DNA of 64,000 nucleotides from a virus (lineage: Duplodnaviria; Caudoviricetes). The notes below the pieces were generated by a model that did no database searches, had not been told where the DNA came from, and was given only the letters and a program-made list of their open reading frames with translations. Positions 1 through 64,000 of this stretch are shown piece by piece. The stretch is from IMG/VR virus record IMGVR_UViG_3300037507_002920, positions 1-64,000 of that record; one strand, given 5' to 3'. A program made the translations under genes and the position numbers. The stretch's first letter is position 1. Each line of letters opens with the position of its first letter.

Positions 1-564
1 GTTATCCTTTACGCCAATTAAAATGATTTTATTTTTTTCAGGCTCAAGACCTGTTGTCTCAATGTCAAAAACAAAACGATAAACACCTGAATAATCATCA
101 ATATCTTTAAAAAGTCTTTTTTTCTTTTGAATTAAAAACTGTTCAACTGGTGATAATATGGTAAATAGGTGTTTAAATTTTTCATTCCAAGGGTCAATAC
201 CCCCGTATCTAAAAAATGAAACTAAAGACGAGTAGTTTTTTAAACTTTTTACTAAAAAACATTGACCGTTTTCTAACCTTTCATTATTGTGTGTTTGTAG
301 TTTTTCAATCACAATACCAAACTCACCCATCTTTTTCTTTTGAAGGGATTTATTTCCGCCATAAAAATTATAAGAACTCAAATCACCTACCCAAAGAAAG
401 GGGGTTAAAGTATCTGATTTAATAATTTTACCCCTTTCAGGGTCTTGAATTATTTTAAATATTTTATTTGTTTGGTAATCATATTCAACACCAACAATGT
501 ACTGTTCTGAATCTGAACCATTTAAAAAGTTCTCGATTATCTCTTGTGAAATTATTTTTGACAT
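1..564 (-). CDS. DNA polymerase (probably family B), N-terminal part with 3'-5' exonuclease motif I; runs off the window
   Basis: Not in the ORF track. Manual translation from ATG at 564 gives MSKIISQEIIENFLNG...YRFVFDIETTGLEPEKNKIILIGVKDN, open to position 1; DIETTGL is a DEDD ExoI motif. Confidence 0.75.
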   Translation of the reverse strand, partial: MSKIISQEIIENFLNGSDSEQYIVGVEYDYQTNKIFKIIQDPERGKIIKSDTLTPFLWVGDLSSYNFYGGNKSLQKKKMGEFGIVIEKLQTHNNERLENGQCFLVKSLKNYSSLVSFFRYGGIDPWNEKFKHLFTILSPVEQFLIQKKKRLFKDIDDYSGVYRFVFDIETTGLEPEKNKIILIGVKDN

Positions 565-648
565 CTTTCATATTTTTAAGTTGACACATTAGCTTACAAT
601 TATATTGTAGTTTGTCTTACTTAAAGTATACAAAAGGAAATTCAAAAA

Positions 649-1017
649 TCAAAATATTGTGATATATAATTTTTCTTTAATGGGTAATATTAATTTTGTT
701 GTTGGGTCTAAATTTGTATCTAAAAACTGCACGGTAATTTTACCCTCATATTTACCAATCTTAGACGTTTGAGACTCTGTAAATTGATGAACAATGTAAT
801 ATTCATCGGTTGTTTGGTTATATTTTTTATCTCTTGTTGTAATTTGACACGTTGAATTTAGTATTTCAGGTTCTTCTGTTTTAACATCGTACATATCTAA
901 GGTAATTTCACAATTTTCTAACATATCATTAAAACCTGATTTATCGTTCTTTCCGTCATCAATAAGTCTCATTTTTAATATTGGTTGAGATGACCCTTGT
1001 CTTATAAAAAATTCCAT
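649..1017 (-). CDS. hypothetical virion protein, possible BppU-like Ig fold
   Basis: 122-aa ORF with a beta-rich pattern (YYIVHQFTESQTSKIGKYEGKITVQF), co-oriented with structural genes. Confidence 0.45.
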   Translation of the reverse strand: MEFFIRQGSSQPILKMRLIDDGKNDKSGFNDMLENCEITLDMYDVKTEEPEILNSTCQITTRDKKYNQTTDEYYIVHQFTESQTSKIGKYEGKITVQFLDTNLDPTTKLILPIKEKLYITIF

Positions 1018-1020
1018 ATA

Positions 1021-1662
1021 TTAATAAACTTTATTTAAAATAAAAATCTCAGAATATATTGAGTTTGCAACATCTGATGAACTCCATTGTGCTGTGATAT
1101 CCAAAGAATTATTTATAGTTGTGTCAAATGTTGAATTATTTAACTCACTAAAATCTTCACCTTCAAACGTATTTGATGCGTCTTTAGAATATGTAAAATT
1201 ACCTCCTGACATTATTGATGACGTTCCTGCTCCACCTATTGCTCTAATTGTAAAATAAATTTGTAAATGATAATGTTGATTTGTACATTGAGGCATTGTT
1301 ATTGCCCCCATTTGTCCTAAAATAACTGACCCAGATTTTACTTTTATCGTTAAAGTATCGTTATTTTTTGAAGATAAATGACCAATCATTGTACAATTAA
1401 ATGAATCACCGACAGAAAATCCGTTAGCCGGAACAGAAAGAGAACCAATACCTGTACCAACAATAGAAGACTCTGATGTTGTTCCACTAACAGTAGCGCT
1501 GTTACCTGTTTGAGAAAATAAACCATATACAACGGGATATGGATATAAATTACCTCTTTTAACTTTATACGTTGTACCACTTTGTGCAACCGCAAATTCC
1601 GCGTTTGTTGTTAAACCTGTACCCAATATTTCGGGTAATTGTGATATTGGTAAATTAGCCAT
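1021..1662 (-). CDS. putative tail/fibre-associated virion protein
   Basis: N-terminus MANLPISQLP is typical of phage fibre proteins; G/S/T-rich; TATTTAT motif just upstream. Confidence 0.5.
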   Translation of the reverse strand: MANLPISQLPEILGTGLTTNAEFAVAQSGTTYKVKRGNLYPYPVVYGLFSQTGNSATVSGTTSESSIVGTGIGSLSVPANGFSVGDSFNCTMIGHLSSKNNDTLTIKVKSGSVILGQMGAITMPQCTNQHYHLQIYFTIRAIGGAGTSSIMSGGNFTYSKDASNTFEGEDFSELNNSTFDTTINNSLDITAQWSSSDVANSIYSEIFILNKVY

Positions 1663-1690
1663 ATACTATAAATACTTTATTATTTAATTA

Positions 1691-2665
1691 TTAATAAGTC
1701 TGCGCGGTTTGATAAGTATTTCTTGTTGAAGTCGCACTAAATCCTGAGACTGTGTGTAATGTCGTCCAAGTTGTCCCGTTATTACTTCCAGCAATTGTCC
1801 ATGATTTTGGGTCTCTACTTTCTTCGTCATTAGCGGTGGCCCATCTGTATCCTGTGAACGATTTAGCGGAGGAAAATTGAAAAACGAAATTTGTAACATT
1901 ACCATTTGTAACAAAATTCAAATCTAGACCCTTTGTTGTTAAACTACCATCAACTAATTTTGATGGTTCTTCACCTGACGGATTTGAACCACTTGGGTTA
2001 GTAACAGTAACACCGGCCATACTTTGGTCAACACCACCTATTTGAAATACAAATTCAGACGCTTGAACACAATTCGCGTTAGGTGGTGTTGTTTTTGCTT
2101 CGGTTATTTGCCATCTATAATAAGTAAATGCCACTCTTGAAGGTGTTGGGGTTGGCGTTTTACTAGGTGTCACAGAACTAGTTGGTGTAACTGAAGGGGT
2201 TCGAGATGGTGTCACAGAACTAGTTGGTGTAACTGAAGGGGTTCGAGATGGTGTCACAGAACTAGTTGGTGTAACTGAAGGGGTTCGAGATGGTGTCACC
2301 GAAGGTGTAACAGAACTAGTTGGTGTTACAGAAGGTGTTAAGGATGGTGTAACAGACGGCGTAATTGATGTTGTTGGGGTTGGAGATGGTGCCGTTTCAA
2401 TTATTATTTTATAAAAATTTTCTTGAAAAATATAATCACCATTTTCTTGAAGTAAGAAATTTCCTGATTCATCCTCAACATAAAGGGTACATGTACTACC
2501 AAAAGCAGGAAAAAACAAAGTGTACGTTCCATAAAAATAAGGGGCTATATAGTCATATGGTAAAACTTGTGTACCCAAATTAATGGTCCCACCCGTGTCG
2601 GGATAATATGTTATTATTGCCGTTTGTCCATTATAATTTGTCGAAACTATTCTTAGTGTATCCAT
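1691..2665 (-). CDS. virion surface protein with Thr-Pro-Ser linker and C-terminal F5/8-type (discoidin-like) carbohydrate-binding domain
   Basis: TPS repeats; C-terminal [23 protein letters not shown] resembles the F5/8 type C motif. Confidence 0.6.
2140..2385 (-). repeat. coding tandem repeat, 42-bp unit ([14 protein letters not shown]), about 3 near-exact copies plus degenerate flanks
   Basis: ggtgtcacagaactagttggtgtaactgaaggggttcgagat recurs at 42-bp spacing. Confidence 0.9.
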
Positions 2666-2674
2666 AAAATTAAA

Positions 2675-4876
2675 TTAAGGTCCAGGAGGTTGTGGATATG
2701 GTAATGACATACAATACGGAGTATCGCATTGATTCACGGTAAGAGTGTCTTTTATCATTACAGGTGTTTGACCAAAAGCTTGGTCACAATAAAAATAACA
2801 ATAACCATCGCTATGAATAAATCCATCATTTGATGTTAAATTATAATTAGACGGTATTCCAACTATTAATTGGGGAACAACACCAGAGGTATTATATGGG
2901 TCAAGACAATTACAAAAATAATATGATACATATTGAGGAGAAGGTGTTGGTGTTGGTGTTATCGACGGTGTTGGTGTTATTGTTCGAGTTGGGGTTATTG
3001 ACGGTGTTACACTTGGTGTTATCGACGGTGTTGGTGTTAGTGACGAAGTTATACTTGGTGTTATCGATGGTGTTGGTGTTATTGTTCGAGTTGGGGTTAT
3101 TGACGGTGTTACACTTGGTGTTATCGATGGTGTTGGTGTTATTGTTCGAGTTGGGGTTATTGACGGTGTTACACTTGGTGTTATCGATGGTGTTGGTGTT
3201 AGTGATGAAGTTATACTTGGTGTTATAGATGGTGTTGATGTTATTGTTCTTGTTGGTGTTAGTGACGGTGTTATAGATGGTGATGGTGTTATTGTTCGAG
3301 TTGGTGTTAGTGACGGTGTTACACTTGGTGTTATAGATGGTGTTGGTGTTATTGTTCGAGTTGGTGTTATTGTTCGAGTTGGTGTTATTGTTCGAGTCGG
3401 TGTTTTTGATGGTGTCGGGGTCGGAGTTAATGAACAAGTTGGAGTATCATCAGGATTTGGACACCAAAACGAATAAGGACTAACAAAGTTATTTGTTAAA
3501 TTGTCAAAACAGCTTATTACAGGACAAGGACATGGATGATTATATGGTAAAGTATTTGAACCTACATCGAGACCACTTGTAGTGACATAACAACACGAAT
3601 CATCACCAGGATTCGAACATAAATAATAACTAGAAAATCCTTCTTGAGTTACATGTGCCCAAATTTCACTATTGTGTATCGTGATGTCTTTTATATCTAC
3701 CCTAATCACGTACCAAGTATTAAATGATGGATTGTTAACCACATAAGTACCAAAAGAGCAATCACCTTTAACACCCGTACCTACAGTTATTTTAAAATTT
3801 GGGATAGGAAAATGTGGGTTACCTGATATTGTTTTTATCGCTAACATATATGAATATGATTTAGTGTAAAAACTATCTGTTACTGACCTATACATACTTC
3901 CCTGACCAGAAGAAAAGGTATTTGGTCTATAATTAAAAACCTCTCGAATATTACCATTTGGATAACCACAAACATCAACTAAATTGGATAACCAACCTTG
4001 AATATATTGATAAAATCCCGTCGTGTTGCCATCTATACTTTCTCTTATTGTTATCGGTATCGGATTTCCTGGTGTGTTAGCAAAAGGAATACCAACTGGA
4101 CCGTTACATATACAAGGTAATTGACTAGGTGTTGGTGTAGGTGTTGGTGTTTTTGATGGTGTTATAGTTTTTGATGGTGTGGGTGATGGAACGCTTGGAT
4201 TGTCTATTGGATTTATCGGTAAACCACCAATATCTGGTGGTTCTTCACCGAATCTAATGATATCTTTTGTTATATATTGTTTTGTCGAATCTTGAAAAGT
4301 TACATTTGTTGTTAATACATATACACCACTTAATTTACTGTAATCTGCCCACGCTTCTGAAGAGGCAAATTTGGCAAAAGATTCCGTTTCTCCTTTGTTA
4401 ATTTGCATAAATCCTTTTATAAAAAAGGAATCACCTCCCCCAATAACCAAAAGTTCATGAACAAAACTTATTTGTATATCATAACTTTCAGGGGAATTAA
4501 TTGATGTTCTATAAACTATATTTATTGAACCATCATTTATCCAACCATCAAAGTCTAAATCTTCTTGTGATGGTATTGTTTGAGTCGGAGTAATGGATGG
4601 TGTTATAGATGGTGTTCTTGTAATTGACGGTGTAATTGATGGTGTCCTTGTTAATGTTGGAGTAATGGATGGTGACGGAAATAATGCGTTTAACTCATAT
4701 GTTTTATTATATAATTCAAAATACAGTTCATATGTACCGTATGGATATTCTGAATTATATTCAAACGGCAATGTTTTTTCACCTAAATTAATGGTACCCC
4801 CTGTGTATGGTAAAAAAGTCACATTGGCAGTTTCACCACTTAAATTATTACTTGATATTCTTATTCCTGAAGGCAT
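2675..4876 (-). CDS. large virion surface protein with mucin-like Thr/Pro/Ser tracts and Cys-rich domains
   Basis: 733-aa ORF; N-terminal domain paralogous to that of 1691..2665; long TP-repeat tract. Confidence 0.6.
2940..3430 (-). repeat. coding tandem repeat, about 60-bp unit ([20 protein letters not shown] and variants)
   Basis: consecutive 60-nt lines from 3061 to 3240 are near-identical. Confidence 0.9.
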
Positions 4877-4891
4877 TTCTTAATATTTTAA

Positions 4892-6289
4892 TTATATATA
4901 TTCATATTGTATGTCATTTTCCGGTCCAACTATAATTATAGTTGCATTGTCACTGCAATTTTCATTACATTCTACGATGTTATAATTTGGTTTGGTATCA
5001 ACTAAATAATGATGATTAACTCTAACATAGTTTAATGGTTCTTCGTAATATTGAATTCTTTTAAAAATAAAACAAGAAACCCCTAAATTGTGTAGGTTTC
5101 CTGAATATTCAGTACCACTACCCCAAGACTGAATCATAGGTTGGTAACCCCTTGTTGATGGTATCACCTCTTCCCAATCGGTTAATTTATATATTTTTTT
5201 ACCATTTAAATAAATTTTTAAAGTACCTAATCTTCTGTCTTTTTCTTCTGACCATTTTTTATTTAAAATTTCAACATCTTCATAAGATGGTGTCGCACCA
5301 GTCAACCAACTTGATATTGATGTCGTTAGTGTTCTTCCGGTTATCAAATCATTCCAACCACCATCGTTTTCTAAATTACAATCGGTAAAATATTTATTTC
5401 TTTCAAAAGTTATTGTAATATTAAAATCTTCTGAAGTCCCACTCGTACATAGTATTGGAGTTTGACCTGACGATGTATAATACGATTCAGTGTATCCGCT
5501 TTCATTTACACATAAACCTGAATATCTTAAGGCCCTCCATTGAATTCTACCGTCATTTGTAAATGAAAAAGAAAGATTATTGTCAGCATATTCGGTATTT
5601 GTGTTTTCACCTCTTACACCTAGATAGTATATTGTCTTACCACTCGACCATGGATTATCATCTCTATTAAGAACCAAATCAATGGTCCAACCTTTTTCCG
5701 TTCTTCTTTTTACTTTGTAAGAACAATTATCATTACCGTCACCATGATTAATTTGATACGCCCACGGTTTTGCATTTAACTGAGAATCCTGCGGACAACA
5801 ATTATTTGTGTCTATTAATTTTTGAATACAAGCGTATGAATAACCAGTAACTCCTGTTTTAAAATCACTAACATTTAATGAAAATGGATTGGATATGTTA
5901 TAGTTATACCCGCTTATTATTAAATAATGTACATTATCGTTAAGATTTAATTCATAAACATCATTATTTAATATAATATCAGAATTGATAAAAGTGTTTG
6001 TGAAATCAGAATAGGATAACGTCCATGTAATTGCGGAATATGTGTAACCAGTATCATTTACAGTATTATTATATTCAACCAAACTAATTGTATTTCTTAC
6101 ACAATCTGAATTGGTTAAACCTGTTGTATTTATAGTTAAAGATGTGTAGGGTATTGAATTTTCTAAATCTAAAACTAGTTCATCATAATCAACTTCAGTT
6201 TTTGCAATTTCATAGTCATAATATTCTGACGAATCAAGTTGTAAATCTAATTTGGTTCCCCAATATTTAAGTATGTTTTGTGTATTCAT
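4892..6289 (-). CDS. putative virion structural protein (possible LamG/ConA-like domain)
   Basis: 465-aa ORF with GTLKIYLNGK and FKRIQYYEEPL segments; TATTTAT motif upstream. Confidence 0.45.
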   Translation of the reverse strand: MNTQNILKYWGTKLDLQLDSSEYYDYEIAKTEVDYDELVLDLENSIPYTSLTINTTGLTNSDCVRNTISLVEYNNTVNDTGYTYSAITWTLSYSDFTNTFINSDIILNNDVYELNLNDNVHYLIISGYNYNISNPFSLNVSDFKTGVTGYSYACIQKLIDTNNCCPQDSQLNAKPWAYQINHGDGNDNCSYKVKRRTEKGWTIDLVLNRDDNPWSSGKTIYYLGVRGENTNTEYADNNLSFSFTNDGRIQWRALRYSGLCVNESGYTESYYTSSGQTPILCTSGTSEDFNITITFERNKYFTDCNLENDGGWNDLITGRTLTTSISSWLTGATPSYEDVEILNKKWSEEKDRRLGTLKIYLNGKKIYKLTDWEEVIPSTRGYQPMIQSWGSGTEYSGNLHNLGVSCFIFKRIQYYEEPLNYVRVNHHYLVDTKPNYNIVECNENCSDNATIIIVGPENDIQYEYI

Positions 6290-6295
6290 TATATT

Positions 6296-6326
6296 ATAAA
6301 TATCTTTCCTTTCTTTTGATATTTAT
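6296..6326. promoter_or_regulatory. divergent pair of TATTTAT motifs (putative late promoters)
   Basis: ATAAATA at 6296-6302 lies ahead of the minus-strand ATG 6289; TATTTAT at 6320-6326 lies ahead of the plus-strand ATG 6345. Confidence 0.6.
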
Positions 6327-6344
6327 TATTAAAGTAATAATCAT

Positions 6345-7094
6345 ATGGATAATTATATAAAATCGATAATTGAAGAGAAATTTGCATCAAAAAAACAACA
6401 AAGATACTTTTATGCAAAGGCTTCGGACAAATCGATACCTAAAAAAGAAAGGAAAAAATGGTCAAAATGGGCCAAGGAGTTTTCCGATGACACCGATTTT
6501 AAAAATTTACCAGATAAGGTCGAAAAGGATGTTGACGAAATTGTTGATTCAAAAGGAAATTTTGGAGTTAATAAAATACCCGATACTAAAGATAGTAAAG
6601 GAACATCAAAAAAAACAACCGACCAAATAGTAAAAACGAGTGCGGGGTCTATGGGAACACACGGCGTTCATGGTACCCACACTTCTTTGAGATATTGGGC
6701 GGAGGCGGATTTAAGTAAGGCGTTAGGTTATGAAAAAACTTTAGGTCAAGATGCTGATATTGAAAAAGCAGAAGATTATTTCCAAGACGATTTAGGTTTA
6801 GACGATAAAGAAACAGAGGAAAGATTATCATCATATGGATATGATGAAGATTTAGAAGGAGATAAAGTCAGGTTAATTGAAAACCCTAAAAAGTACATAC
6901 AAGATTATGTTGAGAGTGTTTTATCAAAAAAGACACAAAACAGTGATTTAGTTAAAAAAGACCAAACAGAAGATGTTGATTCAGAATTAAGTCCAATTGT
7001 TAAAAAACAAATTTCCGCACTTAAAAAAACGTTAATTAAAAACAATCTTTCAGTAAAAGATGTCCTTAAATTATTAAATAAAGACGATGAATAA
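6345..7094 (+). CDS. hypothetical protein (probable head-associated)
   Basis: 249-aa ORF; IIEE near the N-terminus. Confidence 0.6.
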   Translation: MDNYIKSIIEEKFASKKQQRYFYAKASDKSIPKKERKKWSKWAKEFSDDTDFKNLPDKVEKDVDEIVDSKGNFGVNKIPDTKDSKGTSKKTTDQIVKTSAGSMGTHGVHGTHTSLRYWAEADLSKALGYEKTLGQDADIEKAEDYFQDDLGLDDKETEERLSSYGYDEDLEGDKVRLIENPKKYIQDYVESVLSKKTQNSDLVKKDQTEDVDSELSPIVKKQISALKKTLIKNNLSVKDVLKLLNKDDE

Positions 7095-7584
7095 AGATTT
7101 AAAAGGTAGGATATTTGATGTACCCCAAAACATTTTAGACAAAATAAATCACACGGTTACTGGTTTAAATGGAAAAAATGTAAGGGGAATTCAACGTGCA
7201 AAAAAACTTTTGGCAGAGAAAAAAGTAAAATATGGACAATTAAAAAGAATCATACATGATATTCAAAATATCGATAAAATAAAAGATAGATTAAAATATG
7301 ATTTGTGTGGTGGAGATTTAATGGAAAAATGGGCAATTCAATTTTTAAAAGGTGAACGAGATTTAATTTCAGGTAGAAAAAATTCAAAAATGAAATCTGA
7401 TAATATGATTGGAATGGACAATGAAAGAAAAAATTCACATTTAAAAAAACATAAAAAAAGATTTGGTTTTAAAATACCAACAAATTTAATAAAAAGTAAT
7501 TCAAACAAAACAAGTGTATCCCCGATATCTTCATTAAAATTATTTGAAGAGGTTGATAAAATAAAAAAATTAATAACTTACTAA
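7087..7584 (+). CDS. hypothetical basic protein
   Basis: 165-aa ORF overlapping the previous stop; C-terminal LFEEVDKIKKLI. Confidence 0.6.
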   Translation: MNKDLKGRIFDVPQNILDKINHTVTGLNGKNVRGIQRAKKLLAEKKVKYGQLKRIIHDIQNIDKIKDRLKYDLCGGDLMEKWAIQFLKGERDLISGRKNSKMKSDNMIGMDNERKNSHLKKHKKRFGFKIPTNLIKSNSNKTSVSPISSLKLFEEVDKIKKLITY

Positions 7585-7585
7585 T

Positions 7586-7963
7586 ATGGCAACACAATTA
7601 GAAACAATTGGAGAAAGAGAAAGAAAAACTCTAATGGCAAGAAATGAATATAATTATGGTGATTTATATGATTCATCGAATACGGGTGCATTATCTGATG
7701 GTGATGATAGAGGTAGAGGAGAAAATAATGGTAGTGTAGGAACGAAAACAGATATTTCTGAAAGAAAAACATTACAAGCCCGAAATCTATATGGACCAAC
7801 TAATGAATATTCTTCCGTAAATAAAAACGCGATATCTGACGGTGATGATAAAGGAAGGGGAGAAAATGGTGGAAATGTTGGAACAAAAACCGATATTGGA
7901 GAAAGAATCGGATTACAAGCAAAAAATAAATATGGAAATAATAAACCATATCCCGATTTTTAA
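7586..7963 (+). CDS. hypothetical protein with internal duplication
   Basis: two copies of A.SDGDD.GRGEN.G.VGTKTDI.ER..LQA.N.YG. Confidence 0.65.
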   Translation: MATQLETIGERERKTLMARNEYNYGDLYDSSNTGALSDGDDRGRGENNGSVGTKTDISERKTLQARNLYGPTNEYSSVNKNAISDGDDKGRGENGGNVGTKTDIGERIGLQAKNKYGNNKPYPDF

Positions 7964-8805
7964 TGAATAATAATTTACAACTCACATCTATTTTAGAAGC
8001 AAATCCTAAGACAAGTATTAGGGCAAGATTAGAATATGCAATAAAAAATAGATTACCAGTTTCTTTTTATTATAAAGGACCACCTAAAGACGTTTTATCA
8101 GGTAGAAGAGTTAAAGTTGAATTAGTGGCATCTGGATTAACAAAAAAAGGAAATTTAGCGGTTAGAGGATGGGTACAACCTCCATCCACATCTAAAAAAG
8201 GTTTTCAAAAACATGGATGGAGAACATTTTTAGTTGAAAGAATTTCTACGGGTTCTTTAATTATGTATGAAGACGAACAGTTTTCAACAAAAAGACCCAA
8301 CTACAAAGAAGGTGATGATAGTAGTTTTTCAGTTACATACGTTACCAGTGATTGGGGAGTAACTAAAGAACCAAAAATAGAAAAACCGTCAACTGAACCG
8401 ACATTAAAACCGACACAACAAAAAGACGAACTACCTCAACCAAAACCAAAAGAAAAACCAACAGCAGTACCGACTCAAGATTTAAAAAGAGAAAATGAGA
8501 TTTTTAATGATTTAGAAAAAAAAGTAAAAATCATTAATAATGAAAAAATATTAAGTCCCGATGATTTTAAACTAGGGATAGATAATTTATATAAAAAACG
8601 AATTGACGACTGGAAAAAAACACAAATTACTTTAGGTTTAAATACAACACCAGGGGAAGGAACAAGAAGAAAATTTGAAAAAGATTCAGAATATGATTTA
8701 TCTCAAATGTTGAAAAAAAATAATATTCAAATAAAAGGGGATAATATAAATCAACAACCCTTACAAGAAGAGATTTTAAGAATTAAGACTTTAATCTTTT
8801 TTTAA
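7963..8805 (+). CDS. WYL-like domain protein
   Basis: AIKNRLPVSFYY...RRVKVE...AVRGW...GWRTFLVERIS follows the WYL domain pattern; Pro/Lys linker follows. Confidence 0.6.
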   Translation: MNNNLQLTSILEANPKTSIRARLEYAIKNRLPVSFYYKGPPKDVLSGRRVKVELVASGLTKKGNLAVRGWVQPPSTSKKGFQKHGWRTFLVERISTGSLIMYEDEQFSTKRPNYKEGDDSSFSVTYVTSDWGVTKEPKIEKPSTEPTLKPTQQKDELPQPKPKEKPTAVPTQDLKRENEIFNDLEKKVKIINNEKILSPDDFKLGIDNLYKKRIDDWKKTQITLGLNTTPGEGTRRKFEKDSEYDLSQMLKKNNIQIKGDNINQQPLQEEILRIKTLIFF

Positions 8806-8823
8806 AATAATTATATTATAGTT

Positions 8824-9399
8824 ATGGAACAAAAAGGAAGTGGTACAATAAGTACAAACGATTTAATGATGAAATTGGTGCAAGCCAAAAAAGTAATGCA
8901 AAAAGTAGAAACAGGACAATTTGAAAGAGGTTCAGTAAATGAAGATGTTTTAAAAAGTGACCCTGAAGAGTTAATGAAAAATTTTTCAAGTCAACAAATT
9001 CAACAACCAATTGTTCCAAATCTTCAAAAAATTCAAGAATCAAAATTACCAGATGCAATTAAAAGGGCTATGATTGAAAATCCAATACCTCAAATTAGTT
9101 TATCGGATTCATTAGATTTAAATTTTGTTGAAAAGACAAAAAAATTAATGGAATCTCAAGGTGTACAAACAAAGACAAATAAGACGCAGTCTACTCAAGT
9201 AAATAATTCAGACCTAATCAAACAATTGAGTCCCCTTATCGAAAATGTTGTTAGAAAAACTGTAACTGAAATTTTAGATTCAAAACTAAATCAAATACTT
9301 ACCGCCCAACAAACACTATCAATTAATGAAAATTTGGTACTAAAAGTTGGGGATTCTATTTTTAAAGGAAAAATTACTGGCGTAAATAAATCAAAGTGA
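8824..9399 (+). CDS. hypothetical protein
   Basis: 191-aa ORF in the co-oriented cluster. Confidence 0.6.
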   Translation: MEQKGSGTISTNDLMMKLVQAKKVMQKVETGQFERGSVNEDVLKSDPEELMKNFSSQQIQQPIVPNLQKIQESKLPDAIKRAMIENPIPQISLSDSLDLNFVEKTKKLMESQGVQTKTNKTQSTQVNNSDLIKQLSPLIENVVRKTVTEILDSKLNQILTAQQTLSINENLVLKVGDSIFKGKITGVNKSK

Positions 9400-9448
9400 T
9401 TTGTTTTTTGATTTTTTTTTCTTATATTTCTCATATAGAGTAATATTA

Positions 9449-10669
9449 ATGAAAAAAATAAAAATATTAGCAATCGCACCCGACATACATGGTGTTGGTA
9501 AATATAGAATACTTGACCCTTTTAAATATATTGGTGATAATTATTCCAATGAATTTCATATAGACATATCTTTTAACGTTACAGAAGGTGATGAATTTTT
9601 TAAAAACTATGATATTGTAGTTTTTCATAGTTTTATTCACCAAAAAACTCACGAAGAAAACATAGAAAGAATTAATTTTTTGAAATCACAAGGAATTAAA
9701 GTTGTAATGGATATTGACGATTTTTGGTCACCCGACCATAGACATCCAATGTACTTAGCAATTAAAGAAAGTCAATTACCGAAAAAAAAATTGGAGTTGA
9801 TGAAACTATCGAATTATGTAACATGTACAACTGAATTTTTCGCTAATAATATAAAAAATAGAACGGGTAACAAGAATGTGGTTGTGTTTCCTAACGCCAT
9901 AGATTCTAATGAATCTCAATTTCAACCAAAACCAACAAATTCTAATAAAATTAGGTTTGGTTGGTTAGGGGGTTCAAGTCACTTACACGACTTAGAGTTA
10001 TTAGGTGATGGAATATCAGTAATAACAACTAATTATGATAACGTACAGTTTGTTTTATGTGGTTTTGATTTGAGAGGAAATGTTACAGAATTTAATTCTA
10101 AAACAGGAGAAAAAAGAACAAGACCAATTAAACCAGAGGAAACGGTGTGGTTTAAATATGAAAAAATATTCACAAATAATTATAAAAGTGTTGATGGTGA
10201 ATATAAATCATATTTAATGAATTTTACCGAATCACCTGAAATTGATACGTCAAATATGAAATATAGAAGAGTTTGGACTCAACCAATTAATAATTATGGT
10301 AATAACTATAATTTATTTGATGTATCTTTGGCTCCTGTATTAGAAACAGAATTTAACGCAAACAAATCACAATTAAAAGTAATAGAATCTGGTTTTCACA
10401 AAAAACCAATTATTGCGAGTGAAACCGAACCATATACTTTTGACTTAAAAAATGCGTATAAAGATGGAAATTTTCTTAAAGAAGGTAACGCATTAACTGT
10501 ACCTCAAAAGAAAAGTCATAAATTGTGGGCAAAGTATATGAAATTACTAATCGAAAATCCAAATATGATAGAAGATTTGGGTAATAGATTATATGAAACA
10601 GTTAAAGACAAATATTCATTACAAAAAGTATGTAAGGATAGAATCGAATTTTTCAAATCAATTATTTAA
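9449..10669 (+). CDS. glycosyltransferase (GT-B fold, GT4-like)
   Basis: MDIDD, FGWLGGSSH and DVSLAPV...NANKSQLKVIESG..KKPIIAS motifs; start moved to ATG 9449. Confidence 0.8.
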   Translation: MKKIKILAIAPDIHGVGKYRILDPFKYIGDNYSNEFHIDISFNVTEGDEFFKNYDIVVFHSFIHQKTHEENIERINFLKSQGIKVVMDIDDFWSPDHRHPMYLAIKESQLPKKKLELMKLSNYVTCTTEFFANNIKNRTGNKNVVVFPNAIDSNESQFQPKPTNSNKIRFGWLGGSSHLHDLELLGDGISVITTNYDNVQFVLCGFDLRGNVTEFNSKTGEKRTRPIKPEETVWFKYEKIFTNNYKSVDGEYKSYLMNFTESPEIDTSNMKYRRVWTQPINNYGNNYNLFDVSLAPVLETEFNANKSQLKVIESGFHKKPIIASETEPYTFDLKNAYKDGNFLKEGNALTVPQKKSHKLWAKYMKLLIENPNMIEDLGNRLYETVKDKYSLQKVCKDRIEFFKSII

Positions 10670-10696
10670 ACTTAAAAAAAACAAAAAAACAAAAAA

Positions 10697-10930
10697 ATGC
10701 ATTATTTAGTTACAGTCGGTTACGAAACCGAAAATTTAGACAGAAATGGTAATCCAAGATTACAAAAATTAAAGTACATTGTTGAAGCGGATTCTGTTGA
10801 AGAAGCGACACTTGTTGTTTCAAAATACAGGTCTGGTGACATGAGAGCGTCAGAAAGTTTGGCAATTGTAAAAATGCCAATTGAATGTATTATCGACCAA
10901 AAAAACACACCCGAATATTATAAAAAATAA
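10697..10930 (+). CDS. small protein resembling Bacteroidota DUF4494
   Basis: V.YE.....G....KLKYIVEADSVEEA pattern. Confidence 0.45.
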   Translation: MHYLVTVGYETENLDRNGNPRLQKLKYIVEADSVEEATLVVSKYRSGDMRASESLAIVKMPIECIIDQKNTPEYYKK

Positions 10931-10935
10931 AAAAA

Positions 10936-11508
10936 ATGTTGAATAAAGAACAAATTGAATCAAACAAAAGTAAATTTTTAGAAACAAATTCTAGATATAA
11001 AATCTTTAATCAAGACCTATTAGATTTTTTAGGTGAAGAATATTTCATAGCACCATCTTCATTGTCTTTAGATATGTTTGGGTGTTATCCTGGTGGATTG
11101 TTAAATGTGTGTTTTAAGGCGGCAAAATATGCAATAAAAACAAATGACATTTTACCTGATAACATGAAACAAAATCCAACTTCAATACTTAAATGTGTTT
11201 TTTTATCACAGATTGGAAAAAGTTTTTTATTTAAACCAAATCCAAGTGAATGGCACAGAAAAAATTTGGGGAAAATGTATGAATTCACTGATAGTGAAGT
11301 GTCAATGAAATCAAATGAAAGGTCCATTCATTATATTTTAAAATTTGGCATTCAATTATCTGAAGAAGAATTTCAAACAATTTTAAATTCAGATAAAGAA
11401 AATGAAGATAAATCAATAAAATACCGAGCATCTAATCTATCAAATGTGGTTAGAATAGGTTTTGAACTAGCAATATTAGAAGAAAAAAATGCACAAAAAT
11501 CAAATTGA
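10936..11508 (+). CDS. HD-domain-like protein with degenerate metal ligands
   Basis: FIAPSS...GCYPGGLL matches phage HD hydrolases, but LSQIGK occupies the LHDxGK position. Confidence 0.55.
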   Translation: MLNKEQIESNKSKFLETNSRYKIFNQDLLDFLGEEYFIAPSSLSLDMFGCYPGGLLNVCFKAAKYAIKTNDILPDNMKQNPTSILKCVFLSQIGKSFLFKPNPSEWHRKNLGKMYEFTDSEVSMKSNERSIHYILKFGIQLSEEEFQTILNSDKENEDKSIKYRASNLSNVVRIGFELAILEEKNAQKSN

Positions 11509-12094
11509 AGATTATATTAAAAAATTGCAAGAGTTAGAAAAATCAATTTTGCAAGAAGAAAAAACCGATTCGTCTTTTATGGATGAATTGAACTCGCTTT
11601 TATCTAATTTAGGTGATGACATAAAAGGACAAATAACTCGAGATGTTAATAAATTTGAAGTAAAAGTAAAAAAATTAAACAAAAACGCGGTTATCCCCAA
11701 ATACGCTAAAGATGGTGATGCTGGTATGGATTTAGTTGCAACTTCAATAATATCAAACACCACTTTTGATGTAACCTATGGAACAGGTATTGCAATGGAA
11801 ATACCAAAAGGTTATGTTGGTCTCGTTTTTCCTCGTTCATCGATAAGGAAAACCGATTTGTCATTAACTAATTGTGTTGGAGTAATTGATAGTGGATATA
11901 GAGGAGAAATTCAGGCAACATTTAAAAAGGTTTTTGGCAAAAACGATATAAGAATAGATGAAATGGATTATAAAGTTGGAGATAGAATTGCACAAATAAT
12001 GATTATTCCATACCCATCTGTTACGTTTATTGAATCTGATGAGTTATCTGATTCTGAACGAGGAGAAGGTGGTTTTGGTAGTACAGGTAAATAA
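11489..12094 (+). CDS. dut: trimeric dUTPase with N-terminal helical extension
   Basis: GDAGMDL, FPRSS, GVIDSGYRGEI, GDRIAQ and RGEGGFGSTG motifs. Confidence 0.95.
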   Translation: MHKNQIEDYIKKLQELEKSILQEEKTDSSFMDELNSLLSNLGDDIKGQITRDVNKFEVKVKKLNKNAVIPKYAKDGDAGMDLVATSIISNTTFDVTYGTGIAMEIPKGYVGLVFPRSSIRKTDLSLTNCVGVIDSGYRGEIQATFKKVFGKNDIRIDEMDYKVGDRIAQIMIIPYPSVTFIESDELSDSERGEGGFGSTGK

Positions 12095-12120
12095 ACAATT
12101 AAAATATAAACATTAATAAC

Positions 12121-12837
12121 TTGAGAAAGACATTATCAAAAATACCGGTAAATATAGAAGAAAGACAAACACCTAAAAAACAAAGAATTAGAGATATTAT
12201 CAAACAACCAAAAGAGAAATTTTTAACAAAAAACCAAGAAGAATATTGGAATACTCTTACTAATAATGAAATAACTCTATGTTTTGGTCCCGCGGGTGTT
12301 GGTAAATCTTATATTGCTATGAAAAGAGCAATTGATTTGTTATGGGATGATAAAAATAAATATGAAAAAATAATTATAGTTAGACCAGCTGTTGAGGCAG
12401 AAGAAAAATTAGGTTCATTACCTGGTGGTTTAGAAGAAAAATTAGACCCATATATTTACCCATCATATTATTTATTAAATAAAATAATAGGTAAAGATGC
12501 TAGAGAAAAATTAAAAGATGAGGGGTTCATTGAAATAGCGGCATTGGCTTACATGAGAGGATGGAATGTTGACAATACTATTTTAGTATTTGAAGAAGCA
12601 CAGAACACAACACCATCTCAAATGAAGCTCTTATTAACAAGAATAGGTTTTAATTCTAAATTTTTCATTTCTGGAGATTTAGAACAATCAGATAAATTTA
12701 AAGATAGAACCAAAACTGGTTTATACGACGCAAAAGTAAGATTAGGTGATTTACCAAATGTTGGTATTTTTGAATTTGATGATAGAGATATTGTTAGAAA
12801 TCCAATAATTACCGAAATCTTGAGAAGATACGATTAG
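12121..12837 (+). CDS. phoH: PhoH-like ATPase
   Basis: GPAGVGKS, RPAVEAEEKLGSLPG, AYMRG, EEAQN, GDLEQSD and DIVRNP motifs; TTG start. Confidence 0.93.
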   Translation: MRKTLSKIPVNIEERQTPKKQRIRDIIKQPKEKFLTKNQEEYWNTLTNNEITLCFGPAGVGKSYIAMKRAIDLLWDDKNKYEKIIIVRPAVEAEEKLGSLPGGLEEKLDPYIYPSYYLLNKIIGKDAREKLKDEGFIEIAALAYMRGWNVDNTILVFEEAQNTTPSQMKLLLTRIGFNSKFFISGDLEQSDKFKDRTKTGLYDAKVRLGDLPNVGIFEFDDRDIVRNPIITEILRRYD

Positions 12838-12874
12838 ACTTTACACACTATAGTTTTATTACTATATTGTAAGT

Positions 12875-13561
12875 ATGGAAATATTTGTAAGTATTGATGG
12901 TGTTCTTAGAAATACCGTTCAAAAATTTGATTACCACTATAAAGATTATTTCTTAAATACTGAATCAACGGAAGAAGAAACTTTTGAATATTCGGTTAAA
13001 ACAAAACCTGTTTCATTTCAAAAGATAATTAATTCATATTCTTTTCAATCAATTGATGAATTCAATAAATTCCTTTACTTTGATTTCCCAATTGAAATCT
13101 TTGGTCATGGTGGTTTATCTTATAATCAAGCGGCTACCGATTTAAACAAATTAATTGTTGAACATTCAGATTGTCGTTTTACTTTAGTTGGTTTAAATGA
13201 AAAAGGGAAAGCCAAATCTGCTTCCCTTTTTTTTATATCAAAAAATGGAATAATGATGGACCAAATTATTTTTTCAAATAATTCACAAATTGATAATTTA
13301 TGGAAAAAATGCGATGTGTGGATAACCGAAGATTTTGACGTAATCTATAAATGCCCAAAAAATAAAAAAGTAATTAAATTTAATACATATTACAATAATC
13401 ACTACAAAATTCAATTAGAAATTAGTAAATTATCAGAAATAAACAAATTATGGTTGAAATTTTCGGAAAAAACTATTACATCGATGTTGATGGGATTAGT
13501 CAAACGTGTCAAACGGGCTATGAAATTAAAAATGAAGATGGTACAACAACATCAGAAATAA
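12875..13561 (+). CDS. HAD-superfamily 5'-nucleotidase-like protein, first catalytic Asp replaced
   Basis: IFVSIDGVLRN (compare DxDGVL), DVWITED, FNTYYN. Confidence 0.55.
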   Translation: MEIFVSIDGVLRNTVQKFDYHYKDYFLNTESTEEETFEYSVKTKPVSFQKIINSYSFQSIDEFNKFLYFDFPIEIFGHGGLSYNQAATDLNKLIVEHSDCRFTLVGLNEKGKAKSASLFFISKNGIMMDQIIFSNNSQIDNLWKKCDVWITEDFDVIYKCPKNKKVIKFNTYYNNHYKIQLEISKLSEINKLWLKFSEKTITSMLMGLVKRVKRAMKLKMKMVQQHQK

Positions 13562-13731
13562 ATTTATTTAAATACGAAATAATAAAATCTTGTGTTGAAC
13601 GAGTTTTGAGTGAGTTTACAGAAGTTGATAATGAATTGGGCGTTTTCGCTGAAAACAGTTTAACAATATCATTTAAAATTGCTTTTAATACATTAATAAA
13701 ATACAATATCTTAATATCTGAAGATGAATAA
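13450..13731 (+). CDS. hypothetical protein
   Basis: 93-aa ORF whose stop overlaps the next start. Confidence 0.6.
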   Translation: MVEIFGKNYYIDVDGISQTCQTGYEIKNEDGTTTSEINLFKYEIIKSCVERVLSEFTEVDNELGVFAENSLTISFKIAFNTLIKYNILISEDE

Positions 13732-14827
13732 AAATAATCAAAATATAGAAAAACTATCAAATTCTTTAGAAAATTTATATAATAAAACAAATATTATATA
13801 TTTTTTAGTTTATGATACTAAAAATAATCCAAGAGCATCCGTAAAATACATATATGATTTGGCGAGTACTCTAAAAAATGAAAATTTTAACGTTAAAATT
13901 TTAGTTGAAGATAAAACATACTCTGGTGTATCACAATGGTTAGGTGATAAATATTCGGATTTAGAAGTTGTAACCATTAAAGATGATAGAGTTGAAATTA
14001 AAATTGAAGACATTATTGTTGTACCAGAATATTACTCAAATGTTTTAGAATCATTATCTAACATAAGATGTGTAAAAATTATGTTAGTTCAACAAAAAGA
14101 ATACATTTTTGAAACATTACCAATTGGTAGTAGATGGTCAGATTATGGTTTTGATAGGGTAATAACTACAACTGAATTTTCAAAAAAATATATAAACAAT
14201 TTATTTAATGAATGTTTGGTACATATTATTCCACCAATAATAGGGGATGAGTTTTCTAAAAATGAAAAATTATCGAAACCAGTTGTTGCTATTTTATGTA
14301 AAGACAGGTCAATAAATAAAAAAATAATTTCAGAATTTTATATAAAATACCCACATTTACGATGGGTCACATTTAGAGACATGATTAACATGTCGTATGT
14401 TGATTTTGCAAATGGTTTAAAAGAATGTATGGTATCAGTATGGGTTGATGATGATTCTACTTTTGGTACCTTTCCGTTAGAATCAATGAAATGCGGTGTG
14501 CCTGTCGTTGGAAAAATACCAAAAAACGAACCCGATTGGTTATCTGAAAATGGAATGTGGACTTACGATGAATCTAAAATTGTTGAAATTTTAGGGACAT
14601 ATGTTACCGCTTGGTTGGAAGGAATCGAAATTAATGATGATGTTAAACAAAAAATGAAAGACACATTATTACCGTATTCAACCGATATCACCAAAAATCA
14701 TATTGTAAATATTTTTGAATCATTTATAAATAAAAGAATTGAAGCAATTGAAAAAAGCATAAATAAACTAAAAGAAGAATTTGATGTTATTTTAAATTCT
14801 GATGACGAAACTAAACAAGTACAATGA
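13724..14827 (+). CDS. glycosyltransferase-like (GT-B)
   Basis: IIVVPEY; STFGTFPLESMKCGVPVVG resembles the GT4 E-x7-E region. Confidence 0.7.
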   Translation: MNKNNQNIEKLSNSLENLYNKTNIIYFLVYDTKNNPRASVKYIYDLASTLKNENFNVKILVEDKTYSGVSQWLGDKYSDLEVVTIKDDRVEIKIEDIIVVPEYYSNVLESLSNIRCVKIMLVQQKEYIFETLPIGSRWSDYGFDRVITTTEFSKKYINNLFNECLVHIIPPIIGDEFSKNEKLSKPVVAILCKDRSINKKIISEFYIKYPHLRWVTFRDMINMSYVDFANGLKECMVSVWVDDDSTFGTFPLESMKCGVPVVGKIPKNEPDWLSENGMWTYDESKIVEILGTYVTAWLEGIEINDDVKQKMKDTLLPYSTDITKNHIVNIFESFINKRIEAIEKSINKLKEEFDVILNSDDETKQVQ

Positions 14828-15603
14828 AAAACATCACAATTATATTACCCGTACATAAATGGGATGAAAATTATGAGATAATGTTTAATAATGCATTTAA
14901 ATCTGTTGAAAATTTTTATAATGATGTGACATTATTAATTATTGCACCAAAAAATTTATTATCAAAAATAAAAATTGAACAAACTAATTTAGAACATAAG
15001 TTAATAGAAAATAAAGGTAAAACTGATTTTTGTAGTCAAGTAAATTTAGGTATAGATAATTGCGAAACCGAGTGGTTTTCGATTTTAGAAATTGATGATG
15101 AATACAATAAAAATTGGTTAAATTTAGTTACAAGTTATTCCAATGAAAATCCAGATGTTGATGTGTTTCTTTCATTAGTAAAAGATATTAATGTAGAAGG
15201 TAATTTTTTGAGTTACACAAATGAGGCAACGTGGGCATACGGATTTACTGATAAACAAGGATTTTTAAACAATGAGGCTCTTTTAGAATATCAAAATTTT
15301 CAAATATCTGGTGGATTATACAGAACATCAAAAATAAAAGAATACGGTAAATTAAAAGAAAATATTAAACTAACTTTTGGTTATGAATTTTTATTAAGAT
15401 TAACATTTAATAATTTAAAAATAATGACAATACCCAGAGTTGGATATCAACATGTTAATTTTAGAGACGACTCGTTATTTTGGAATTACAAAAATTCTGA
15501 AAATGATAAATTAAGTCCAAACGAAGTTAAATTTTGGTTAGATACCGCCAAAAAAGAATTTTTCTTTAAAAACGTAAGAGATATAAATTATGTAGAAAAC
15601 TAA
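14824..15603 (+). CDS. glycosyltransferase family 2
   Basis: ITIILPVH, QVNLGID...EWFSILEIDDEY. Confidence 0.75.
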   Translation: MKNITIILPVHKWDENYEIMFNNAFKSVENFYNDVTLLIIAPKNLLSKIKIEQTNLEHKLIENKGKTDFCSQVNLGIDNCETEWFSILEIDDEYNKNWLNLVTSYSNENPDVDVFLSLVKDINVEGNFLSYTNEATWAYGFTDKQGFLNNEALLEYQNFQISGGLYRTSKIKEYGKLKENIKLTFGYEFLLRLTFNNLKIMTIPRVGYQHVNFRDDSLFWNYKNSENDKLSPNEVKFWLDTAKKEFFFKNVRDINYVEN

Positions 15604-15604
15604 A

Positions 15605-16303
15605 ATGCCCCGTAAAAGAACCCAAAAAATATATTTTGGGGAGGAACAAGAACAAGCGGTAGTAAGATATTTACAATCTGATTCCGAATATGAAAAGAAT
15701 AAGATATTCAATGAATATTTAAAAGAACCTCTCACTATAATGATTGAATCAATTATTCGACGTTATAAATTATACAGAAAAGATTTGGAATTTGAAGAGA
15801 TACATTCAGATACCATGTCATTTCTTATTACAAAAATAAACAAATTTGACCATACTAAAAATCATAAAGCATATTCTTATTTTGGTACTATTTGTAAGAA
15901 TTATTTAATGGGTAGTATACAAAAAGATACTAAAGAAACAAATAGAACGGTGTTTTATGAAGACGTTTCTACGGAATTAGAAGAAAGTCCTGAGCATTCA
16001 TATGTCATGGATGAAACTGAAATTGATTATCGAGATGTAATTATTAAATTTATTAATGATTTAGAATCATTTATTGAAAATGAAGAAATGACTGAAAATG
16101 AACAAAAATTGGGGTATGCTCTAATTGAAATTTTTAGTAACTTCGATAAAATATTCCAAATTGGAAATGGAAATAAATTCAATAAAAATTTAATTCTTCT
16201 TTCTTTAAGAGAAATGACTTCATTGTCAACAAAAGAAATAAGAACATCATTAAAGCGTTATAAAAAAATGTATGTTAATGTTGTTTTTACGTTTATAAAT
16301 TAA
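15605..16303 (+). CDS. phage sigma factor, T4 gp55-like (late transcription)
   Basis: KINKFDHTKNHKAYSYFGTICKNYL matches the region-2 pattern of gp55-type sigma factors. Confidence 0.7.
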   Translation: MPRKRTQKIYFGEEQEQAVVRYLQSDSEYEKNKIFNEYLKEPLTIMIESIIRRYKLYRKDLEFEEIHSDTMSFLITKINKFDHTKNHKAYSYFGTICKNYLMGSIQKDTKETNRTVFYEDVSTELEESPEHSYVMDETEIDYRDVIIKFINDLESFIENEEMTENEQKLGYALIEIFSNFDKIFQIGNGNKFNKNLILLSLREMTSLSTKEIRTSLKRYKKMYVNVVFTFIN

Positions 16304-16323
16304 TTTTTTTACTATTTATATAT

Positions 16324-16701
16324 ATGAAACGTAATAAAAATCTTATATCCTTAGATACCGATTCTGCTCTTGTTTTAATGCAAGAAATTTATAATGATAT
16401 TATGGAACAAAAAACCACCGCATCTATGATTACTAAAAAAATGTTAACATTTATGAAAGATTCAGAAGATATGAGTGTAATTGGTCCAGTAATTAAAGAG
16501 CAACAAAAAATATTAAATGATTGCACTGAAAAAAAAATATCATTAGTTAAATTACAAAACGCATTATTAAAACAAACTTATGGACCAAATTCTGTGAATT
16601 CAGGAGGTAAACTTCAATTAACAGAAGAAGATAGGGTAATCTTAGAGAAATTGATGAATGATGAAGATTCGGAATCTAAGGGTGACACCTATAAAGTCTA
16701 A
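16324..16701 (+). CDS. hypothetical coiled-coil protein
   Basis: 125-aa ORF; TATTTAT at 16313. Confidence 0.6.
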   Translation: MKRNKNLISLDTDSALVLMQEIYNDIMEQKTTASMITKKMLTFMKDSEDMSVIGPVIKEQQKILNDCTEKKISLVKLQNALLKQTYGPNSVNSGGKLQLTEEDRVILEKLMNDEDSESKGDTYKV

Positions 16702-18674
16702 TGAGTAAAACTAAAGAAACGAAAAAAAAATTACAGGCAAAAATTGAGTCTGTAAAAAAAATAATCGACGATTCCACAGAAAAAATTGGAAACGTTGGAG
16801 ACGCTTTTCAAAAAAATATTCCTGACCCTAATGAGTTTATTGGTACTAAATTAAGTGGAATTTCTGATAAGTTAAAACTTAAAAATGACAATAAAAAAGA
16901 TATTTTTACAGAACTAATTGAGGTCGCGGAACAATTTATAACAACAAATAAAAAAACAATAAACGATAAGTTAGATAATATTTCTTTTAGTAATCCAAAT
17001 AGAAGAGGTATTAATGTTAATGTTGATAAAAATCCATCCAAAACTAAAATTAAAAGACACGCAATTTCTGCTGCTAATGTAACATTAAATCAGGCTAAAG
17101 AAATATCAATTAAGAGGTTGTCAGAAGCTTTATTCATGGGTGATGGTATATGTGGGTCAAAATCCGTTTTTAATGTTGATTCCATTCAACTTAGCCCTGA
17201 TGAATTTGATTTTTTAAATATTTTTACATTAGACCCTGATTCTACATGTGGTCAATTGGTTTATGAATCAGAATCGACAGATAAGAATAAAGAAAAACTT
17301 AACAGAAATCTTTATAATTTAATGGCAAATGGGGGAACCCATACATATACATCAAATAATGGAAATAATTTATTTACATCATCTTGGAACGTTGGGACCC
17401 AAAAATTTACATTTAGTGGTTTTACAAGAGGAACCGCGGGTGTTGTAAATGTGCAAGATTTTATTACTGATTATTATAATTCCTTAGAATATCCTGATAT
17501 CAACGATATTGTAAAACAATGTATGATGATGACTATTCAAGGTGGTTCTAGTTGTGGGGAATCCACAAAATTTACAAAATCTCTTAATTTAAATTTGAGA
17601 TTAATTGATAGATTATTAAAAATTTGTGGAGGAACAAACAAAGACCTTTTAAAAAATCAAACACCTGTTGACATGTTCGATGAAAATGACGAAGATTTAG
17701 AATTTTATTTTGACTTTGATGATGTTGAGGGAATTGATTTGGAAGATGAAGACGCAAGAAACAGAGGAGTTTTAAAGTTTAAAAGTTGTGATGATTACGA
17801 AATACCTGTTAGTGACATGCACATTGAAGATTTTATTTTTTTATCAAGAGATAAAACCGCGCAAGATTCGATTGTACAATCTTTAGAAAATGTTGCTAGA
17901 GATGCTTCCGAGCAATCCGGTGGTTCACTATCGATTAGTGTTTTATTAGATGGTCTATTAAATAATTTTATACTTTATATACCTAAAGTTTTAATAATGT
18001 CTGTTTTATCTGCAAAAATATTTTTACCACTTATAATTTTATATAAAATATTTAAATCATTGGCGGTAAATGTTTATTTAAGTGCACAAGAATTAATCAA
18101 AAAATTTAAAAACGCGATTAGCAAAATCGTGTCAGATTTATTTTGGTTATTTATTAGGGAATTTTGGAGACTTATTAAGATTGATTTGTTATCGTTTGTA
18201 AACGAGGTGGTTCAAAGAATATTAAAAAACAAATATAAGAGATATCTTTTAATAATAACATCATTAATCGCTCTTTTAAAGAAAATATTAGAGAGTGAAA
18301 TTGATAATTGTTATGCAATTTTTCAGACAATATTAACCACCATAGAAGGTGCGCTTTCTCAAAGACTTAGTGTTTCGGTACCCTCATTATTATTACTTTT
18401 TTCAGATAAACTACCAGGTTATAGTCAAGATAGGGCGTTTATGAATATTATGAATAGATTAGAATCGTCAGGAATACCCACAGGACCCTTATTTGGTGAA
18501 TCTAATGATATTGGTAATTTAGTTAAATCCATAATTGATGGACATACAGAAGAGGAAGATGCAAATTCATTTATTAAAATTGTTTTACAAGGAGGGACAT
18601 TACCCGGTCCACCTTTAGCCGGTGGCGCAATTATCCCACCTGGGTTTATATCGGGAGTTGGAAAAAAATTCTAA
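16701..18674 (+). CDS. hypothetical large protein with hydrophobic segment (probable virion protein)
   Basis: 657-aa ORF translationally coupled to its neighbours. Confidence 0.6.
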   Translation: MSKTKETKKKLQAKIESVKKIIDDSTEKIGNVGDAFQKNIPDPNEFIGTKLSGISDKLKLKNDNKKDIFTELIEVAEQFITTNKKTINDKLDNISFSNPNRRGINVNVDKNPSKTKIKRHAISAANVTLNQAKEISIKRLSEALFMGDGICGSKSVFNVDSIQLSPDEFDFLNIFTLDPDSTCGQLVYESESTDKNKEKLNRNLYNLMANGGTHTYTSNNGNNLFTSSWNVGTQKFTFSGFTRGTAGVVNVQDFITDYYNSLEYPDINDIVKQCMMMTIQGGSSCGESTKFTKSLNLNLRLIDRLLKICGGTNKDLLKNQTPVDMFDENDEDLEFYFDFDDVEGIDLEDEDARNRGVLKFKSCDDYEIPVSDMHIEDFIFLSRDKTAQDSIVQSLENVARDASEQSGGSLSISVLLDGLLNNFILYIPKVLIMSVLSAKIFLPLIILYKIFKSLAVNVYLSAQELIKKFKNAISKIVSDLFWLFIREFWRLIKIDLLSFVNEVVQRILKNKYKRYLLIITSLIALLKKILESEIDNCYAIFQTILTTIEGALSQRLSVSVPSLLLLFSDKLPGYSQDRAFMNIMNRLESSGIPTGPLFGESNDIGNLVKSIIDGHTEEEDANSFIKIVLQGGTLPGPPLAGGAIIPPGFISGVGKKF

Positions 18675-18675
18675 T

Positions 18676-18876
18676 ATGGAAAAAGATAAATTTGTTAATA
18701 TAATAGAAAATATTAAAGATAAATCAAATAAAGATTTATTTGATGCGGAAGATTTTTTGTTTAAAAAACACGAAGAACTGAAATCATACATTGTAAAAAT
18801 GACATATAAATTAGAAACAATAGAAAATTTACATTCTAAAGTTTTAGAGGAAATAGAAAATAGAAAGTTTAAATGA
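18676..18876 (+). CDS. hypothetical protein
   Basis: ATG at 18676 (MEKDKF...) directly after the previous stop. Confidence 0.55.
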   Translation: MEKDKFVNIIENIKDKSNKDLFDAEDFLFKKHEELKSYIVKMTYKLETIENLHSKVLEEIENRKFK

Positions 18877-20453
18877 AAATTGTTGACCTAGGTGTTTGTA
18901 TTAATAATAATGACCCAAAGGGTTTAGGTAGGATACGCGTGATAGATTATGATGATTATGTTGGTGGTAAATCAAATATTAAAAATTATGAAGAGTGGAG
19001 CAAAGATGACCCATTTTTAGCTATTCCTTTTTTACCAAACAATATAAATTTCATACCTGAAATCAAACAAACGGTAAAGATAATAAGATACGATACCGAA
19101 AAGACAACAGTAAATCAAGAATATATTGCCGGCCCATTCACAACAAGATTTGATTTTAATTCTCAAACATTTAATGAACAAATTATTGATACATCATATG
19201 GTGTGTCTATTGAACATAAATCAGACATAATAAAAAATGAAACAGGTGATTTACCTGAAAATTCAAAAAATGCACTATCAAAATACAAAGATTATTCTGT
19301 GTCAGGTAAATACGGTGACGATATTGTATTTACAACGGGTGGATTAGTGCTAAGAGCAGGTAAACTTATTTCAAAAATAAAGGCAACCAATGAAGAACAA
19401 CTATTAATATCAAAAGGATTTCCAATTGTTTCAAGAAAATCGGCAAAATTGCATTTAAAAAAATTTTCAGATAAAAAATATCTGTCAGAAGAAATAAAAG
19501 AAGAAACAGTAACGGAAAATAAAATAATAAAATATATCATTGAATACGATTTAGACGATTTATCTAATCCAACAACTTGTAATTTTTACATTTATCAAGT
19601 TAAACCAAATTTCTACATCCCAAAATATAATTCAAATAATTTTACTGAATTTACAGAAATATTACAAAATGAAACCATTCTTTTATCAGAATCGGGAAAC
19701 ACATATACCTTTCAAATTAATTTGAATAACATTAGTGGATACAGTGGATTTACATTAAATAATAAATTAAATGAAGTTATATATTCAGTTAGAAATAAAT
19801 TAAATGAAATTCATCAAAATGGTTTTGATGGTGTCGTATCATATAAAATACTAACAAATTTAACAACAATAAATGATGGAACACAATCAACACAGTTTTT
19901 AGAAATACACCCATTTTTCTTTAGACCAACATTTGAATTTAAAAATAGAACAACAACATCTACAGAGTTTACAAATAGAAAATATGTTTTGTCTAAAATT
20001 CAATTGACATCAAAAACATCTGCGGGTTCTAGTATTGTTTTTAATCGAGACAGTATTAATCCTCCACAAAAAATAATACAGAAAAAATCACAAGTTCTTA
20101 GAATTGACCAAAAAGTAAAAGAACAGACATTTGGGAATATTACGGCAGATAAGATTTATATTTTATCAACTGATACCAATTTTACTGATAAACCTATTGA
20201 TTTTCTTAATTTAGATTCATATGAATATAGTCAAGATGATTATGTTCAAAAAATTGACCCGAATACGTATTCTTTAGTAAGAGGTGAAATTTTATTGAGT
20301 TTTATTGATGCAGTTTATAATGTTTTAACAACTCACGTGCATAATATTAATAAACCTTATGTTAAATCAGATTACGATGCACATACCGAGATGGAAAGAC
20401 TATACAATAAATTAAGACAAGAGTTAATAAACACATCAATTAAAATCAACTAA
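18873..20453 (+). CDS. baseplate hub/central spike (gp5/gpV-like OB-fold)
   Basis: N-terminal GVCINNNDPKGLGRIRV...FIPEIKQTV; C-terminal THVH (HxH) spike motif. Confidence 0.7.
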   Translation: MKIVDLGVCINNNDPKGLGRIRVIDYDDYVGGKSNIKNYEEWSKDDPFLAIPFLPNNINFIPEIKQTVKIIRYDTEKTTVNQEYIAGPFTTRFDFNSQTFNEQIIDTSYGVSIEHKSDIIKNETGDLPENSKNALSKYKDYSVSGKYGDDIVFTTGGLVLRAGKLISKIKATNEEQLLISKGFPIVSRKSAKLHLKKFSDKKYLSEEIKEETVTENKIIKYIIEYDLDDLSNPTTCNFYIYQVKPNFYIPKYNSNNFTEFTEILQNETILLSESGNTYTFQINLNNISGYSGFTLNNKLNEVIYSVRNKLNEIHQNGFDGVVSYKILTNLTTINDGTQSTQFLEIHPFFFRPTFEFKNRTTTSTEFTNRKYVLSKIQLTSKTSAGSSIVFNRDSINPPQKIIQKKSQVLRIDQKVKEQTFGNITADKIYILSTDTNFTDKPIDFLNLDSYEYSQDDYVQKIDPNTYSLVRGEILLSFIDAVYNVLTTHVHNINKPYVKSDYDAHTEMERLYNKLRQELINTSIKIN

Positions 20454-20478
20454 ATTGATATTTATTATATAAAAACTG

Positions 20479-21852
20479 ATGTCATATTATCGCTCTTATT
20501 TTTCAAAAAACAACACTATCATTAAAAATAGTGAAGTCAATACCGCCAAAAACCCAACCACAGAAATTTACTATGGTGAAGGGGTCTCTAGATTTATTTT
20601 TACAATAAATTTTAGCAGTTTAACATCAAAAATCAATAATGGTGATTTAGTCATTGATAATAATACCAAACATTACCTAAAAATGACAAACACCGTTATT
20701 GGTGACCCTAAATTAATTGGTAATGATAAATCAAATGGAAGAGAAAGAGCAACATCATTTGATTTGGTTGTTTTTCAATTAGATGAATCGTGGGACGAGG
20801 GTGTTGGTTTTGATTATGAATTTGTTGATTATACAGATGATTTTGATAATAAAATTTACGATATTAGACCATCAAATTGGTTTAATAAAACTACTATTAG
20901 TGGTTGGACAAATCAAGGTGTATACTCTACTGGTGCAACGATAATTGATACCATTCATTTCGACAATGGTAATGAAAATATTGAATTAGACATCACAAAT
21001 TACGTAAATGGAATTGTTGTATCGGGTAATACTAATTATGGATTGGGAATAAAATTTGAAGATGAATATGAAGATGTAAGTGGTTCAACAGAACAATCTG
21101 TCTCCTTTTTTTCAAAGTATACACAAACTTTCTTTGAACCATTTGTTGAGAGTGTTTTTGAAGATAGAATAGATGACAATAGACAAAACTTCATAGGAGA
21201 CAGGGTAAATAATCTTTACTTGTATGTAACAAAAGGAACAAATTTCTATGATTTAGATAATACCCCTACCGTTGATATTTTAAACTCAAGTTTAACACCA
21301 ATCACAGGTGTAACTGGTTTAACAACAACAAAAATCAGAAAGGGTGTTTATAAAGTTAGTTTTGGACTATTAGGACAACTTTGTGATGGTAAAAGATTTT
21401 TTTATGATAAATGGAAAAATTTATCAATTGATGGTGTTTCAATTAATGATGTTACGCAAAAATTTGTGCCCAAACCATTTTCTTCAGGATATAGTTTTGG
21501 TGAAAACCCAAAAGAAACGCAAAGTTATATTATACAATTTTCAGGAATAAAACAAAATGAAAAAATAATTAGAGGAGAATTGAAAAAGATTTTAATTGAA
21601 TTAAAATCTATTGAGCAACAAAAAACAATTTTATTTGATGATGTCTATTATCGTATCTTTATAAAAGAAGGTAAAACAAATGTCATTGTCTTTGATTGGA
21701 CAAAAACAGATGTAACAAATGAAAACTCTTTTTATTTGGACACCTCTTATTTAATACCAAGAGAGTATTATATGGAATTCAAATCTAAAACATATACTGA
21801 AGAAATTTTCTATAACAATTATGTTAAATTTGAAATAATATCAGAAAAATAA
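20479..21852 (+). CDS. putative virion structural protein
   Basis: 457-aa ORF with WDEGVG, DITNYV and NYGLGIKF segments; TATTTAT upstream. Confidence 0.55.
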   Translation: MSYYRSYFSKNNTIIKNSEVNTAKNPTTEIYYGEGVSRFIFTINFSSLTSKINNGDLVIDNNTKHYLKMTNTVIGDPKLIGNDKSNGRERATSFDLVVFQLDESWDEGVGFDYEFVDYTDDFDNKIYDIRPSNWFNKTTISGWTNQGVYSTGATIIDTIHFDNGNENIELDITNYVNGIVVSGNTNYGLGIKFEDEYEDVSGSTEQSVSFFSKYTQTFFEPFVESVFEDRIDDNRQNFIGDRVNNLYLYVTKGTNFYDLDNTPTVDILNSSLTPITGVTGLTTTKIRKGVYKVSFGLLGQLCDGKRFFYDKWKNLSIDGVSINDVTQKFVPKPFSSGYSFGENPKETQSYIIQFSGIKQNEKIIRGELKKILIELKSIEQQKTILFDDVYYRIFIKEGKTNVIVFDWTKTDVTNENSFYLDTSYLIPREYYMEFKSKTYTEEIFYNNYVKFEIISEK

Positions 21853-21865
21853 AATATTTATAATT

Positions 21866-22648
21866 ATGAAAAATTTAAATAACATAATAAAAAAACATTT
21901 GAGAATAGTATCAGAGCAATCAGAACTAGAGGATAGACCTGAAAATTACATGTTTTTTGATAATTTAGAACAAATGAGAAGACAATCTGACATTTTGATG
22001 AAACAAGACAAAAGAGTGGTGGATTCGATAATGAAAGAACATGATTGGGCTCAAGACCATATAACTGAAGCAAAAAGTTTATTAGACCAAGTGTTTGATT
22101 TTTTAATGAATCAAATTGAACCGTCAAATAAACTGAAAGCAGATGTATCACAATTTAGTTTAAATGAAGATGATGATTTTTTAAATGAAGAATATCAAAT
22201 AGATGAAAGCAAAAACTGTCCCACAAATCCAAAATTATGGGCAGCAGCCAAAGCCGCAGCTAAATCTAAATTTGATGTTTATCCCAGTGCTTACGCAAAT
22301 GGTTGGGCTGCTAAACGATATAAATCAAAAGGTGGTGGATGGAAAAAATGTAAAAAATCAACAAATGAAAATCTAAATGAAGATAAAAAGGAAGATTACA
22401 AAGTTTACCATAATTCATACACTTCAGCCGTAAATGAGGCGTTAGAATATGCAGAAAAAAGAGGTTATAGTTATGATAAAGAAGAAACAGCAGATAAAAT
22501 AGGTATGGGTCCAAAAAAACCAGATGAAGGAAAAACAAATAGATTTTCAATAACATTATATAAAGGAGAAAAGGAACAGAAAAAGAAATTACAAATCCAA
22601 ATTTATGGGATGAAAGAGAAATATGAATTAAACTGTTATATTAATTAA
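21866..22648 (+). CDS. multi-module hypothetical protein (probable head cargo)
   Basis: short modules separated by LNE/IDE motifs; basic module PKLWAAAK...YPSAYANGW...KGGGWK. Confidence 0.6.
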   Translation: MKNLNNIIKKHLRIVSEQSELEDRPENYMFFDNLEQMRRQSDILMKQDKRVVDSIMKEHDWAQDHITEAKSLLDQVFDFLMNQIEPSNKLKADVSQFSLNEDDDFLNEEYQIDESKNCPTNPKLWAAAKAAAKSKFDVYPSAYANGWAAKRYKSKGGGWKKCKKSTNENLNEDKKEDYKVYHNSYTSAVNEALEYAEKRGYSYDKEETADKIGMGPKKPDEGKTNRFSITLYKGEKEQKKKLQIQIYGMKEKYELNCYIN

Positions 22649-22650
22649 TT

Positions 22651-23628
22651 ATGAAAATTATAGTTAACGAAGAAGATAAACAATACCTAAAAGAGTGTCT
22701 TGAAAGTGGTGAAGTATTAAAAGAAGATTTAAGACGTTGGTTTAAAGAAAAATGGGTAGACGTTAGTAGAAAAATTGACGGAAAACACCCACCCTGTGGT
22801 AGAAAAGACGCAGATGGGGATAAGGAAAGAAAAGGTTATCCCAAATGTAGACCATTAAAAAAGGTTTCTAAAGATACACCAAAAACCGCGGGTTCTTATT
22901 CAAAAAATGAAAAAAAATCTATGACAACTCAAAAAAGAAATGCTGAAAAAAAAGAACCAAAGATTGGAAAGGGTAACAAACCAACATTTACTCGTTTTGA
23001 TGAAAATAACATCATTACATTGGATTTTAATGAAATAATGGAAACTTACTCACCTCCAAAATTAAGTGTCTTAAATGAGTCTAAAATGATTCTGAGTGAA
23101 GGGTTAAATTATCATATTACACAAGAAAAACCACTTATAGAAAATATATATAGAATTTATTCAGAAAAGTTTTTTAATTTATTTAATGAATCAAGAAACC
23201 TTTATGATAACGGAATTTTATTACTTGAAGGAGATGATTTAGAACTTATTAAAACCGATATCGGTTTAACAGGAATTTACGAAGGAGAAGAAGTTTATTT
23301 AGATATTCCATTTATTTTAAATGAAGAAGAATATCTTGTTGAAGCCAAACATAGAGGTAAAAATGTTAAACTAAATAAACCATTTAGAACACCAGGTGGT
23401 CCTAAGAAATTTGCGGTATATGTAAAAAATAGTAGTGGTAATGTTGTTAAAGTAACATTTGGTGACCCTAATCTAAGAGTTAGGAATAATAATCCAAAAG
23501 CCGCAAAATCTTTTAGGGCTAGACATAAATGTGACCAAAAGAAGGATAGGACTACTCCGGGGTACTGGAGTTGCAATATTTCTAGATATCGTAAAGCACT
23601 TGGAATCAAATCGTCAAGTCCATGGTAA
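22651..23628 (+). CDS. multi-module basic protein (probable head cargo)
   Basis: modules LRRWFKEKWVD...PCGR...YPKCRP and KKFAVYV...FGDP...SFRARHKC...YWSC, of a kind I recall from large DNA viruses. Confidence 0.6.
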   Translation: MKIIVNEEDKQYLKECLESGEVLKEDLRRWFKEKWVDVSRKIDGKHPPCGRKDADGDKERKGYPKCRPLKKVSKDTPKTAGSYSKNEKKSMTTQKRNAEKKEPKIGKGNKPTFTRFDENNIITLDFNEIMETYSPPKLSVLNESKMILSEGLNYHITQEKPLIENIYRIYSEKFFNLFNESRNLYDNGILLLEGDDLELIKTDIGLTGIYEGEEVYLDIPFILNEEEYLVEAKHRGKNVKLNKPFRTPGGPKKFAVYVKNSSGNVVKVTFGDPNLRVRNNNPKAAKSFRARHKCDQKKDRTTPGYWSCNISRYRKALGIKSSSPW

Positions 23629-23912
23629 AAAATTTACCATTTAAAGAAAAACAACAAGAAGATTATTACATTAGAACATTTTCTTCCGTTTTAAATGAAA
23701 CAGAATTAAAATGGCATTTCGATGAAGAAGACAGAATCGTTATTTGTGAACACGATACTGATTGGATGTTCCAAATGGATGATGAATTACCCATACAAAT
23801 TAAAAAAAATACTCCCATTTTTATACATGAGGGTACTTATCATAGAATTATTAAAGGAACGGGTAATTTAACTGTTAAAGTTAAAAAACTTATTAATAAT
23901 AACGTACATTAA
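23622..23912 (+). CDS. cupin-fold protein
   Basis: WHFDEEDR...IFIHEGTYHRIIKG. Confidence 0.65.
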   Translation: MVKNLPFKEKQQEDYYIRTFSSVLNETELKWHFDEEDRIVICEHDTDWMFQMDDELPIQIKKNTPIFIHEGTYHRIIKGTGNLTVKVKKLINNNVH

Positions 23913-24333
23913 CACCACACTCATCAAAGAGTTGTAAACTTCTTTTTTGAGACTCCACCCATTTCTCTTTATTTTTAGTAGTACATTCAGTTTTACACCA
24001 CACAACTTTAATTCCTGAGTTAACAATTGCTCTGGCACAATCCATACACGGTATCCCTGAAGTTAAATAAATTGTGGAATCTTTAAGTGATACTCCTATT
24101 CGTGCCGCATTATATATTCCATTACGCTCTGCGTGTTCAAACCAAAAATACTTCTCGGGTCTTTCTTGACGTTCATCTTTATTGTCGTCTAAACCTCTTG
24201 GAAATGAATTATAACCCGTAGATAAAATTTCATTATCTTTTCCAACAATAACCGCACCTATTTGTGTCGATTTATCTTTAGACTTTAACTTTACCTGTTC
24301 GGCAATATTCAAAAAATATTCTTCCCAACTCAT
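23893..24333 (-). CDS. dCMP deaminase
   Basis: STGYN, HAERN and PCMDC zinc motifs. Confidence 0.92.
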   Translation of the reverse strand: MSWEEYFLNIAEQVKLKSKDKSTQIGAVIVGKDNEILSTGYNSFPRGLDDNKDERQERPEKYFWFEHAERNGIYNAARIGVSLKDSTIYLTSGIPCMDCARAIVNSGIKVVWCKTECTTKNKEKWVESQKRSLQLFDECGVNVRYY

Positions 24334-24518
24334 TTTAATTTTTCTTTAGAACAAAAATACACTCTATCATCAGAGTAATAATTTAACCGATACGATAATC
24401 CTTTAATTATTAATTTACTCATTTCACTTAAACTAATAGAGTCTCTAATATCAATTCCTGTGATATATCCATCTTTTGACTTTTCATAGGTTATCGATTT
24501 TGTTTTTTGTGATTCCAT
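24330..24518 (-). CDS. hypothetical protein
   Basis: MESQKTK... start just downstream of a TATATTTG motif. Confidence 0.45.
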   Translation of the reverse strand: MESQKTKSITYEKSKDGYITGIDIRDSISLSEMSKLIIKGLSYRLNYYSDDRVYFCSKEKLK

Positions 24519-24548
24519 ATTACAAATATACAAAAGAATGGTGCAATA

Positions 24549-24578
24549 AAAAAGGGGGACATAATCCCCCTTTTTTTT
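24549..24578. terminator. intrinsic terminator after the major capsid gene
   Basis: AAAAAGGGGGA-CATAA-TCCCCCTTTTTTT hairpin with A/T tracts on both sides. Confidence 0.8.
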
Positions 24579-24594
24579 AATAAGATAATTTAGA

Positions 24595-26334
24595 TTATCT
24601 TAAGGTGTCAAGACTGAAAGTCTGTAGACCATTTACGTTAATCACACCGAAGTAACGGTTGTTCACCATTTTCTTCGCGTATCTTGTCATGATACCTTTG
24701 ATTGGTGTGAAGTTAAATGGATTGTACATTGTAGGTGTTAATTGTAGTGGAACGTATGGTGCGTAGATGTAACCAGCGTCCAACAATGATTTACCTTTGT
24801 GACCGATGATGATTTTACCAGCTGGTAAATAGGGGTCACGATAAACTTGATAACGACCTGCTAATGAACCAATCTTCTCAATACCCATGTTATATTGGTC
24901 TTGCTCAGGGTTAGCGTTTGAAACGTGGAAGTACTCCAAGTCATCAAATACTGCAGATACCTCAGAAGATACAACAATCCAGTTAGCTCCACCTCTCAAG
25001 GTAGTTTTATGGATTTGAGCCGAGATTTGGTTAATTTTGGTAACCAATGTTTGGTTCCAATCTTTTTGGGTGTAACCAGCGTATGATGAACCATTGTTAC
25101 CATATTTCCACTCGTTATAATCCCATTTAGCTGTCCAAGCAGCGCCTTTACGAAGGTCACGAAGAATTTCACGGTCGATTTCAGCTGCGATTTGTTCAGA
25201 CAATAAAGCTGTTAATTCAGCTTCAGCGTCGATGTTATGGAACGCACTTACGTCTTGTGCCAATTCAGGAGACCAGCTAGCTCTTAACTTTCTTTCAGTT
25301 ACAGAAACTGTTACTGATTCCAAGTCAAAAGATACTTCACCGATTTCTTCTTCGAATTCAAGTGAACTATATTCTCTCCAACTTACCGAGAAGTCAGCAG
25401 CCGCTAATGTTGAACCTGCTACAGTGTAACCAGTGTAACCCGCAGTTGAACTATATGACTCAAGGTCAACAGATAAATAGATGATACCATCTTGGTCACA
25501 AATGTTATTGTAGTTACCCGTTCTACCAGCGGTTTTTGTTCCGTACTCAACGATACCTTTACCATATTTCTGTGTTACCACATTAAAAGGTAATGCAGCA
25601 TAACCTGAAGTGTGACCACTTAATTGGTTAGCGGCAATTGTTAATGATGCTAAGAATTCTTCAGTATCCATAACGTGACCATTAGGACCCGCAAGTTTAC
25701 CGGCTCCATCATAAGTTGAGGTGAAACCTGAAACTTTTAAGATAACACTCGATACTGTAACACCAGTCGCAATTGCTGATTGAGTTGATGCAACACCATT
25801 AGAGAAAGTTACTAACTCGATTGGGTTAACAGTCACAGTACTAAACGCACCTTTTGAGTAATCGAACAAACCTTGGTCGTTGGCATCACTACCTTCATAA
25901 AAACGGTCATACAAGTTGTTACCAGTATAACCAGTGTTAGGGTCAGTTAATGAACTTGGGAAACCATAAGGTTGATAGTGTCCGTTACTTGCAGTTCTTT
26001 CTTGAATTTTAGGTACAAAATAGAACAATTTACCGATTGGTAAGTTCATCGCTTGTACAGATACGATATCGTTCGCTAATAATTTAGAGAATACACGTCT
26101 GATGATTGGAAATACAACAGTTTCAAATGAACCTGAAGCATCAGCAACAGCCGCTTCGTTTATCAAATATGACGCTTGGTTTTCATACAATTGCGCGATA
26201 TTATCTTTTTGATGACCACCAAGACCTTCAAGAAATCCTAGTTCATCCCATTTTTTAATGGTATCTTCTTTGATAACACGGAGGTGTTTTAATCCAATGT
26301 TACCAACCATACCTGATTCTAATAATGCTCCCAT
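24595..26334 (-). CDS. major capsid protein (T4 gp23-like)
   Basis: VSVQAMNLP.G, RKLRASWSPELAQD...H.IDAEAEL and YAPYVPL...GIMTRYA motifs. Confidence 0.96.
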   Translation of the reverse strand: MGALLESGMVGNIGLKHLRVIKEDTIKKWDELGFLEGLGGHQKDNIAQLYENQASYLINEAAVADASGSFETVVFPIIRRVFSKLLANDIVSVQAMNLPIGKLFYFVPKIQERTASNGHYQPYGFPSSLTDPNTGYTGNNLYDRFYEGSDANDQGLFDYSKGAFSTVTVNPIELVTFSNGVASTQSAIATGVTVSSVILKVSGFTSTYDGAGKLAGPNGHVMDTEEFLASLTIAANQLSGHTSGYAALPFNVVTQKYGKGIVEYGTKTAGRTGNYNNICDQDGIIYLSVDLESYSSTAGYTGYTVAGSTLAAADFSVSWREYSSLEFEEEIGEVSFDLESVTVSVTERKLRASWSPELAQDVSAFHNIDAEAELTALLSEQIAAEIDREILRDLRKGAAWTAKWDYNEWKYGNNGSSYAGYTQKDWNQTLVTKINQISAQIHKTTLRGGANWIVVSSEVSAVFDDLEYFHVSNANPEQDQYNMGIEKIGSLAGRYQVYRDPYLPAGKIIIGHKGKSLLDAGYIYAPYVPLQLTPTMYNPFNFTPIKGIMTRYAKKMVNNRYFGVINVNGLQTFSLDTLR

Positions 26335-26369
26335 TTTTTTAGATTTTTATTTTTTTTAAGTTTATTTTT

Positions 26370-27560
26370 TTATTTTATTTTTGACATTAAATCTTTCATT
26401 CTTTTAAATTGTGGATTCTCATAAGCCTTAGACTCAGATAACACATTTGTAGAAGAAGATGTTGGTGTCTGATTTATTTTTTCAACCACCGATTCAGTTA
26501 CAGGTTTTTTAGTATTTAATTCGGTTTTTATTGAACTATATAAGTTCTTAGATTCTTTCAAGGTTGAAATTGAGTCGAATCTTTTTAAGATATTTAATTT
26601 TTCTTGTTTTGTAGTTGAATGCTCGGTAAATAAACGAGTTGCGTAAGCCAAATTAGCGTTAAAGACAGCAACTTCATTTAACTTTTCTTTGAATAAGACT
26701 AATGCCTTTTTATATTCATCGTTTTGTTTTTTGAGTTTACTAACTTCTTCGTTAATTTCTTCTCTTTTGTTACCCGCTTTATACACGTTTTTAGATTTTA
26801 AACCCCCATGGTAACCAAAACCCATTGTACGAGCAGATTCATCAACGTCTCCTTCAACTGGTTCTACATCTCCCTCTGTTGTGTCAACTTCGTCAACATC
26901 ATCAAGTTCAATTTCATAAACAGTTTCGTCAGACATCATGTCTTCTTCATCCATTGGCATTTCGTCGGACATCATGTCCTCTTCATCCATTGGCATTTCA
27001 TCAGACATCATTTCGTCTTCATCAACCGGCATTTCGTCAGACATCATGTCTTCTTCATCTAATTGGATGATATATTCATCATCGCCATCAGATAATTCAA
27101 TATGATTATCGTCTTTTTTAACGATTACACCATCATTTGGTCCCATTGCTTTGAAGACTTTTAAAATTTCATCCTCATCTGCATTGGTCATGTCTAACAC
27201 ATCTTCATCATCAGAATCCATGTCATCCATAGATGGACCCATGTCGTCATCAGAATCCATGTCATCCATAGATGGACCCATGTCGTCATCAGAATCTAAT
27301 GAATCAATATCTTTTGATGGTTCATCACCTTCATTATCTGGATTTTCGTCATCACCAGTAACAACTGGTACATCGTCTGTGTCCTCTTCAGAATCAGGTT
27401 GTTCTTCAACCTCTTTCTCTTCTTCTAATGATTCTTTTAGCAAATCGTTTAGTTCCTGTTTCATTGTAGAAGCCAGTATACCTTTTGCATTCGCTTTTAC
27501 CGCTTCTTCAAGTGTTTGAACCTGAAGTAATGCTTGTTCTAAAATTGATTTGTCGCTCAT
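26370..27560 (-). CDS. prohead core/scaffold protein
   Basis: highly acidic coiled-coil protein located between protease and capsid genes. Confidence 0.75.
   Translation of the reverse strand: MSDKSILEQALLQVQTLEEAVKANAKGILASTMKQELNDLLKESLEEEKEVEEQPDSEEDTDDVPVVTGDDENPDNEGDEPSKDIDSLDSDDDMGPSMDDMDSDDDMGPSMDDMDSDDEDVLDMTNADEDEILKVFKAMGPNDGVIVKKDDNHIELSDGDDEYIIQLDEEDMMSDEMPVDEDEMMSDEMPMDEEDMMSDEMPMDEEDMMSDETVYEIELDDVDEVDTTEGDVEPVEGDVDESARTMGFGYHGGLKSKNVYKAGNKREEINEEVSKLKKQNDEYKKALVLFKEKLNEVAVFNANLAYATRLFTEHSTTKQEKLNILKRFDSISTLKESKNLYSSIKTELNTKKPVTESVVEKINQTPTSSSTNVLSESKAYENPQFKRMKDLMSKIK
26930..27300 (-). repeat. coding repeats in scaffold: 36-bp (EDMMSDEMPMDE) about 3.5 copies, and 39-bp (SDDDMGPSMDDMD) 2 copies
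   Basis: direct repeats visible in DNA and protein. Confidence 0.85.
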
Positions 27561-27639
27561 TTTTATGAATATATTTTTATAATAAATATATTGTTTTTAT
27601 AAAAAAAACATTATTTATGTTATTAAAAACGTAAAAAAA

Positions 27640-28323
27640 TTATTTTGATAAAAAATTATCTAATTTTGACATAAGATTTTTCATTTTATCAAAATCTTTT
27701 GGTTTTTCATTTAGTGATTCTTGATATTGTTCTCTATCATTTATATCTGAAAAAATGTAAGCGCCTGGTGTACTCGGGGATGATACTAAATCAAAACATA
27801 CCAATTCAAAATCATCTTGAACAATATTTTGTCCTTTAACATTTTTTAATGAACCAACACCTCTAGATGAAATACCAAGAGTCGCTCCATTCATAATTAA
27901 CATTGCCGCTTGGTCCCCTTTAGTACTAACTATACCCATTTTTTTCCAAGCTGGTGATGTAAAAAGTTTTATCTTACCCATTAAGATTTTACCATCCCAC
28001 CATGTTTCCAAAATAGAATGGGAAACTCTATCTAAATCAATAAGTGAAGACGAAGGATGGTTCAATTCGTTTAAAGCACCACCTTTTTTTATTAAGGTTT
28101 GGTATTTTTCGTTTTCCCTTTTTAATAAAAGTTCAGGATATATTCTACCATTTTTGTTTGGGGTATCATATTTCTGTAAAACAGCATATAAAACAATATC
28201 TTGAGAGAAATCCATATCTCTCATTTCAGAAATTATTTTTTTATTGTCTTCGTATGAAACATAACCGGCATCGTATTCCAAAAGAATACCTCTACCGGTA
28301 TCGTTAGGTCCTAATATTTTCAT
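27640..28323 (-). CDS. prohead protease (T4 gp21-like)
   Basis: NKNGRIYP, ELNHP, VSH, GISSRGVGS and DLVSSPS motifs. Confidence 0.93.
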   Translation of the reverse strand: MKILGPNDTGRGILLEYDAGYVSYEDNKKIISEMRDMDFSQDIVLYAVLQKYDTPNKNGRIYPELLLKRENEKYQTLIKKGGALNELNHPSSSLIDLDRVSHSILETWWDGKILMGKIKLFTSPAWKKMGIVSTKGDQAAMLIMNGATLGISSRGVGSLKNVKGQNIVQDDFELVCFDLVSSPSTPGAYIFSDINDREQYQESLNEKPKDFDKMKNLMSKLDNFLSK

Positions 28324-28356
28324 TAATCTTTTTACAATAAATACTTCATAAAAAGA

Positions 28357-28782
28357 TTAATTCTTTTTATCGAAGAAATTGTAAAAAGTTTTATCAATGA
28401 GTATTGTATCAATAATGTTTTTTGAAAAATTAGAAACAAATGTCTTTACCTCTTTAGACCTTACATCGAAAGGTTTATTAACGTATAATGTTATTTCTAA
28501 GTCCATAAAAGACCTTTTATTTAATTTAACTCCATTTGTTTTTATATCCAAATCAACAATACATTGATTCTTAAAAAAATCAGAATTAAGAAAATAAACA
28601 TTATCTTTTATTTTTTTTCTTGTTTTAAATATTAGTTTATTAAAGTCTTGTTCGTTTGATGTTGGTTCTATCCAAGAATTTAATTGTACGTAAATTGTTT
28701 TTAAATTTTTATAATCTACAGTTCCATAACCTATTTTTACACTATCGTGTGAACCAATTGATATAAACTTTCCTTTTTTCAT
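28357..28782 (-). CDS. hypothetical protein
   Basis: 141-aa ORF. Confidence 0.6.
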   Translation of the reverse strand: MKKGKFISIGSHDSVKIGYGTVDYKNLKTIYVQLNSWIEPTSNEQDFNKLIFKTRKKIKDNVYFLNSDFFKNQCIVDLDIKTNGVKLNKRSFMDLEITLYVNKPFDVRSKEVKTFVSNFSKNIIDTILIDKTFYNFFDKKN

Positions 28783-28881
28783 TATTATTTATCATATATA
28801 ATATATTTTATGGTGTATACAAAATATATGAAATAATGTTAATAATTTAAAATTTTTTTCGTATATTTTAAAAAAAAACTT

Positions 28882-29082
28882 ATGATAAAAATTAACGTAA
28901 ACAAAGAAAAGGGATTAGAATCCGCCCTAAAAAAATATAAATATAGGGTACAAAAAACAAGACAAAATGAACAATTAAGAGATAGGGAAGAGTTTGTAAA
29001 ACCTTCGGTCGAAAAAAGAGACCAAATGCTTAAAGCAATTTATAGACAAAAAATGAAGAGTCAAGAAGAAAAGTCAAACTAG
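28882..29082 (+). CDS. rpsU: ribosomal protein bS21 (Bacteroidota-like)
   Basis: LESALKKYK...LRDREEFVKPSVEKR...KAIY; 66 aa, basic. Confidence 0.9.
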   Translation: MIKINVNKEKGLESALKKYKYRVQKTRQNEQLRDREEFVKPSVEKRDQMLKAIYRQKMKSQEEKSN

Positions 29083-29814
29083 ATTGTTCTTTAATTCAAG
29101 CAATTTGTAGTAGTCAAATTTTGTGGTATCGGTATTGTTTATTTCTGATACCACAATTTTTAATTTTTCTTTTAATGTGTCTTCATTTGATTCTTTAATC
29201 AAAGAATCAATTTTACCTAATAATTCTTTTTTGAGTTTTTTTGTTTCATTTTCTATTTCATTGGTGGACATTGAAACAATTTCATTAAATGTTGTTTTCT
29301 GCTCTTCGTTTAAAAAATCAGAATATTTTATATTAAAATTATTCACCAAAACAGCATTTAATAGTGAATGATTTTCTATTTGAACAGAAGGTACTTCCTC
29401 GTTATTTTTTTTCTTTTCTGAAATTAAATGAGATATTAAATTTTCTCTGGCATCAATTTTAGACGATATGTTATGTATATTAGATTCTTCAGATAATACA
29501 TCTAAATCACTGTAAATCGAATTGTTTTCTATAACAACATCTTTAAGTGATTTTTCAAACTCTTTCATATCCTTTTTCAAAGATTTCATTTTATCGATTA
29601 AAATGGGTTCAATAGATTCCACATATAATTTAGCTTTATCTTTAGTTGTGATATTAAGATTTTCTACATTTTCATAAAACATATACATTTCCACTAAAGA
29701 TTTATTTGATTTTAGTTTTTTTACTAAATCTTTTATTTCTACTTTATTTTTTGATGCATATGATTCAGTTAACTTTGTTAACATTTTTAATTTAAATTCT
29801 CCAAAATTTTTCAT
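29074..29814 (-). CDS. hypothetical head-module protein
   Basis: 246-aa helical ORF directly downstream of the portal gene. Confidence 0.6.
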   Translation of the reverse strand: MKNFGEFKLKMLTKLTESYASKNKVEIKDLVKKLKSNKSLVEMYMFYENVENLNITTKDKAKLYVESIEPILIDKMKSLKKDMKEFEKSLKDVVIENNSIYSDLDVLSEESNIHNISSKIDARENLISHLISEKKKNNEEVPSVQIENHSLLNAVLVNNFNIKYSDFLNEEQKTTFNEIVSMSTNEIENETKKLKKELLGKIDSLIKESNEDTLKEKLKIVVSEINNTDTTKFDYYKLLELKNNLV

Positions 29815-29818
29815 TTGA

Positions 29819-31621
29819 TTATTGGTTTAATATGTCTTTTAATTTATTTTCTATTTCATAAATATTCTGTTGGGCCTTATTAATATCAAATAAATCTTCT
29901 AAATTTTCAGATTCCCCTAAAATATTAAATAATCTATTTTTTTTATCTTCACTTAAAGGTTGTTCACCTCCACCTGTTGGTGGTGGACTTGGTGGGGGTG
30001 CCGCTCCCATATCCATACCTCCAACTTCACCCCCCTCTGGTGATTCACCCCCCTCTTGTCTTTCAGATTCAGGGACACCATATTTCGAATCAACTTCATC
30101 AAATACCCCTGAACGTTTAATTACGTTTTGTGTGTTTGTTAATTCAAAACCAATTGCTCTTTCAATTCTTTGTTGTTGTAAGTCTAACATAACTTCACTA
30201 TCACTCATTCCAAGAATATTTTTCTTCGCCCATGTATGTGACACTGGTAAAATACCAATTTGAGATTGGTCTGATGTTGCGTCTTTATATAGTAATATTT
30301 TTTCTTTCCATTGTTCTATTCTTAATAAATCAGATTGTGCTGATGGATTTGTAAGTGACAATGAAAAATTATTTAATTCATCTTCTAATCCAACAAGATA
30401 TAAATGAACTAAAGCAATTTTATTTAATTCATGTATTAAAGATTTTTGAATTCTATTAATAGTTCTTGCAAATCTAATATCCATTAACGCTAATGTTTTA
30501 CCATCACCAACAACTTCTTCAAAACCTAAAAACGCCTTTGGAATTCTTAACGCGGCTAACATTTTTTTCTGAATATATTCAATATCCGCAATTTCACCTA
30601 AATTCTGTGCACCTGGTAACGTCTCAATTGGATTGGTTTGTGCGGCATCACGAACAGGAATAAAATAGTCTTGGTCTACTGCCATTTGATTATATCTCAT
30701 ATCAACTTGACCATTTCTTGAGTCCACTACTTGGTCTCGTTTAAATTTATTGGCAACTCTTTGTACATATGGTTCAATGTCTTTATCATCCATATTACCA
30801 ACAAAAACTTTAAATACTCTTCTTTCAGGTGCTCTAGTTGTTCTATAAATTAACATCGCATCTTCAGCCAATAATAATTGTTTCCATATTCTTCTAATTT
30901 TATCCAACATACTGGTACCATATGGAAGTTTTCTATCATCACCTAAAAGTCTAAAATGGGCAATCTCCCAAGATTGAAATTCCATTTCTTTATTTTTCCA
31001 TTGAAATCTAAGTTCTCTGGTTGGCATTTGCATTGTATCCATTTGATTAGGGGTCTTACTTTCTTTACCCTCTAATCTCTCTATTTCAATATTTGGTAAT
31101 TGTTGACATCCAATTATACCATGTTCTGGATGAACTTTTATGTAAACAAAATTATCCCCATATTTACACATACCTCTAGCCCACATTTGTAAATTGGTAT
31201 TTAAATCTAATTTGTTGACAAATAAATCTTGTAAAACCGATTTAACTCTTTCAGATTCTGAAAAAATTGTTAATAAATCTCCTTTTTCAGATAATGTTGT
31301 CGATTCTTCAGCATAGATATCTAAAGCCGCGGAAATTTCCGGTGTGAATTCCATTGACTCAACATCATAATACATTGACAATCTGTTTGGTTCATAATAA
31401 ACGGATTGATTATAGAGTGATTGGTCAAGTTTAGAAAACTTATCAGCAATATATTGACTTTGTTGAGCCTGCAACATTGCTTTTTCATATTCTTCCCTAC
31501 TACTTGTTTTTAAAATTTGTTCTTTATCAAAATTAAAAGAAGGTGACTGTTCGGGTGTCACCTTACCTGGAAATCCAAATACTTTTGTTAATCTTTGAAA
31601 TACTGTTAAATTATCAGCCAT
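29819..31621 (-). CDS. portal protein (T4 gp20-like)
   Basis: LLAEDAMLIYRTTRAPERRVF, DYFIPVR and IETLPGAQNLGEIADIEY motifs. Confidence 0.95.
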   Translation of the reverse strand: MADNLTVFQRLTKVFGFPGKVTPEQSPSFNFDKEQILKTSSREEYEKAMLQAQQSQYIADKFSKLDQSLYNQSVYYEPNRLSMYYDVESMEFTPEISAALDIYAEESTTLSEKGDLLTIFSESERVKSVLQDLFVNKLDLNTNLQMWARGMCKYGDNFVYIKVHPEHGIIGCQQLPNIEIERLEGKESKTPNQMDTMQMPTRELRFQWKNKEMEFQSWEIAHFRLLGDDRKLPYGTSMLDKIRRIWKQLLLAEDAMLIYRTTRAPERRVFKVFVGNMDDKDIEPYVQRVANKFKRDQVVDSRNGQVDMRYNQMAVDQDYFIPVRDAAQTNPIETLPGAQNLGEIADIEYIQKKMLAALRIPKAFLGFEEVVGDGKTLALMDIRFARTINRIQKSLIHELNKIALVHLYLVGLEDELNNFSLSLTNPSAQSDLLRIEQWKEKILLYKDATSDQSQIGILPVSHTWAKKNILGMSDSEVMLDLQQQRIERAIGFELTNTQNVIKRSGVFDEVDSKYGVPESERQEGGESPEGGEVGGMDMGAAPPPSPPPTGGGEQPLSEDKKNRLFNILGESENLEDLFDINKAQQNIYEIENKLKDILNQ

Positions 31622-31673
31622 ATATATAAATAGTTAAAAATAATATAAACAAAAATTATTTGATAATGTACGA

Positions 31674-33455
31674 TTAACGCTTTTTACCAAATAACCAAGA
31701 ATATTGTTTATAGTGCTCCTTTGTTGCGTTATTTTGATAAGGAGAGTTAATCAATTCTCCACTCGAAGTCATTGAACCAATTTGGTCAAATGCTGTACCG
31801 TAAGAATAAAAAGATTTATTGGGTTCATACGTTCTTTCAGACAATGTCCAAGATTCTAACATTGCTTTATTTGCGTTTTCGTTTTTCAGTAGTTGATTAA
31901 AACATGTGTCCCCAACATATATCGCCATTGACATACTAATAATCGAGTCGTCATGTGCTCCTTTCATATGGTCCGCCCTACCGTTAATATATACAAAAGT
32001 GTTTAATTCGTTCATTAGTCTTGTTGACCTGACTTGAAAACCTTTTCTTAAATGTTCTTCAAAAGCTGCGATTATTTGAGTTCTTTTATTATTGAAATTA
32101 ATACCGGGAATTTTATCCATTATTTTTTTATTATACTCCCAAATATTATTGGTATTCATCCCATCAATATATAAATTTTTATAGTTTAATTCTTGTAATT
32201 TTCTTGATGTCGCAACCCCCATTCCCCCCGTTATATCAATAACAACATAAGCTTCATACAAAGTTGCCCATTTGTAAACAATGGTGGCTAAGTCATCGGG
32301 TGGTATTTTTCCAACATATTCAAGGACTTGTTCTCTTTCATCAAAATCAATAATATTAATTGAAGAAAAATCTTCACTATCACCTCTACTAACATCAACA
32401 GCGGCGATGTATCTGTGACCTTGAACAGGTTCTGTCCATTGCCAAAGAGTACCTTGCATGTATTTTTCTTTAGGTTCTCTTATCATATTTTTTATGATGT
32501 TTTCTTGAACATCACTTGGTATAACACCATCACCTGAACCTAAAAAATCACACTCTAATTCTTGGGCAATTTTCCTTCTATCAAATTTAAATTTTTTGGA
32601 CATTCCTTCAAACCAACTTGAAAATGGTTTATACCCTTGTTCCAAATATTCATTATAGTTATCAATGTCGAAATCATTCATTACGACTTCATTGTCATCA
32701 TATAAACCTCTATTTGTCATGTAATGAACAATGTCATTACATTTAACCCATCTCAAATCTTTTGTATATCTTGGGTCTTTAAACCATCTTAAATCGGTAA
32801 TATGGAAATCATTTAAACCTCTGATAGATTGGTCATAGACACCATAATATATTGCATCATAACCATTAGGTGTTGAAATGAGTATAATCTTACCACCAGT
32901 TGAAAGAGATGCCATGGATGCGGCCCAAAAATCTTCACCGGCTTCGATGTATGCTGCCTCGTCAAAAATTAATATTGTTGGAGTATAACCTCTTAACGCA
33001 TCCGCGGATGTCGCAACGGCTTTAACTTCACATCCGTTGTTTAATCTAAATCTACTTTCTGAATTTTTGTCTGGTGAAAAACCAACATTAATCCAATCAG
33101 GCCATTGTTCAATAAATCCTCTAATTTTATTGGCCATTTCAACAGCGGTATCTTTTTTGTTTGCAATAATTAACACCCTATCTGGATTGTCTTTTTTTGC
33201 TGTTTGTAAACGTTTAGAAACCCATGCCGCTGTTACCGTAGTCACACCCGCTTGACGATATTTTCTTGTTATATTTTCATTGTACTTTTCGTAGTCATTT
33301 AATAATTGTACTTGGTCGGGAAACAATTCTAAGGGAACAAACCTTTTTTGTGTGTTATCATAAGTTTGTAAATATGTTTTTAAAGCATACGGAGTATCCT
33401 TAATAATTTTAGCATATTCTTTTAATTGTTCTATTTTTTGATTATTCATACTCAT
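31674..33455 (-). CDS. terminase large subunit (T4 gp17-like)
   Basis: KYRQAGVTT Walker A variant, LIFDEAA Walker B, ISTPNG, QELEC.F.GS, and nuclease motifs AVDVSRG / HDDSI. Confidence 0.95.
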   Translation of the reverse strand: MSMNNQKIEQLKEYAKIIKDTPYALKTYLQTYDNTQKRFVPLELFPDQVQLLNDYEKYNENITRKYRQAGVTTVTAAWVSKRLQTAKKDNPDRVLIIANKKDTAVEMANKIRGFIEQWPDWINVGFSPDKNSESRFRLNNGCEVKAVATSADALRGYTPTILIFDEAAYIEAGEDFWAASMASLSTGGKIILISTPNGYDAIYYGVYDQSIRGLNDFHITDLRWFKDPRYTKDLRWVKCNDIVHYMTNRGLYDDNEVVMNDFDIDNYNEYLEQGYKPFSSWFEGMSKKFKFDRRKIAQELECDFLGSGDGVIPSDVQENIIKNMIREPKEKYMQGTLWQWTEPVQGHRYIAAVDVSRGDSEDFSSINIIDFDEREQVLEYVGKIPPDDLATIVYKWATLYEAYVVIDITGGMGVATSRKLQELNYKNLYIDGMNTNNIWEYNKKIMDKIPGINFNNKRTQIIAAFEEHLRKGFQVRSTRLMNELNTFVYINGRADHMKGAHDDSIISMSMAIYVGDTCFNQLLKNENANKAMLESWTLSERTYEPNKSFYSYGTAFDQIGSMTSSGELINSPYQNNATKEHYKQYSWLFGKKR

Positions 33456-33461
33456 AAATAT

Positions 33462-33490
33462 AAAAAAAGGGGTATAAAACCCCTTTTATT
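33462..33490. terminator. intrinsic terminator
   Basis: AAAAAAGGGGT-ATAAA-ACCCCTTTT hairpin. Confidence 0.7.
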
Positions 33491-33511
33491 GTTTTCGTTA
33501 TTTGTCTTTAA

Positions 33512-34849
33512 TTAATCCTCTGACAATTTAATCCCCAAACTACCTAAAAAATCTTCTAAATCATCATCATCAGTGTTATCTGTAACATCATTTAAATCAT
33601 CATTAAATGAATCAATTGCGTCTTGATAATCTTGGTCTTTGAACATTTGGTCGATTCCATTCATTAATTCATTCATTAAGCGTTTACCATTTTCAGAACC
33701 TGAAAGAACTTCTTTCATAAACACTAAAAATGGTTTAGCGGGTAATTTAAAAATTGAAGTTAACAAATAGTTTTGTAATTCTACCTTATTTTCATCATTT
33801 AAAATGTCTTCAGGAAATTGATTTCTAACTCTATCCCAAATTGATGGACCTAATCTCAAATCCCATATTTCTTTTTCTAATGTATCTTCAGAAGATTCAA
33901 TTTCAGACCAAGATTCAATGTCCTCATTACCTTCATCATCTGTTGGTCTTCCTTGAATTGCGAATAATTCCAAAGTACCTTTAATTAATTCATGAACAAT
34001 AACCGGAAAGTTTATACCTCTAGCAACTATTGTTGGTGGGTCGGTTTCTCTTTTTACTTCTTCTTTACCCGCAACCATCCCTCCGCCGCCAGGTCTTCCC
34101 ATCATTTGTTTCATGAATTCATCACTCATTTGCCAATAGAAGGTATCGTTGATTGACATAAGAATACCATATTGGTTAATAATGTTGTCTGAACCAGTAA
34201 TTTCTCTAATCTTATCCGCAACATAATGATACATGTAATGACCTCTTTTCGACGCCCCTTGTATCATGTTATTAATTAACCTTCTTTTTGCTTTTTCCAT
34301 TGTCATTGATTCCAAATCAGTCATCAAATCTTTTTCAATATCAACTGGGTCAATATTTGGTTGTTGTTGTTGTATTTCACGATTGAAATCTTGGGTATTT
34401 ATTTCACCCATTCCAACAATCTTAACATCAAATTGTAACGCCCCTTCAGGTATTCCCATTTCTTTCATAACTAACTCAACAGCCAATCTTTCTAACGCCT
34501 CTCTATGTCGAGATTCGGTTCTAACAATATCATTATGTGCTGACATCATCATTTGAGTCAGTGGCCCAACATTTTGGTCACCTCTTAATGGGGTTTGAAT
34601 CCCCGTATATTCTCTAACTTTAGCAACTACATTTCTATATCTTTCAGAAGCCAGTAATTCTTGAAAATTTTTATTTGGTTCATTACCCGTTCTAGGAAAT
34701 GGAATTTTTTTTAACGGAGTGTCACCTTGAGATAATTTATCTTGTACTCCTTGATAAGGTCTATCTTCTGTATCAAAATCCATTGGCATTTCGTATAAAT
34801 TTTCATTTAATATACGCAACAAATCTTTTTTATAAAACTTAATTTTCAT
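33512..34849 (-). CDS. hypothetical protein (probable head-associated)
   Basis: 445-aa ORF; LLRILNE N-terminus. Confidence 0.6.
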   Translation of the reverse strand: MKIKFYKKDLLRILNENLYEMPMDFDTEDRPYQGVQDKLSQGDTPLKKIPFPRTGNEPNKNFQELLASERYRNVVAKVREYTGIQTPLRGDQNVGPLTQMMMSAHNDIVRTESRHREALERLAVELVMKEMGIPEGALQFDVKIVGMGEINTQDFNREIQQQQPNIDPVDIEKDLMTDLESMTMEKAKRRLINNMIQGASKRGHYMYHYVADKIREITGSDNIINQYGILMSINDTFYWQMSDEFMKQMMGRPGGGGMVAGKEEVKRETDPPTIVARGINFPVIVHELIKGTLELFAIQGRPTDDEGNEDIESWSEIESSEDTLEKEIWDLRLGPSIWDRVRNQFPEDILNDENKVELQNYLLTSIFKLPAKPFLVFMKEVLSGSENGKRLMNELMNGIDQMFKDQDYQDAIDSFNDDLNDVTDNTDDDDLEDFLGSLGIKLSED

Positions 34850-34875
34850 AATTATTTATATTTTTGGTTTGGTAT

Positions 34876-35973
34876 TTAGACAGTAACGTTATAAGGTTCT
34901 TTTTTACTGTTAGAAGGTTCAACATAAAAAAATAATTTAGGAAACTTATCTTGTAAATTACTAACTCTTTCTTCTGCTTCTTTTTCAGTATCATAATATC
35001 CATGCCATCCTATGTTACCATAACCCCCATCTTCTAATACGTGATAATACATTTTTGAAGTTTTTGGTCTTACTGGTGATTCCTTTTCTTTTTCAAATAA
35101 TGCTTTAGGTTTAGGGTTCGTACCGGGACCTGGTTGATATGGTGTTTTTGGTCTTTCTTTTGGTTTTACCGGTGTTTTTGGTTTTACAGGTGCCTCTTTT
35201 TCTTTTTCGAATAATGCTTTAGGTTTAGGGTTTACACCAGGACCTGGTTGATATGGTGTTTTTGGTCTTGGTCTTTCTTCTGGTTTTGTTGGTGTATCGG
35301 GAATAACATCAGGTTGAGAAGGATTAGGTGCGGGAGATGGTTGATTTCCAACAATTGCATCATATGTCATAAATTCTGGTACATCATTGTGACCTTTTTT
35401 TGCTTTTGAAATTGGCATTGGTTGAAATGTTTCCATTTTTTCATTTATGATTTTCATGATATCATTTTTAGATGTAAAGTGAGTATACTTCGATTCCGCT
35501 AAATCTAATACCCATTCTTCAATTTCATGATTATTTTCATTTATCTTTTCTTTCCATCCTTGTTTTGCTCTAATCGCAAATTTTAATTCCGCTTCTTGGT
35601 CTATTATCTTTTTTGGTACTTTTTTACCCTCGTCTTGATATTTTTTACTTTTTTCTTTTAACTTATTAAGTTCGGTTTTTAACTCTTTTACTGTTTTATC
35701 CGCGTGTTCGCCAGTTTTTTTAATTTTAACATCACCATCCCATTTTTCATTAACATCTTCATGTTTTGATTCATATGTTTCGATGGTTTTGTTTCCCTTT
35801 TTTGCAATCGCAACTTTTTGTTGAAATTGAGGGTCTTTTTTTGATATCATTACATCTTCTTCTTTTAATATCGTAGTAGATAATAAAGCAAGTTGTTTAT
35901 CATTAAAACTAACAAGTGTTTTTTCTGAAAAACCTTCTTTTAACAGTTTTTCAATTATTACTTTTCTATTCAT
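34876..35973 (-). CDS. hypothetical protein with duplicated Pro/Lys-rich repeat
   Basis: RPKTPYQPGPG.NPKPKALFEKEKE.PV.PKT occurs twice (about 120-bp period). Confidence 0.6.
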   Translation of the reverse strand: MNRKVIIEKLLKEGFSEKTLVSFNDKQLALLSTTILKEEDVMISKKDPQFQQKVAIAKKGNKTIETYESKHEDVNEKWDGDVKIKKTGEHADKTVKELKTELNKLKEKSKKYQDEGKKVPKKIIDQEAELKFAIRAKQGWKEKINENNHEIEEWVLDLAESKYTHFTSKNDIMKIINEKMETFQPMPISKAKKGHNDVPEFMTYDAIVGNQPSPAPNPSQPDVIPDTPTKPEERPRPKTPYQPGPGVNPKPKALFEKEKEAPVKPKTPVKPKERPKTPYQPGPGTNPKPKALFEKEKESPVRPKTSKMYYHVLEDGGYGNIGWHGYYDTEKEAEERVSNLQDKFPKLFFYVEPSNSKKEPYNVTV

Positions 35974-36364
35974 TATATTTTAATTTTTTATTTTCTAATT
36001 TTATTCCTCTTTGTTTTAATTTATTTACAATAACTTCATAGGTTTCTCCAAACCTAAAAAATAATCTTTCCGTATCGGAATCGAAATTTGATTTCTCCCA
36101 TGCCATTGCAACAATACCATCGACAGCATCGATAATACCAAAATAATCAGAATTTTGTATTAATTCAAAAACAATATCTGTATCTTTTAATAAACCAACT
36201 TGGTCAATATATTCAACATTTGGTGATTTAGATGTATATGTCGAAGAAGCGGGAACGTCAAACCAAACATCCATATCAATTTCATCAGAAAAACTAAATA
36301 TGAATTCATATTGTTTTTGACCCTTATAGTCTGTCCCTATTTCATTGACATAAATGAGTCTCAT
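35966..36364 (-). CDS. hypothetical protein
   Basis: 132-aa ORF coupled to its neighbours. Confidence 0.6.
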   Translation of the reverse strand: MRLIYVNEIGTDYKGQKQYEFIFSFSDEIDMDVWFDVPASSTYTSKSPNVEYIDQVGLLKDTDIVFELIQNSDYFGIIDAVDGIVAMAWEKSNFDSDTERLFFRFGETYEVIVNKLKQRGIKLENKKLKYNE

Positions 36365-36365
36365 T

Positions 36366-37376
36366 TTATTTGAAATATTTACCTAAAGTCTCAGCAATAC
36401 TTTTGTTTATTTCACTTTTAATTTCATCTAAATCGATTTCTTTTAAATCTTCTTCATTTGTACCCTTTCCTAAATCGGCATATTTTGACAAGTCAACTTC
36501 ATCCGTTTCAATTGGTTTATTAATAAAAGATTCTAATTTATCAATACCAAACATTTCACCCAAATCTTCATCACCTGTTGGTTCCTCGGGAACCGTTTCG
36601 TCTTCTGCGGGTAAAGTATCGTCACCCATCTCATCGCTCATTGTTGCGTCATCTTCAACCTCTCTATCAAATTTCCCACCAATCTCTTCAATATCTTCAT
36701 CATCAAGTTTATCTAAATCAACAGCGGATATAATCATATTTAACACATATTTTATATCATCACTTTCCATTTTTTCTTTTTGGTCTCTTAGTTCTTGACC
36801 TAACTTACCTGCGAATTTTTGAATTTCAGCCATATAATCTGATGGTTTTGGCGTACCTTCTGCACCCATTTCACCTTCAGGTGCTGGTGGTAAATCAGCA
36901 CCCATTTCACCTTCAGGTGCTGGTGGTAAATCAGCACCCATTTCACCTTCAGGTGCTGGTGGTAAATCTGCACCCATATCGGCATCAGGTGCCGGTGGTA
37001 ATGTTGATTCTGTTGGTTTTTGTTTTAAAACATATTTTGTTGCTTCATTTAATTCAGCACCACTCAATAACTGTAATCTTTTAAGTGCTTCTGCATATGA
37101 ATTAAATCTATTTTTATTTTTCATAAAAAGTCCACCAATATAATCTAATGAACTTTCATTTAAACCTTTTTTTACATAAAATCCATCTTTTTCTTTTACA
37201 ATACCAAATTTAAATCCATTAATAGATTCAGACAGATATTCTGTCTTCATTGTAGAAGAATTGGATTCAGTAATAGTTTTATTTTTAGTTTCACCGTAGT
37301 ATGTTAACTCAAGGATTCTTTTTAATTTTTCATCCGCTTTAAGTTTTTCACTACCTAATGGTTTTAAATCTGCCAT
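36366..37376 (-). CDS. acidic hypothetical protein with 36-bp repeats (GADLPPAPEGEM x3)
   Basis: 336-aa ORF; repeats at about 36860-36990; TATTTAT upstream. Confidence 0.65.
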   Translation of the reverse strand: MADLKPLGSEKLKADEKLKRILELTYYGETKNKTITESNSSTMKTEYLSESINGFKFGIVKEKDGFYVKKGLNESSLDYIGGLFMKNKNRFNSYAEALKRLQLLSGAELNEATKYVLKQKPTESTLPPAPDADMGADLPPAPEGEMGADLPPAPEGEMGADLPPAPEGEMGAEGTPKPSDYMAEIQKFAGKLGQELRDQKEKMESDDIKYVLNMIISAVDLDKLDDEDIEEIGGKFDREVEDDATMSDEMGDDTLPAEDETVPEEPTGDEDLGEMFGIDKLESFINKPIETDEVDLSKYADLGKGTNEEDLKEIDLDEIKSEINKSIAETLGKYFK

Positions 37377-37452
37377 TTTTTTATAAATTAATAAATATTA
37401 TTATTATTTGTTTTATAATAAATACACACATATAGTAAAAAAATTGATTTTA

Positions 37453-38223
37453 TTATTGTGGTAAAGACAATTTTTTACTTGTTATCGTTGTTTTAGCCTT
37501 AAAAAGTTTTTCAATATACCCATTTCTTCTTAATAATTTAAATGTTAAATTTTCATAAGAATACTCACCGCCACTTTCTAAGCCAGATTGTCTAAATTTT
37601 TTTATCTTTTCCTTTAAATCATTGATTTCTTTTATAACATCTTCTCCCTTTTTTGCTCTACTGATTAAATCATCAATTAATTTAACATATTCTTCAGACT
37701 TGTGTAATATTTTTTTCTCATCAATAAATGAATTATTTTTTTCTGGTTTTATTACCCATTCATTGTTTAATATTGAATACACTCCCGTGGAAACGCCCTT
37801 ATCATCAATATCTTGGACATAAAGTTCCACATCGTGACCCTTTACTTTGATATCATTTGTCGATGACCAAAGTTTTTTCTTTAATTCAAAAAACTCTTTA
37901 ACTATATCATTATATGTTGTGGTATTTTCTTTACCATTGCTAAATTCATCTAAATCAACTATAATGTGTATATCTAAATCAGAATAAGATGACCAATTAT
38001 AATTGGCCAATGACCCTGTTAATTGGATATCATAAATGAAAAAATCAATACCTAAATAATTTAAAAATTCATTGGTTATCTCCAATAATTTAATTCTTAT
38101 TTCTTCCTTTAACGATGGTACATTTTTTAAATCAAATATTTTATTGCACAATGAACTCTTTGGTGTAAATGATTTTACAATTTTCTTATCAGATTTTTCT
38201 AAAAGTTCATCAATTAAGCTCAT
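37453..38223 (-). CDS. Pol-beta-superfamily nucleotidyltransferase
   Basis: LTGSLANYNWSSYSDLDIH (GS...DxD) and VELYVQD. Confidence 0.75.
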   Translation of the reverse strand: MSLIDELLEKSDKKIVKSFTPKSSLCNKIFDLKNVPSLKEEIRIKLLEITNEFLNYLGIDFFIYDIQLTGSLANYNWSSYSDLDIHIIVDLDEFSNGKENTTTYNDIVKEFFELKKKLWSSTNDIKVKGHDVELYVQDIDDKGVSTGVYSILNNEWVIKPEKNNSFIDEKKILHKSEEYVKLIDDLISRAKKGEDVIKEINDLKEKIKKFRQSGLESGGEYSYENLTFKLLRRNGYIEKLFKAKTTITSKKLSLPQ

Positions 38224-38465
38224 TTTACTTTTTTATATTTGTATATCTTTGATATGTTTGCATTAAAATATTTACCTTGGGATTCCGCCATACGTAATTT
38301 AACAAAGGTTTCCCATGGTACATTCTCATATTCATAAATAGCACCATTATTAAATTCCACAAAAAGACAATTATCTTCCGTATTATATTTTGCACTTTTT
38401 AAATTAGACGAGGAAATTTCAACCTCAATAATTTTTCCTTGGATTTTTTCTGATATAATTGACAT
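38220..38465 (-). CDS. KTSC domain protein
   Basis: SSNLKSAKY...LFVEFNNGAIYEYENVP......AESQGKYFNANI. Confidence 0.88.
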   Translation of the reverse strand: MSIISEKIQGKIIEVEISSSNLKSAKYNTEDNCLFVEFNNGAIYEYENVPWETFVKLRMAESQGKYFNANISKIYKYKKVK

Positions 38466-38466
38466 A

Positions 38467-38820
38467 TTAATTGTTGTATTTTACTATTCTTAATTTTAAT
38501 TTTTTAATTTTTGATTCATTTATCATGTGTAGTGTACCCTTACTTTTACCATCCCAAAAAGCAATTAAAGCATCAGCATAGTTAGACATCTCAACATTTC
38601 TTTTAAAACCTGCGGATTTACCGTATTTATCCCAATCAGCGGGAAATTTTTTTAATAAATATCCTTTTTCATTTGCATATTTTTCTCCAAGTTTATCTGC
38701 ACCATTTGCGGTTCCACTTACAATTTCAATTTCAATATGGTTTTGAAGAAAAAAATCACATTTTTCTTTTAATAAAGAATAATCATTAAAATCACGACCA
38801 CCAGCAATAATTACTTTCAT
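38467..38820 (-). CDS. SLOG-superfamily (YspA/DUF2493-like) protein
   Basis: MKVIIAGGRDF, VSGTANGAD, ADWDKYGKSAGFKRN and AFWDGKSKGT motifs. Confidence 0.82.
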   Translation of the reverse strand: MKVIIAGGRDFNDYSLLKEKCDFFLQNHIEIEIVSGTANGADKLGEKYANEKGYLLKKFPADWDKYGKSAGFKRNVEMSNYADALIAFWDGKSKGTLHMINESKIKKLKLRIVKYNN

Positions 38821-38850
38821 ATGCATAATATATGAAATAAATATCAAATA

Positions 38851-38876
38851 AAAAACCCCGATTTCTCGGGGTTATT
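38851..38876 (-). terminator. intrinsic terminator after hsp20
   Basis: AAAAACCCCGA-TTTC-TCGGGGTT hairpin. Confidence 0.7.
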
Positions 38877-38878
38877 AT

Positions 38879-39250
38879 TTAATTTAATGAAATAAATCGT
38901 TCAAAAGATTTTTTCTTATTTCTTGGAAGAATAATTTCTAAAACACCATTTTCAACTTTTCCTGAAATATCCTTATCGGATACATCTTCTGGAATTAAAT
39001 AGGTTTTTCTAAAGGAACCAACAAAAGAATAACCTTTGTTGTTTGATTCTTCCTTTTTATAAGAGATGGAAATATGTCCATCTTTAACCGAAATAGTCAA
39101 ATCATTTTTTGTTAATCCCGGTACAGAAAGATATATTTTATAATCATCATCTTTTGTGACGATTTTAGTTTGACCATCCTTTATGTAGGATGGGGTTTCA
39201 AAAAATGTATCTAATACATCTTTGAACGAGTCTCTATAAAGTGTTAACAT
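38879..39250 (-). CDS. small heat-shock protein (Hsp20)
   Basis: SVPGLTKNDL, GSFRKTYLIP, ENGVLEIILP. Confidence 0.9.
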   Translation of the reverse strand: MLTLYRDSFKDVLDTFFETPSYIKDGQTKIVTKDDDYKIYLSVPGLTKNDLTISVKDGHISISYKKEESNNKGYSFVGSFRKTYLIPEDVSDKDISGKVENGVLEIILPRNKKKSFERFISLN

Positions 39251-39400
39251 AGTATATTTTTTTTATTTGATAATTTATCATCAAATTATACGCCATTTAT
39301 TAAAAATTGACAAATTGTCATGTTTTTTTTAAATTTAAAGTTATTTTGTCATGTATTTGTTTTTTCTTATGAAATTTCGTATATTTGTAAAAAAAAGTAT

Positions 39401-41419
39401 ATGTCAGTTGATTTTTTCGAAGAAGGGAATAACTCAAATCCTAAAAAAACAAAAAAGGGTTCAACAACTCCAATCCTTGATAATTTTTCAAGAGATTTAA
39501 ATAAATTAGCAGAAGAGGGTAAAATTGACCCAGTAGTTGGTAGAGAAAAAGAGGTTAAAAGAATTGCACAAATTTTGGCTCGAAAGAAAAAAAATAACGC
39601 GATAATTGTTGGTGATGCTGGTGTTGGTAAATCCGCATTGATTGAGAAATTAGCACTACAAATAGTTAATGGTGATTGTCCAACTAATCTAATAGATAAA
39701 AAATTATTATCTTTAGATTTAACTTCATTGGTTGCCGGTACAAAATACAGAGGACAATTTGAAGAAAGAATTAAAGCAATTTTAAATGAATTACAAAACG
39801 AACCGAATGTAATATTGTTTATTGATGAAATGCACACAATCGTTGGCGCGGGTAATGCAAGTGGTTCGATGGATGTCGCTAATATATTAAAACCAGCGTT
39901 GGCTAGAGGAGAAATTCAGTGTATTGGTGCAACAACATTTGATGAATACAAAAAGAATATTGAAAAAGACGGAGCGTTAGTCAGAAGATTTCAAAAAATA
40001 ATCTTAAAAGAACCTTCACCAGACGAAACTGTTCAAATTTTAAAAAATTTAAGAAATTCATATCAAGATTTTCATAAAGTTTATTACAGTGATGAAGTTT
40101 TATCAACCATTGTCACGTTATCTTCAAAATACATAACAGATAGACAATTTCCTGATAAAGCAATTGATGTTTTAGATGAATTGGGTTCAGATAAAAAAAT
40201 CAACACTAAAATACCCGAATCAATTGAAAAATTGAAAAAAGAATCGGATGAATTAAGACTCAAAAAAATACAAGTTGTAAAAAATCAACAATATGAACAG
40301 GCGGCTAAATTAAGAGACGAAGAAAAGAAAATTTTAACAAAACTACAAGAAGAAAAAAATAAATGGTTAGATACACAAAAAGATAGTAAAATACCAATAT
40401 CTGTAGATGATGTTTACGAAATGGTTTCTCAAATTGTTGGTGTACCAATTTCCAAAGTAGATGTTGTTGAAACCGATAATCTTTTAAATTTAGAAGAAAA
40501 ATTAAAATCAAAAGTTATTGGACAAGACGAAGCGATTTCTATTATTTCAAAATCAATAAGAAGAAACAGGGTTGGGATTAAAGACACAAATAAACCAATT
40601 GGTTCGTTTATCTTTTTAGGTTCAACAGGTGTTGGTAAAACTTATTTAGCAAAATCAATTGCGGAAATATTATTTAACGACCCGAATAAAGTTATTCGAG
40701 TTGATATGAGTGAATATATGGAAAAACATAATGTTGCTAAATTGATAGGAGCACCACCGGGCTATGTTGGATATGATGAGGGTGGACAATTAACAGAAAA
40801 AATTAAAAATAACCCATTTTCTGTTGTTCTTTTTGACGAAATAGAAAAGGCACACAAAGATGTTTTTAATATTTTGTTACAAATCTTGGATGAAGGTCAC
40901 CTTACAGATTCTTTTGGAAGAAAAGTTAGTTTTTCAAATGCCATAATAATTATGACATCTAACATTGGGGCAAAAAAAGTATCTGATTTTGGGAAGGGCG
41001 TTGGTTTTGAAACTTCTTTTAGTGATAATCAGAACACAGAGATTAAAAAATCAATAGTTCAAAAATCATTAAAACAATATTTTAATCCTGAATTTTTAAA
41101 TAGGGTTGATGATATAATTAGTTTTAATCCTCTTGTAAAAGAAAGTATTGATAAAATTATTAACCTTGAATTAGAAAAACTCAAAAAGAGATTAGAACTA
41201 AAAAAATATAAAATTTCATTTGACGCTTCTATTACTAATAGAATATCTGAATTAAATACACAAGAAGAATTTGGTGCAAGACCAGTAAAAAGAATCATAC
41301 AAAACTTGTGTGAAGATTTTTTAAGTGAAATGATATTGAGAGGTGAAATTTTAGAAAATCAAAACATTTTATTGAAATTTAAAGATGGTGAAATAAAAAT
41401 AACAAAAAAGAGAGTATAA
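39401..41419 (+). CDS. clpC: ClpC-type AAA+ unfoldase lacking the N-terminal Clp-repeat domain
   Basis: two Walker A motifs (GDAGVGKS, GSTGVGKT), GAPPGYVGY, UVR-like middle domain (QQYEQAAKLRD) and a VGF loop; start at ATG 39401 after a TATATTTG motif. Confidence 0.88.
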   Translation: MSVDFFEEGNNSNPKKTKKGSTTPILDNFSRDLNKLAEEGKIDPVVGREKEVKRIAQILARKKKNNAIIVGDAGVGKSALIEKLALQIVNGDCPTNLIDKKLLSLDLTSLVAGTKYRGQFEERIKAILNELQNEPNVILFIDEMHTIVGAGNASGSMDVANILKPALARGEIQCIGATTFDEYKKNIEKDGALVRRFQKIILKEPSPDETVQILKNLRNSYQDFHKVYYSDEVLSTIVTLSSKYITDRQFPDKAIDVLDELGSDKKINTKIPESIEKLKKESDELRLKKIQVVKNQQYEQAAKLRDEEKKILTKLQEEKNKWLDTQKDSKIPISVDDVYEMVSQIVGVPISKVDVVETDNLLNLEEKLKSKVIGQDEAISIISKSIRRNRVGIKDTNKPIGSFIFLGSTGVGKTYLAKSIAEILFNDPNKVIRVDMSEYMEKHNVAKLIGAPPGYVGYDEGGQLTEKIKNNPFSVVLFDEIEKAHKDVFNILLQILDEGHLTDSFGRKVSFSNAIIIMTSNIGAKKVSDFGKGVGFETSFSDNQNTEIKKSIVQKSLKQYFNPEFLNRVDDIISFNPLVKESIDKIINLELEKLKKRLELKKYKISFDASITNRISELNTQEEFGARPVKRIIQNLCEDFLSEMILRGEILENQNILLKFKDGEIKITKKRV

Positions 41420-41460
41420 ATACCTTTACTTTTTGTAAAAGTATATATATTTATATATCA

Positions 41461-41553
41461 AATAGGAAATCTTTGCCGATTCCTCTCGTTTTAGTTAGTG
41501 GTGTTGAAACCACAAATGACCGCAACCCCCAACTCACCGTTGGGGGTTTTTTT
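41461..41553 (+). ncRNA. candidate small RNA 'A' (about 90 nt)
   Basis: TATTTAT at 41448; hairpins AGGAAAT-CTTTGCCG-ATTCCT and GTGGT-GTTGAA-ACCAC; ends in terminator CCCCCAAC-TCACC-GTTGGGGG-T7. Confidence 0.5.
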
Positions 41554-41595
41554 ATTGTGTTTTTTTTTCGTATATTTAAATTAAAAGACAAGATA

Positions 41596-41943
41596 ATGTA
41601 TCAAGATAAACCAAAAGACACTATTATAAAAAAATTGGTAATTAATGAGTCATACAAAGACTTTCCCGAATTTTATCGAAAAAATAAAGAAGAGATATAT
41701 AAAAACATTGTTCTGTCATTTAAAAGTATAAATAGAAAAGACAAACAAAACGTTGTTTTATATTTACACGCAAAAATTAATGGGCTACAATGGGAAACAA
41801 ATTTAAAATTTAATAAAAAAGAATGTTTTGTGTTGGTTAGAGACATATTACCCTTTTTTGAGGAAAAAGAAGAATATGAATATTGTGGTGTAATTGTAAA
41901 TTTATATAATAAATTAAATTCAAATCTTCAATTAGAAGAATGA
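41596..41943 (+). CDS. hypothetical protein with C-terminal UVR-like motif
   Basis: ATG 41596 after CGTATATTTA; FFEEKEEYEYCGVI resembles the UVR E-[DE]-YE motif. Confidence 0.55.
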   Translation: MYQDKPKDTIIKKLVINESYKDFPEFYRKNKEEIYKNIVLSFKSINRKDKQNVVLYLHAKINGLQWETNLKFNKKECFVLVRDILPFFEEKEEYEYCGVIVNLYNKLNSNLQLEE

Positions 41944-43676
41944 GATAAATCACAATCTCCTTTAATTATAAATTTTATGTTTAAAATAACATTATTTACA
42001 CCAAAATTAATTATAAAAACTTGATTTGATGGTATTGAATTAAAATTATTGAGATTAATTAAATTAAAATCATTTTCATTATACCATAAAGTTTCATTGA
42101 AATACATTAACCCTGAAATTCTTGCCGCCAATAAATAAGAATCGACAATTGTTATTTTTCCATCGTTATTAATATCTCCGGCTTTCATTTTTTTTCCATT
42201 ATTTAAAACTAATCCAATAGGTAATTGATTTGGTGTGTTTTCATTTTTTGATTCATTAAACAATAAATTGAAATCATTATTCGTTAATGAGTCAAAAAAT
42301 GAAGGAACTATTTTATAGGTTGAATTGTGTTTTGTTGGGTTTAAAACATATGAACCGTCAGCACTAACATTTATAGTTTGTAATAGTGTTTCCGTATTAT
42401 TCTCAACAAGATAAAATTTTAATTGTGGTCTGTTTAAAACATTATTGGGTATTGATATTGTTCCGCTTATTGTTTCAGAAATTGAAATGGTGGCAATTAC
42501 TTCAGTTCTTGTTGAACTAACACAACCCGTTGAAATATTTCTTGATTGAGCATAATATTTTGTTGTTTGTGAAATAAATGGTGTTGTAAATGTCGTATTC
42601 CCAACTAATATAGGGTTACCTCCCGTTAAATTTGAATACCAATCAACAGTTTGACCAACACCGACTATTGCGGATATGGTAACCGTACCACTACCCGTTC
42701 TACTACCATTTACACCGATTGGTTTTGATGGCTCTTGCAATGATGTACATGTAATTTGATGGGTCACAAAACCCGTATAAAAATCCGTAAAATTTTGTTC
42801 CGAAGGGTCTGACCATGTTCCAAATTCAACAACATATCCACTTATTGAACTAGGAAAAGAACTCGCCGGTGGACCGAAATCGTTCCAACAATTCCCACCA
42901 CCCCATTTTGTAACAGCATAATCTTCTCCACTTCCCCAATTATTTGGTTCACCACCACACCAGTTATTATATTTACCAGCAACATTTCCACCTGAATTTG
43001 ATGTCTTTATTATTGTACCATTTTCAGGACCAGCATCTATTACCCACACCCCTTCTTGTGATACGTCATTTAAAGCAAATAAGATGTTATTTCCGGGTAC
43101 ATTGGATTGTATAAAATTTTGTTCATCTTGTGATGTTATTGTTAAAAGATATCCTGTTTGTCCTTTAAATGTTTGTTGTGTCGATAATGTTTTAATATTG
43201 TTATATATCGAATGACTTGTCCCCGTATTTCCAGATGGCCAAGACATTGGTCTATAAAAGTGTCCATTTGTTGGTAAATAATAATACCCTGTTGGATTAA
43301 TTGTGGCACTTACTGCAATGTAAACGTTACCAGGTGATGAACCGGTATTTATTTTTAATGAACTTAATGTTGTGTTGATATTTGATTGGAGCCCAGTAAA
43401 ACTAATTCTCGTAAAATTTAACCAAGAAGAATACCCCGTACTTAAAGATACTCCCGTTGTTGATGTTAATGATAAAGTGGTACCTATTGGTGGATTTACT
43501 AAACCAATAGTGACAAGTAATGTTGAGGTTGAATTAAAGTTGGAAATTGAAAATCCACCAGCATTTTGATTTGATGTGTTTTGTGAAAAAGTTGTTGCAG
43601 ATGGTGATGTTATGTTTTGTGAAAAAACAAGGATTGGTGATAAAATTAAAATACATAAAAATATAATTTTTTTCAT
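41928..43676 (-). CDS. secreted protein with C-type lectin-like, Ig-like and dockerin-like domains
   Basis: signal peptide; NNWCGGEPNN..GEDYAV...WND; TVDWY..TFTTP..TKYYAQ..GCVS.TR; GDINNDGKITIVD. Confidence 0.7.
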   Translation of the reverse strand: MKKIIFLCILILSPILVFSQNITSPSATTFSQNTSNQNAGGFSISNFNSTSTLLVTIGLVNPPIGTTLSLTSTTGVSLSTGYSSWLNFTRISFTGLQSNINTTLSSLKINTGSSPGNVYIAVSATINPTGYYYLPTNGHFYRPMSWPSGNTGTSHSIYNNIKTLSTQQTFKGQTGYLLTITSQDEQNFIQSNVPGNNILFALNDVSQEGVWVIDAGPENGTIIKTSNSGGNVAGKYNNWCGGEPNNWGSGEDYAVTKWGGGNCWNDFGPPASSFPSSISGYVVEFGTWSDPSEQNFTDFYTGFVTHQITCTSLQEPSKPIGVNGSRTGSGTVTISAIVGVGQTVDWYSNLTGGNPILVGNTTFTTPFISQTTKYYAQSRNISTGCVSSTRTEVIATISISETISGTISIPNNVLNRPQLKFYLVENNTETLLQTINVSADGSYVLNPTKHNSTYKIVPSFFDSLTNNDFNLLFNESKNENTPNQLPIGLVLNNGKKMKAGDINNDGKITIVDSYLLAARISGLMYFNETLWYNENDFNLINLNNFNSIPSNQVFIINFGVNNVILNIKFIIKGDCDLSHSSN

Positions 43677-45091
43677 AAATTAACTTTACTACCTATCAGA
43701 AAAAAAGACAAAATAGGAAAGTTTGGTTTTGTACTCATATTTGCCTTATAATTCATGTTTAGTTTAAATCTTTTAGATATTTGATAATCTAACCCACTAC
43801 CAATAAAACCGCTTACGTATCTGTCTGTAATTGTTATTTTATCTTTTGTTGAATAAACCAAAGGAGTTGACATTACATATATTTCGGGTGACATCATAAA
43901 CCTTTTGTTGATTTGAAATGGTCTTGTGTAGAAAAAGGTGGCGGATGGTGAATAATATCCCGTCTTTTCTTTAGTAATGATAGAAGCTGCGGCACTTAAA
44001 TTTATACCAGTCACACCAAATTTTCCCGCATTTAATATACCACTGTACCCCAAAAACAATAAATAATTACCATATGTATAAACACCCGTCAAATTTAAAT
44101 TATGTATAAATTTTAAATTTTGACTTTTATCAAAATGTATTTTACTGTATTTTCCTGAAATTGCAAATTGTTTTAAGTTTAACCAAACCATGCTTGTTAC
44201 ACCATAATTTGATAAACCAGTCATTGAAGACCTACTTGTTCCAATATTTATTATTCCCGTAAACTTACCATCTAAATTTTGTGCGGACGTTAAATCTGAA
44301 GAAACAATAATTGGGTTACTATTTGAACCACCACCTCTGTTACTACTTCTCTTTCCCGAACCACCATCGTTTGATGAATTATTATTTTTTTCAGTTTGAC
44401 TATCTAAATTTATTGTTGTTGTCGCAACAACTTCTTCTCCGTTCGTTTCAGAATTATTTGAATTATTTACAGTCGATTTAGTCGATGGATTTCTTGTTTG
44501 TGTTGAATTATTTGGTTTTCCATTCGTTCCACCACCATTTGAAGTTCCATTTCCTTGACCATTATTTGTTCCTCCAGATGACCCACCATTTGATTGATTT
44601 GGTGGGGGTCCTCCATTTCCTTGATTTGAAGAACCATCTCCATTATTCCCTGTAGTATTATTACTTCCATTGTTTTGTGTATTATTACTTTCTTCGTCAT
44701 TCTCTGTTGAATTACCACCAGATTGGTTAGACGACATTATTGAACCAACTACCGATTGTACAACACCTCCAATTATTTGGCTAGTTATTTGATTTTGGGT
44801 TACTTGAGATTGTTGTTGTGAACATGGACTTATTTGTCTGTATTCACCATAAACTTGATTTATCCAATTTGAAAATGTTCCATTTAATAAATCGTTACTA
44901 TCAAAATAACCTATTTTATTTAAAAAAATTATTGTTGTTTTACCACCTTGTAACGGGACACTAAAAATTGTAACTTCTTTTGTACATGGGTCAATAAAAG
45001 TGTATGTTGTTATTTGTGCTGTTGATATTTTAGAAAATATTATAAATAATAATATTAAAGATACTTTTATAATATTTTTTAATATCATCAC
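43673..45091 (-). CDS. secreted protein with G/N/S-rich linker and probable C-terminal outer-membrane beta-barrel
   Basis: signal peptide; alternating amphipathic strands ending FFLIGSKVNL. Confidence 0.55.
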   Translation of the reverse strand: MMILKNIIKVSLILLFIIFSKISTAQITTYTFIDPCTKEVTIFSVPLQGGKTTIIFLNKIGYFDSNDLLNGTFSNWINQVYGEYRQISPCSQQQSQVTQNQITSQIIGGVVQSVVGSIMSSNQSGGNSTENDEESNNTQNNGSNNTTGNNGDGSSNQGNGGPPPNQSNGGSSGGTNNGQGNGTSNGGGTNGKPNNSTQTRNPSTKSTVNNSNNSETNGEEVVATTTINLDSQTEKNNNSSNDGGSGKRSSNRGGGSNSNPIIVSSDLTSAQNLDGKFTGIINIGTSRSSMTGLSNYGVTSMVWLNLKQFAISGKYSKIHFDKSQNLKFIHNLNLTGVYTYGNYLLFLGYSGILNAGKFGVTGINLSAAASIITKEKTGYYSPSATFFYTRPFQINKRFMMSPEIYVMSTPLVYSTKDKITITDRYVSGFIGSGLDYQISKRFKLNMNYKANMSTKPNFPILSFFLIGSKVNL

Positions 45092-45129
45092 TCATTTTCT
45101 TTAAAAGAAGATATTAGAATCTGTCTTTG

Positions 45130-45894
45130 TTAATTAGGGAAAACACCCTTTTTTATCATTCTCAATAGTATTCTACAACATGCAATGTCTAATGCTTTTT
45201 TAGTGCTTATACCAATAGTTGATTGGTTAAATTTAACATCACTTAAATTATCGTCGTTTATTAAACTTAATTCTCTTACCGTTTTAGCTTCACCCAAACC
45301 ACTTGCAGCGATTATTTGGCCTGTTTCTGCATCGGTAAATCTAACCTGTAAACCTAATCTTGTAACCACAGTATTTTTTACGCCATCAGACAAGTTAACA
45401 GTCTCATCTTCACTTATTGAAAAATCATAAACTTCAATACTAACAAAATAGTGTGCTAAACGAATTTTACCCCTACCATCTAAAGTATCTGCACTTATTC
45501 CAGCTTGAGACGCTTGGAATTGTTTAACCATTCTGTTTTTTATTTCGGTTTTATCTTCGGTAAAAGTAAATCTATTTAGATTTTCCAAGTACTCCAATGT
45601 GATATTTGCAACACCCAAACCAACTTTTTTTTCTTTTAATTCTGGGTATTGTTCATAAACTTCATCATTTATACCTATTTTCAAAATTTGAATAGGAATT
45701 TGTGGTCCCTCATAATCCATTAATGAATCAATATTTACACTTGTTTCAAATGACGCTTTGTATTGCTCTGTTTGTGTTTTACCAATAACTTGTGCAGATG
45801 CAACATCAAACATTAATATCGTCATTATGATAACCCAAAATAGAAATACTAAAATTGGTAGTAAATATTTTTTCATTTTGATTATGTTATTCAT
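45130..45894 (-). CDS. CsgG/HfaB-like envelope protein
   Basis: LGVANITLEYLENLNRFTFTE and LGLQVRFTDAETGQIIAASGLGEA follow the CsgG pattern. Confidence 0.55.
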   Translation of the reverse strand: MNNIIKMKKYLLPILVFLFWVIIMTILMFDVASAQVIGKTQTEQYKASFETSVNIDSLMDYEGPQIPIQILKIGINDEVYEQYPELKEKKVGLGVANITLEYLENLNRFTFTEDKTEIKNRMVKQFQASQAGISADTLDGRGKIRLAHYFVSIEVYDFSISEDETVNLSDGVKNTVVTRLGLQVRFTDAETGQIIAASGLGEAKTVRELSLINDDNLSDVKFNQSTIGISTKKALDIACCRILLRMIKKGVFPN

Positions 45895-46463
45895 TCTTCG
45901 TCTTTTATTTTACCACATTTTAAACACTCTAAATCACCGTCATTGTCTGAATCACCCCAAACGTGTTCACATTGTCTGTGTGTGAAATATTCATCAATGA
46001 TACCGTCATTATCGAAATCTAAACCATCCATAATACCATCACCATCCTCATCGATTTCTACACCAACTTTTTGTTCATTATTTGATTTCGTTTCAGTACT
46101 TTCTAAATCAAGAATGGGTTTAGATGGTGTTGATGGTTTTGGTGAATCTGGTATATCCGATGTATTTGATAACGAAGTACCATCCTCTTCATCCATTTTT
46201 TGAACTAACATTTTATCCTTATCAGTATCACTGAACCAATAGTCAATGATTTTACCGTAGGAACCAATGAAAGCACCAAGAAGTAAAAGAAGAAGTTCTT
46301 TCCATTCTCCACTTATGGCACTTTGTTCAAATATGGCCAAAAATATTCCACCCATAATTAACATGAACCCACCAAGAACTATGGCGGTTATAAACCACCT
46401 TCTTTTCATCATTGAATTTAGAAGTTCTCTAAATCCAGTGTTTTGAGAATTATCATTTACCAT
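45891..46463 (-). CDS. two-TM membrane protein with DxDxDG calcium-binding repeats
   Basis: two hydrophobic helices; DEDGDG, DFDNDG, DSDNDG; C-terminal CxxC. Confidence 0.6.
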   Translation of the reverse strand: MVNDNSQNTGFRELLNSMMKRRWFITAIVLGGFMLIMGGIFLAIFEQSAISGEWKELLLLLLGAFIGSYGKIIDYWFSDTDKDKMLVQKMDEEDGTSLSNTSDIPDSPKPSTPSKPILDLESTETKSNNEQKVGVEIDEDGDGIMDGLDFDNDGIIDEYFTHRQCEHVWGDSDNDGDLECLKCGKIKDEE

Positions 46464-46804
46464 GCTGGTGGGGTTTCTTTAAATTCATCACCTTCTTTTT
46501 TCTTCGGAGCAGGTGCGGGTTTATTGTTATTTTCTGGTTGCTTTTCAATAACTCTTTCTTTTATGATAGTTGTTCCACCACCCGAGTTATTTTGTTGTTG
46601 AGTGTTATTATTTTCTAAATTAAGATTAATAACTGGTGCGGGTGCAACCTGTTCTGTTTTAGTTTCTTCTTTATCGTCCCCTCCACCACCAAATAGAGTT
46701 GTGGATACCCACACACCACCACCTGTGACAATGGTTGCTAATGTACCTACGATGGTTTTTTTCAAACCACCCCAAGAGCCGTCGTTTTCTGTTTCTTCAC
46801 TCAT
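46457..46804 (-). CDS. single-TM membrane protein
   Basis: N-terminal hydrophobic helix, low-complexity tail. Confidence 0.55.
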   Translation of the reverse strand: MSEETENDGSWGGLKKTIVGTLATIVTGGGVWVSTTLFGGGGDDKEETKTEQVAPAPVINLNLENNNTQQQNNSGGGTTIIKERVIEKQPENNNKPAPAPKKKEGDEFKETPPAW

Positions 46805-46808
46805 GATT

Positions 46809-48716
46809 TTATACTTTTATAAATTGTTTAGTTAATTGTTTATTATAATTATTCAGAATTAGAAAATAATTTCCATTAGAAGCGTATGTCATATCAATTT
46901 GTTTATATGCGACCGTTTCCATTGGATTTGTTATAACTTGTCCTACGTTTTGAATCAACTTACCTCTGATATCATAAATAGATGCGTCCATAAACATATT
47001 TTGATTTGGAAATTTAACTTCTAATTCAAACCAACCTGTTGTTGGGTTTGGTCTTATCGATGCTGTTATTTCTTCAACAACTTGATGGGTCTGTGGAATT
47101 GACCTATAACTTAAAACTGCGATTTGGTTTTGTAACTCAATATTTAAGTGGTCACCATTTTCGTCCGAGGCATCCATCAATTCTCTAATTTGAATATTTG
47201 TTACGATATCCTCACCACCAATTGGTGAAAATTTAAGTTTAAAAGGTGTCGATTGACCAATTAAACCGTCTCTTTGTTGATTATTCATTCCGCCAAACCT
47301 AACAGTACCTGATAGTTCATCGTGTGTCACATATTGTAACCATGGGCCACCATTAAAATTGGACACGATTTCTTCAAATTTAACTTTTGTTCTGTCATAC
47401 TTCATTTCAAATTGTAGTCCATAGTTATTATCCCCATTTGTGTTTATGTTAAATGGAACATATAACGATGGATTACCAACAGAATATGTGTTTGGTATGT
47501 TAATATCTAATTTACCTTTATAAATTGCTCTGGCAACTAAATTACCATTACTATCCCACACTCTTGAAGAGAATGTTCTATCAACATCACCTTGTATAAA
47601 GTATTTAATATTCACAACCAAATTTTCGTTACCAACACTATCCGTGATAAAGTTTGTTGTGTTTAAAAAATTAGGCCAAATAGACCATTGGTTTTGACCT
47701 AAAACTAAGTTATCATAATCAGATGCTTTAAACACTCTAATCATGTTCGTAGTATCTATTTTTCTTAAACCACTAACATTTGCGTATATCAAATACGGGT
47801 CACCACCATCTAAATTACCATTTCCATTTAAATCAGCAATCAAATAAGATAAACCATTTTTCAAATAAAATCTTGAATACGTTTGATTAACGTCTGTTCT
47901 TGTAAATTCATCATATGTTTTTACGGCATCTGATATCGTTACCGCATAATCTCTGAAAGTTTCCATACTATCAGATGGGAATCTTAAAAGTAATTTATAT
48001 CTAGTGTTTCTATCAACATTATTTAAACTATAGTTACCTGAAGTATCACATAAAGAAGAAGACACAAACTCACCAGTGTTTAATTTAGTACATATAACCA
48101 TTGGTCTTCTACCATCTAATTTCATAGTCGGTGGAAGTTCAACATTACCACTTATAACCAAGTTACCACCCAAATCTAACTTCATACTCTTGTAAGTCAA
48201 ATTCGCTACGTTATCACCAATACTTGTACCGTCTTTTTTAAACAATCTAACCCAGTTCACGTGTACACTATCTTCCACGAAATTGGATTGAACATTGTTA
48301 ATTAAAAATTTATTGTGAATGATGTATATTGCTCCTGAAATTTGAGAACCACTTGATAATACTAAAAAGTTTCTAGCGACGGTCCAATTTGTGTCATTAA
48401 CATACCCATATAAACCCGTTGCTGGACTATATGAACCATACTTAAAGTTATCATATTCGTTATATGATATTGCCGGTGTCATGGTATTAACACTATTATC
48501 CACAGTTGTTGAAACGTGTGTAAATAAATCCTTCTTAAATTGGAAATCGATTTGAAACGACCTTACATCTTTTGTTGGGTCGGGGATGTATTGAAATATT
48601 ACATCTAACGTATCGTTTCTTCTTATTGTAGATAATTGTTGAAAATTACCTACGCTCTGTGAATAACCTACATAGGTTATCATCATTAACACAAATGTTA
48701 AAATTAGTTTTTTCAT
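46809..48716 (-). CDS. T9SS type-A cargo protein with cohesin-like and dockerin-like domains
   Basis: signal peptide; ADLNGNGNLDGGD; GLQFEMKYD...VRFGG; C-terminal IRPNPTTG...IYDIRGKLI...GNYFL...KQFIKV is a T9SS CTD pattern. Confidence 0.78.
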   Translation of the reverse strand: MKKLILTFVLMMITYVGYSQSVGNFQQLSTIRRNDTLDVIFQYIPDPTKDVRSFQIDFQFKKDLFTHVSTTVDNSVNTMTPAISYNEYDNFKYGSYSPATGLYGYVNDTNWTVARNFLVLSSGSQISGAIYIIHNKFLINNVQSNFVEDSVHVNWVRLFKKDGTSIGDNVANLTYKSMKLDLGGNLVISGNVELPPTMKLDGRRPMVICTKLNTGEFVSSSLCDTSGNYSLNNVDRNTRYKLLLRFPSDSMETFRDYAVTISDAVKTYDEFTRTDVNQTYSRFYLKNGLSYLIADLNGNGNLDGGDPYLIYANVSGLRKIDTTNMIRVFKASDYDNLVLGQNQWSIWPNFLNTTNFITDSVGNENLVVNIKYFIQGDVDRTFSSRVWDSNGNLVARAIYKGKLDINIPNTYSVGNPSLYVPFNINTNGDNNYGLQFEMKYDRTKVKFEEIVSNFNGGPWLQYVTHDELSGTVRFGGMNNQQRDGLIGQSTPFKLKFSPIGGEDIVTNIQIRELMDASDENGDHLNIELQNQIAVLSYRSIPQTHQVVEEITASIRPNPTTGWFELEVKFPNQNMFMDASIYDIRGKLIQNVGQVITNPMETVAYKQIDMTYASNGNYFLILNNYNKQLTKQFIKV

Positions 48717-49207
48717 AGTAATAAATTATTTAATAGTGTTTGAGTTGTTTTTTTTATTGCTGAACTGGCAGATTGTTGATTAAATTTACCACCTTCATCA
48801 ATAATGATTGTTGAAGTTGATATTTCTGTCGATTTCCCTTCCGAAAATTCTTGTTTTATTTTTTTATCTCCTTTGTATAGAATCCCTTTCATTCTAATTA
48901 CCGTCGTTGTTTTATCTTGATGGAAAACACTAATACCGGAGTTAACCTTAATAATATCAAAAAATATTAGTTCAATTTTTATTTTATATTCTGACGTTGA
49001 TTTGTCTCCAACCAAATAAAATTTATCCTGTTCGTTTATAATTTCTTCAGCAATATTTTTAACTCCAAATGCCAAATTTTTATTTTCAGTAAATGGACCT
49101 ATTTTTATGTTGTTGATTACCGTATCAACAACAAGACTTTGGGCGTTAAGATTATTTAACCCCAATAAAAGAAAAAATAAAACGGTAAGTATATATGGTT
49201 TTTTCAT
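48713..49207 (-). CDS. secreted protein, CsgG-like
   Basis: signal peptide; FGVKNIAEE and FNQQSASSAIKK parallel LGVANITLE and FNQSTIGISTKK of 45130..45894. Confidence 0.45.
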   Translation of the reverse strand: MKKPYILTVLFFLLLGLNNLNAQSLVVDTVINNIKIGPFTENKNLAFGVKNIAEEIINEQDKFYLVGDKSTSEYKIKIELIFFDIIKVNSGISVFHQDKTTTVIRMKGILYKGDKKIKQEFSEGKSTEISTSTIIIDEGGKFNQQSASSAIKKTTQTLLNNLLL

Positions 49208-49209
49208 TT

Positions 49210-49464
49210 TTATTCAGATACATTGTCTTCAAATTTCCTTTTATGTGAAAACTTATCCAAAGTATCGGCACCCATTCCTATCGCGGTTATAATCATTACT
49301 GCGTTTACCAAATCCTCAGATGGTTTAATATCACCATGAGAAAATGAATTAGCTAACATAGTACCACATAGAAAAGTTGAACCTAAAAATGCGATTACGG
49401 GTTTTATAGAAGTAGAACCTCTCTCGTCTTTAAATAAGTCTACAATCCAATTTTTGAAAGTCAT
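49210..49464 (-). CDS. small two-TM membrane protein (holin-like)
   Basis: 84 aa, two hydrophobic segments, charged C-terminus; TATTTAT motif at about 49507. Confidence 0.5.
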   Translation of the reverse strand: MTFKNWIVDLFKDERGSTSIKPVIAFLGSTFLCGTMLANSFSHGDIKPSEDLVNAVMIITAIGMGADTLDKFSHKRKFEDNVSE

Positions 49465-49606
49465 AGTTATAATTTATGTTTGGTTTATTTATCATGTTTG
49501 GTTAACAATAAATATCCCGGCAATTTTATTTTTCATATATATTTAAAAAATTATATATGACATTTTTTTGTTTTTTAGTTTTTATTATGTATATTTGTCA
49601 CCTAAT

Positions 49607-49679
49607 GACTCTGTAGCTCAGTTGGTAGAGCAATACACTTTTAATGTATGGGTCGGCAGTTCGAACCTGCCCAGGGTCA
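49607..49679 (+). tRNA. tRNA-Lys(UUU)
   Basis: GACTCTG/CAGGGTC acceptor stem, ATACA-CTTTTAA-TGTAT anticodon arm, GTTCGAAC T-loop; no encoded CCA. Confidence 0.95.
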
Positions 49680-49697
49680 CATTAATTATGAAACAAT

Positions 49698-49771
49698 GCT
49701 CCTGTCGTCTAACTGGTTAGGACATCCCCCTTTCACGGGGAAGCTTGTGGGTTCGAGTCCCATCGGGAGTA
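49698..49771 (+). tRNA. tRNA-Glu(UUC)
   Basis: GCTCCTG/CGGGAGT acceptor stem, TCCCC-CTTTCAC-GGGGA anticodon arm, GTTCGAGT T-loop. Confidence 0.92.
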
Positions 49772-49790
49772 CTAAAAATATTTTTAAAAA

Positions 49791-50033
49791 ATGATACAAA
49801 AAATTTTAGACATCTATCCTGATGAGGATATTTTAATGGCCGACGGTTTCGACGATGCAATAATAGGTATCGAAACAAAAACAATGAGATTAATCTATTC
49901 TGTTAGTAAGTGTATTGATGTACTGACAAAACAAGGTATGAGTGAAATGGATGCCGTTGAATACTTTGAATTTAATGTTTCTGGTTCATATGTAGGAGAA
50001 AAAACACCGATATGGTGTGAAGACTATATTTAA
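49791..50033 (+). CDS. hypothetical phage protein
   Basis: 80-aa ORF (ADGFDDAIIG...EYFEFNV.GSYVGEKTP). Confidence 0.65.
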   Translation: MIQKILDIYPDEDILMADGFDDAIIGIETKTMRLIYSVSKCIDVLTKQGMSEMDAVEYFEFNVSGSYVGEKTPIWCEDYI

Positions 50034-50077
50034 TATTTGAAATCATTAGTTTTTTGTGTATCTTTATATAAAAAAAT

Positions 50078-50162
50078 GCCATCGTGTCGTAATTGGTAGC
50101 CGATACAGACTTAAACTCTGTTGGGAGTAATTCCCGTACCGGTTCGAGTCCGGTCGGTGGTA
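50078..50162 (+). tRNA. tRNA-Leu(UAA)
   Basis: GCCATCG/CGGTGGT acceptor stem, ACAGA-CTTAAAC-TCTGT anticodon arm, long variable arm GGGAGTAATTCCC. Confidence 0.93.
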
Positions 50163-50169
50163 CAAAGTT

Positions 50170-50241
50170 GGGCCCATAGTTAAAGGGATATAACCACAGA
50201 TTTCTAATCTGTTATTCCTAGTTCGAGTCTAGGTGGGCCTA
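50170..50241 (+). tRNA. tRNA-Arg(UCU)
   Basis: GGGCCCA/TGGGCCT acceptor stem, ACAGA-TTTCTAA-TCTGT anticodon arm, CTAG-TTCGAGT-CTAG T-arm. Confidence 0.93.
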
Positions 50242-50261
50242 CTATATTTATATTATAAGTT

Positions 50262-50723
50262 ATGAAAAATTTTAAAACACTACACGGAATACCGATAGAT
50301 AATATAATAGAATATATAAGAAATTTTTTATTAGAAAAACCTGACACCGAAATATTAATTGGGTCAGATTCTCAATCATTTGGTAATTTTAAAACGGTGT
50401 ACGGTACTGTTATCGCTTTATACATGAAAGGTAAAGGTGCCCATATTTTGTGCACAAAAGAAACCACACCATTTGAAAAAGAGATGTCAGTTAGATTAAT
50501 TAATGAAGTTTGGAAAGCCATAGAAGTTGCTGAGTTTTTAAGAAATAACGATTTACCTAAAGTAACGTGGATTGATATCGATTTAAACCCAGACCCAAAG
50601 TTTAGGTCAAACAAGGTATTAAGACAGGCTGTTGGTTTGGTTCAAGGTATGGGATATAAGGTTAGATACAAACACAATGGGGCTATGACTACCTACGGAG
50701 CCAATCATTTAGTGAGACTTTAA
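50262..50723 (+). CDS. RNase H-like YkuK (DUF458) family protein
   Basis: ILIGSDSQ, RLINEVWKAIEVA and IDIDLN motifs. Confidence 0.75.
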   Translation: MKNFKTLHGIPIDNIIEYIRNFLLEKPDTEILIGSDSQSFGNFKTVYGTVIALYMKGKGAHILCTKETTPFEKEMSVRLINEVWKAIEVAEFLRNNDLPKVTWIDIDLNPDPKFRSNKVLRQAVGLVQGMGYKVRYKHNGAMTTYGANHLVRL

Positions 50724-50754
50724 AAAAAAAAATAAAAAAAAATTTTAAAAATGC

Positions 50755-50844
50755 TTGACTTGTATTGATTTCTTTCGTATCTTTGTAAAAGATTTGATAC
50801 TTATGGTTTAGACCATGATTTGAAAAATCAATCGTTCTTTGAAA
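50755..50844 (+). promoter_or_regulatory. Bacteroidota sigma-A-type promoter followed by a boxA-like element
   Basis: TATCTTTG at 50778-50785 (TAnnTTTG -7 box) with TTG upstream; GTTCTTTGAAA at 50834-50844. Confidence 0.6.
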
Positions 50845-50850
50845 ATTTAA

Positions 50851-51650
50851 AAATAGGGCCGTCTATGGTCCTTAAATAAACCACGAAAGTGGTATAAAGT
50901 GACTCACTCGGTTAGATGAGTTGCGGCTTTCGAAAGAGAGCTCGAGTAGACAAACGAGATATCGTTTAACCTTGAGTAACGAGGGTGACACTGTAGTGAA
51001 AGTGGTAAAACGAATGGGGGATGCGGGTCCTTCATTTGAGGTGGGAACACCAATAAGAATAACTCGTAGGATTTATGTGAGAAACATAGTCATCCAACTA
51101 TGTAATCGCGTGATTCAATATGATGGGAATCTTAAAACCGAAAGGTATGACTTTGTACAGGTGGTGCTGTTATTGTCCTTGATTTGAACCTACCAAGGTT
51201 CTTTTCTTGAAGGAGTCCAAAAATATGGAAATCGGGAGATTTCAGAGGGTAGTTTAGTATCGTGTTGTTCAAAAGATGACATGGCTGGTCGATGAGCCAC
51301 TACCTTCATAATCCGCAAACCAAAAAACTTGTTATTTTGATTAACAAAATCTAATAAAAAGGAAAAGTGCTCATCAGTCGTCGGAAACAGGTGACTACTT
51401 AGTAATGAAACGTTCATTGCCGTAGAGGGTCCCAAGCCCGATACGATTTTTAAGAAAGTCCTCTAACCCCGCAAGGGTTAATTGGGAAGGCATTCTCGAG
51501 GAGTGATTAGTATTGAGAGAGTATCCGATGACTCAAGGATTGGTTAATCTAATTGGCCGTCACTGGTTGGTACAACTCAAAAGGTTGTGGATATAAAGGG
51601 AAACAATAATCCTTTTAAAGTCAACTAATAAAACATGTAATCTCAGTGTT
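50851..51650 (+). ncRNA. large structured ncRNA, about 800 nt, GOLLD-like
   Basis: GC content above flanks, no credible ORF, GNRA-capped stems (CCAC-GAAA-GTGG, ACC-GAAA-GGT, CCC-GCAA-GGG), beside tRNAs, ends before a T-run; ends approximate and family not confirmed. Confidence 0.65.
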
Positions 51651-51715
51651 TTTTTTTTCTTGATTTAAAATCAAGTGGTGGAGCAAAGAGTCGAAAGGCC
51701 CTCAACAATTAATTA

Positions 51716-51744
51716 AGGTTAGAAAATTCTAACCTTTTTTTTTG
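51716..51744 (+). terminator. intrinsic terminator
   Basis: AAGGTTAGAA-AA-TTCTAACCTT followed by a T tract. Confidence 0.7.
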
Positions 51745-51817
51745 CTATTTTTTTTGAAATATTGAAAACTTTTCGTATATTTATCACAAATAACAATTTT
51801 TTGTTCTTTGAAATTTT

Positions 51818-52235
51818 GGGGATGAAAGGAATCGACACACGTGTAAATGTTAAATGGGCATGCGGTCAAACATCATCTATGACCATAATCAATGATGGTA
51901 CAAATTAAGCGGCAACGTTTATAACAACATGGAAATTGCGGGTATCCTCGCTTCTTCCAAGGTAGCAGTAGCCTAGGCGAATCTATCAATGGGTCGGGAG
52001 ACAAATAACCTAGAAACAGAAGTCTTTAAGGTGTGATACAACCTAAAGTGTCAAGGGTCTCGTTCAGAGTACTACCTGTAAATCCACGAAAGTGGTAAAA
52101 GTGAATTCGACACAGTTATTGGTAACAATGTCAAAATAGGAACCATTTATTTGTCAGTTGTGAACTAATTGAATAAGCATGTAGTCCATTTATGATTTCT
52201 CGGGGTGGACGGCGGTTCAATTCCGCCCATCTCCA
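51818..52235 (+). ncRNA. ssrA: tmRNA; predicted tag (A)GNVYNNMEIAGILASSKVAVA* at 51911-51976
   Basis: 5' GGGGATGAAAGGAATCGAC; 3' GGCGGTTCAATTCCGCCCATCTCCA with Ala-type G3.U pair; TAAGC|GGC resume context. Confidence 0.9.
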
Positions 52236-52271
52236 CTGGCTAACTTTTTGTACTTTCCGATAAGTACAAAG

Positions 52272-52298
52272 AAACCCACTCACAAGGTGGGTTTTTTT
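52272..52298 (+). terminator. intrinsic terminator after tmRNA
   Basis: AAACCCAC-TCACAAG-GTGGGTTTTTTT; preceded by the hairpin TTTGTACTT-TCCGAT-AAGTACAAA. Confidence 0.8.
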
Positions 52299-52310
52299 AT
52301 TTTAAGTACA

Positions 52311-52425
52311 CAATATCTCATAAACGAACAAAGGGGTCAAATTGACCCCTTTGCCGAGATATTGAACCCCTCCTTTCGTTTTATTAGTTTATTATCTCAT
52401 GGTGACCAAACCATTTGACTCTAAA
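52311..52425 (-). ncRNA. candidate small RNA 'B' containing an extended Shine-Dalgarno sequence
   Basis: minus-strand TATTTAT at 52427-52433; GAAAGGAGGGGTTC; hairpin CAAAGGGGTCAA-T-TTGACCCCTTTG; shares blocks with 41461-41520. Confidence 0.5.
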
Positions 52426-52448
52426 CATAAATATTTCGTATTTTAATT

Positions 52449-53375
52449 TTAAGCAATAAATTTTGCTAAATATTTTAACATAAATAAATTCATTGCACCA
52501 CCTAACATTCCTCCACCATCATCGGTAGATGGTTGTTGACCCCCACCAAAATCTTGTGGGGTTGAATTTTGGGCAATAAAATTACTTGTTGTAGGGTCTT
52601 CAGCTAATTTATTTAAGTTATTCTCATCTTTCATCCAATTATCAAGTGAAGCGATGTTAGGTATTCCAAATTTACCCAATAAATTGTTGGCAATTAAAAA
52701 TTTAGAAAACGCCAATCTTCTATCTCTTCTTGCTAAAACATTTTGCCACCACCTTGATAATGCGTTTGATGGTAACATTCCATTTTTAGCAAAATACTTT
52801 GATAGTCTTTGTCCTTGAAAATATCCTTTAAGACCACCCGCAAATGATTTACCCGCAGATAACGATTTAACACCCGCCTCTAAACCTTTACCAACTTGAC
52901 CGGTATATTTTACCGATATATTTTTTAATGTGTCTAAACCACCTTGTAAACCTCTTCCCCATCCTTTGTTTACATTTGATATTTTTGACACGGTTTGAGT
53001 TACTCTTGGGTCAGAAGCGTATTGTGCTAAATCTTTAAATTTATTGGCCAATTGCGGATTTTTAGCGAGGTATTCACCCAACTTAGGTCCACCTGTTGTT
53101 AATAATTTTGGTGCCCCTTTAAATGCGAATAAAATGGGTTTAACAAGTAAATCACCAACTGTGGGGATTAATGCAACCAACGTCAAAGCTGCTTTAAGAC
53201 GTTCACCCCTCATAATATATCTTATTATTGAAATGATATCCGCAATTTCACCAATCACAGGTATGAATCCCGCGGCTAAAAGTACGTTTTCAGTATCTAA
53301 TATTCCCTCATTTAAGTGAGAATCGTTTTTCTTACTTTTAGTTATTTCTAATATTTGTTTTTTCGTAAGTTCCAT
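52449..53375 (-). CDS. protein with pre-toxin TG-like motif and G/A-rich amphipathic helices
   Basis: AAGFIPVIGEIADII...ALTLVALIPTVGD; probable start MELTKKQ at 53375. Confidence 0.55.
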   Translation of the reverse strand: MELTKKQILEITKSKKNDSHLNEGILDTENVLLAAGFIPVIGEIADIISIIRYIMRGERLKAALTLVALIPTVGDLLVKPILFAFKGAPKLLTTGGPKLGEYLAKNPQLANKFKDLAQYASDPRVTQTVSKISNVNKGWGRGLQGGLDTLKNISVKYTGQVGKGLEAGVKSLSAGKSFAGGLKGYFQGQRLSKYFAKNGMLPSNALSRWWQNVLARRDRRLAFSKFLIANNLLGKFGIPNIASLDNWMKDENNLNKLAEDPTTSNFIAQNSTPQDFGGGQQPSTDDGGGMLGGAMNLFMLKYLAKFIA

Positions 53376-53376
53376 A

Positions 53377-54003
53377 TCAATGTATAAATTCACAAAATCT
53401 TTTAGATATTTTTTCACCTAAGTCCGATTCTTTAATTATTTCACCAAACAAATTACCTGCGGTTGTTGATACAACATCTCTAATTGCAGTATTACCACCT
53501 TGTCCCAAATTTCTAATTGGATTTAAATCGTATGTATTGGAGTCTACACCCGTAGCACCGGCAGCAAGATATCTAACCACTTGTTCTAAAAGAGTATCAA
53601 CTATCTCAGGAAAACCACTATTACATTCAGAGGGTCCTTTGAATATTTTTATAAGATTTAAAGGATTCATATCCGCAAGTGTTCTTGATAAAAACGTTGC
53701 GGCATTTGGACCAACACTAAAAACTTGGGTTAAAATAAACCTAATTGCATATTCTTTTCCTGAATTTACTGCCGCATCGGAAAGTGCTCCTTTCCAATCA
53801 ATACTATTTAATTTATCTTTTATTCCTGTTGATTCAATTTCTTCCAAAGAATATCCTTCTTCCAATAATTTAGAACAAGTTAAAAAGTATTTTTCAACAA
53901 AATAATTGTCATCCCTAATGTCTTCTAATTCATTCAAAGACGTGGTTAACTTTTGTTGACGCTCCTCAACTAAACTCTTTTTTATTTTATTTCTAATATC
54001 CAT
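53377..54003 (-). CDS. hypothetical protein
   Basis: 208-aa ORF in the co-oriented cluster. Confidence 0.6.
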   Translation of the reverse strand: MDIRNKIKKSLVEERQQKLTTSLNELEDIRDDNYFVEKYFLTCSKLLEEGYSLEEIESTGIKDKLNSIDWKGALSDAAVNSGKEYAIRFILTQVFSVGPNAATFLSRTLADMNPLNLIKIFKGPSECNSGFPEIVDTLLEQVVRYLAAGATGVDSNTYDLNPIRNLGQGGNTAIRDVVSTTAGNLFGEIIKESDLGEKISKRFCEFIH

Positions 54004-54014
54004 AATACATTTTA

Positions 54015-55637
54015 TTATCTAATACCTCTATCACCACCAGACATAGTTAAACCATATCTTCTTCTCATTTTTGCACTTCCACTAAAGAGAAAATTGTATT
54101 GTTGCAAACAGTCCTTAATTTGTTGAATTTCCGTACTGTTTGCGGTTTTTCTACCCGATTCTTGGTCTCTATCATCAATATTCTTGAATAAGGCCACACA
54201 AAAATCTTTATTTAATTGAGATGGTTGAGATGGTTGAGATGGTTGAGTTTTAGGTTGAATTTCAGGTTGTTGAATTTGACCCGATTTTATTGATGGCATT
54301 GGTTCAATATATTGTGATTCAGGTCGAGTAGCGCTGGTTTGACAGGATTGTTTTATTGAATCATAAACTTCCTTGGTAATAGTTTCTTCACCTCTTTTTG
54401 ATTTTAATTCTTTTAACGTAATTGGACCAAAATTTCCCGTTTGATATTTTGGTGACATACCTAAACACACTTGAACTTCTTTAATTACTTGACTTCTACA
54501 TCCAAAAGTGTAAGGAAAATCCGTACAATTTCTATATGTTGATTTAGTTCCTGGTGCGGGTGTTTCACCTGGTTCTGGTGTGGTTTTACTGTCCCAAGTT
54601 ATTGACATACCAAGTACATCTTCTTCACTTAAATTTTTATTTTCTTCTTGTACCGCAACTTCTGTGCCTTTACAAGTATATGTCCCTCTTTTTGAATTAT
54701 CTGCGGTGAACACTCTACCATTGGAATAAAATCTCAAACCACCTACACCATCATATGCGACGACTCCTGTTTGTTTTGTCACTATTGAAATTTCTCCTTT
54801 TGGACTCACTGCAATAACACCTTGTTTATTTGTTAGTAAACTTTTTGCACATGGTGGAAAATCTTGTGGTGGTACTTCTGGTAATTCGTCAGTTTTCCCC
54901 AATTCCGCAAAAAGGAACCATAGTGCCGCGATGGACCCACCAGCTAAAAGAGTATAACCTACCGCTTTTTTCCAATCCATACCTTTAACTTTATCTGATA
55001 TTTGTTGACTTAATGTTTTTGGTTTATATTTGGCTTTTAATCCATCAACATATGCTTTATCTTTTAATCTATCTCGTATTCCTGGTTGATTTAATGCTGA
55101 TTGTTTAGCTTGAGTCGCGGTTGATTGTATACCACTAGTTTGTTTTAAATACGCTTTCTCAACAATTTTAGTAATCGCACGTTCACTATATCCCGCTTGT
55201 TTTAAAGCAGCCTCAAATTGTGGTTGACCCGCTTTAATTTGTGTTTCATATTTTTTTAAAAATTGTTGATTTTTAGCAACATTTTCGGCAGCTAAATCAA
55301 TTAATTTAGCGTTCCCTGTTTGAGACTTTAAAATGTTCAATTCCATTGCACCTTTTATACTGGAGGTTACCCTATTACCTTTTAATGCGGCCAATAATTC
55401 ATCCGTGTTTCTAATACCTAATTTAGTTAGTTCAGCAGAAACTTTAGCATCACTTTTCATCATTTTTAATACAGATTCTAGTTCAGCTGCTGCTAGTTTT
55501 TCACTTCTAGCCGCGGTAACAAACGCACTCTCTTCGTTTAAGTCGACATTTGAATTTTTTTCAAGTATTAATCTATTTTCAATAGATTCGATAAGATTTA
55601 GATATTTTCTTATTGTTTTTGTGTCTTTATTTTCCAT
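54015..55637 (-). CDS. protein with one TM helix and a peptidoglycan-binding-like domain
   Basis: TM segment AVGYTLLAGGSIAALWFLF; FGCRSQVIKEVQVCLGM....GNFGPIT resembles PG_binding_1. Confidence 0.55.
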   Translation of the reverse strand: MENKDTKTIRKYLNLIESIENRLILEKNSNVDLNEESAFVTAARSEKLAAAELESVLKMMKSDAKVSAELTKLGIRNTDELLAALKGNRVTSSIKGAMELNILKSQTGNAKLIDLAAENVAKNQQFLKKYETQIKAGQPQFEAALKQAGYSERAITKIVEKAYLKQTSGIQSTATQAKQSALNQPGIRDRLKDKAYVDGLKAKYKPKTLSQQISDKVKGMDWKKAVGYTLLAGGSIAALWFLFAELGKTDELPEVPPQDFPPCAKSLLTNKQGVIAVSPKGEISIVTKQTGVVAYDGVGGLRFYSNGRVFTADNSKRGTYTCKGTEVAVQEENKNLSEEDVLGMSITWDSKTTPEPGETPAPGTKSTYRNCTDFPYTFGCRSQVIKEVQVCLGMSPKYQTGNFGPITLKELKSKRGEETITKEVYDSIKQSCQTSATRPESQYIEPMPSIKSGQIQQPEIQPKTQPSQPSQPSQLNKDFCVALFKNIDDRDQESGRKTANSTEIQQIKDCLQQYNFLFSGSAKMRRRYGLTMSGGDRGIR

Positions 55638-55648
55638 ATTTTTTATTT

Positions 55649-56893
55649 TTATAAATCATCATAATTATATTCTGACGTTGTTTTATTATTTAATAAAGCG
55701 ACATATTGTTCATCTTCAAATTTCGATTTATCATATTCGCCCTTTGTACCTAAAATGGTTATTGGTACAGCAACATTTGCAACATTTTGTACCGCTTGTC
55801 CGGCACCAAGTTTACCGGCTAATTTACCAGGTGCAGATAATATTTTACCTCCTATCCCCAATAATTGTATTGTTTTTTCACCAACAAATGTTGCAAATCG
55901 ATTAAAACCACCCAAGGCGGTTGAGATAAATTTATATAACATTGGTGATTTAGTTTTAAAAGTATTTTGAGCTGACGTTAAAAATTCTTTTGCTTTTGTT
56001 AAATATCTTGAAAAATTTTTAAAAATATTTTGTAATTTAGGTGACGATTTAATCGCTTTTGATACCCCTCCTGCGGTTTTACCGAACCTTCCAATCATCG
56101 AGTTGACGAGTGTTTTTAAAGTTTTAGACGCTGCACCTGCAAAAATCAATCCCGTTATATCACAAGCAGTAAACAATAATCTCCACCCCCAATGTAAGTC
56201 GGGGTCCTCATAATTACCTGTGATAAATTCATATATATCCAAACCAACCGCTATCGCCCACGGAATCCAAGCAACTAATTTACCTACACCAGTTGCAACC
56301 AAAATCGCATCAAGTATTAATCCAATTGGGTTGTATAAAGCGGCACGTATTTTTCTCGCCACATACAATGCCCCCTTTTTTACAATATTTATTGCTTGAT
56401 TCCAATCACCCTGAGACAAGGCACCTATGGTTTTTTTTGCCCCCTCGTAACTTGTTTTAAAAAAATCTGCGGTATTTTTTACCGCACCTGTAATTGTGTT
56501 TTTTCCAAAATTATAAAGACTACCAGCTACGGTTTGTTCATTTAAAATTTCTCTAAAAATTGATTTAAGATGAGATAAATTTTGAGTGGACTCTGTAATA
56601 ACAAATTTATTTATATCACTCAGAACGTCTTCTCGTATCTCCTCAGACACATTTGTTGCGACCTCAAAAGAATGTTTTAAGAAAAATTTAAAATTTTCAA
56701 AATTTTCCCAAATATTACCTAATTTGGTTTTATTTTGAATATCGTATAGTTCATCTAAAAAAATCACATATTTTTCATCAGGTGACAACCAGTCACTGAT
56801 TACAAAATCAAATTGAGCAGAATTTCCATTATATATATTGGAGATTCTGTTTCTTTCAGATTCTGATAGTAATAATTTTTTATTGTATAACAT
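55649..56893 (-). CDS. protein with hydrophobic helical hairpins (possible ejection/membrane-inserting protein)
   Basis: GLILDAILVATGVGKLVAWIPWAIAVGLDIY...LLFTACDITGLIFAG. Confidence 0.55.
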   Translation of the reverse strand: MLYNKKLLLSESERNRISNIYNGNSAQFDFVISDWLSPDEKYVIFLDELYDIQNKTKLGNIWENFENFKFFLKHSFEVATNVSEEIREDVLSDINKFVITESTQNLSHLKSIFREILNEQTVAGSLYNFGKNTITGAVKNTADFFKTSYEGAKKTIGALSQGDWNQAINIVKKGALYVARKIRAALYNPIGLILDAILVATGVGKLVAWIPWAIAVGLDIYEFITGNYEDPDLHWGWRLLFTACDITGLIFAGAASKTLKTLVNSMIGRFGKTAGGVSKAIKSSPKLQNIFKNFSRYLTKAKEFLTSAQNTFKTKSPMLYKFISTALGGFNRFATFVGEKTIQLLGIGGKILSAPGKLAGKLGAGQAVQNVANVAVPITILGTKGEYDKSKFEDEQYVALLNNKTTSEYNYDDL

Positions 56894-56935
56894 AGATGAT
56901 TTACCTTAATAAATATCTTTAATATTATTAATATT

Positions 56936-57193
56936 CTATTTTAATGGGTTTGCTTTTCCTCTTTTTAATGTTGAACCAACAACATCCGACCATTTGGTAA
57001 CACCGATTTGATTTGCTGGACCTCTAGTCACACCTGTTTCCCATTTACCAACTTCAGGATAACCTTGTTTACTACCAGAACTACTAGTTCCAGCGGATGG
57101 TTGGGCGGATGCGGTATCCTCTTCTTCACTTAAATCATCAATAACACTACCCGTTATTAATTTCATTTGTTTTTCTGTTACAATTATTTTCAT
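56936..57193 (-). CDS. hypothetical protein
   Basis: MKIIVTEKQ N-terminus; two RG.AN repeats. Confidence 0.6.
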   Translation of the reverse strand: MKIIVTEKQMKLITGSVIDDLSEEEDTASAQPSAGTSSSGSKQGYPEVGKWETGVTRGPANQIGVTKWSDVVGSTLKRGKANPLK

Positions 57194-57564
57194 TCGTCGT
57201 ATATTGTTTTATCTTTTTGTGCGAACATTTTTATATATTGTCCGGCCTTTGCATTTGCTTCGTCTTCTATTTCTCCTCCTATGTCCGCTGGTTTAACTTT
57301 TAATCTACCATCCTCATATTGTTTATGGTGAACCATTTCATGTGCGATACTTCTCATTACATCAACCAATGCTCTATTTTTTGAATTGACCCTAATGGTT
57401 TTTGTATCGGAAGAATAATTGTAGTTTGCGGTGGTCTTTAAATCACCCCTACCATTTTGCAAAATTATTTTCGGACAATTTTTTAATCCGAGTTCATCAT
57501 TAACAAACTTTACAAATGATGTTATTTTTTCTTGTTTATTTTTTTCTAAAAAACTCATTAACAA
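57190..57564 (-). CDS. HExxH zinc metallopeptidase-like protein
   Basis: IAHEMVHHKQ...EDEANAKAG. Confidence 0.7.
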   Translation of the reverse strand: MLMSFLEKNKQEKITSFVKFVNDELGLKNCPKIILQNGRGDLKTTANYNYSSDTKTIRVNSKNRALVDVMRSIAHEMVHHKQYEDGRLKVKPADIGGEIEDEANAKAGQYIKMFAQKDKTIYDE

Positions 57565-57612
57565 TAAATACTTCTTTGTATCTAATTATTATATTTCAAT
57601 ATACTTAATAGT

Positions 57613-57936
57613 ATGTTAGATTGGTATGTAATAGAGATTTTTTTCCCAAAATCATTTGAATTGTTTTCAAAAACGATGTTTCCAAATGTTGGCGTACCAA
57701 GCATATCCGTGCTCCAATACTATGATATTAAAAAACTTTATAGATTCTTTGATAAAAATGGTGTTTATTTAACTGTTGAAATGTTAACAAAACACCATTG
57801 GGTGTACAATATATCAACAAATGATAATCGTGTAATGTTTCCCTGTCAAGAACCCAAACATAACAGAGAATTAACAGAAGTTGATGGATTTTTTGAATGT
57901 TTTAGAACGATGGAAATCAAACTTCGTTTGAGTTAG
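57613..57936 (+). CDS. hypothetical protein
   Basis: 107-aa ORF. Confidence 0.55.
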   Translation: MLDWYVIEIFFPKSFELFSKTMFPNVGVPSISVLQYYDIKKLYRFFDKNGVYLTVEMLTKHHWVYNISTNDNRVMFPCQEPKHNRELTEVDGFFECFRTMEIKLRLS

Positions 57937-58141
57937 ATATTTTTCGTGAAAAAAAAATATAGGATAACCAAAAACAACCTGAAATAAAATAGAAAATTAT
58001 ATCTGCTGCCCAATATGAACCAGTTATTTCCATCAATAATTTGAATAGGGCATCGTACCCAAATGGTAAGAAAAACATAGCTAACATTAGAGAAGTATCT
58101 CGATATAAAATTGTTTTCGATTCTTTTACTTTCGTCTTCAT
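57917..58141 (-). CDS. small two-TM membrane protein
   Basis: LMLAMFFLPFGYDALF...IIFYFISGCFWLSYIFF; the overlapping frame 57933..58160 is less convincing. Confidence 0.5.
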   Translation of the reverse strand: MKTKVKESKTILYRDTSLMLAMFFLPFGYDALFKLLMEITGSYWAADIIFYFISGCFWLSYIFFSRKISNSNEV

Positions 58142-58178
58142 TATCACTTTCAGATTCCATTATTTTTATTTAATAAGT

Positions 58179-58406
58179 TTATGGTATTAAAACACCACCT
58201 CTACTGTTTTCCAATTGAATTAAATATTCCTCTGCTATTTTAAAATTATCAAAAGATGTTAGATATGTTTTGTTATTCTGTCTTAATAAATAACATCTAT
58301 ATTCTTCATTTAAATAAGTATTTGTTGAATTCATAAAACTACCACCCCTACGTTCTATTTGACCTATTACATCACCAATAAATTCAAATTCTTTTACAAT
58401 CATCAA
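58179..58406 (-). CDS. hypothetical protein
   Basis: 75-aa ORF downstream of gmd. Confidence 0.45.
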   Translation of the reverse strand: MMIVKEFEFIGDVIGQIERRGGSFMNSTNTYLNEEYRCYLLRQNNKTYLTSFDNFKIAEEYLIQLENSRGGVLIP

Positions 58407-58422
58407 TTAATTTCTTTTTAGT

Positions 58423-59400
58423 TTAAATATCTATTTTTTTTTGTAATTCAATATCATTTTTAACCATTCTTTTTACAAGATTTTCAAAGTTAATTTTTGG
58501 TTCCCACCCCAATTTTTCTTTTGCTTTACTGTAGTCACCTTTTAAAACATCAACCTCCGCGGGTCTCATGTACCTATTATCAATTCCAACATATTTTGAC
58601 CAATTATTAATACCAATTTCTTGAAATGCACAATCTAAAAAATCTTCTATTGTTTTAACTATTCCAGTGGCAATAACAAAGTCATCGGGTGATTCTTGTT
58701 GTAACATTAACCACATAGCCTCAACGTAATCAGGTGCGTATCCCCAATCTCTAGCCGCTTTTAAATTGCCTAAATATATTTTATCAATAATACCTAAATG
58801 TATTTTTGCTACTCCGTCAGATATTTTTCTTGTTACAAATTCATAACCTCTTCTTTCTGATTCATGATTGAATAAAATCCCACTAACAGCAAACATATCG
58901 TGACTTTCTCTGTAATTTTTGGTTAACCAATGCCCATATAATTTAGAAACACCATAGGGTGAACGAGGATAAAATTGTGTTTTTTCATTTGCAGGATTTT
59001 CAACCATCTTACCAAACATTTCAGAGGAAGACGCTTGATAAAATTTTATATTCTTATTATTAGATTCTCTGATAGTTTCTAACATTCTTAAAACCCCTAA
59101 ACCTGTAACGTTAGATGTTAATTCTGGTGTATTCCAACTATCACCAACAAATGACTGTGATGCTAAATTATAAACCTCGTCAGGTTCACATTCTTTTACT
59201 ACTCTAAATAAAGAATTTTGGTCAGTCAAATCCGCATTATACATTTTAACTTTACCGATTAAATGTTTTGCATTTGTTAAAGTTTCATTTGTTTTATTTT
59301 TTATGACACCAAAAACCTCATAGTCTTTTTTTAATAAAAAATCAGCTAAATGTGAACCATCCATACCATTCAACCCTGTTATTAATGCTTTTTTTTTCAT
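58423..59400 (-). CDS. gmd: GDP-mannose 4,6-dehydratase
   Basis: ITGLNGMDGSHLA, YQASSSEMFG, PRSPYGVSK, LFNHESERRG..FVTRKI and RDWGYA motifs. Confidence 0.95.
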   Translation of the reverse strand: MKKKALITGLNGMDGSHLADFLLKKDYEVFGVIKNKTNETLTNAKHLIGKVKMYNADLTDQNSLFRVVKECEPDEVYNLASQSFVGDSWNTPELTSNVTGLGVLRMLETIRESNNKNIKFYQASSSEMFGKMVENPANEKTQFYPRSPYGVSKLYGHWLTKNYRESHDMFAVSGILFNHESERRGYEFVTRKISDGVAKIHLGIIDKIYLGNLKAARDWGYAPDYVEAMWLMLQQESPDDFVIATGIVKTIEDFLDCAFQEIGINNWSKYVGIDNRYMRPAEVDVLKGDYSKAKEKLGWEPKINFENLVKRMVKNDIELQKKIDI

Positions 59401-59405
59401 ATTTT

Positions 59406-61811
59406 TTAGTTTTCTCTTCTTTCATTTGGTTGATAGTGTTTAATTCTATCATGCCAAATTGGTGATGCCAATAACACCGCCGGTTTTAGTTTATTTTCTT
59501 TTGTCAATTGATACATATACGACATCCAAGTTTGTTCAAATGGGTGAGCCCAAGTTGTTTCAATAAACATTTTATAATTACCTTCTTTACTTACAATCAT
59601 CGGCCAGTTTGCATAATAAATTTCACCATCAATGTAAGATAACCCATCCATACTTCTAATATTTTTGAAATTAGTTAGGGGTACATTTGGGTCTAAACCT
59701 GTTACAGGTAGTTTATCGTAATGTGGCCAATCTCTTGTTCTAATATTTTGTGGGACATTGTACCAAGAACATTGTTTATCGTTATCAAAATAAACTTCAG
59801 TAAACGATAATTTAAGAAAATCAAATTTTTCTTTTAACATTATTCTGTGCACTAAATTGTAGAGATTTGGTATGTATTTTCTAAATCCATTTCTACAAAA
59901 TTGTCCTTCTAATTCGGGTGGATTAACTGTCATATCATCTTCAAAGAAAAACATGAAGTCAGCATCTGAATTATGAAAATGTTCTGCAGCTGATTGTCTA
60001 CCACCACATATACCCGTATTACCCTCTAAACTAATGTATTCAAAATTATACTCTTCGGCAATTTTTCTATTTTCACTTCTAACCTCTTCAGTTGTTGAAT
60101 TATCTAATAAAACTAAATGAGGTTTAGTTAACCACTCTGATGTCTTTTTCATCGACTCTATGGTATGCAATACTTGTTCAGGAAAATTAAAAGTTAAAAT
60201 GTATAAATTTGTTTTAACTTTCTCAACGTCTCTATCTGTATATTTAATAAAATTTTTAGAAATCGATGGTAGTTTTGTTTCGATAATTTTAATATTATTA
60301 TCTATTATCGCTTGTGTAAATTTCACAATCAATCCATTACCGTCTAATTCAAATCTTTTGTAAATGTGGGGTTCTAAATAGGACATTAAAGTAAATATAC
60401 TTTCTTCCGTACCCATATATCCCGTATTTAGTGTGTTCGTTAATAATGAGTAGTATGTTGCATTCGCTTCGTTTATTTGTTGTTTATGTCCACCAAATAA
60501 GCCACCTCTACATACATATTCGACTTTGGTTCCCGCGATTTTATTCATTTCACTAAACGTAAATCCATGAATTTCAGTATTAGCCTCATACGGATAACTT
60601 AAGAATAAAAATGGGTTACCGATTTCTGTTAATTTATCTAATACTTTATTTCCAACAAAATGACCATGTGGTACGGTATTAGTAATACCAGCATCTAACC
60701 AAAAGAAATATTCAGTGTTAAAAGGATTCCAAATCGTCGCACTATGTAATAAAAACATTTTTGATTGTACTATCGGATTATAATATTCTAAAACCGCTTG
60801 CGGTGACCCTGACAACCAACCAGCTTGGTCTAACCAATCAGGGTTAGTTCTTATATTTTGAGTTTTATCCCAATGTGGTTTATATATGTCATTTTTTATA
60901 TCATCTAATTCATAAAGTTTAACAAATGTATTTTCTTTAGAACGTTTTTCCCAAACCAAATATTCATATTCTTTAGAAATATAAATAAACATGTTAACAG
61001 GTATATCCAAAAAATTTTTAAAATGTTCTATATAATGGTCAAAATCTCTACCGGGACGATTTATATTCCATAATCCTGTTACTATTGTTAAATCTTTATT
61101 GATTACTTCTATAGTTGGTTTTGATAAATAATTAAATAATTTAGTTTTTTCTTCTTGAGATAAAGATTGTATTTGATTTTTTAATAATATGATATTATCA
61201 ATATCATTAATATCACTAATAATGTAATCATTAAAATTAGAGTTAATAAAACTTTGATATGTTTCTGGTATCGAAGATTGTTGTGTTTCAAGAAAAATAG
61301 TGTTATTATCTCCTTTAACAAATAAACCATAATCAAATCTTAAACAAAATGGTTTATATCCCTCAAAACGTTCAAAAAAATTAATAAATGTTAAATCATC
61401 CTGTAAATGAATTTCATATTCATTTTCAAAGTGGATTCCTTGAGGAGAATTAAATGGGACACCTATAATAACATCGCTACGATTAATTTTATTTAACAAC
61501 AATTTAGCATCTTCTAAGGCTATATGTTCTATAACATCACCAAAAATAATCAAATCATATTCATCGAAATCAATGTCTAATTTAGTTATGTCACCAATTA
61601 TCACTTTTTTATATTTTTCAGTTAAGTTATAATCTTTAACGTAATTAGAAAAAACTTCAACACAATCTAAGTTACTGTACCCTTCATTATGTAACATATC
61701 ATAATATGCACCTGCACCCGCACCTACATCTAAAATTTTAATAGACTTATCGTATTTATTTAATATGTAATCTTTGGTTTGTTGTTTAAAATATCCTGTA
61801 CTAAATGGCAT
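59406..61811 (-). CDS. three-domain fusion: SAM methyltransferase + HtrL/YibB-like glycosyltransferase + GT2-like domain
   Basis: ILDVGAGAG...GDVIEH; TIVTGLWNI...FFWLDAG...GGLFGG...GTEE; LDNS...FFEDD. Confidence 0.7.
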   Translation of the reverse strand: MPFSTGYFKQQTKDYILNKYDKSIKILDVGAGAGAYYDMLHNEGYSNLDCVEVFSNYVKDYNLTEKYKKVIIGDITKLDIDFDEYDLIIFGDVIEHIALEDAKLLLNKINRSDVIIGVPFNSPQGIHFENEYEIHLQDDLTFINFFERFEGYKPFCLRFDYGLFVKGDNNTIFLETQQSSIPETYQSFINSNFNDYIISDINDIDNIILLKNQIQSLSQEEKTKLFNYLSKPTIEVINKDLTIVTGLWNINRPGRDFDHYIEHFKNFLDIPVNMFIYISKEYEYLVWEKRSKENTFVKLYELDDIKNDIYKPHWDKTQNIRTNPDWLDQAGWLSGSPQAVLEYYNPIVQSKMFLLHSATIWNPFNTEYFFWLDAGITNTVPHGHFVGNKVLDKLTEIGNPFLFLSYPYEANTEIHGFTFSEMNKIAGTKVEYVCRGGLFGGHKQQINEANATYYSLLTNTLNTGYMGTEESIFTLMSYLEPHIYKRFELDGNGLIVKFTQAIIDNNIKIIETKLPSISKNFIKYTDRDVEKVKTNLYILTFNFPEQVLHTIESMKKTSEWLTKPHLVLLDNSTTEEVRSENRKIAEEYNFEYISLEGNTGICGGRQSAAEHFHNSDADFMFFFEDDMTVNPPELEGQFCRNGFRKYIPNLYNLVHRIMLKEKFDFLKLSFTEVYFDNDKQCSWYNVPQNIRTRDWPHYDKLPVTGLDPNVPLTNFKNIRSMDGLSYIDGEIYYANWPMIVSKEGNYKMFIETTWAHPFEQTWMSYMYQLTKENKLKPAVLLASPIWHDRIKHYQPNERREN

Positions 61812-61871
61812 AATTTTAATTTTTTGTGATTAATTTATTATAATTTTTAATATTGAGTTTTAATTGAATTT

Positions 61872-62717
61872 TTATATCCATCCCAAATTAATATATTTCA
61901 TATGATTATCATCTATTTGTTTTTGCCTAAATAGATTACATCCTTCAAGACCTTCATGTGTTGTATGTGAAATTACGGGGAATGTTAAAACACCACCTTT
62001 TGATTGCCATTGTTCGATAGTTATCAATTTTTCTTCATGTTCATAATACCTAACTAATTTTTTAATACCCGATTTCCCCATATACGCGGAAACCAAAATA
62101 TCGTCCGCCCAAGAACCACCAAGAAATTCATCAAAAAAATCTTGTTTAAAAAAAGACCTTTTATAAGATATTGTTTTGTAATGTTGTAAAATTTTTACGT
62201 ACACATCTTTATAAACTGAGACAACGAAAGAATCTCTAATATCGTTGAACTCATTGGGGTGCACACACCTACTTCCATCATACCCACAAGCGGTATTTTC
62301 GTAATTTTCTTGGTTTTTAACTTGTTCCTCGACCATTTTTGGGTGATAAACCAAATCATCGTCACAAACTATAATAATTGTATTTTCATTTGAAATTCTT
62401 AACAAAGTTGGGACCAACTTTGTTATTGAACCGTAATCTTCTAAATTTTCAAATATTTTTAACTTAGGAAAATTAGATGAAACATCTCTTAACCATTGAG
62501 GTACAACGTATTTTTCCCCTGTTTGTTTATAAAATGATGGAACATTAAAGTGTATTTCATATTCACCATCGTAATCTTGCTCAATTAATGATTTAATGTT
62601 ACTTTTTAATCCTGTTTCGTGCTCAGCACTTAACCTTGATGGTATTGTTGTCAGCGTAATAACAACTTTTTTTTCTTCCCCAATTATTAATTTTTTTAAT
62701 TTTTCTAAAAAAGACAT
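61872..62717 (-). CDS. glycosyltransferase (GT-A)
   Basis: ITLTTIPSR, DYGSITKL, IIVCDDD, ADDILVS. Confidence 0.7.
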   Translation of the reverse strand: MSFLEKLKKLIIGEEKKVVITLTTIPSRLSAEHETGLKSNIKSLIEQDYDGEYEIHFNVPSFYKQTGEKYVVPQWLRDVSSNFPKLKIFENLEDYGSITKLVPTLLRISNENTIIIVCDDDLVYHPKMVEEQVKNQENYENTACGYDGSRCVHPNEFNDIRDSFVVSVYKDVYVKILQHYKTISYKRSFFKQDFFDEFLGGSWADDILVSAYMGKSGIKKLVRYYEHEEKLITIEQWQSKGGVLTFPVISHTTHEGLEGCNLFRQKQIDDNHMKYINLGWI

Positions 62718-62722
62718 ATTAT

Positions 62723-63568
62723 TTAATTTTCAATATATATTTTATGATTATTTTGTGTAAATTCGTTGTATATTTTTTGGTCCATAAAACCCATGTGATT
62801 ATTCGCTTCTTTTCTATGCTCGTTAAATCCTGAATCGGGAAATGGTAAGGGGTAAAGAATTGGAAACGAATGTGAATTCCTACCATCACTATTAACCATT
62901 CTCCAATCTTTTTCATCATCCCACCTCACGCAAATAATTGGTTTTTGTTTCAATCTAAAATAGTACCCAACTAATATGTCATCATTTGTTGATAACGATA
63001 AAAAATCTTCGTTCAAAAAATCATCATCAAAATAACTTCTTTTATACGATACACTGTGCCAGTGACCTGGTACAATTAATTGTGAATCGTGTTTTACAGG
63101 AAAATAAACGTGAGTTGGACTTAGTGTGTATTTAGTTACACCATCTTCAATCCATTCTCTTTTTTCTATTGGGTTGTCGCCTCTAAAACAAATAATAGTA
63201 TTTTGATGTTCATTTATTTTTTTTACATGATATTCAACCATGTCTTCATGATAATAATGGTCATCATCACACACAATTAAGATATCTTCTGGATTTGTAA
63301 CATAAGACAACGCACCTGTTATCTTAACCACAGGACCGTAATCTTTTTCTATTCTATTAATTATAATTTTATTGTTTATGTTAAAAAAATTTTGTAATTC
63401 TTCCGAAATATTATATTCTCTTGTCCCATTTCTATATTTATAAGGAATATTTAATAATATTTTATATTCTTTATTTGTTTTTTGAAATAATAAAGACTCC
63501 AAATTTTTTTTAAACTCGTTGGTTTGTTCCATTCTTAATGGTACTGTAGTTAGTGAAATATAAATCAT
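62723..63568 (-). CDS. glycosyltransferase (GT-A), paralog of 61872..62717
   Basis: ISLTTVPLR, DYGPVVK, IVCDDD, NDDILVG. Confidence 0.7.
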   Translation of the reverse strand: MIYISLTTVPLRMEQTNEFKKNLESLLFQKTNKEYKILLNIPYKYRNGTREYNISEELQNFFNINNKIIINRIEKDYGPVVKITGALSYVTNPEDILIVCDDDHYYHEDMVEYHVKKINEHQNTIICFRGDNPIEKREWIEDGVTKYTLSPTHVYFPVKHDSQLIVPGHWHSVSYKRSYFDDDFLNEDFLSLSTNDDILVGYYFRLKQKPIICVRWDDEKDWRMVNSDGRNSHSFPILYPLPFPDSGFNEHRKEANNHMGFMDQKIYNEFTQNNHKIYIEN

Positions 63569-63570
63569 AT

Positions 63571-63999
63571 TTATTGTAATTTATTTATTGTATTTATAAA
63601 AGATAAAGAATGGTCAGGTCTATTCCAATCATTTTTTCTATCGTGTTCTGTTGGAAATTCACCCATATCTAATGGAACTTTATTATCATATTTAAATATT
63701 TTTTCAAAAAAATTTCCATTATATGGAACAATATCTTTATTTGTAAAAGTCAATTCCAAAACGTGTGGTAATATAAATTCTATATCATACTCATGATAAA
63801 TTAAACTACCAGCATAATTATTGGCATGTAAATGACAATGATAGAAATACTTATTTAACTTTTCTAAAATTTTAAAAAAATTATTAAAATTTTCTTCTCT
63901 ACCTAATAAATGAAATTCAACAACAATACCCGAAACCAATGTTGATAGTTTTTCAATGTCTGTATTTAAAAAAAAAGAAAATTCATTTTCTTCTATGTC
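63571..63999 (-). CDS. FkbM/Methyltransf_22-like methyltransferase, C-terminal part (starts outside the window)
   Basis: frame open from the window end: DIEENEF...GIVVEFH...HLHANN...LELTF. Confidence 0.6.
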   Translation of the reverse strand, partial: DIEENEFSFFLNTDIEKLSTLVSGIVVEFHLLGREENFNNFFKILEKLNKYFYHCHLHANNYAGSLIYHEYDIEFILPHVLELTFTNKDIVPYNGNFFEKIFKYDNKVPLDMGEFPTEHDRKNDWNRPDHSLSFINTINKLQ

Positions 64000-64000
64000 C

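Follow-up and report, generated by a model that had tools for sequence, protein, structure and literature searches.

Two short elements, A and B, lie 11 kb apart in a 64,000-nt stretch of viral DNA (the window) and share four sequence blocks in the same order. Do they specify two RNAs that pair with each other in trans, and, if so, on what might such RNAs act?

Two small RNA genes on opposite strands

Within the 64-kb window, block 1 (CTTTGCCGA) is matched exactly at two places, 41471 and 52349, and block 2 (TCCTYTCGTTTTA) likewise at two, 41481 and 52371; when up to 2 mismatches were allowed, TCCTYTCGTTTTA gave 15 matches versus 6.0 expected. In the whole 107,216-bp phage record, TCCTYTCGTTTTA(N)TTAGT was found twice in the forward and never in the reverse orientation, with no match for the control, and blocks 1 and 2 each occur exactly twice, namely in A and B. 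Because they are invariant or near-invariant in two RNA families across many related phage contigs, the two blocks are far beyond chance. The pair was absent from the 20 largest repeat families because it is gapped, and a plain MAFFT alignment put it out of register.

A and B are small RNA genes on opposite strands of a jumbo phage of freshwater Bacteroidota, and each is conserved in its own right. The carriers form a family of such phages and encode bS21. We gathered 15 distinct sequences of A and 65 of B (the latter from viral and metagenome contigs); A-type elements were present in 28 related viral records, and model R2 gave further variants of A. In the window and the 9 related records whose positions were compared, the two genes are convergent and 9.5-27 kb apart. 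Each appears to be an sRNA gene, with a putative promoter box, a terminator of its own, no coding capacity and conservation in relatives; by inspection of the variants, there is no conserved ORF.

RNA A (~95 nt, 41458..41553, plus strand; the 5' end is deduced from the promoter box and the 3' end from the terminator U-tract) scored 136 bits with model R2. In the alignment of its 15 distinct variants, 96.4% of helix cells were paired and 6 pairs had changed on both sides, a covariation score matched by none of 500 shuffles; the predicted MFE was -30.0 kcal/mol (z = -3.7). Hairpin 1 (41464..41484, AGGAAATC [TTTGCC] GATTCCT) has a stem compensated in a second clade (AGGTT...AACCT), and its loop plus flanks make up block 1 (41471-41479), which is near-invariant in A, with the variants CTTTGTCGA, TTTTGTCGA and TTTTTACCGA. 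It is followed by an anti-SD-like linker, block 2 plus extension (TCCTCTCGTTTTAGTTAGT, 41481..41499), the presumed main pairing face, and by hairpin 2 (41498..41513, GTGGT [GTTGAA] ACCAC), in which an inner U-A pair is compensated to A-U and, in further variants, to G-C. The intrinsic terminator (41524..41553) consists of a 10-bp stem (41524-41548) and a U-tract, and 4 pairs of the stem changed on both sides across relatives.

RNA B (~105 nt, 52320..52424, minus strand) scored 123 bits with model R1 in the window. Over 32 distinct rows, 95.6% of the helix cells were paired when read on the minus strand versus 83.3% on the plus strand, 11 pairs had changed on both sides, and again no shuffle out of 500 matched the covariation score; the MFE was -31.8 kcal/mol (z = -4.5). 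Read on the minus strand, the helices contain 144 G.U versus 8 A.C cells, and this asymmetry identifies B as a minus-strand RNA. The 5' hairpin (52394..52421) has a covarying stem and a loop, GGUUUGGUCRCC, invariant in 35 of 35 aligned variants; helices 1 and 2 together contain 7 pairs changed on both sides. A mini-frame within this hairpin, MVWSP, was considered as an ORF and rejected, as it is lost in G012. Next comes an extended Shine-Dalgarno (SD) sequence (AAAACGAAAGGAGGGGUUC, 52364..52383), complementary to the 16S 3' tail, the 5' half of which is block 2. The terminator region (52329..52357) comprises a hairpin at 52329-52353 that overlaps block 1 (UCGGCAAAG, plus-strand coordinates 52349-52357); in its 11-bp stem, both sides have changed at 4 pairs, and G.U pairs are numerous when it is read on the minus strand. 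The initial annotation had assigned terminators to A on the plus strand and to B on the minus strand, and hence opposite directions to the two genes, and the covariation of the terminator stem of A and the wobble pairs of B bear out both assignments.

The TATTTAT motifs noticed upstream of each element are indeed there, and both fall within an 8-mer, ATATTTAT, beginning at 41447 on the plus strand and at 52434 on the minus strand. Since 22 of the 48 genomic copies of ATATTTAT are found no more than 70 nt upstream of a same-strand ORF, it is probably a promoter box shared by A, B and phage genes. The box of A (41447..41454) was seen in 13 of 15 aligned variants, being missing from L037 and L027 in the alignment register used; that of B (52427..52434) is the same in all 35. 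Upstream of the latter box, L243 and L244 have what appears to be a terminator 3' end (AAAGAAACCCTCG, truncated by the extract edge). As for expression, contigs of RNA run X14 gave depth in only 5 of 30 bins, that of A among them, which is a weak hint of transcription. In run X12, one contig spans the upstream ORF, the box and B; on this contig-level evidence, read-through is possible and B may partly be a 3' UTR.

The initial annotation did not recognise the family, and neither did Rfam. At the gathering threshold, release 15 returned only GOLLD, tmRNA and 4 tRNAs from the whole window, with no match to A or B. At E <= 10 in 401-nt stretches, the best matches were rnk_pseudo for A (25.6, threshold 55) and Trp_leader for B (27.7, threshold 41), both terminator-like. 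No description of RNA A or RNA B was found in the literature searched.

Complementarity between A and B

The invariant blocks of B, AAACGAAAGGAGG and AUCUCGGCAA (each in 35 of 35 aligned variants), are the complements of the conserved blocks of A. As had been proposed, block 1 of A sits in a hairpin loop and its complement overlaps the terminator stem of B, and block 2 plus extension is complementary to AAAACGAAAGGA of B(-), so that A would cover the 5' half of the SD of B. Blocks 3 (the TGGTG...AAACCA hairpin) and 4 (TGAC) are also present in the window, but their complementarity between A and B is not conserved in relatives. Hairpin 2 of A compensates internally (GTGGT/ACCAC, GTGGA/TCCAC, GTGGG/CCCAC), whereas the loop of B is invariant; besides, a TGGT/ACCA stem is identical when read from either strand and says nothing about orientation. 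The single covarying closing pair, formerly adduced for A:B pairing, is therefore no evidence for it. Judged from the alignments, the conserved complementarity is confined to the first two blocks and an extension that differs between lineages.

When the whole 107-kb genome was scanned for duplexes, B(-) came out as the best partner of A, barring the antisense of A itself (-47.0 kcal/mol versus a mean of -20.7, sd 5.2). Using the 16 phage genomes with both RNAs, we compared cognate and non-cognate duplexes. The cognate mean was -27.2 versus -23.9 ± 0.8 for non-cognate pairs, a value matched by none of 20,000 permutations, and the preference held with 8 lineage representatives (p = 5e-5). With 5 lineages, then 7, it was absent or weak. 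Two clades supply most of the signal in the 16 genomes, and few independent events are therefore behind it.

The substitutions between the A and B copies are wobble-compatible. At position 6 of block 1, A/B is C/C in 9 genomes, T/T in 5 and T/C (U.G) in 2, and C/T (a C.A mismatch) in none, so that the inter-RNA pair runs through C-G, U.G and U-A and never C.A. In block 2, an extra T, a C/U polymorphism and the length of the T-run change together in cognate A and B, and the extensions past CGUUUU (TTAGT, TAGTCT, T7C, ATAAGT) are lineage-specific and common to both. In full-length cofolding, the dimer did better than the shuffled mean for every one of the 16 pairs (-11.6 versus -6.5), but the gains were modest: for each pair taken singly, 0-8 of 40 shuffles matched it, and for the pair of the window the gain was only -9.3 kcal/mol, equalled by 26 of 100 shuffled B. 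Block 1 of B lies within the terminator stem and must open for pairing. The complementarity of blocks 1 and 2 is conserved and co-varies, as in sRNA/anti-sRNA (sponge) pairs, within few independent lineages; the trans pairing proposed on this basis is probable. The observation of the initial annotation was, in sum, partly confirmed and its interpretation supported.

A was present without B in G002 (92% complete), G001, G005 and G008. In turn, 8 of the 17 B-holding records of one search, and G037, yielded no A; all of these are fragments. Since A also occurs without B, it is not half of an obligate two-piece RNA, one of the two forms envisaged for the pair; the other, an RNA and its anti-RNA, agrees with the co-varying complementarity.

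The extended Shine-Dalgarno sequence of B

The SD of B, initially a minor point, is the main feature of the pair. We compared B with two real Bacteroidota 16S ends (...GGAACACCTCCTTTCT and ...GGAATACCTCCTTTT), which may not be those of the phage host. The contiguous Watson-Crick run was 13-15 nt in 33 of the 65 distinct B sequences and 9-12 nt in another 30, hence at least 9 in 63 of 65; for the B of the window itself, the run against the two tails used is only 9. B+ bears TGGAATACCTCCTTT, 15 contiguous nt of tail match, and GAATACC and GAACACC variants are spread across the family. The tail types GGATCACC, GGAACACC and GGAATACC were among those of the 125 of 301 Bacteroidota genomes with a match. 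By its run of at least 9 pairs, B(-) appears to carry an extended SD of the rpsU (bS21) type, with the proviso that the host tail may differ from those used.

In Bacteroidia, bS21, bS18 and bS6 normally lock away the 16S 3' tail, and to our knowledge almost no mRNA has an SD. In the phage, AGGAGG occurs only 13 times on both strands of the 107-kb record and GAAAGGAGG only once, and the bS21 gene (28882-29082) is preceded by an A-rich leader that lacks an SD. The SD of B, like that of the rpsU leader, thus sits in a lineage that otherwise avoids SDs. According to PMC9976891, the rpsU extended SD forms 9-13 bp with the 16S tail at -14 to -21 kcal/mol, and the predicted tail:B energies (-17 to -25 kcal/mol, for 9-15 contiguous pairs) fall within the range of this type. 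PMC13000453, which also deals with this SD, describes a 13-bp SD-ASD helix as sterically incompatible with bound bS21.

Unlike the rpsU leader, in which the bS21 start codon lies 5-10 nt further on, B has no ORF after its SD. Downstream lies a terminator, and neither a canonical start codon nor a conserved frame was found there; by inspection of the alignment, AUC lies 6-9 nt past GGAGG and the reading frames vary. B is therefore probably a mimic or decoy and not an rpsU leader. B differs also in being phage-encoded and terminator-ended, with an extra conserved 5' hairpin and a dedicated antisense partner. A type I toxin-antitoxin target, which would have a small hydrophobic ORF behind its SD, was rejected as an identity for B, as B(-) has no conserved ORF.

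A possible role of the pair in bS21 regulation

We favour, as somewhat more probable than the contrary, a reading in which A and B are separately transcribed and pair in trans, B being a decoy of the rpsU-type SD and A its mask, and together set how far the bS21 loop is disabled. Each RNA would be transcribed from its ATATTTAT box to its own intrinsic terminator. The hairpin-1 loop of A, CUUUGCCGA, would pair with UCGGCAAAG of B, and the linker UCCUYUCGUUUU plus a few lineage-specific bases with AAAACGAAAGGA. B(-), an ORF-less copy of an rpsU-type extended SD with complementarity over as many as 15 nt to the 16S 3' tail, might be a decoy that draws 30S subunits whose tail is free, or a wedge against bound bS21. 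The anti-SD-like A would mask the SD site on B and could do likewise to its counterpart in the host rpsU messenger. The two RNAs would thereby set the extent to which the autoregulatory loop of host bS21 is disabled, while the SD-less bS21 gene of the phage may be expressed.

A is also complementary to some host-type rpsU leaders. Its linker gave a mean of -8.7 to -9.7 with 31 rpsU leaders versus -5.6 to -6.1 with 67 control leaders, the best match being L443 (14 bp, -19.6 to -19.8 kcal/mol). Co-variation could also come from a shared third partner, a host rpsU leader, without the two RNAs pairing directly. By eye, the exact 13-mer AAACGARAGGAGG did not outnumber its reversed control in Bacteroidota genomes, and an rpsU leader accounted for only 1 of 30 matches inspected.

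These leaders raise the possibility, to which we give a minor share of belief, that A is the effector, masking the extended SD of host rpsU and shutting off bS21 synthesis, and that B(-), copying the rpsU leader, is a sponge that buffers or times A with no action of its own on the ribosome. A is more widespread than B and stands without it in the 92%-complete genome; AAAACGAGAGG in the real leader L443 is an exact complement of block 2 of A (CCUCUCGUUUU), the C/U polymorphism of A parallels CGAGAGGA / CGAAAGGA in rpsU leaders, and the G265 leader has ACGAAAGGAGGTAT (14 nt) in common with B(-). However, B keeps 16S-tail complementarity (GGAGGUAUUCC) beyond the part covered by A, which would be needless in a pure sponge, no counterpart of block 1 was found in the 31 leaders examined, and ACGA(R)AGGAGG occurs in only 4 of the 26 leaders recovered, several of whose source genomes seem related.

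A reading without functional pairing is unlikely; in it, A and B would act independently on host rpsU or the machinery of translation, and would match and co-vary only because both track the same host sequences. Block 2 complementarity would be automatic if A were antisense to, and B a copy of, an rpsU-type SD, and the modest cofolding gains and the incomplete co-occurrence would fit. Yet the 9-nt block 1, unrelated to the 16S tail or the rpsU leaders seen, is conserved in both RNAs with no C.A combination, and cognate A and B have their extensions in common. A duplicated DNA site for protein binding or recombination would explain the same block order and orientation on the plus strand, but is highly improbable given that each copy lies within a unit of promoter box, covarying hairpin and terminator on opposite strands, that the wobble pairs of B are strand-asymmetric and the copy-to-copy substitutions wobble-compatible, and that the bin of A has depth in X14.

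Several known systems resemble the favoured pair in part. AgvB and AsxR are reportedly prophage-encoded anti-sRNAs of enterohaemorrhagic E. coli; by analogy, B would be a phage-borne, trans-encoded RNA that mimics an mRNA target site and titrates an sRNA. Unlike in those cases, both A and B come from the same lytic-type jumbo phage, and what is mimicked, an SD, matches rRNA as well; we know of no Hfq-type system described for such pairs in the host phylum. CopA/CopT, RNAI/RNAII and Sok/hok are loop-initiated antisense control pairs, cis-encoded and fully complementary. A and B would similarly start at the loop UUUGCC of A and proceed to a longer duplex occluding the SD, but they are far apart on the genome and complementary in two blocks only. 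Firmicutes sRNAs with C-rich/UCCC motifs (e.g. RNAIII, RsaE) mask SDs, and the single-stranded anti-SD-like motif of A may pair with SD sequences likewise. In contrast to those sRNAs, A would have about one host gene (rpsU) plus B as targets, because Bacteroidia mRNAs are nearly SD-less.

Given that A and B are conserved, complementary and co-varying and that B has a long match to the 16S tail, the pair may give the phage a means of altering the make-up of the ribosome.

Two structured small RNAs on opposite strands

The two phage small RNAs A and B are real and conserved, complement each other and had not been described before. Literature searches yielded no description of either RNA, and blastn of both against GenBank phage records gave no match.

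The + strand carries a conserved small RNA gene, A (window ~41458-41553). Elements of the A type turned up in 28 related records when viral contigs were scanned with patterns, and a search model for A (R2) added more. From 5' to 3', a ATATTTAT box is followed by hairpin 1 (AGGAnAUC [UUUGCC] GAUnUCCU), a linker (CUCGUUUU...), hairpin 2 and, last, an intrinsic terminator, the stem of which varies in sequence from lineage to lineage. The box was found upstream of A in 13 of the 15 distinct variants aligned (contigs L037 and L027 differ in that register). In this alignment 96.4% of cells were paired and 6 pairs were changed on both sides; 0 of 500 shuffles matched the observed score, and slid controls dropped to 34-51% paired. 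A lies after the end of a ClpB/ClpC-like ATPase gene in most relatives and is 100% identical among close relatives, although the adjoining gene end differs. The sequence ahead of A in L027 is unlike the ClpB-gene end that precedes A in other contigs, which suggests that A stands there as an independent unit.

B (window ~52424-52320) likewise comes from a conserved small RNA gene, in this case on the - strand. BLAST and two search models (R1 and R3) detected it in 8 of the 28 A-holding records; a metagenome scan added 34 further distinct variants and a scan independent of blocks 1 and 2, two of the sequence blocks shared with A, about 30 more, giving 65 distinct B sequences in total. Four contigs (L252 and L272, both GC-rich, and L352 and L396) were dropped as chance matches of the B patterns. 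On the minus strand, B is made up of ATATTTAT, a 5' hairpin, a variable linker, the invariant AAACGAAAGGAGG, the invariant AUCUCGGCAA and a terminator hairpin into which AUCUCGGCAA runs. The loop of the 5' hairpin (GGUUUGGUCRCC, window 52399-52414, - strand) was invariant in 35 of 35 aligned variants, with a freely covarying stem; it showed no conserved complementarity to A, and neither of the two 16S loci compared contained a long match to it. Of the cells in the B alignment, 95.6% were paired on the minus strand versus 83.3% on the plus strand, 11 pairs were changed on both sides, and 0 of 500 shuffles reached the score. The initial annotation had placed A and B on opposite strands, and wobble asymmetry (144 G.U versus 8 A.C cells) settled B as a minus-strand RNA. 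The same evidence led us to reject a plus-strand B acting as a mimic of the 16S tail.

Several other readings were discarded. A coding reading of A or B was rejected, as the frames are not the same between copies. TATCTTTG of A as a host-type -7 promoter box was rejected, because only some variants have it and hairpin 1 covaries. Antitermination by A was rejected in view of a further terminator after B in the window and in the related record G003. GTTTTAG/GTTGAAAC bear a resemblance to CRISPR repeats, and a reading as CRISPR-repeat mimics was dropped. A loose A pattern run against genome contigs gave at least 120 matches; those listed all lack hairpin 2 and were put down to chance. Weak matches of R1, R2 and R3 (15-28 bits) were terminators and not additional copies of A or B.

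The box preceding both RNAs occurs elsewhere in the phage. The genome has 48 copies of ATATTTAT, 22 of them no more than 70 nt ahead of a same-strand ATG ORF of at least 80 aa, compared to 9 of 178 copies of the host-type TAnnTTTG box. Examples are found at 20458, 21854 and 50244 (+) and at 37398 and 33461 (-); the distance to the ATG at many starts is 6-51 nt, mostly 12-32 nt. One copy precedes the tmRNA (51777), and a host-type box, TATATTTG (49593-49600), precedes the tRNA cluster. ATATTTAT looks like a gene-proximal promoter-like motif of the phage's own. In contigs L243 and L244, the apparent 3' end of an upstream terminator, at the extract edge, precedes the box of B.

Predicted base pairing between A and B

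The two invariant single-stranded blocks of B complement the two conserved blocks of A, and a whole-genome duplex scan ranked B(-) as the best partner of A, its own antisense aside. The second-best partner (16317-16416, - strand) was discarded as the antisense of a + strand CDS. The four blocks shared in order by A and B are present in the window as initially annotated, with two exact copies each of CTTTGCCGA and TCCTYTCGTTTTA, and a longer block 2 pattern has 2 copies in the whole record, both on the + strand. A repeat search of the window did not list the gapped A/B pair, and MAFFT alignment of A with B put the blocks in the wrong register. The 18-nt block 2 alone also matched contigs of unrelated phages; as the reverse complement it was directly upstream of ATG in 5 of 7 stretches, because it resembles a ribosome-binding site, and 7 of 9 matched stretches were discarded as chance, generic look-alikes of such sites. 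Block 2 by itself is therefore unconvincing; what convinces is that the blocks occur in combination and that this combination is conserved. The complementarity claimed for blocks 3 and 4 turned out not to be conserved.

The proposal that A and B covary in relatives was borne out. With 5 and then 7 lineages (5x5 and 7x7 tests), a preference for the cognate partner was absent or weak. In 16 genomes the preference was clear: cognate duplexes averaged -27.2 kcal/mol and permuted ones -23.9 +/- 0.8, and none of 20,000 permutations equalled the cognate mean. This signal comes mostly from two clades and so reflects few independent events; with 8 lineage representatives, p was 5e-5. At block-1 position 6, A/B read C/C in 9 genomes, T/T in 5 and T/C (U.G) in 2, and the mismatched combination C/T (C.A) was never seen among the 16. 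At position 2 of the same block, B has an A-to-G change that still allows a U.G pair. The two RNAs also change together in the extra U of block 2, in U-run length and in short lineage-specific extensions (TTAGT, TAGTCT, U7C and AUAAGU).

Pairing requires hairpin 1 of A and the terminator stem of B to be opened. In full-length cofolding, suggested initially as a check, all 16 pairs fell below their own shuffled mean (-11.6 versus -6.5 on average), with 0-8 of 40 shuffles as good per pair; the dimer of the window pair gained -9.3 kcal/mol over the monomers, which 26 of 100 shuffled partners equalled. The predicted full-length thermodynamics are therefore only moderately favourable. Judged from sequence conservation and covariation, pairing of A and B in trans appears well supported.

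Genome setting, distribution and expression

The 107,216-bp record is rated 32% complete by CheckV and therefore derives from a jumbo phage. Proteins encoded in the window (T9SS Por_Secre_tail, CHU_C-type Ig domain, ClpB/ClpC-like AAA+ ATPase, Hsp20) point to a Bacteroidota host. Directly upstream of A, 38879-41419 holds the Hsp20 gene (-) and the gene for a 699-aa ClpB/ClpC-like two-ring AAA+ ATPase (+). Between A and the tRNAs, a minus-strand gene run (41928-48716) includes genes for host-envelope-type proteins, one with a CHU_C Ig-like domain and one with a C-terminal sorting domain of the T9SS. Long periodic repeat arrays of 6, 12, 18 and 42 nt, rich in GGTGTT, lie within a coding region at 2100-4700, suggesting a highly repetitive, fibre-like protein. 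The phage resembles the bS21-encoding freshwater Bacteroidetes phages of PMC9723584, the available text of which makes no mention of tmRNA, small RNA or non-coding. Its 66-aa bS21 gene (28882-29082, +) is opposite in strand to the neighbouring minus-strand gene and has an A-rich leader (an A-run) with no Shine-Dalgarno (SD).

In the window and in the 9 related records compared, A and B point towards each other from opposite strands, at a distance of 9.5-27 kb. Between them, Rfam identified a GOLLD RNA (50871-51649, +; Rfam match 51245-51649, 314 bits), a tmRNA (51818-52238, +; also found by ARAGORN, with a 21-residue tag ending AVA) and four tRNAs. Upstream of B is a 322-aa ORF with no family in Pfam or PHROG; B is absent downstream of it in L055, the sole contig found to carry a relative.

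The two RNAs were expected to co-occur in relatives, and this held in part. Both were present in 9 of the 17 B-holding records of one search, including G349 (93% complete), and in 4 of 5 in another record set; the B-holding records lacking A are fragments. A was found in none of 43 B-holding metagenome loci, each of at most 14 kb. Four related records (G002, which is 92% complete, G001, G005 and G008) have A with no B detectable by R1, R3 or motif search.

Expression was assessed from Logan contigs, which carry no strand information; parts lacking contig cover were left out of the evidence, as were the runs' small word shares. Three RNA runs contain GOLLD RNA in great abundance. Over 50871-51645 its metatranscriptome contigs reach depths in the hundreds to thousands, which no other bin approaches, so that the full RNA is ~780 nt. 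RNA contigs also cover the tmRNA. Run X14 had depth in 5 of 30 bins, four with GOLLD and tmRNA and one containing A, for which the signal is bin depth only, with no covering contig piece listed. A 185-nt contig in run X12 spans 52345-52519 with no mismatch, comprising B and the 3' end of the upstream ORF. These signals are weak hints of expression of A and B.

The extended SD of B and a possible link to bS21

In Bacteroidia ribosomes the anti-SD is hidden under bS21, and host bS21 is made from a single messenger whose SD is extraordinarily long. A bS21 of their own is found in many aquatic phages. The bS21-carrying phages hold, in addition, a conserved non-coding RNA with what appears to be a similarly long SD, together with a conserved antisense partner.

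Natural 16S 3' ends were retrieved (...GGCTGGAACACCTCCTTTCT and ...GGCTGGAATACCTCCTTTT), and a scan of 301 Bacteroidota genomes matched tails of the types GGATCACC, GGAACACC and GGAATACC in 125. The plus-strand reading of G003-type B contains TGGAATACCTCCTTT, 15 contiguous nt of the second 16S end type and the sole long match of A or B to rRNA loci. The longest Watson-Crick run of B with one of the two tails was 13-15 nt in 33 of the 65 sequences, 9-12 in 30 and below 9 in 2, with energies of -17 to -25 kcal/mol; for the window's own B (UGAACCCCUCCUUUC) it was 9. GAAUACC and GAACACC forms are both present among B, as in natural tails. AGGAGG has 13 copies in the 107-kb record, counting both strands, and GAAAGGAGG has 1; the phage appears otherwise to avoid SDs. 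No ORF lies behind the SD of B, which by its sequence is an ORF-less extended SD of the rpsU type. According to the available text of PMC9976891, the SD of host rpsU pairs over 9-13 bp (-14 to -21 kcal/mol) and is the only strong SD in Flavobacteriales genomes; the match of B to the 16S tail is the same signature.

Many of 26 recovered rpsU leaders had extended SDs, 4 of them reading ACGA(R)AGGAGG. One rpsU leader shares 14 nt with B(-), and one forms a perfect 14-bp duplex with the linker of A. This linker paired more strongly with 31 rpsU leaders than with 67 control leaders, which is mostly due to the SD as such. As an exact 13-mer, AAACGARAGGAGG lacks specificity for rpsU: of 30 inspected matches, 1 lay in an rpsU leader, and the 13-mer looks about as frequent as its reversed control. 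The phage bS21 leader has no SD, so neither A nor B would touch it.

We infer a link of A and B to bS21 and the anti-SD lock. One tentative reading, which we consider rather unlikely, is a two-RNA phage device against this Bacteroidia-specific lock, with B as a 'super-SD' and A as a partial mimic of the 16S tail. The ORF-less B would anneal to the 16S 3' tail and would either pry host bS21 off ribosomes or soak up bS21-free 30S, leaving the host unable to re-make bS21. A would tune B and mask the corresponding SD of the host rpsU messenger, and the two RNAs would jointly make room for the SD-less bS21 that the phage encodes.

PMC9976891, in its available part, speculates that phage-encoded products may aid bS21 exchange. 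If the above reading is true, the two-RNA device would be such a product, and the first case of a virus taking over ribosome composition by means of RNA. How phage bS21 reaches host ribosomes, and whether phages break the bS21 feedback of the host, become testable with two RNAs of ~100 nt. Independently of bS21, A and B represent two new structured RNA families, with 15 and 65 distinct sequences, respectively, and a rare case in which an sRNA and the RNA complementary to it are both encoded by one virus.

What the first reader, a model, noticed from the sequence alone, without database searches (positions are those of the whole stretch)
52358..52385. Element B carries a 13/14 match to the Bacteroidota 16S rRNA 3' tail: possible anti-SD sponge or mimic linked to phage bS21
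Seen: + strand GAACCCCTCCTTTC at 52364-52377. Known: Bacteroidota 16S rRNA ends ...GGAACACCUCCUUUCU (from memory), and this anti-SD is normally occluded by bS21, bS18 and bS6. Host rpsU mRNA is one of the few with a strong SD, used for autoregulation. On the - strand this reads GAAAGGAGGGGUUC, an extended SD with no AUG at a usable spacing and the only strong SD I noticed in the window. Inference: RNA B captures 30S subunits with an exposed anti-SD (bS21-free). If read on +, it would mimic the 16S tail and could mask SD-led host mRNAs such as rpsU. With phage bS21 and RNA A, this may be an undescribed ribosome-remodelling circuit.
Basis: partly seen in the sequence, partly recalled or inferred. 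Interest (0 to 1): 0.85.

Follow-up and report, generated by a model that had tools for sequence, protein, structure and literature searches.

The report
Start-less ribosome-site mimic RNA in phage
A giant freshwater phage that carries its own ribosomal protein bS21 also keeps a conserved small RNA gene holding a copy of the unusually long ribosome-docking signal that its hosts use on their own bS21 gene, but with no start codon or protein behind it, so it probably acts as a decoy in the fight over the host ribosome.

Summary
The 14-mer is real (52364-52377). It matches the Flavobacteriales 16S 3' end at 13 of 14 positions, checked against tool-fetched 16S ends. In this one genome it is not beyond chance: AGGAGG occurs 13 times, which I estimate composition alone would give, and the 16S-pairing energy is tied with another site.

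Comparison settles it. Read on the minus strand, the word sits in a ~107-nt element (52319-52425). The parts are a phage promoter box, a covarying hairpin with an invariant loop, the Shine-Dalgarno (SD) box and a second hairpin. I found 70 distinct versions in 124 related loci. It was more conserved than the adjacent gene in 11 of 11 loci compared. No Rfam family fits and no ORF follows.

- 54 of 70 boxes have 12-15 contiguous complements to one of two Bacteroidota 16S tail types.
- The word equals the extended SD of some host rpsU leaders.
- All 15 large element-bearing phage records that could be searched encode bS21.
- A second conserved phage RNA, element A, is complementary to the box.

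Best reading, inferred and untested: a start-less rpsU-SD mimic acting on the bS21/anti-SD node. The plus-strand "16S mimic" reading of B is not supported. This scan reached the same reading earlier on other genomes (e1-5732323, e1-5732334).

The parts
52427..52435 (-). Promoter-type box AATATTTAT just upstream of the element
   Evidence: [GA]ATATTTAT occurs 32 times in the 107-kb record. About half of these lie 4-18 nt before the ATG of an ORF of 80 aa or more. The same box, GATATTTAT, stands at the same place in the homologous elements.
52319..52425 (-). Element B: conserved small-RNA gene, matched full length by the covariance model
   Evidence: Model R1 scores 114.6 bits (E 8.8e-21). It is the only strong hit in the own genome; the next best is 23 bits. 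There are 35 full and 2 truncated hits in 74 related loci, and 19 of 57 IMG/VR loci are hit.
52394..52419 (-). Hairpin 1: covarying stem (52411-52419 with 52394-52402) and invariant 8-nt loop TTTGGTCA (52403-52410)
   Evidence: Alignment A2. Five of the 9 stem pairs show changes on both sides.
52364..52377 (-). The finding's 14-mer. GAAAGGAGG (52369-52377) is the conserved extended SD box, and GGTTC (52364-52368) is the flank that continues the complementarity to the 16S tail after one mismatch.
   Evidence: The box columns are invariant or nearly invariant in 27 aligned sequences.
52356..52360 (-). Invariant ATCTC. RNAalifold pairs its TCTC with GAGG of the box in a weak 4-bp helix.
   Evidence: 99% of cells pair, but no pair changes on both sides.
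52327..52355 (-). Hairpin 2, terminator-like: 12-bp stem, loop AATTT, then the tail TTCGTTTAT
   Evidence: Four of the 12 pairs change on both sides and 97.4% of cells pair. The simple terminator scan did not call it.
52311..52319 (-). 3' arm of a clade-specific outer helix (GAGATATTG, pairing with CAATATCTC at 52356-52364)
   Evidence: Folds. It is not a family-wide feature.
52268..52298 (.). Two-way terminator hairpin shared with the tmRNA gene. It is a possible 3' end of a longer form of B.
41458..41550 (+). Element A: a second conserved small RNA with its own promoter-type box and a strong terminator. Its 5' part is complementary to the B box and to the start of B's hairpin 2.
28882..29082 (+). 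Phage bS21 gene, with no SD in front
   Evidence: PF01165, 32 bits, above the family cut-off. Upstream sequence read.
52449..53417 (-). Upstream neighbour gene, a hypothetical protein (P0001). Homologues start at its Met15. B follows its stop codon.
51818..52238 (+). Phage tmRNA gene, convergent with B
   Evidence: A convergent tmRNA gene follows B in 10 of 35 element-bearing loci.

Best explanation
Element B is a small-RNA gene of the roughly 300-kb freshwater 'bS21 phages' of Bacteroidota. It is transcribed from the minus strand, starting at its own phage-type promoter box.

The RNA has these parts:
- a 5' hairpin with an invariant loop;
- an A-rich linker;
- an extended Shine-Dalgarno word, ACGAAAGGAGG plus a flank;
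- a stable hairpin.

There is no start codon and no conserved reading frame.

The word is the one Bacteroidota hosts reserve for their own bS21 gene, rpsU. According to PMC9976891, only ribosomes that lack bS21 and so have a free 16S tail read it.

Most likely mechanism (inferred): B is a start-less mimic of the rpsU ribosome-binding site. It pairs with the 16S 3' tail of bS21-free 30S subunits and competes with host rpsU mRNA. This interferes with the host's bS21 autoregulation while the phage supplies its own SD-less bS21. The partner RNA A, complementary to the same box, either tunes B or masks the host rpsU SD directly.

Shown here: the gene, its strand, its structure, its conservation, the complementarities and the co-occurrence.

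Inferred: transcription, ribosome binding and any effect on rpsU.
For: Conservation
- The element follows the stop codon of P0001 homologues in 37 of 74 metagenome loci (35 full, 2 cut) and in 19 of 57 IMG/VR loci.
- 72 IMG/VR contigs match a motif pattern for it.
- There are 70 distinct versions from 124 loci.
- It is more conserved than the neighbouring gene in 11 of 11 comparisons, 78-97% against 61-85% nt identity.

Strand and structure
- 91.4% of cells pair, against 43-58% in slid controls.
- 9 pairs, covering 35 cells, change on both sides; 0 of 500 shuffles reach the 35 cells and 4 of 500 reach the 9 pairs.
- 90.0% of cells pair on this strand against 75.3% on the other, with 83 G-U cells.
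- The promoter box is shared with about 16 phage genes.

The box
- Its columns are invariant or nearly invariant.
- 54 of 70 versions have 12-15 contiguous Watson-Crick complements to the AAC or AAT tail type. None has more than 10 to the ATC type.
- The flank falls into classes (TGTT., TATT.) that differ at the position where the two tail types differ.

Host rpsU leaders
- 6 of 35 sampled leaders carry the same word, including its non-pairing 5' ACG. Two more are close variants.
- PMC7797042 used AGAAAGGAGGU as its SD oligo.

No coding potential
- There is no start codon at usable spacing.
- Frames differ between versions (sequences).

Other points
- 15 of 15 searchable large element-bearing records encode bS21.
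- In this window's own B, the centroid fold leaves the box unpaired.
- PMC9976891 describes rpsU autoregulation and speculates that it is a counter-defence against phage bS21 (passages).
Against: - No expression evidence. Contigs of four metatranscriptome studies cover the neighbouring GOLLD RNA and tmRNA but not B. That is uninformative for a ~100-nt RNA.
- The co-occurrence with bS21 is confounded by descent. All element-bearing records belong to one phage lineage, and no near-complete relative without the element could be assessed.
- By pairing energy alone the box is not unique in this genome. It ties at -21.1 with a site at 104196 (+), and another site scores -20.6.
- Across the family the box is only about 42% unpaired in predicted ensembles, because of the weak GAGG/TCTC helix.
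- The same box is also the pairing site for RNA A. Its conservation could therefore be explained without the ribosome.
- The window's own version has a mismatch opposite A1534.
- Wild-type Flavobacterium 30S subunits do not bind SD oligos (PMC7797042 abstract). A target population of bS21-free subunits has to be assumed.
- The hosts of individual phages are unknown, so the match between flank class and host tail type is untested.
Confidence: 0.45

Rival explanations
1. B and A are an sRNA and anti-sRNA pair. The conserved box is chiefly the A-binding site. Either A is the effector, for example an antisense RNA that masks the SD of host rpsU mRNA, and B is its sponge or timer, or the roles are reversed. 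B itself would not touch the ribosome.
For: - A is a conserved RNA. 14 of the 27 short pattern matches printed are A-like, each with a promoter box and a strong terminator.
- BLAST finds homologues in 10 of 16 related records, always about 11-13 kb from bS21.
- The reverse complement of A's 5' part reads like B's box and the start of hairpin 2.
- By eye, A and B from the same genome co-vary. B has a run of four A where A has four T (G407, G408, G410) and three where A has three (G405, G411, G414). In G407 the second block changes on both sides.
- A's complement also equals the ACGAGAGGA word of several host rpsU leaders.
Against: - The A-B local alignment alone is weak. 17 of 5599 genome windows score as well.
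- The covariance model for B does not hit A.
- A is not complementary to B's 3' flank, and that flank is the part that tracks the 16S tail types.
- In the window, G413, G417 and G412, the A-B duplex has 1-2 mismatches in the box.
- A was not found in 5 of the 16 records; a sixth gave only a marginal 27-nt match.
Confidence: 0.3
2. B is a cis-acting 3' untranslated element of the upstream gene, serving as terminator and stability hairpins. The SD-like word is an incidental purine run that competes with, or supports, the terminator stem.
For: - It always begins within about 30 nt of the stop codon of the P0001 homologue.
- Hairpin 2 looks like a terminator.
- The purine box resembles the 5' arm of hairpin 2, so it could pair with the 3' arm instead.
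Against: - A promoter-type box lies between the stop codon and the element in every clade.
- A related clade of P0001 homologues lacks the element altogether: 38 of 57 IMG/VR loci have no hit.
- A terminator does not need an invariant loop, an invariant ATCTC, or 12-15 nt of complementarity to the 16S tail.
- The element is more conserved than the gene it would serve.
Confidence: 0.08
3. The box is an ordinary ribosome-binding site for a tiny peptide that starts at a non-AUG codon, for example the ATC of the invariant ATCTC, 8 nt downstream.
For: - ATC stands 6-11 nt after the box in all versions.
- In many versions a stop codon falls in the loop of hairpin 2.
Against: - In versions such as L037, L048 and L061 the frame runs on for 20 or more codons (sequences).
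- The 'codons' change through compensatory stem substitutions that alter the residues.
- These phages and their hosts do not otherwise use SDs (PMC7797042).
- ATC is a poor start codon.
Confidence: 0.05
4. Plus-strand reading: B is transcribed on the + strand as a mimic of the 16S 3' tail and masks SD-led host mRNAs.
For: - The + strand word is 13 of 14 identical to the Flavobacteriales tail.
- A TTCGTAT-type box lies at 52435 (+).
Against: - Helices pair worse on the + strand, 75.3% against 90.0%.
- The conserved promoter box and the hairpin-plus-T tail fit the minus strand.
- On the + strand the element would run antisense into the neighbouring gene with no terminator.
Confidence: 0.03
5. 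A chance SD-like word with no function.
For: The statistics within this one genome are unremarkable.
Against: The word is conserved in 70 distinct homologous elements, even where the neighbouring protein is only 30-50% identical.
Confidence: 0.01

Closest known systems
Extended Shine-Dalgarno initiation region of rpsU (bS21 autoregulation) in Flavobacteriales and other Bacteroidia (PMC7797042, PMC9976891; passages read)
   Same: - It uses the same word. ACGA[AG]AGGAGGT[AG]T is found in 6 of 35 sampled host rpsU leaders.
- It has the same long complementarity to the 16S 3' tail: up to 13 bp in hosts according to the paper, and 12-15 nt here.
   Different: - No start codon and no rpsU ORF follow.
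- It is embedded between two conserved hairpins, has its own phage promoter, and is encoded by a phage.
- The phage's own bS21 gene has no SD.
Phage- or prophage-encoded sponge RNAs and anti-sRNAs, such as AgvB against GcvB in EHEC prophages (recalled from memory; no paper read here)
   Same: A mobile-element RNA carries a copy of a host target site and acts by titration. Here there is also a complementary partner RNA, element A.
   Different: The mimicked site is a ribosome-binding signal and the presumed partner is rRNA. No chaperone or target has been shown, and nothing has been tested.
GOLLD RNA (RF02032) and phage tmRNA, which are neighbours in the same non-coding island
   Same: They are phage-borne non-coding RNA genes in one cluster. 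tRNAs, GOLLD, tmRNA and B lie within 3 kb.
   Different: B matches neither model. No Rfam family reaches its gathering score on 52240-52470; the best is Trp_leader at 27.7 against 41 bits, a match driven by the hairpins.
Type I toxin-antitoxin and antisense-controlled leaders, in which an SD is sequestered and an antisense RNA binds the initiation region (recalled from memory)
   Same: There is a strong SD, partly masked by local pairing, and a separate RNA complementary to it.
   Different: No toxin ORF follows the SD, and the two RNAs lie 11 kb apart.

Membership tests
Any Rfam 15 family | Covariance-model score at or above the family's gathering score | tested here: not met
   The whole-window scan at gathering threshold finds only GOLLD, tmRNA and 4 tRNAs. 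The permissive scan of 52240-52470 gives at best Trp_leader at 27.7 against 41 bits.
rpsU-type extended SD initiation region | Long complementarity to the 16S 3' tail (nt ~1530-1544) | tested here: met
   The window has 9+4 of 14. 54 of 70 family members have 12-15 contiguous Watson-Crick pairs to the AAC or AAT tail type.
rpsU-type extended SD initiation region | A start codon about 10-12 nt downstream, opening the rpsU (or any conserved) ORF | tested here: not met
   No ATG, GTG or TTG lies 3-12 nt after the box. There is no conserved frame. Host leaders have ATG at 10-12 nt.
rpsU-type extended SD initiation region | Preferential use by ribosomes that lack bS21 | not testable with these tools
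   This needs 30S binding or reporter assays.
Trans-acting small RNA gene | Own promoter, conserved structure supported by covariation, and no coding potential | tested here: met
   Promoter box. Covariation in two hairpins. No conserved ORF.
Trans-acting small RNA gene | A detected transcript with defined ends | tested here: inconclusive
   Contigs of four RNA studies do not cover B. Contigs cannot show absence, and short RNAs are usually lost.
Intrinsic terminator (hairpin 2) | A G+C-rich stem-loop followed directly by a run of U | tested here: inconclusive
   A 12-bp stem is supported, but the tail TTCGTTTAT is interrupted and the scan did not list it. A second terminator lies 30 nt further on.
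sRNA and anti-sRNA (sponge) pair, B with A | Extended complementarity between two separately transcribed RNAs, kept through evolution | tested here: inconclusive
   Complementary blocks and co-variation were seen by eye in 9 genomes plus the window.
16S 3'-tail mimic (plus-strand RNA) | Transcribed in the sense that carries the CCTCC word | tested here: not met
   The structure and the promoter and terminator logic fit the minus strand.

The most novel reading that the evidence does not exclude
The bS21 phages run a two-RNA circuit aimed at the one SD/anti-SD interaction their hosts still use.
- B is a start-less copy of the host rpsU ribosome-binding site. It captures the freed 16S tail of bS21-less 30S subunits.
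- A is a pyrimidine-rich RNA that can mask the rpsU SD or neutralise B.
- Together they shut off re-synthesis of host bS21, so that the phage's own SD-less bS21 takes over the ribosome.

This would be the first RNA known to act as a decoy for the anti-Shine-Dalgarno tail of the ribosome. It would also explain mechanistically why these phages carry bS21.
Probability: 0.3. Interest if true: 0.92.

Novelty: new variant of a known kind. Interest (0 to 1): 0.8.

Why it matters
bS21 is the ribosomal protein that phages carry most often, and why they carry it is an open question (PMC9723584, PMC9976891).

In Bacteroidia the 16S anti-SD tail is locked away by bS21, and reportedly the only mRNA that uses it is rpsU itself. 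The phages that carry bS21 also keep a protein-less RNA holding exactly that rpsU signal, together with a complementary partner RNA. This points to a concrete way of taking over the ribosome, and one that can be tested.

The needed tools exist. According to PMC9976891, Flavobacterium johnsoniae strains with mutated or depleted bS21, rpsU'-gfp reporters and 30S binding assays are already published.

Even if the ribosome model fails, B and A are two new, widespread RNA families. B was found in at least 72 IMG/VR contigs, in phage records of up to 324 kb.

Tried and rejected
Expression. The look-up of sequencing runs and read laying on four metatranscriptome runs from four studies gave contigs over GOLLD (50874-51646) and tmRNA (51832-52201), and none over 52256-52437. 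This is no evidence either way for a ~100-nt RNA.

Closing helix. In single folds, the box or its flank pairs with a word just after hairpin 2 in several clades. An own-versus-cross duplex test on 27 sequences gave no signal: own mean -7.02, cross mean -7.17, and 3506 of 5000 permutations were at least as good. I keep it only as a clade-specific feature. The test window also cut off the arm that the window's own clade uses.

Micro-ORF in hairpin 1 ([AT]TG GTT TGG TC[AG] CC.). Rejected. L024 has no start there, the tails vary from 5 to over 30 codons, and the stem covaries.

Loop of hairpin 1 pairing with hairpin 2, tmRNA or the 16S end. Only short matches seen by eye, not followed up.

Phage database. 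There was no blastn hit for 51200-53500. The exact 22-mer is not in IMG/VR. The single IMG/VR relative found with the lone protein (L002) has no synteny downstream.

Host homologue. R1 found nothing in 150 Bacteroidota genomes, but only 25 candidates per genome were scored.

bS21 in relatives that lack the element. 11 records were searched, 10 of them fragments estimated 3-27% complete. The one near-complete record (G426) has bS21, but its P0001 homologue is cut by the contig end, so the site of B lies off the contig. This is uninformative.

Finding bS21 relatives in genome contigs gave nothing.

Literature. No description of this RNA was found with searches. The main text of PMC9723584 has 0 occurrences of tmRNA, small RNA, non-coding or motif. 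Supplements were closed. Supplementary Figure S7 and Table S1 of PMC9976891 (rpsU extended SDs, extended ASDs) and the supplementary tables of PMC9723584 may bear on host tail types, and I did not see them.
Full report
WHAT IS AT THE COORDINATES

The + strand reads GAACCCCTCCTTTC at 52364-52377. The - strand reads GAAAGGAGGGGTTC.

The window is the first 64 kb of a 107,216-nt IMG/VR virus record. It has 30% G+C and CheckV puts it at 32% complete. That makes it a fragment of a roughly 300-kb phage.

The word lies in a non-coding island. The parts are:
- four tRNAs (49607-50242);
- a GOLLD RNA (Rfam hit 51245-51649, 314.5 bits);
- a tmRNA gene (51818-52238, +) with its terminator (52268-52298);
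- the 3' end of a minus-strand ORF (52449-53417, P0001).

A bS21 gene lies at 28882-29082 (+). It scores 32 bits against PF01165, above the cut-off, and has no SD in front.

IS THE WORD MORE THAN CHANCE IN THIS GENOME? NO.

- With up to two mismatches the 14-mer is expected 0.20 times, and 18 of 100 shuffles have a match.
- AGGAGG occurs 13 times on both strands of the 107-kb record. My own estimate from base composition is about 13. Nearly all copies lie inside coding sequence, and the phage's genes have no SDs.
- I scanned 42,876 30-nt windows for duplex energy with two Bacteroidota 16S tails. B comes first at -21.1 kcal/mol (mean -4.93, sd 2.67). It ties with a site at 104196 (+), and 4446 (-) follows at -20.6.

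IS THE 16S COMPARISON RIGHT? YES.

PMC7797042 prints ACCUCCUUUCU as the tail-sense control oligo and AGAAAGGAGGU as the SD oligo. I joined an anchor from the methods of PMC9976891 to that tail word and fetched 16S ends.
- Ten of ten Flavobacteriales-named loci end GGAACACCTCCTTTCT.
- Sphingobacterium ends GGAATACC... and Prevotella GGATCACC....
- Of 401 Bacteroidota genomes, 98 matched. By my count 32 are AAC, 6 AAT and 60 ATC, with no other type.

The window's word is therefore 13 of 14 identical to the Flavobacteriales tail.

COMPARISON WITH RELATIVES DECIDES THE MATTER

A conserved element follows the stop codon directly in many loci. Twenty-seven distinct complete versions align over 121 columns with 75% mean identity. 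In order, the element contains:
- a GATATTTAT box;
- hairpin 1, with an invariant loop GTTTGGTC;
- GATAA;
- an A-rich linker;
- AAACGAAAGGAGG;
- an invariant ATCTC;
- hairpin 2;
- TTCGTT.

A covariance model built on this alignment (R1) gave these results:
- One strong hit in the own genome, 52319-52425 (-), at 114.6 bits. The next best is 23 bits.
- 35 full and 2 truncated hits in 74 loci, all in the same place and orientation.
- Hits in 19 of 57 IMG/VR loci holding a P0001 homologue.

A motif pattern finds 72 IMG/VR contigs, many of them 200-324 kb long. In all I count 70 distinct versions from 124 loci. The element is better conserved than the adjacent protein gene in 11 of 11 comparisons, 78-97% against 61-85% nt identity.

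The core GAAAGGAGG is conserved even where the neighbouring protein is only 30-50% identical. The only variants are GG[AG]GG and three or four A.

STRAND AND STRUCTURE

For hairpin 1, hairpin 2 and a small GAGG/TCTC helix:
- 91.4% of cells pair, against 43-58% when the partners are slid.
- Nine pairs, covering 35 cells, change on both sides; 0 of 500 shuffles reach the 35 cells and 4 of 500 reach the nine pairs.

For the two hairpins alone, 484 of 538 cells (90.0%) pair on the window's minus strand, including 83 G-U cells. On the plus strand 405 of 538 (75.3%) would pair.

The box [GA]ATATTTAT occurs 32 times in the record. About 16 copies lie 4-18 nt before the ATG of an ORF of 80 aa or more. 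B carries one at 52427-52435 (-), so it has the look of an independent transcription unit.

The window's own B folds with a z-score of -3.45 as a 97-nt form and -4.63 as a 150-nt form. The box is unpaired in the centroid of both. Across the family the box is on average 42% unpaired. The reason is the weak GAGG/TCTC helix, which is conserved but shows no compensatory change. Whether the RNA ends at hairpin 2 or at the next terminator is open, since the simple scan does not call hairpin 2 a terminator.

NO KNOWN FAMILY, NO ORF

No Rfam family reaches its threshold. The best is Trp_leader at 27.7 against 41 bits, a hairpin artefact. No ATG, GTG or TTG lies 3-12 nt after the box. Frames opened at ATC, or inside hairpin 1, are not conserved.

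WHAT THE BOX RESEMBLES

First, the 16S tail. Of the 70 versions, 54 have 12-15 contiguous Watson-Crick complements to the AAC or AAT tail type, and none has more than 10 to the ATC type. The flank after GGAGG falls mainly into two classes:
- TGTT[CT], which complements ..AACA.. of the Flavobacteriales type;
- TAT[TC]C, which complements ..GGAATA.. of the Sphingobacterium type.

The two classes differ at the position where the two tails differ. Six distinct versions, among them those of L010, L014, L048 and L049, are a perfect 15-nt complement of the AAT-type tail. The window's clade has GGTTC, which gives 9 + 4 pairs around a mismatch at A1534.

Second, the host rpsU leader. In 35 rpsU loci sampled from Bacteroidota genomes:
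- 6 carry ACGA[AG]AGGAGGT[AG]T, with an ATG 10-12 nt later;
- 2 carry close variants.

The Sphingobacterium leader shares 14 letters with the B consensus. These include the 5' ACG, which does not pair with the tail.

PMC9976891 (abstract and passages) reports the following:
- rpsU is essentially the only gene with such an extended SD;
- ribosomes lacking bS21 translate it;
- this autoregulation might be a counter-defence against phage bS21, which the authors offer as speculation.

So B looks like a start-less copy of that signal.

LINK TO bS21

Of 20 large element-bearing IMG/VR records, 15 were held, and all 15 encode bS21 above the Pfam cut-off. This is a lineage property. The records fit the phage group of PMC9723584: 293-331 kb, 31-34% G+C, freshwater, with Bacteroidetes hosts predicted. 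That paper's main text does not mention such RNAs.

I could not obtain a complete relative without B. The 11 records of the sister clade are fragments, apart from one that is cut at the site. The co-occurrence therefore carries little independent weight.

ELEMENT A

On its own its alignment to B is weak: score 35, and 17 of 5599 genome windows score as well. R1 does not hit it.

A is nevertheless a conserved RNA.
- 14 of the 27 short pattern matches I printed share its whole architecture: promoter box, pyrimidine block, hairpin and strong terminator.
- BLAST finds it in 10 of 16 related records at 69-89% identity, always about 11-13 kb from bS21.

A's 5' part is the reverse complement of B's AAAACGA.AGGA.. 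word and of the start of hairpin 2.

By eye, A and B from the same genome change together.
- In G407, G408 and G410 there are four A in B and four T in A.
- In G405, G411 and G414 there are three and three.
- In G407 the second block changes on both sides.
- The window, G413 and G417 have one mismatch, and G412 has two.

A's complement also equals the ACGAGAGGA word of several host rpsU leaders.

READING

Settled:
- B is a real, conserved small-RNA gene on the minus strand and belongs to no described family.
- It has a start-less extended SD word as its most conserved single-stranded part.
- It is complementary both to Bacteroidota 16S tails and to a second phage RNA.

Inferred, at about 0.45: B acts as a mimic or decoy of the rpsU ribosome-binding site on the bS21/anti-SD node. 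The main rival, at about 0.3, is that the box serves chiefly the A-B pairing and the ribosome is not involved. The two are not exclusive.

The cis-element, tiny-ORF, plus-strand and chance readings are each weak, for the reasons given under the rivals.

EARLIER NOTES OF THIS SCAN

Two follow-up reports on other genomes (e1-5732323, e1-5732334) describe the same kind of RNA and reach the same reading. I saw them only, after my own analysis. They are not independent evidence.

Noticed in passing
window 50874-51646 (+): The GOLLD RNA appears to be about 773 nt long, roughly twice the Rfam hit (51245-51649). Metatranscriptome contigs from four studies cover 50874-51646 at high word depth. One contig spans 772 nt, and another ends at 51646 and runs into adapter sequence. 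So this phage's GOLLD is abundant in river and lake RNA.
   Followed up: partly
window 51818-52238 (+); L003, L004, L005, L008, L030, L047, L052, L053, L072, L073: The phage tmRNA carries an unusually long tag as ARAGORN reads it (GNVYNNME.AG.LA.SKVA..). Near-identical tags are called in 9 of the 10 related loci where ARAGORN finds a tmRNA; L047 is read with a short tag, ATSNVAVA. The tmRNA gene lies convergent to B in 10 of 35 element-bearing loci.
   Followed up: partly
window 41458-41550 (+); L338, L341, L350, L356, L360, L366, L373, L375, L378-L381, L389, L391, L422-L431: Element A is a conserved small-RNA family of its own. It has a promoter box, a pyrimidine-rich 5' block, a hairpin and a strong terminator, and it keeps its position about 11-13 kb from bS21. 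It deserves its own covariance model.
   Followed up: partly
whole record G000; for example window 6318, 20457 (+) and 56917, 49516, 38845, 6304 (-): [GA]ATATTTAT is a phage promoter-type box placed only 4-18 nt before start codons, so many mRNAs would have very short, SD-less leaders. A related box, TTCGTAT[AT]TT, occurs 5 times, all on the + strand. It lies ahead of bS21 (28858) and tmRNA (51772), and also at 39376, at 41567 just after A, and at 52435 beside B. A shorter form, TTTCGTAT, stands at 50773, about 100 nt before the start of the GOLLD transcript.
   Followed up: partly
G000 103-106 kb (outside the window): There is a cluster of repeated terminator-like words and several GGAGGT or GGTGGGTGTTCC words. 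These pair with the 16S tail almost as well as B does (104196 + at -21.1; 103386 - at -19.6). I did not examine them.
   Followed up: no
L015-L043 and others (sister clade of P0001 homologues): About half of the P0001 homologues have a different, longer C-terminus. They are followed by another gene instead of B, and upstream they have only a terminator plus the GATATTTAT box.
   Followed up: partly
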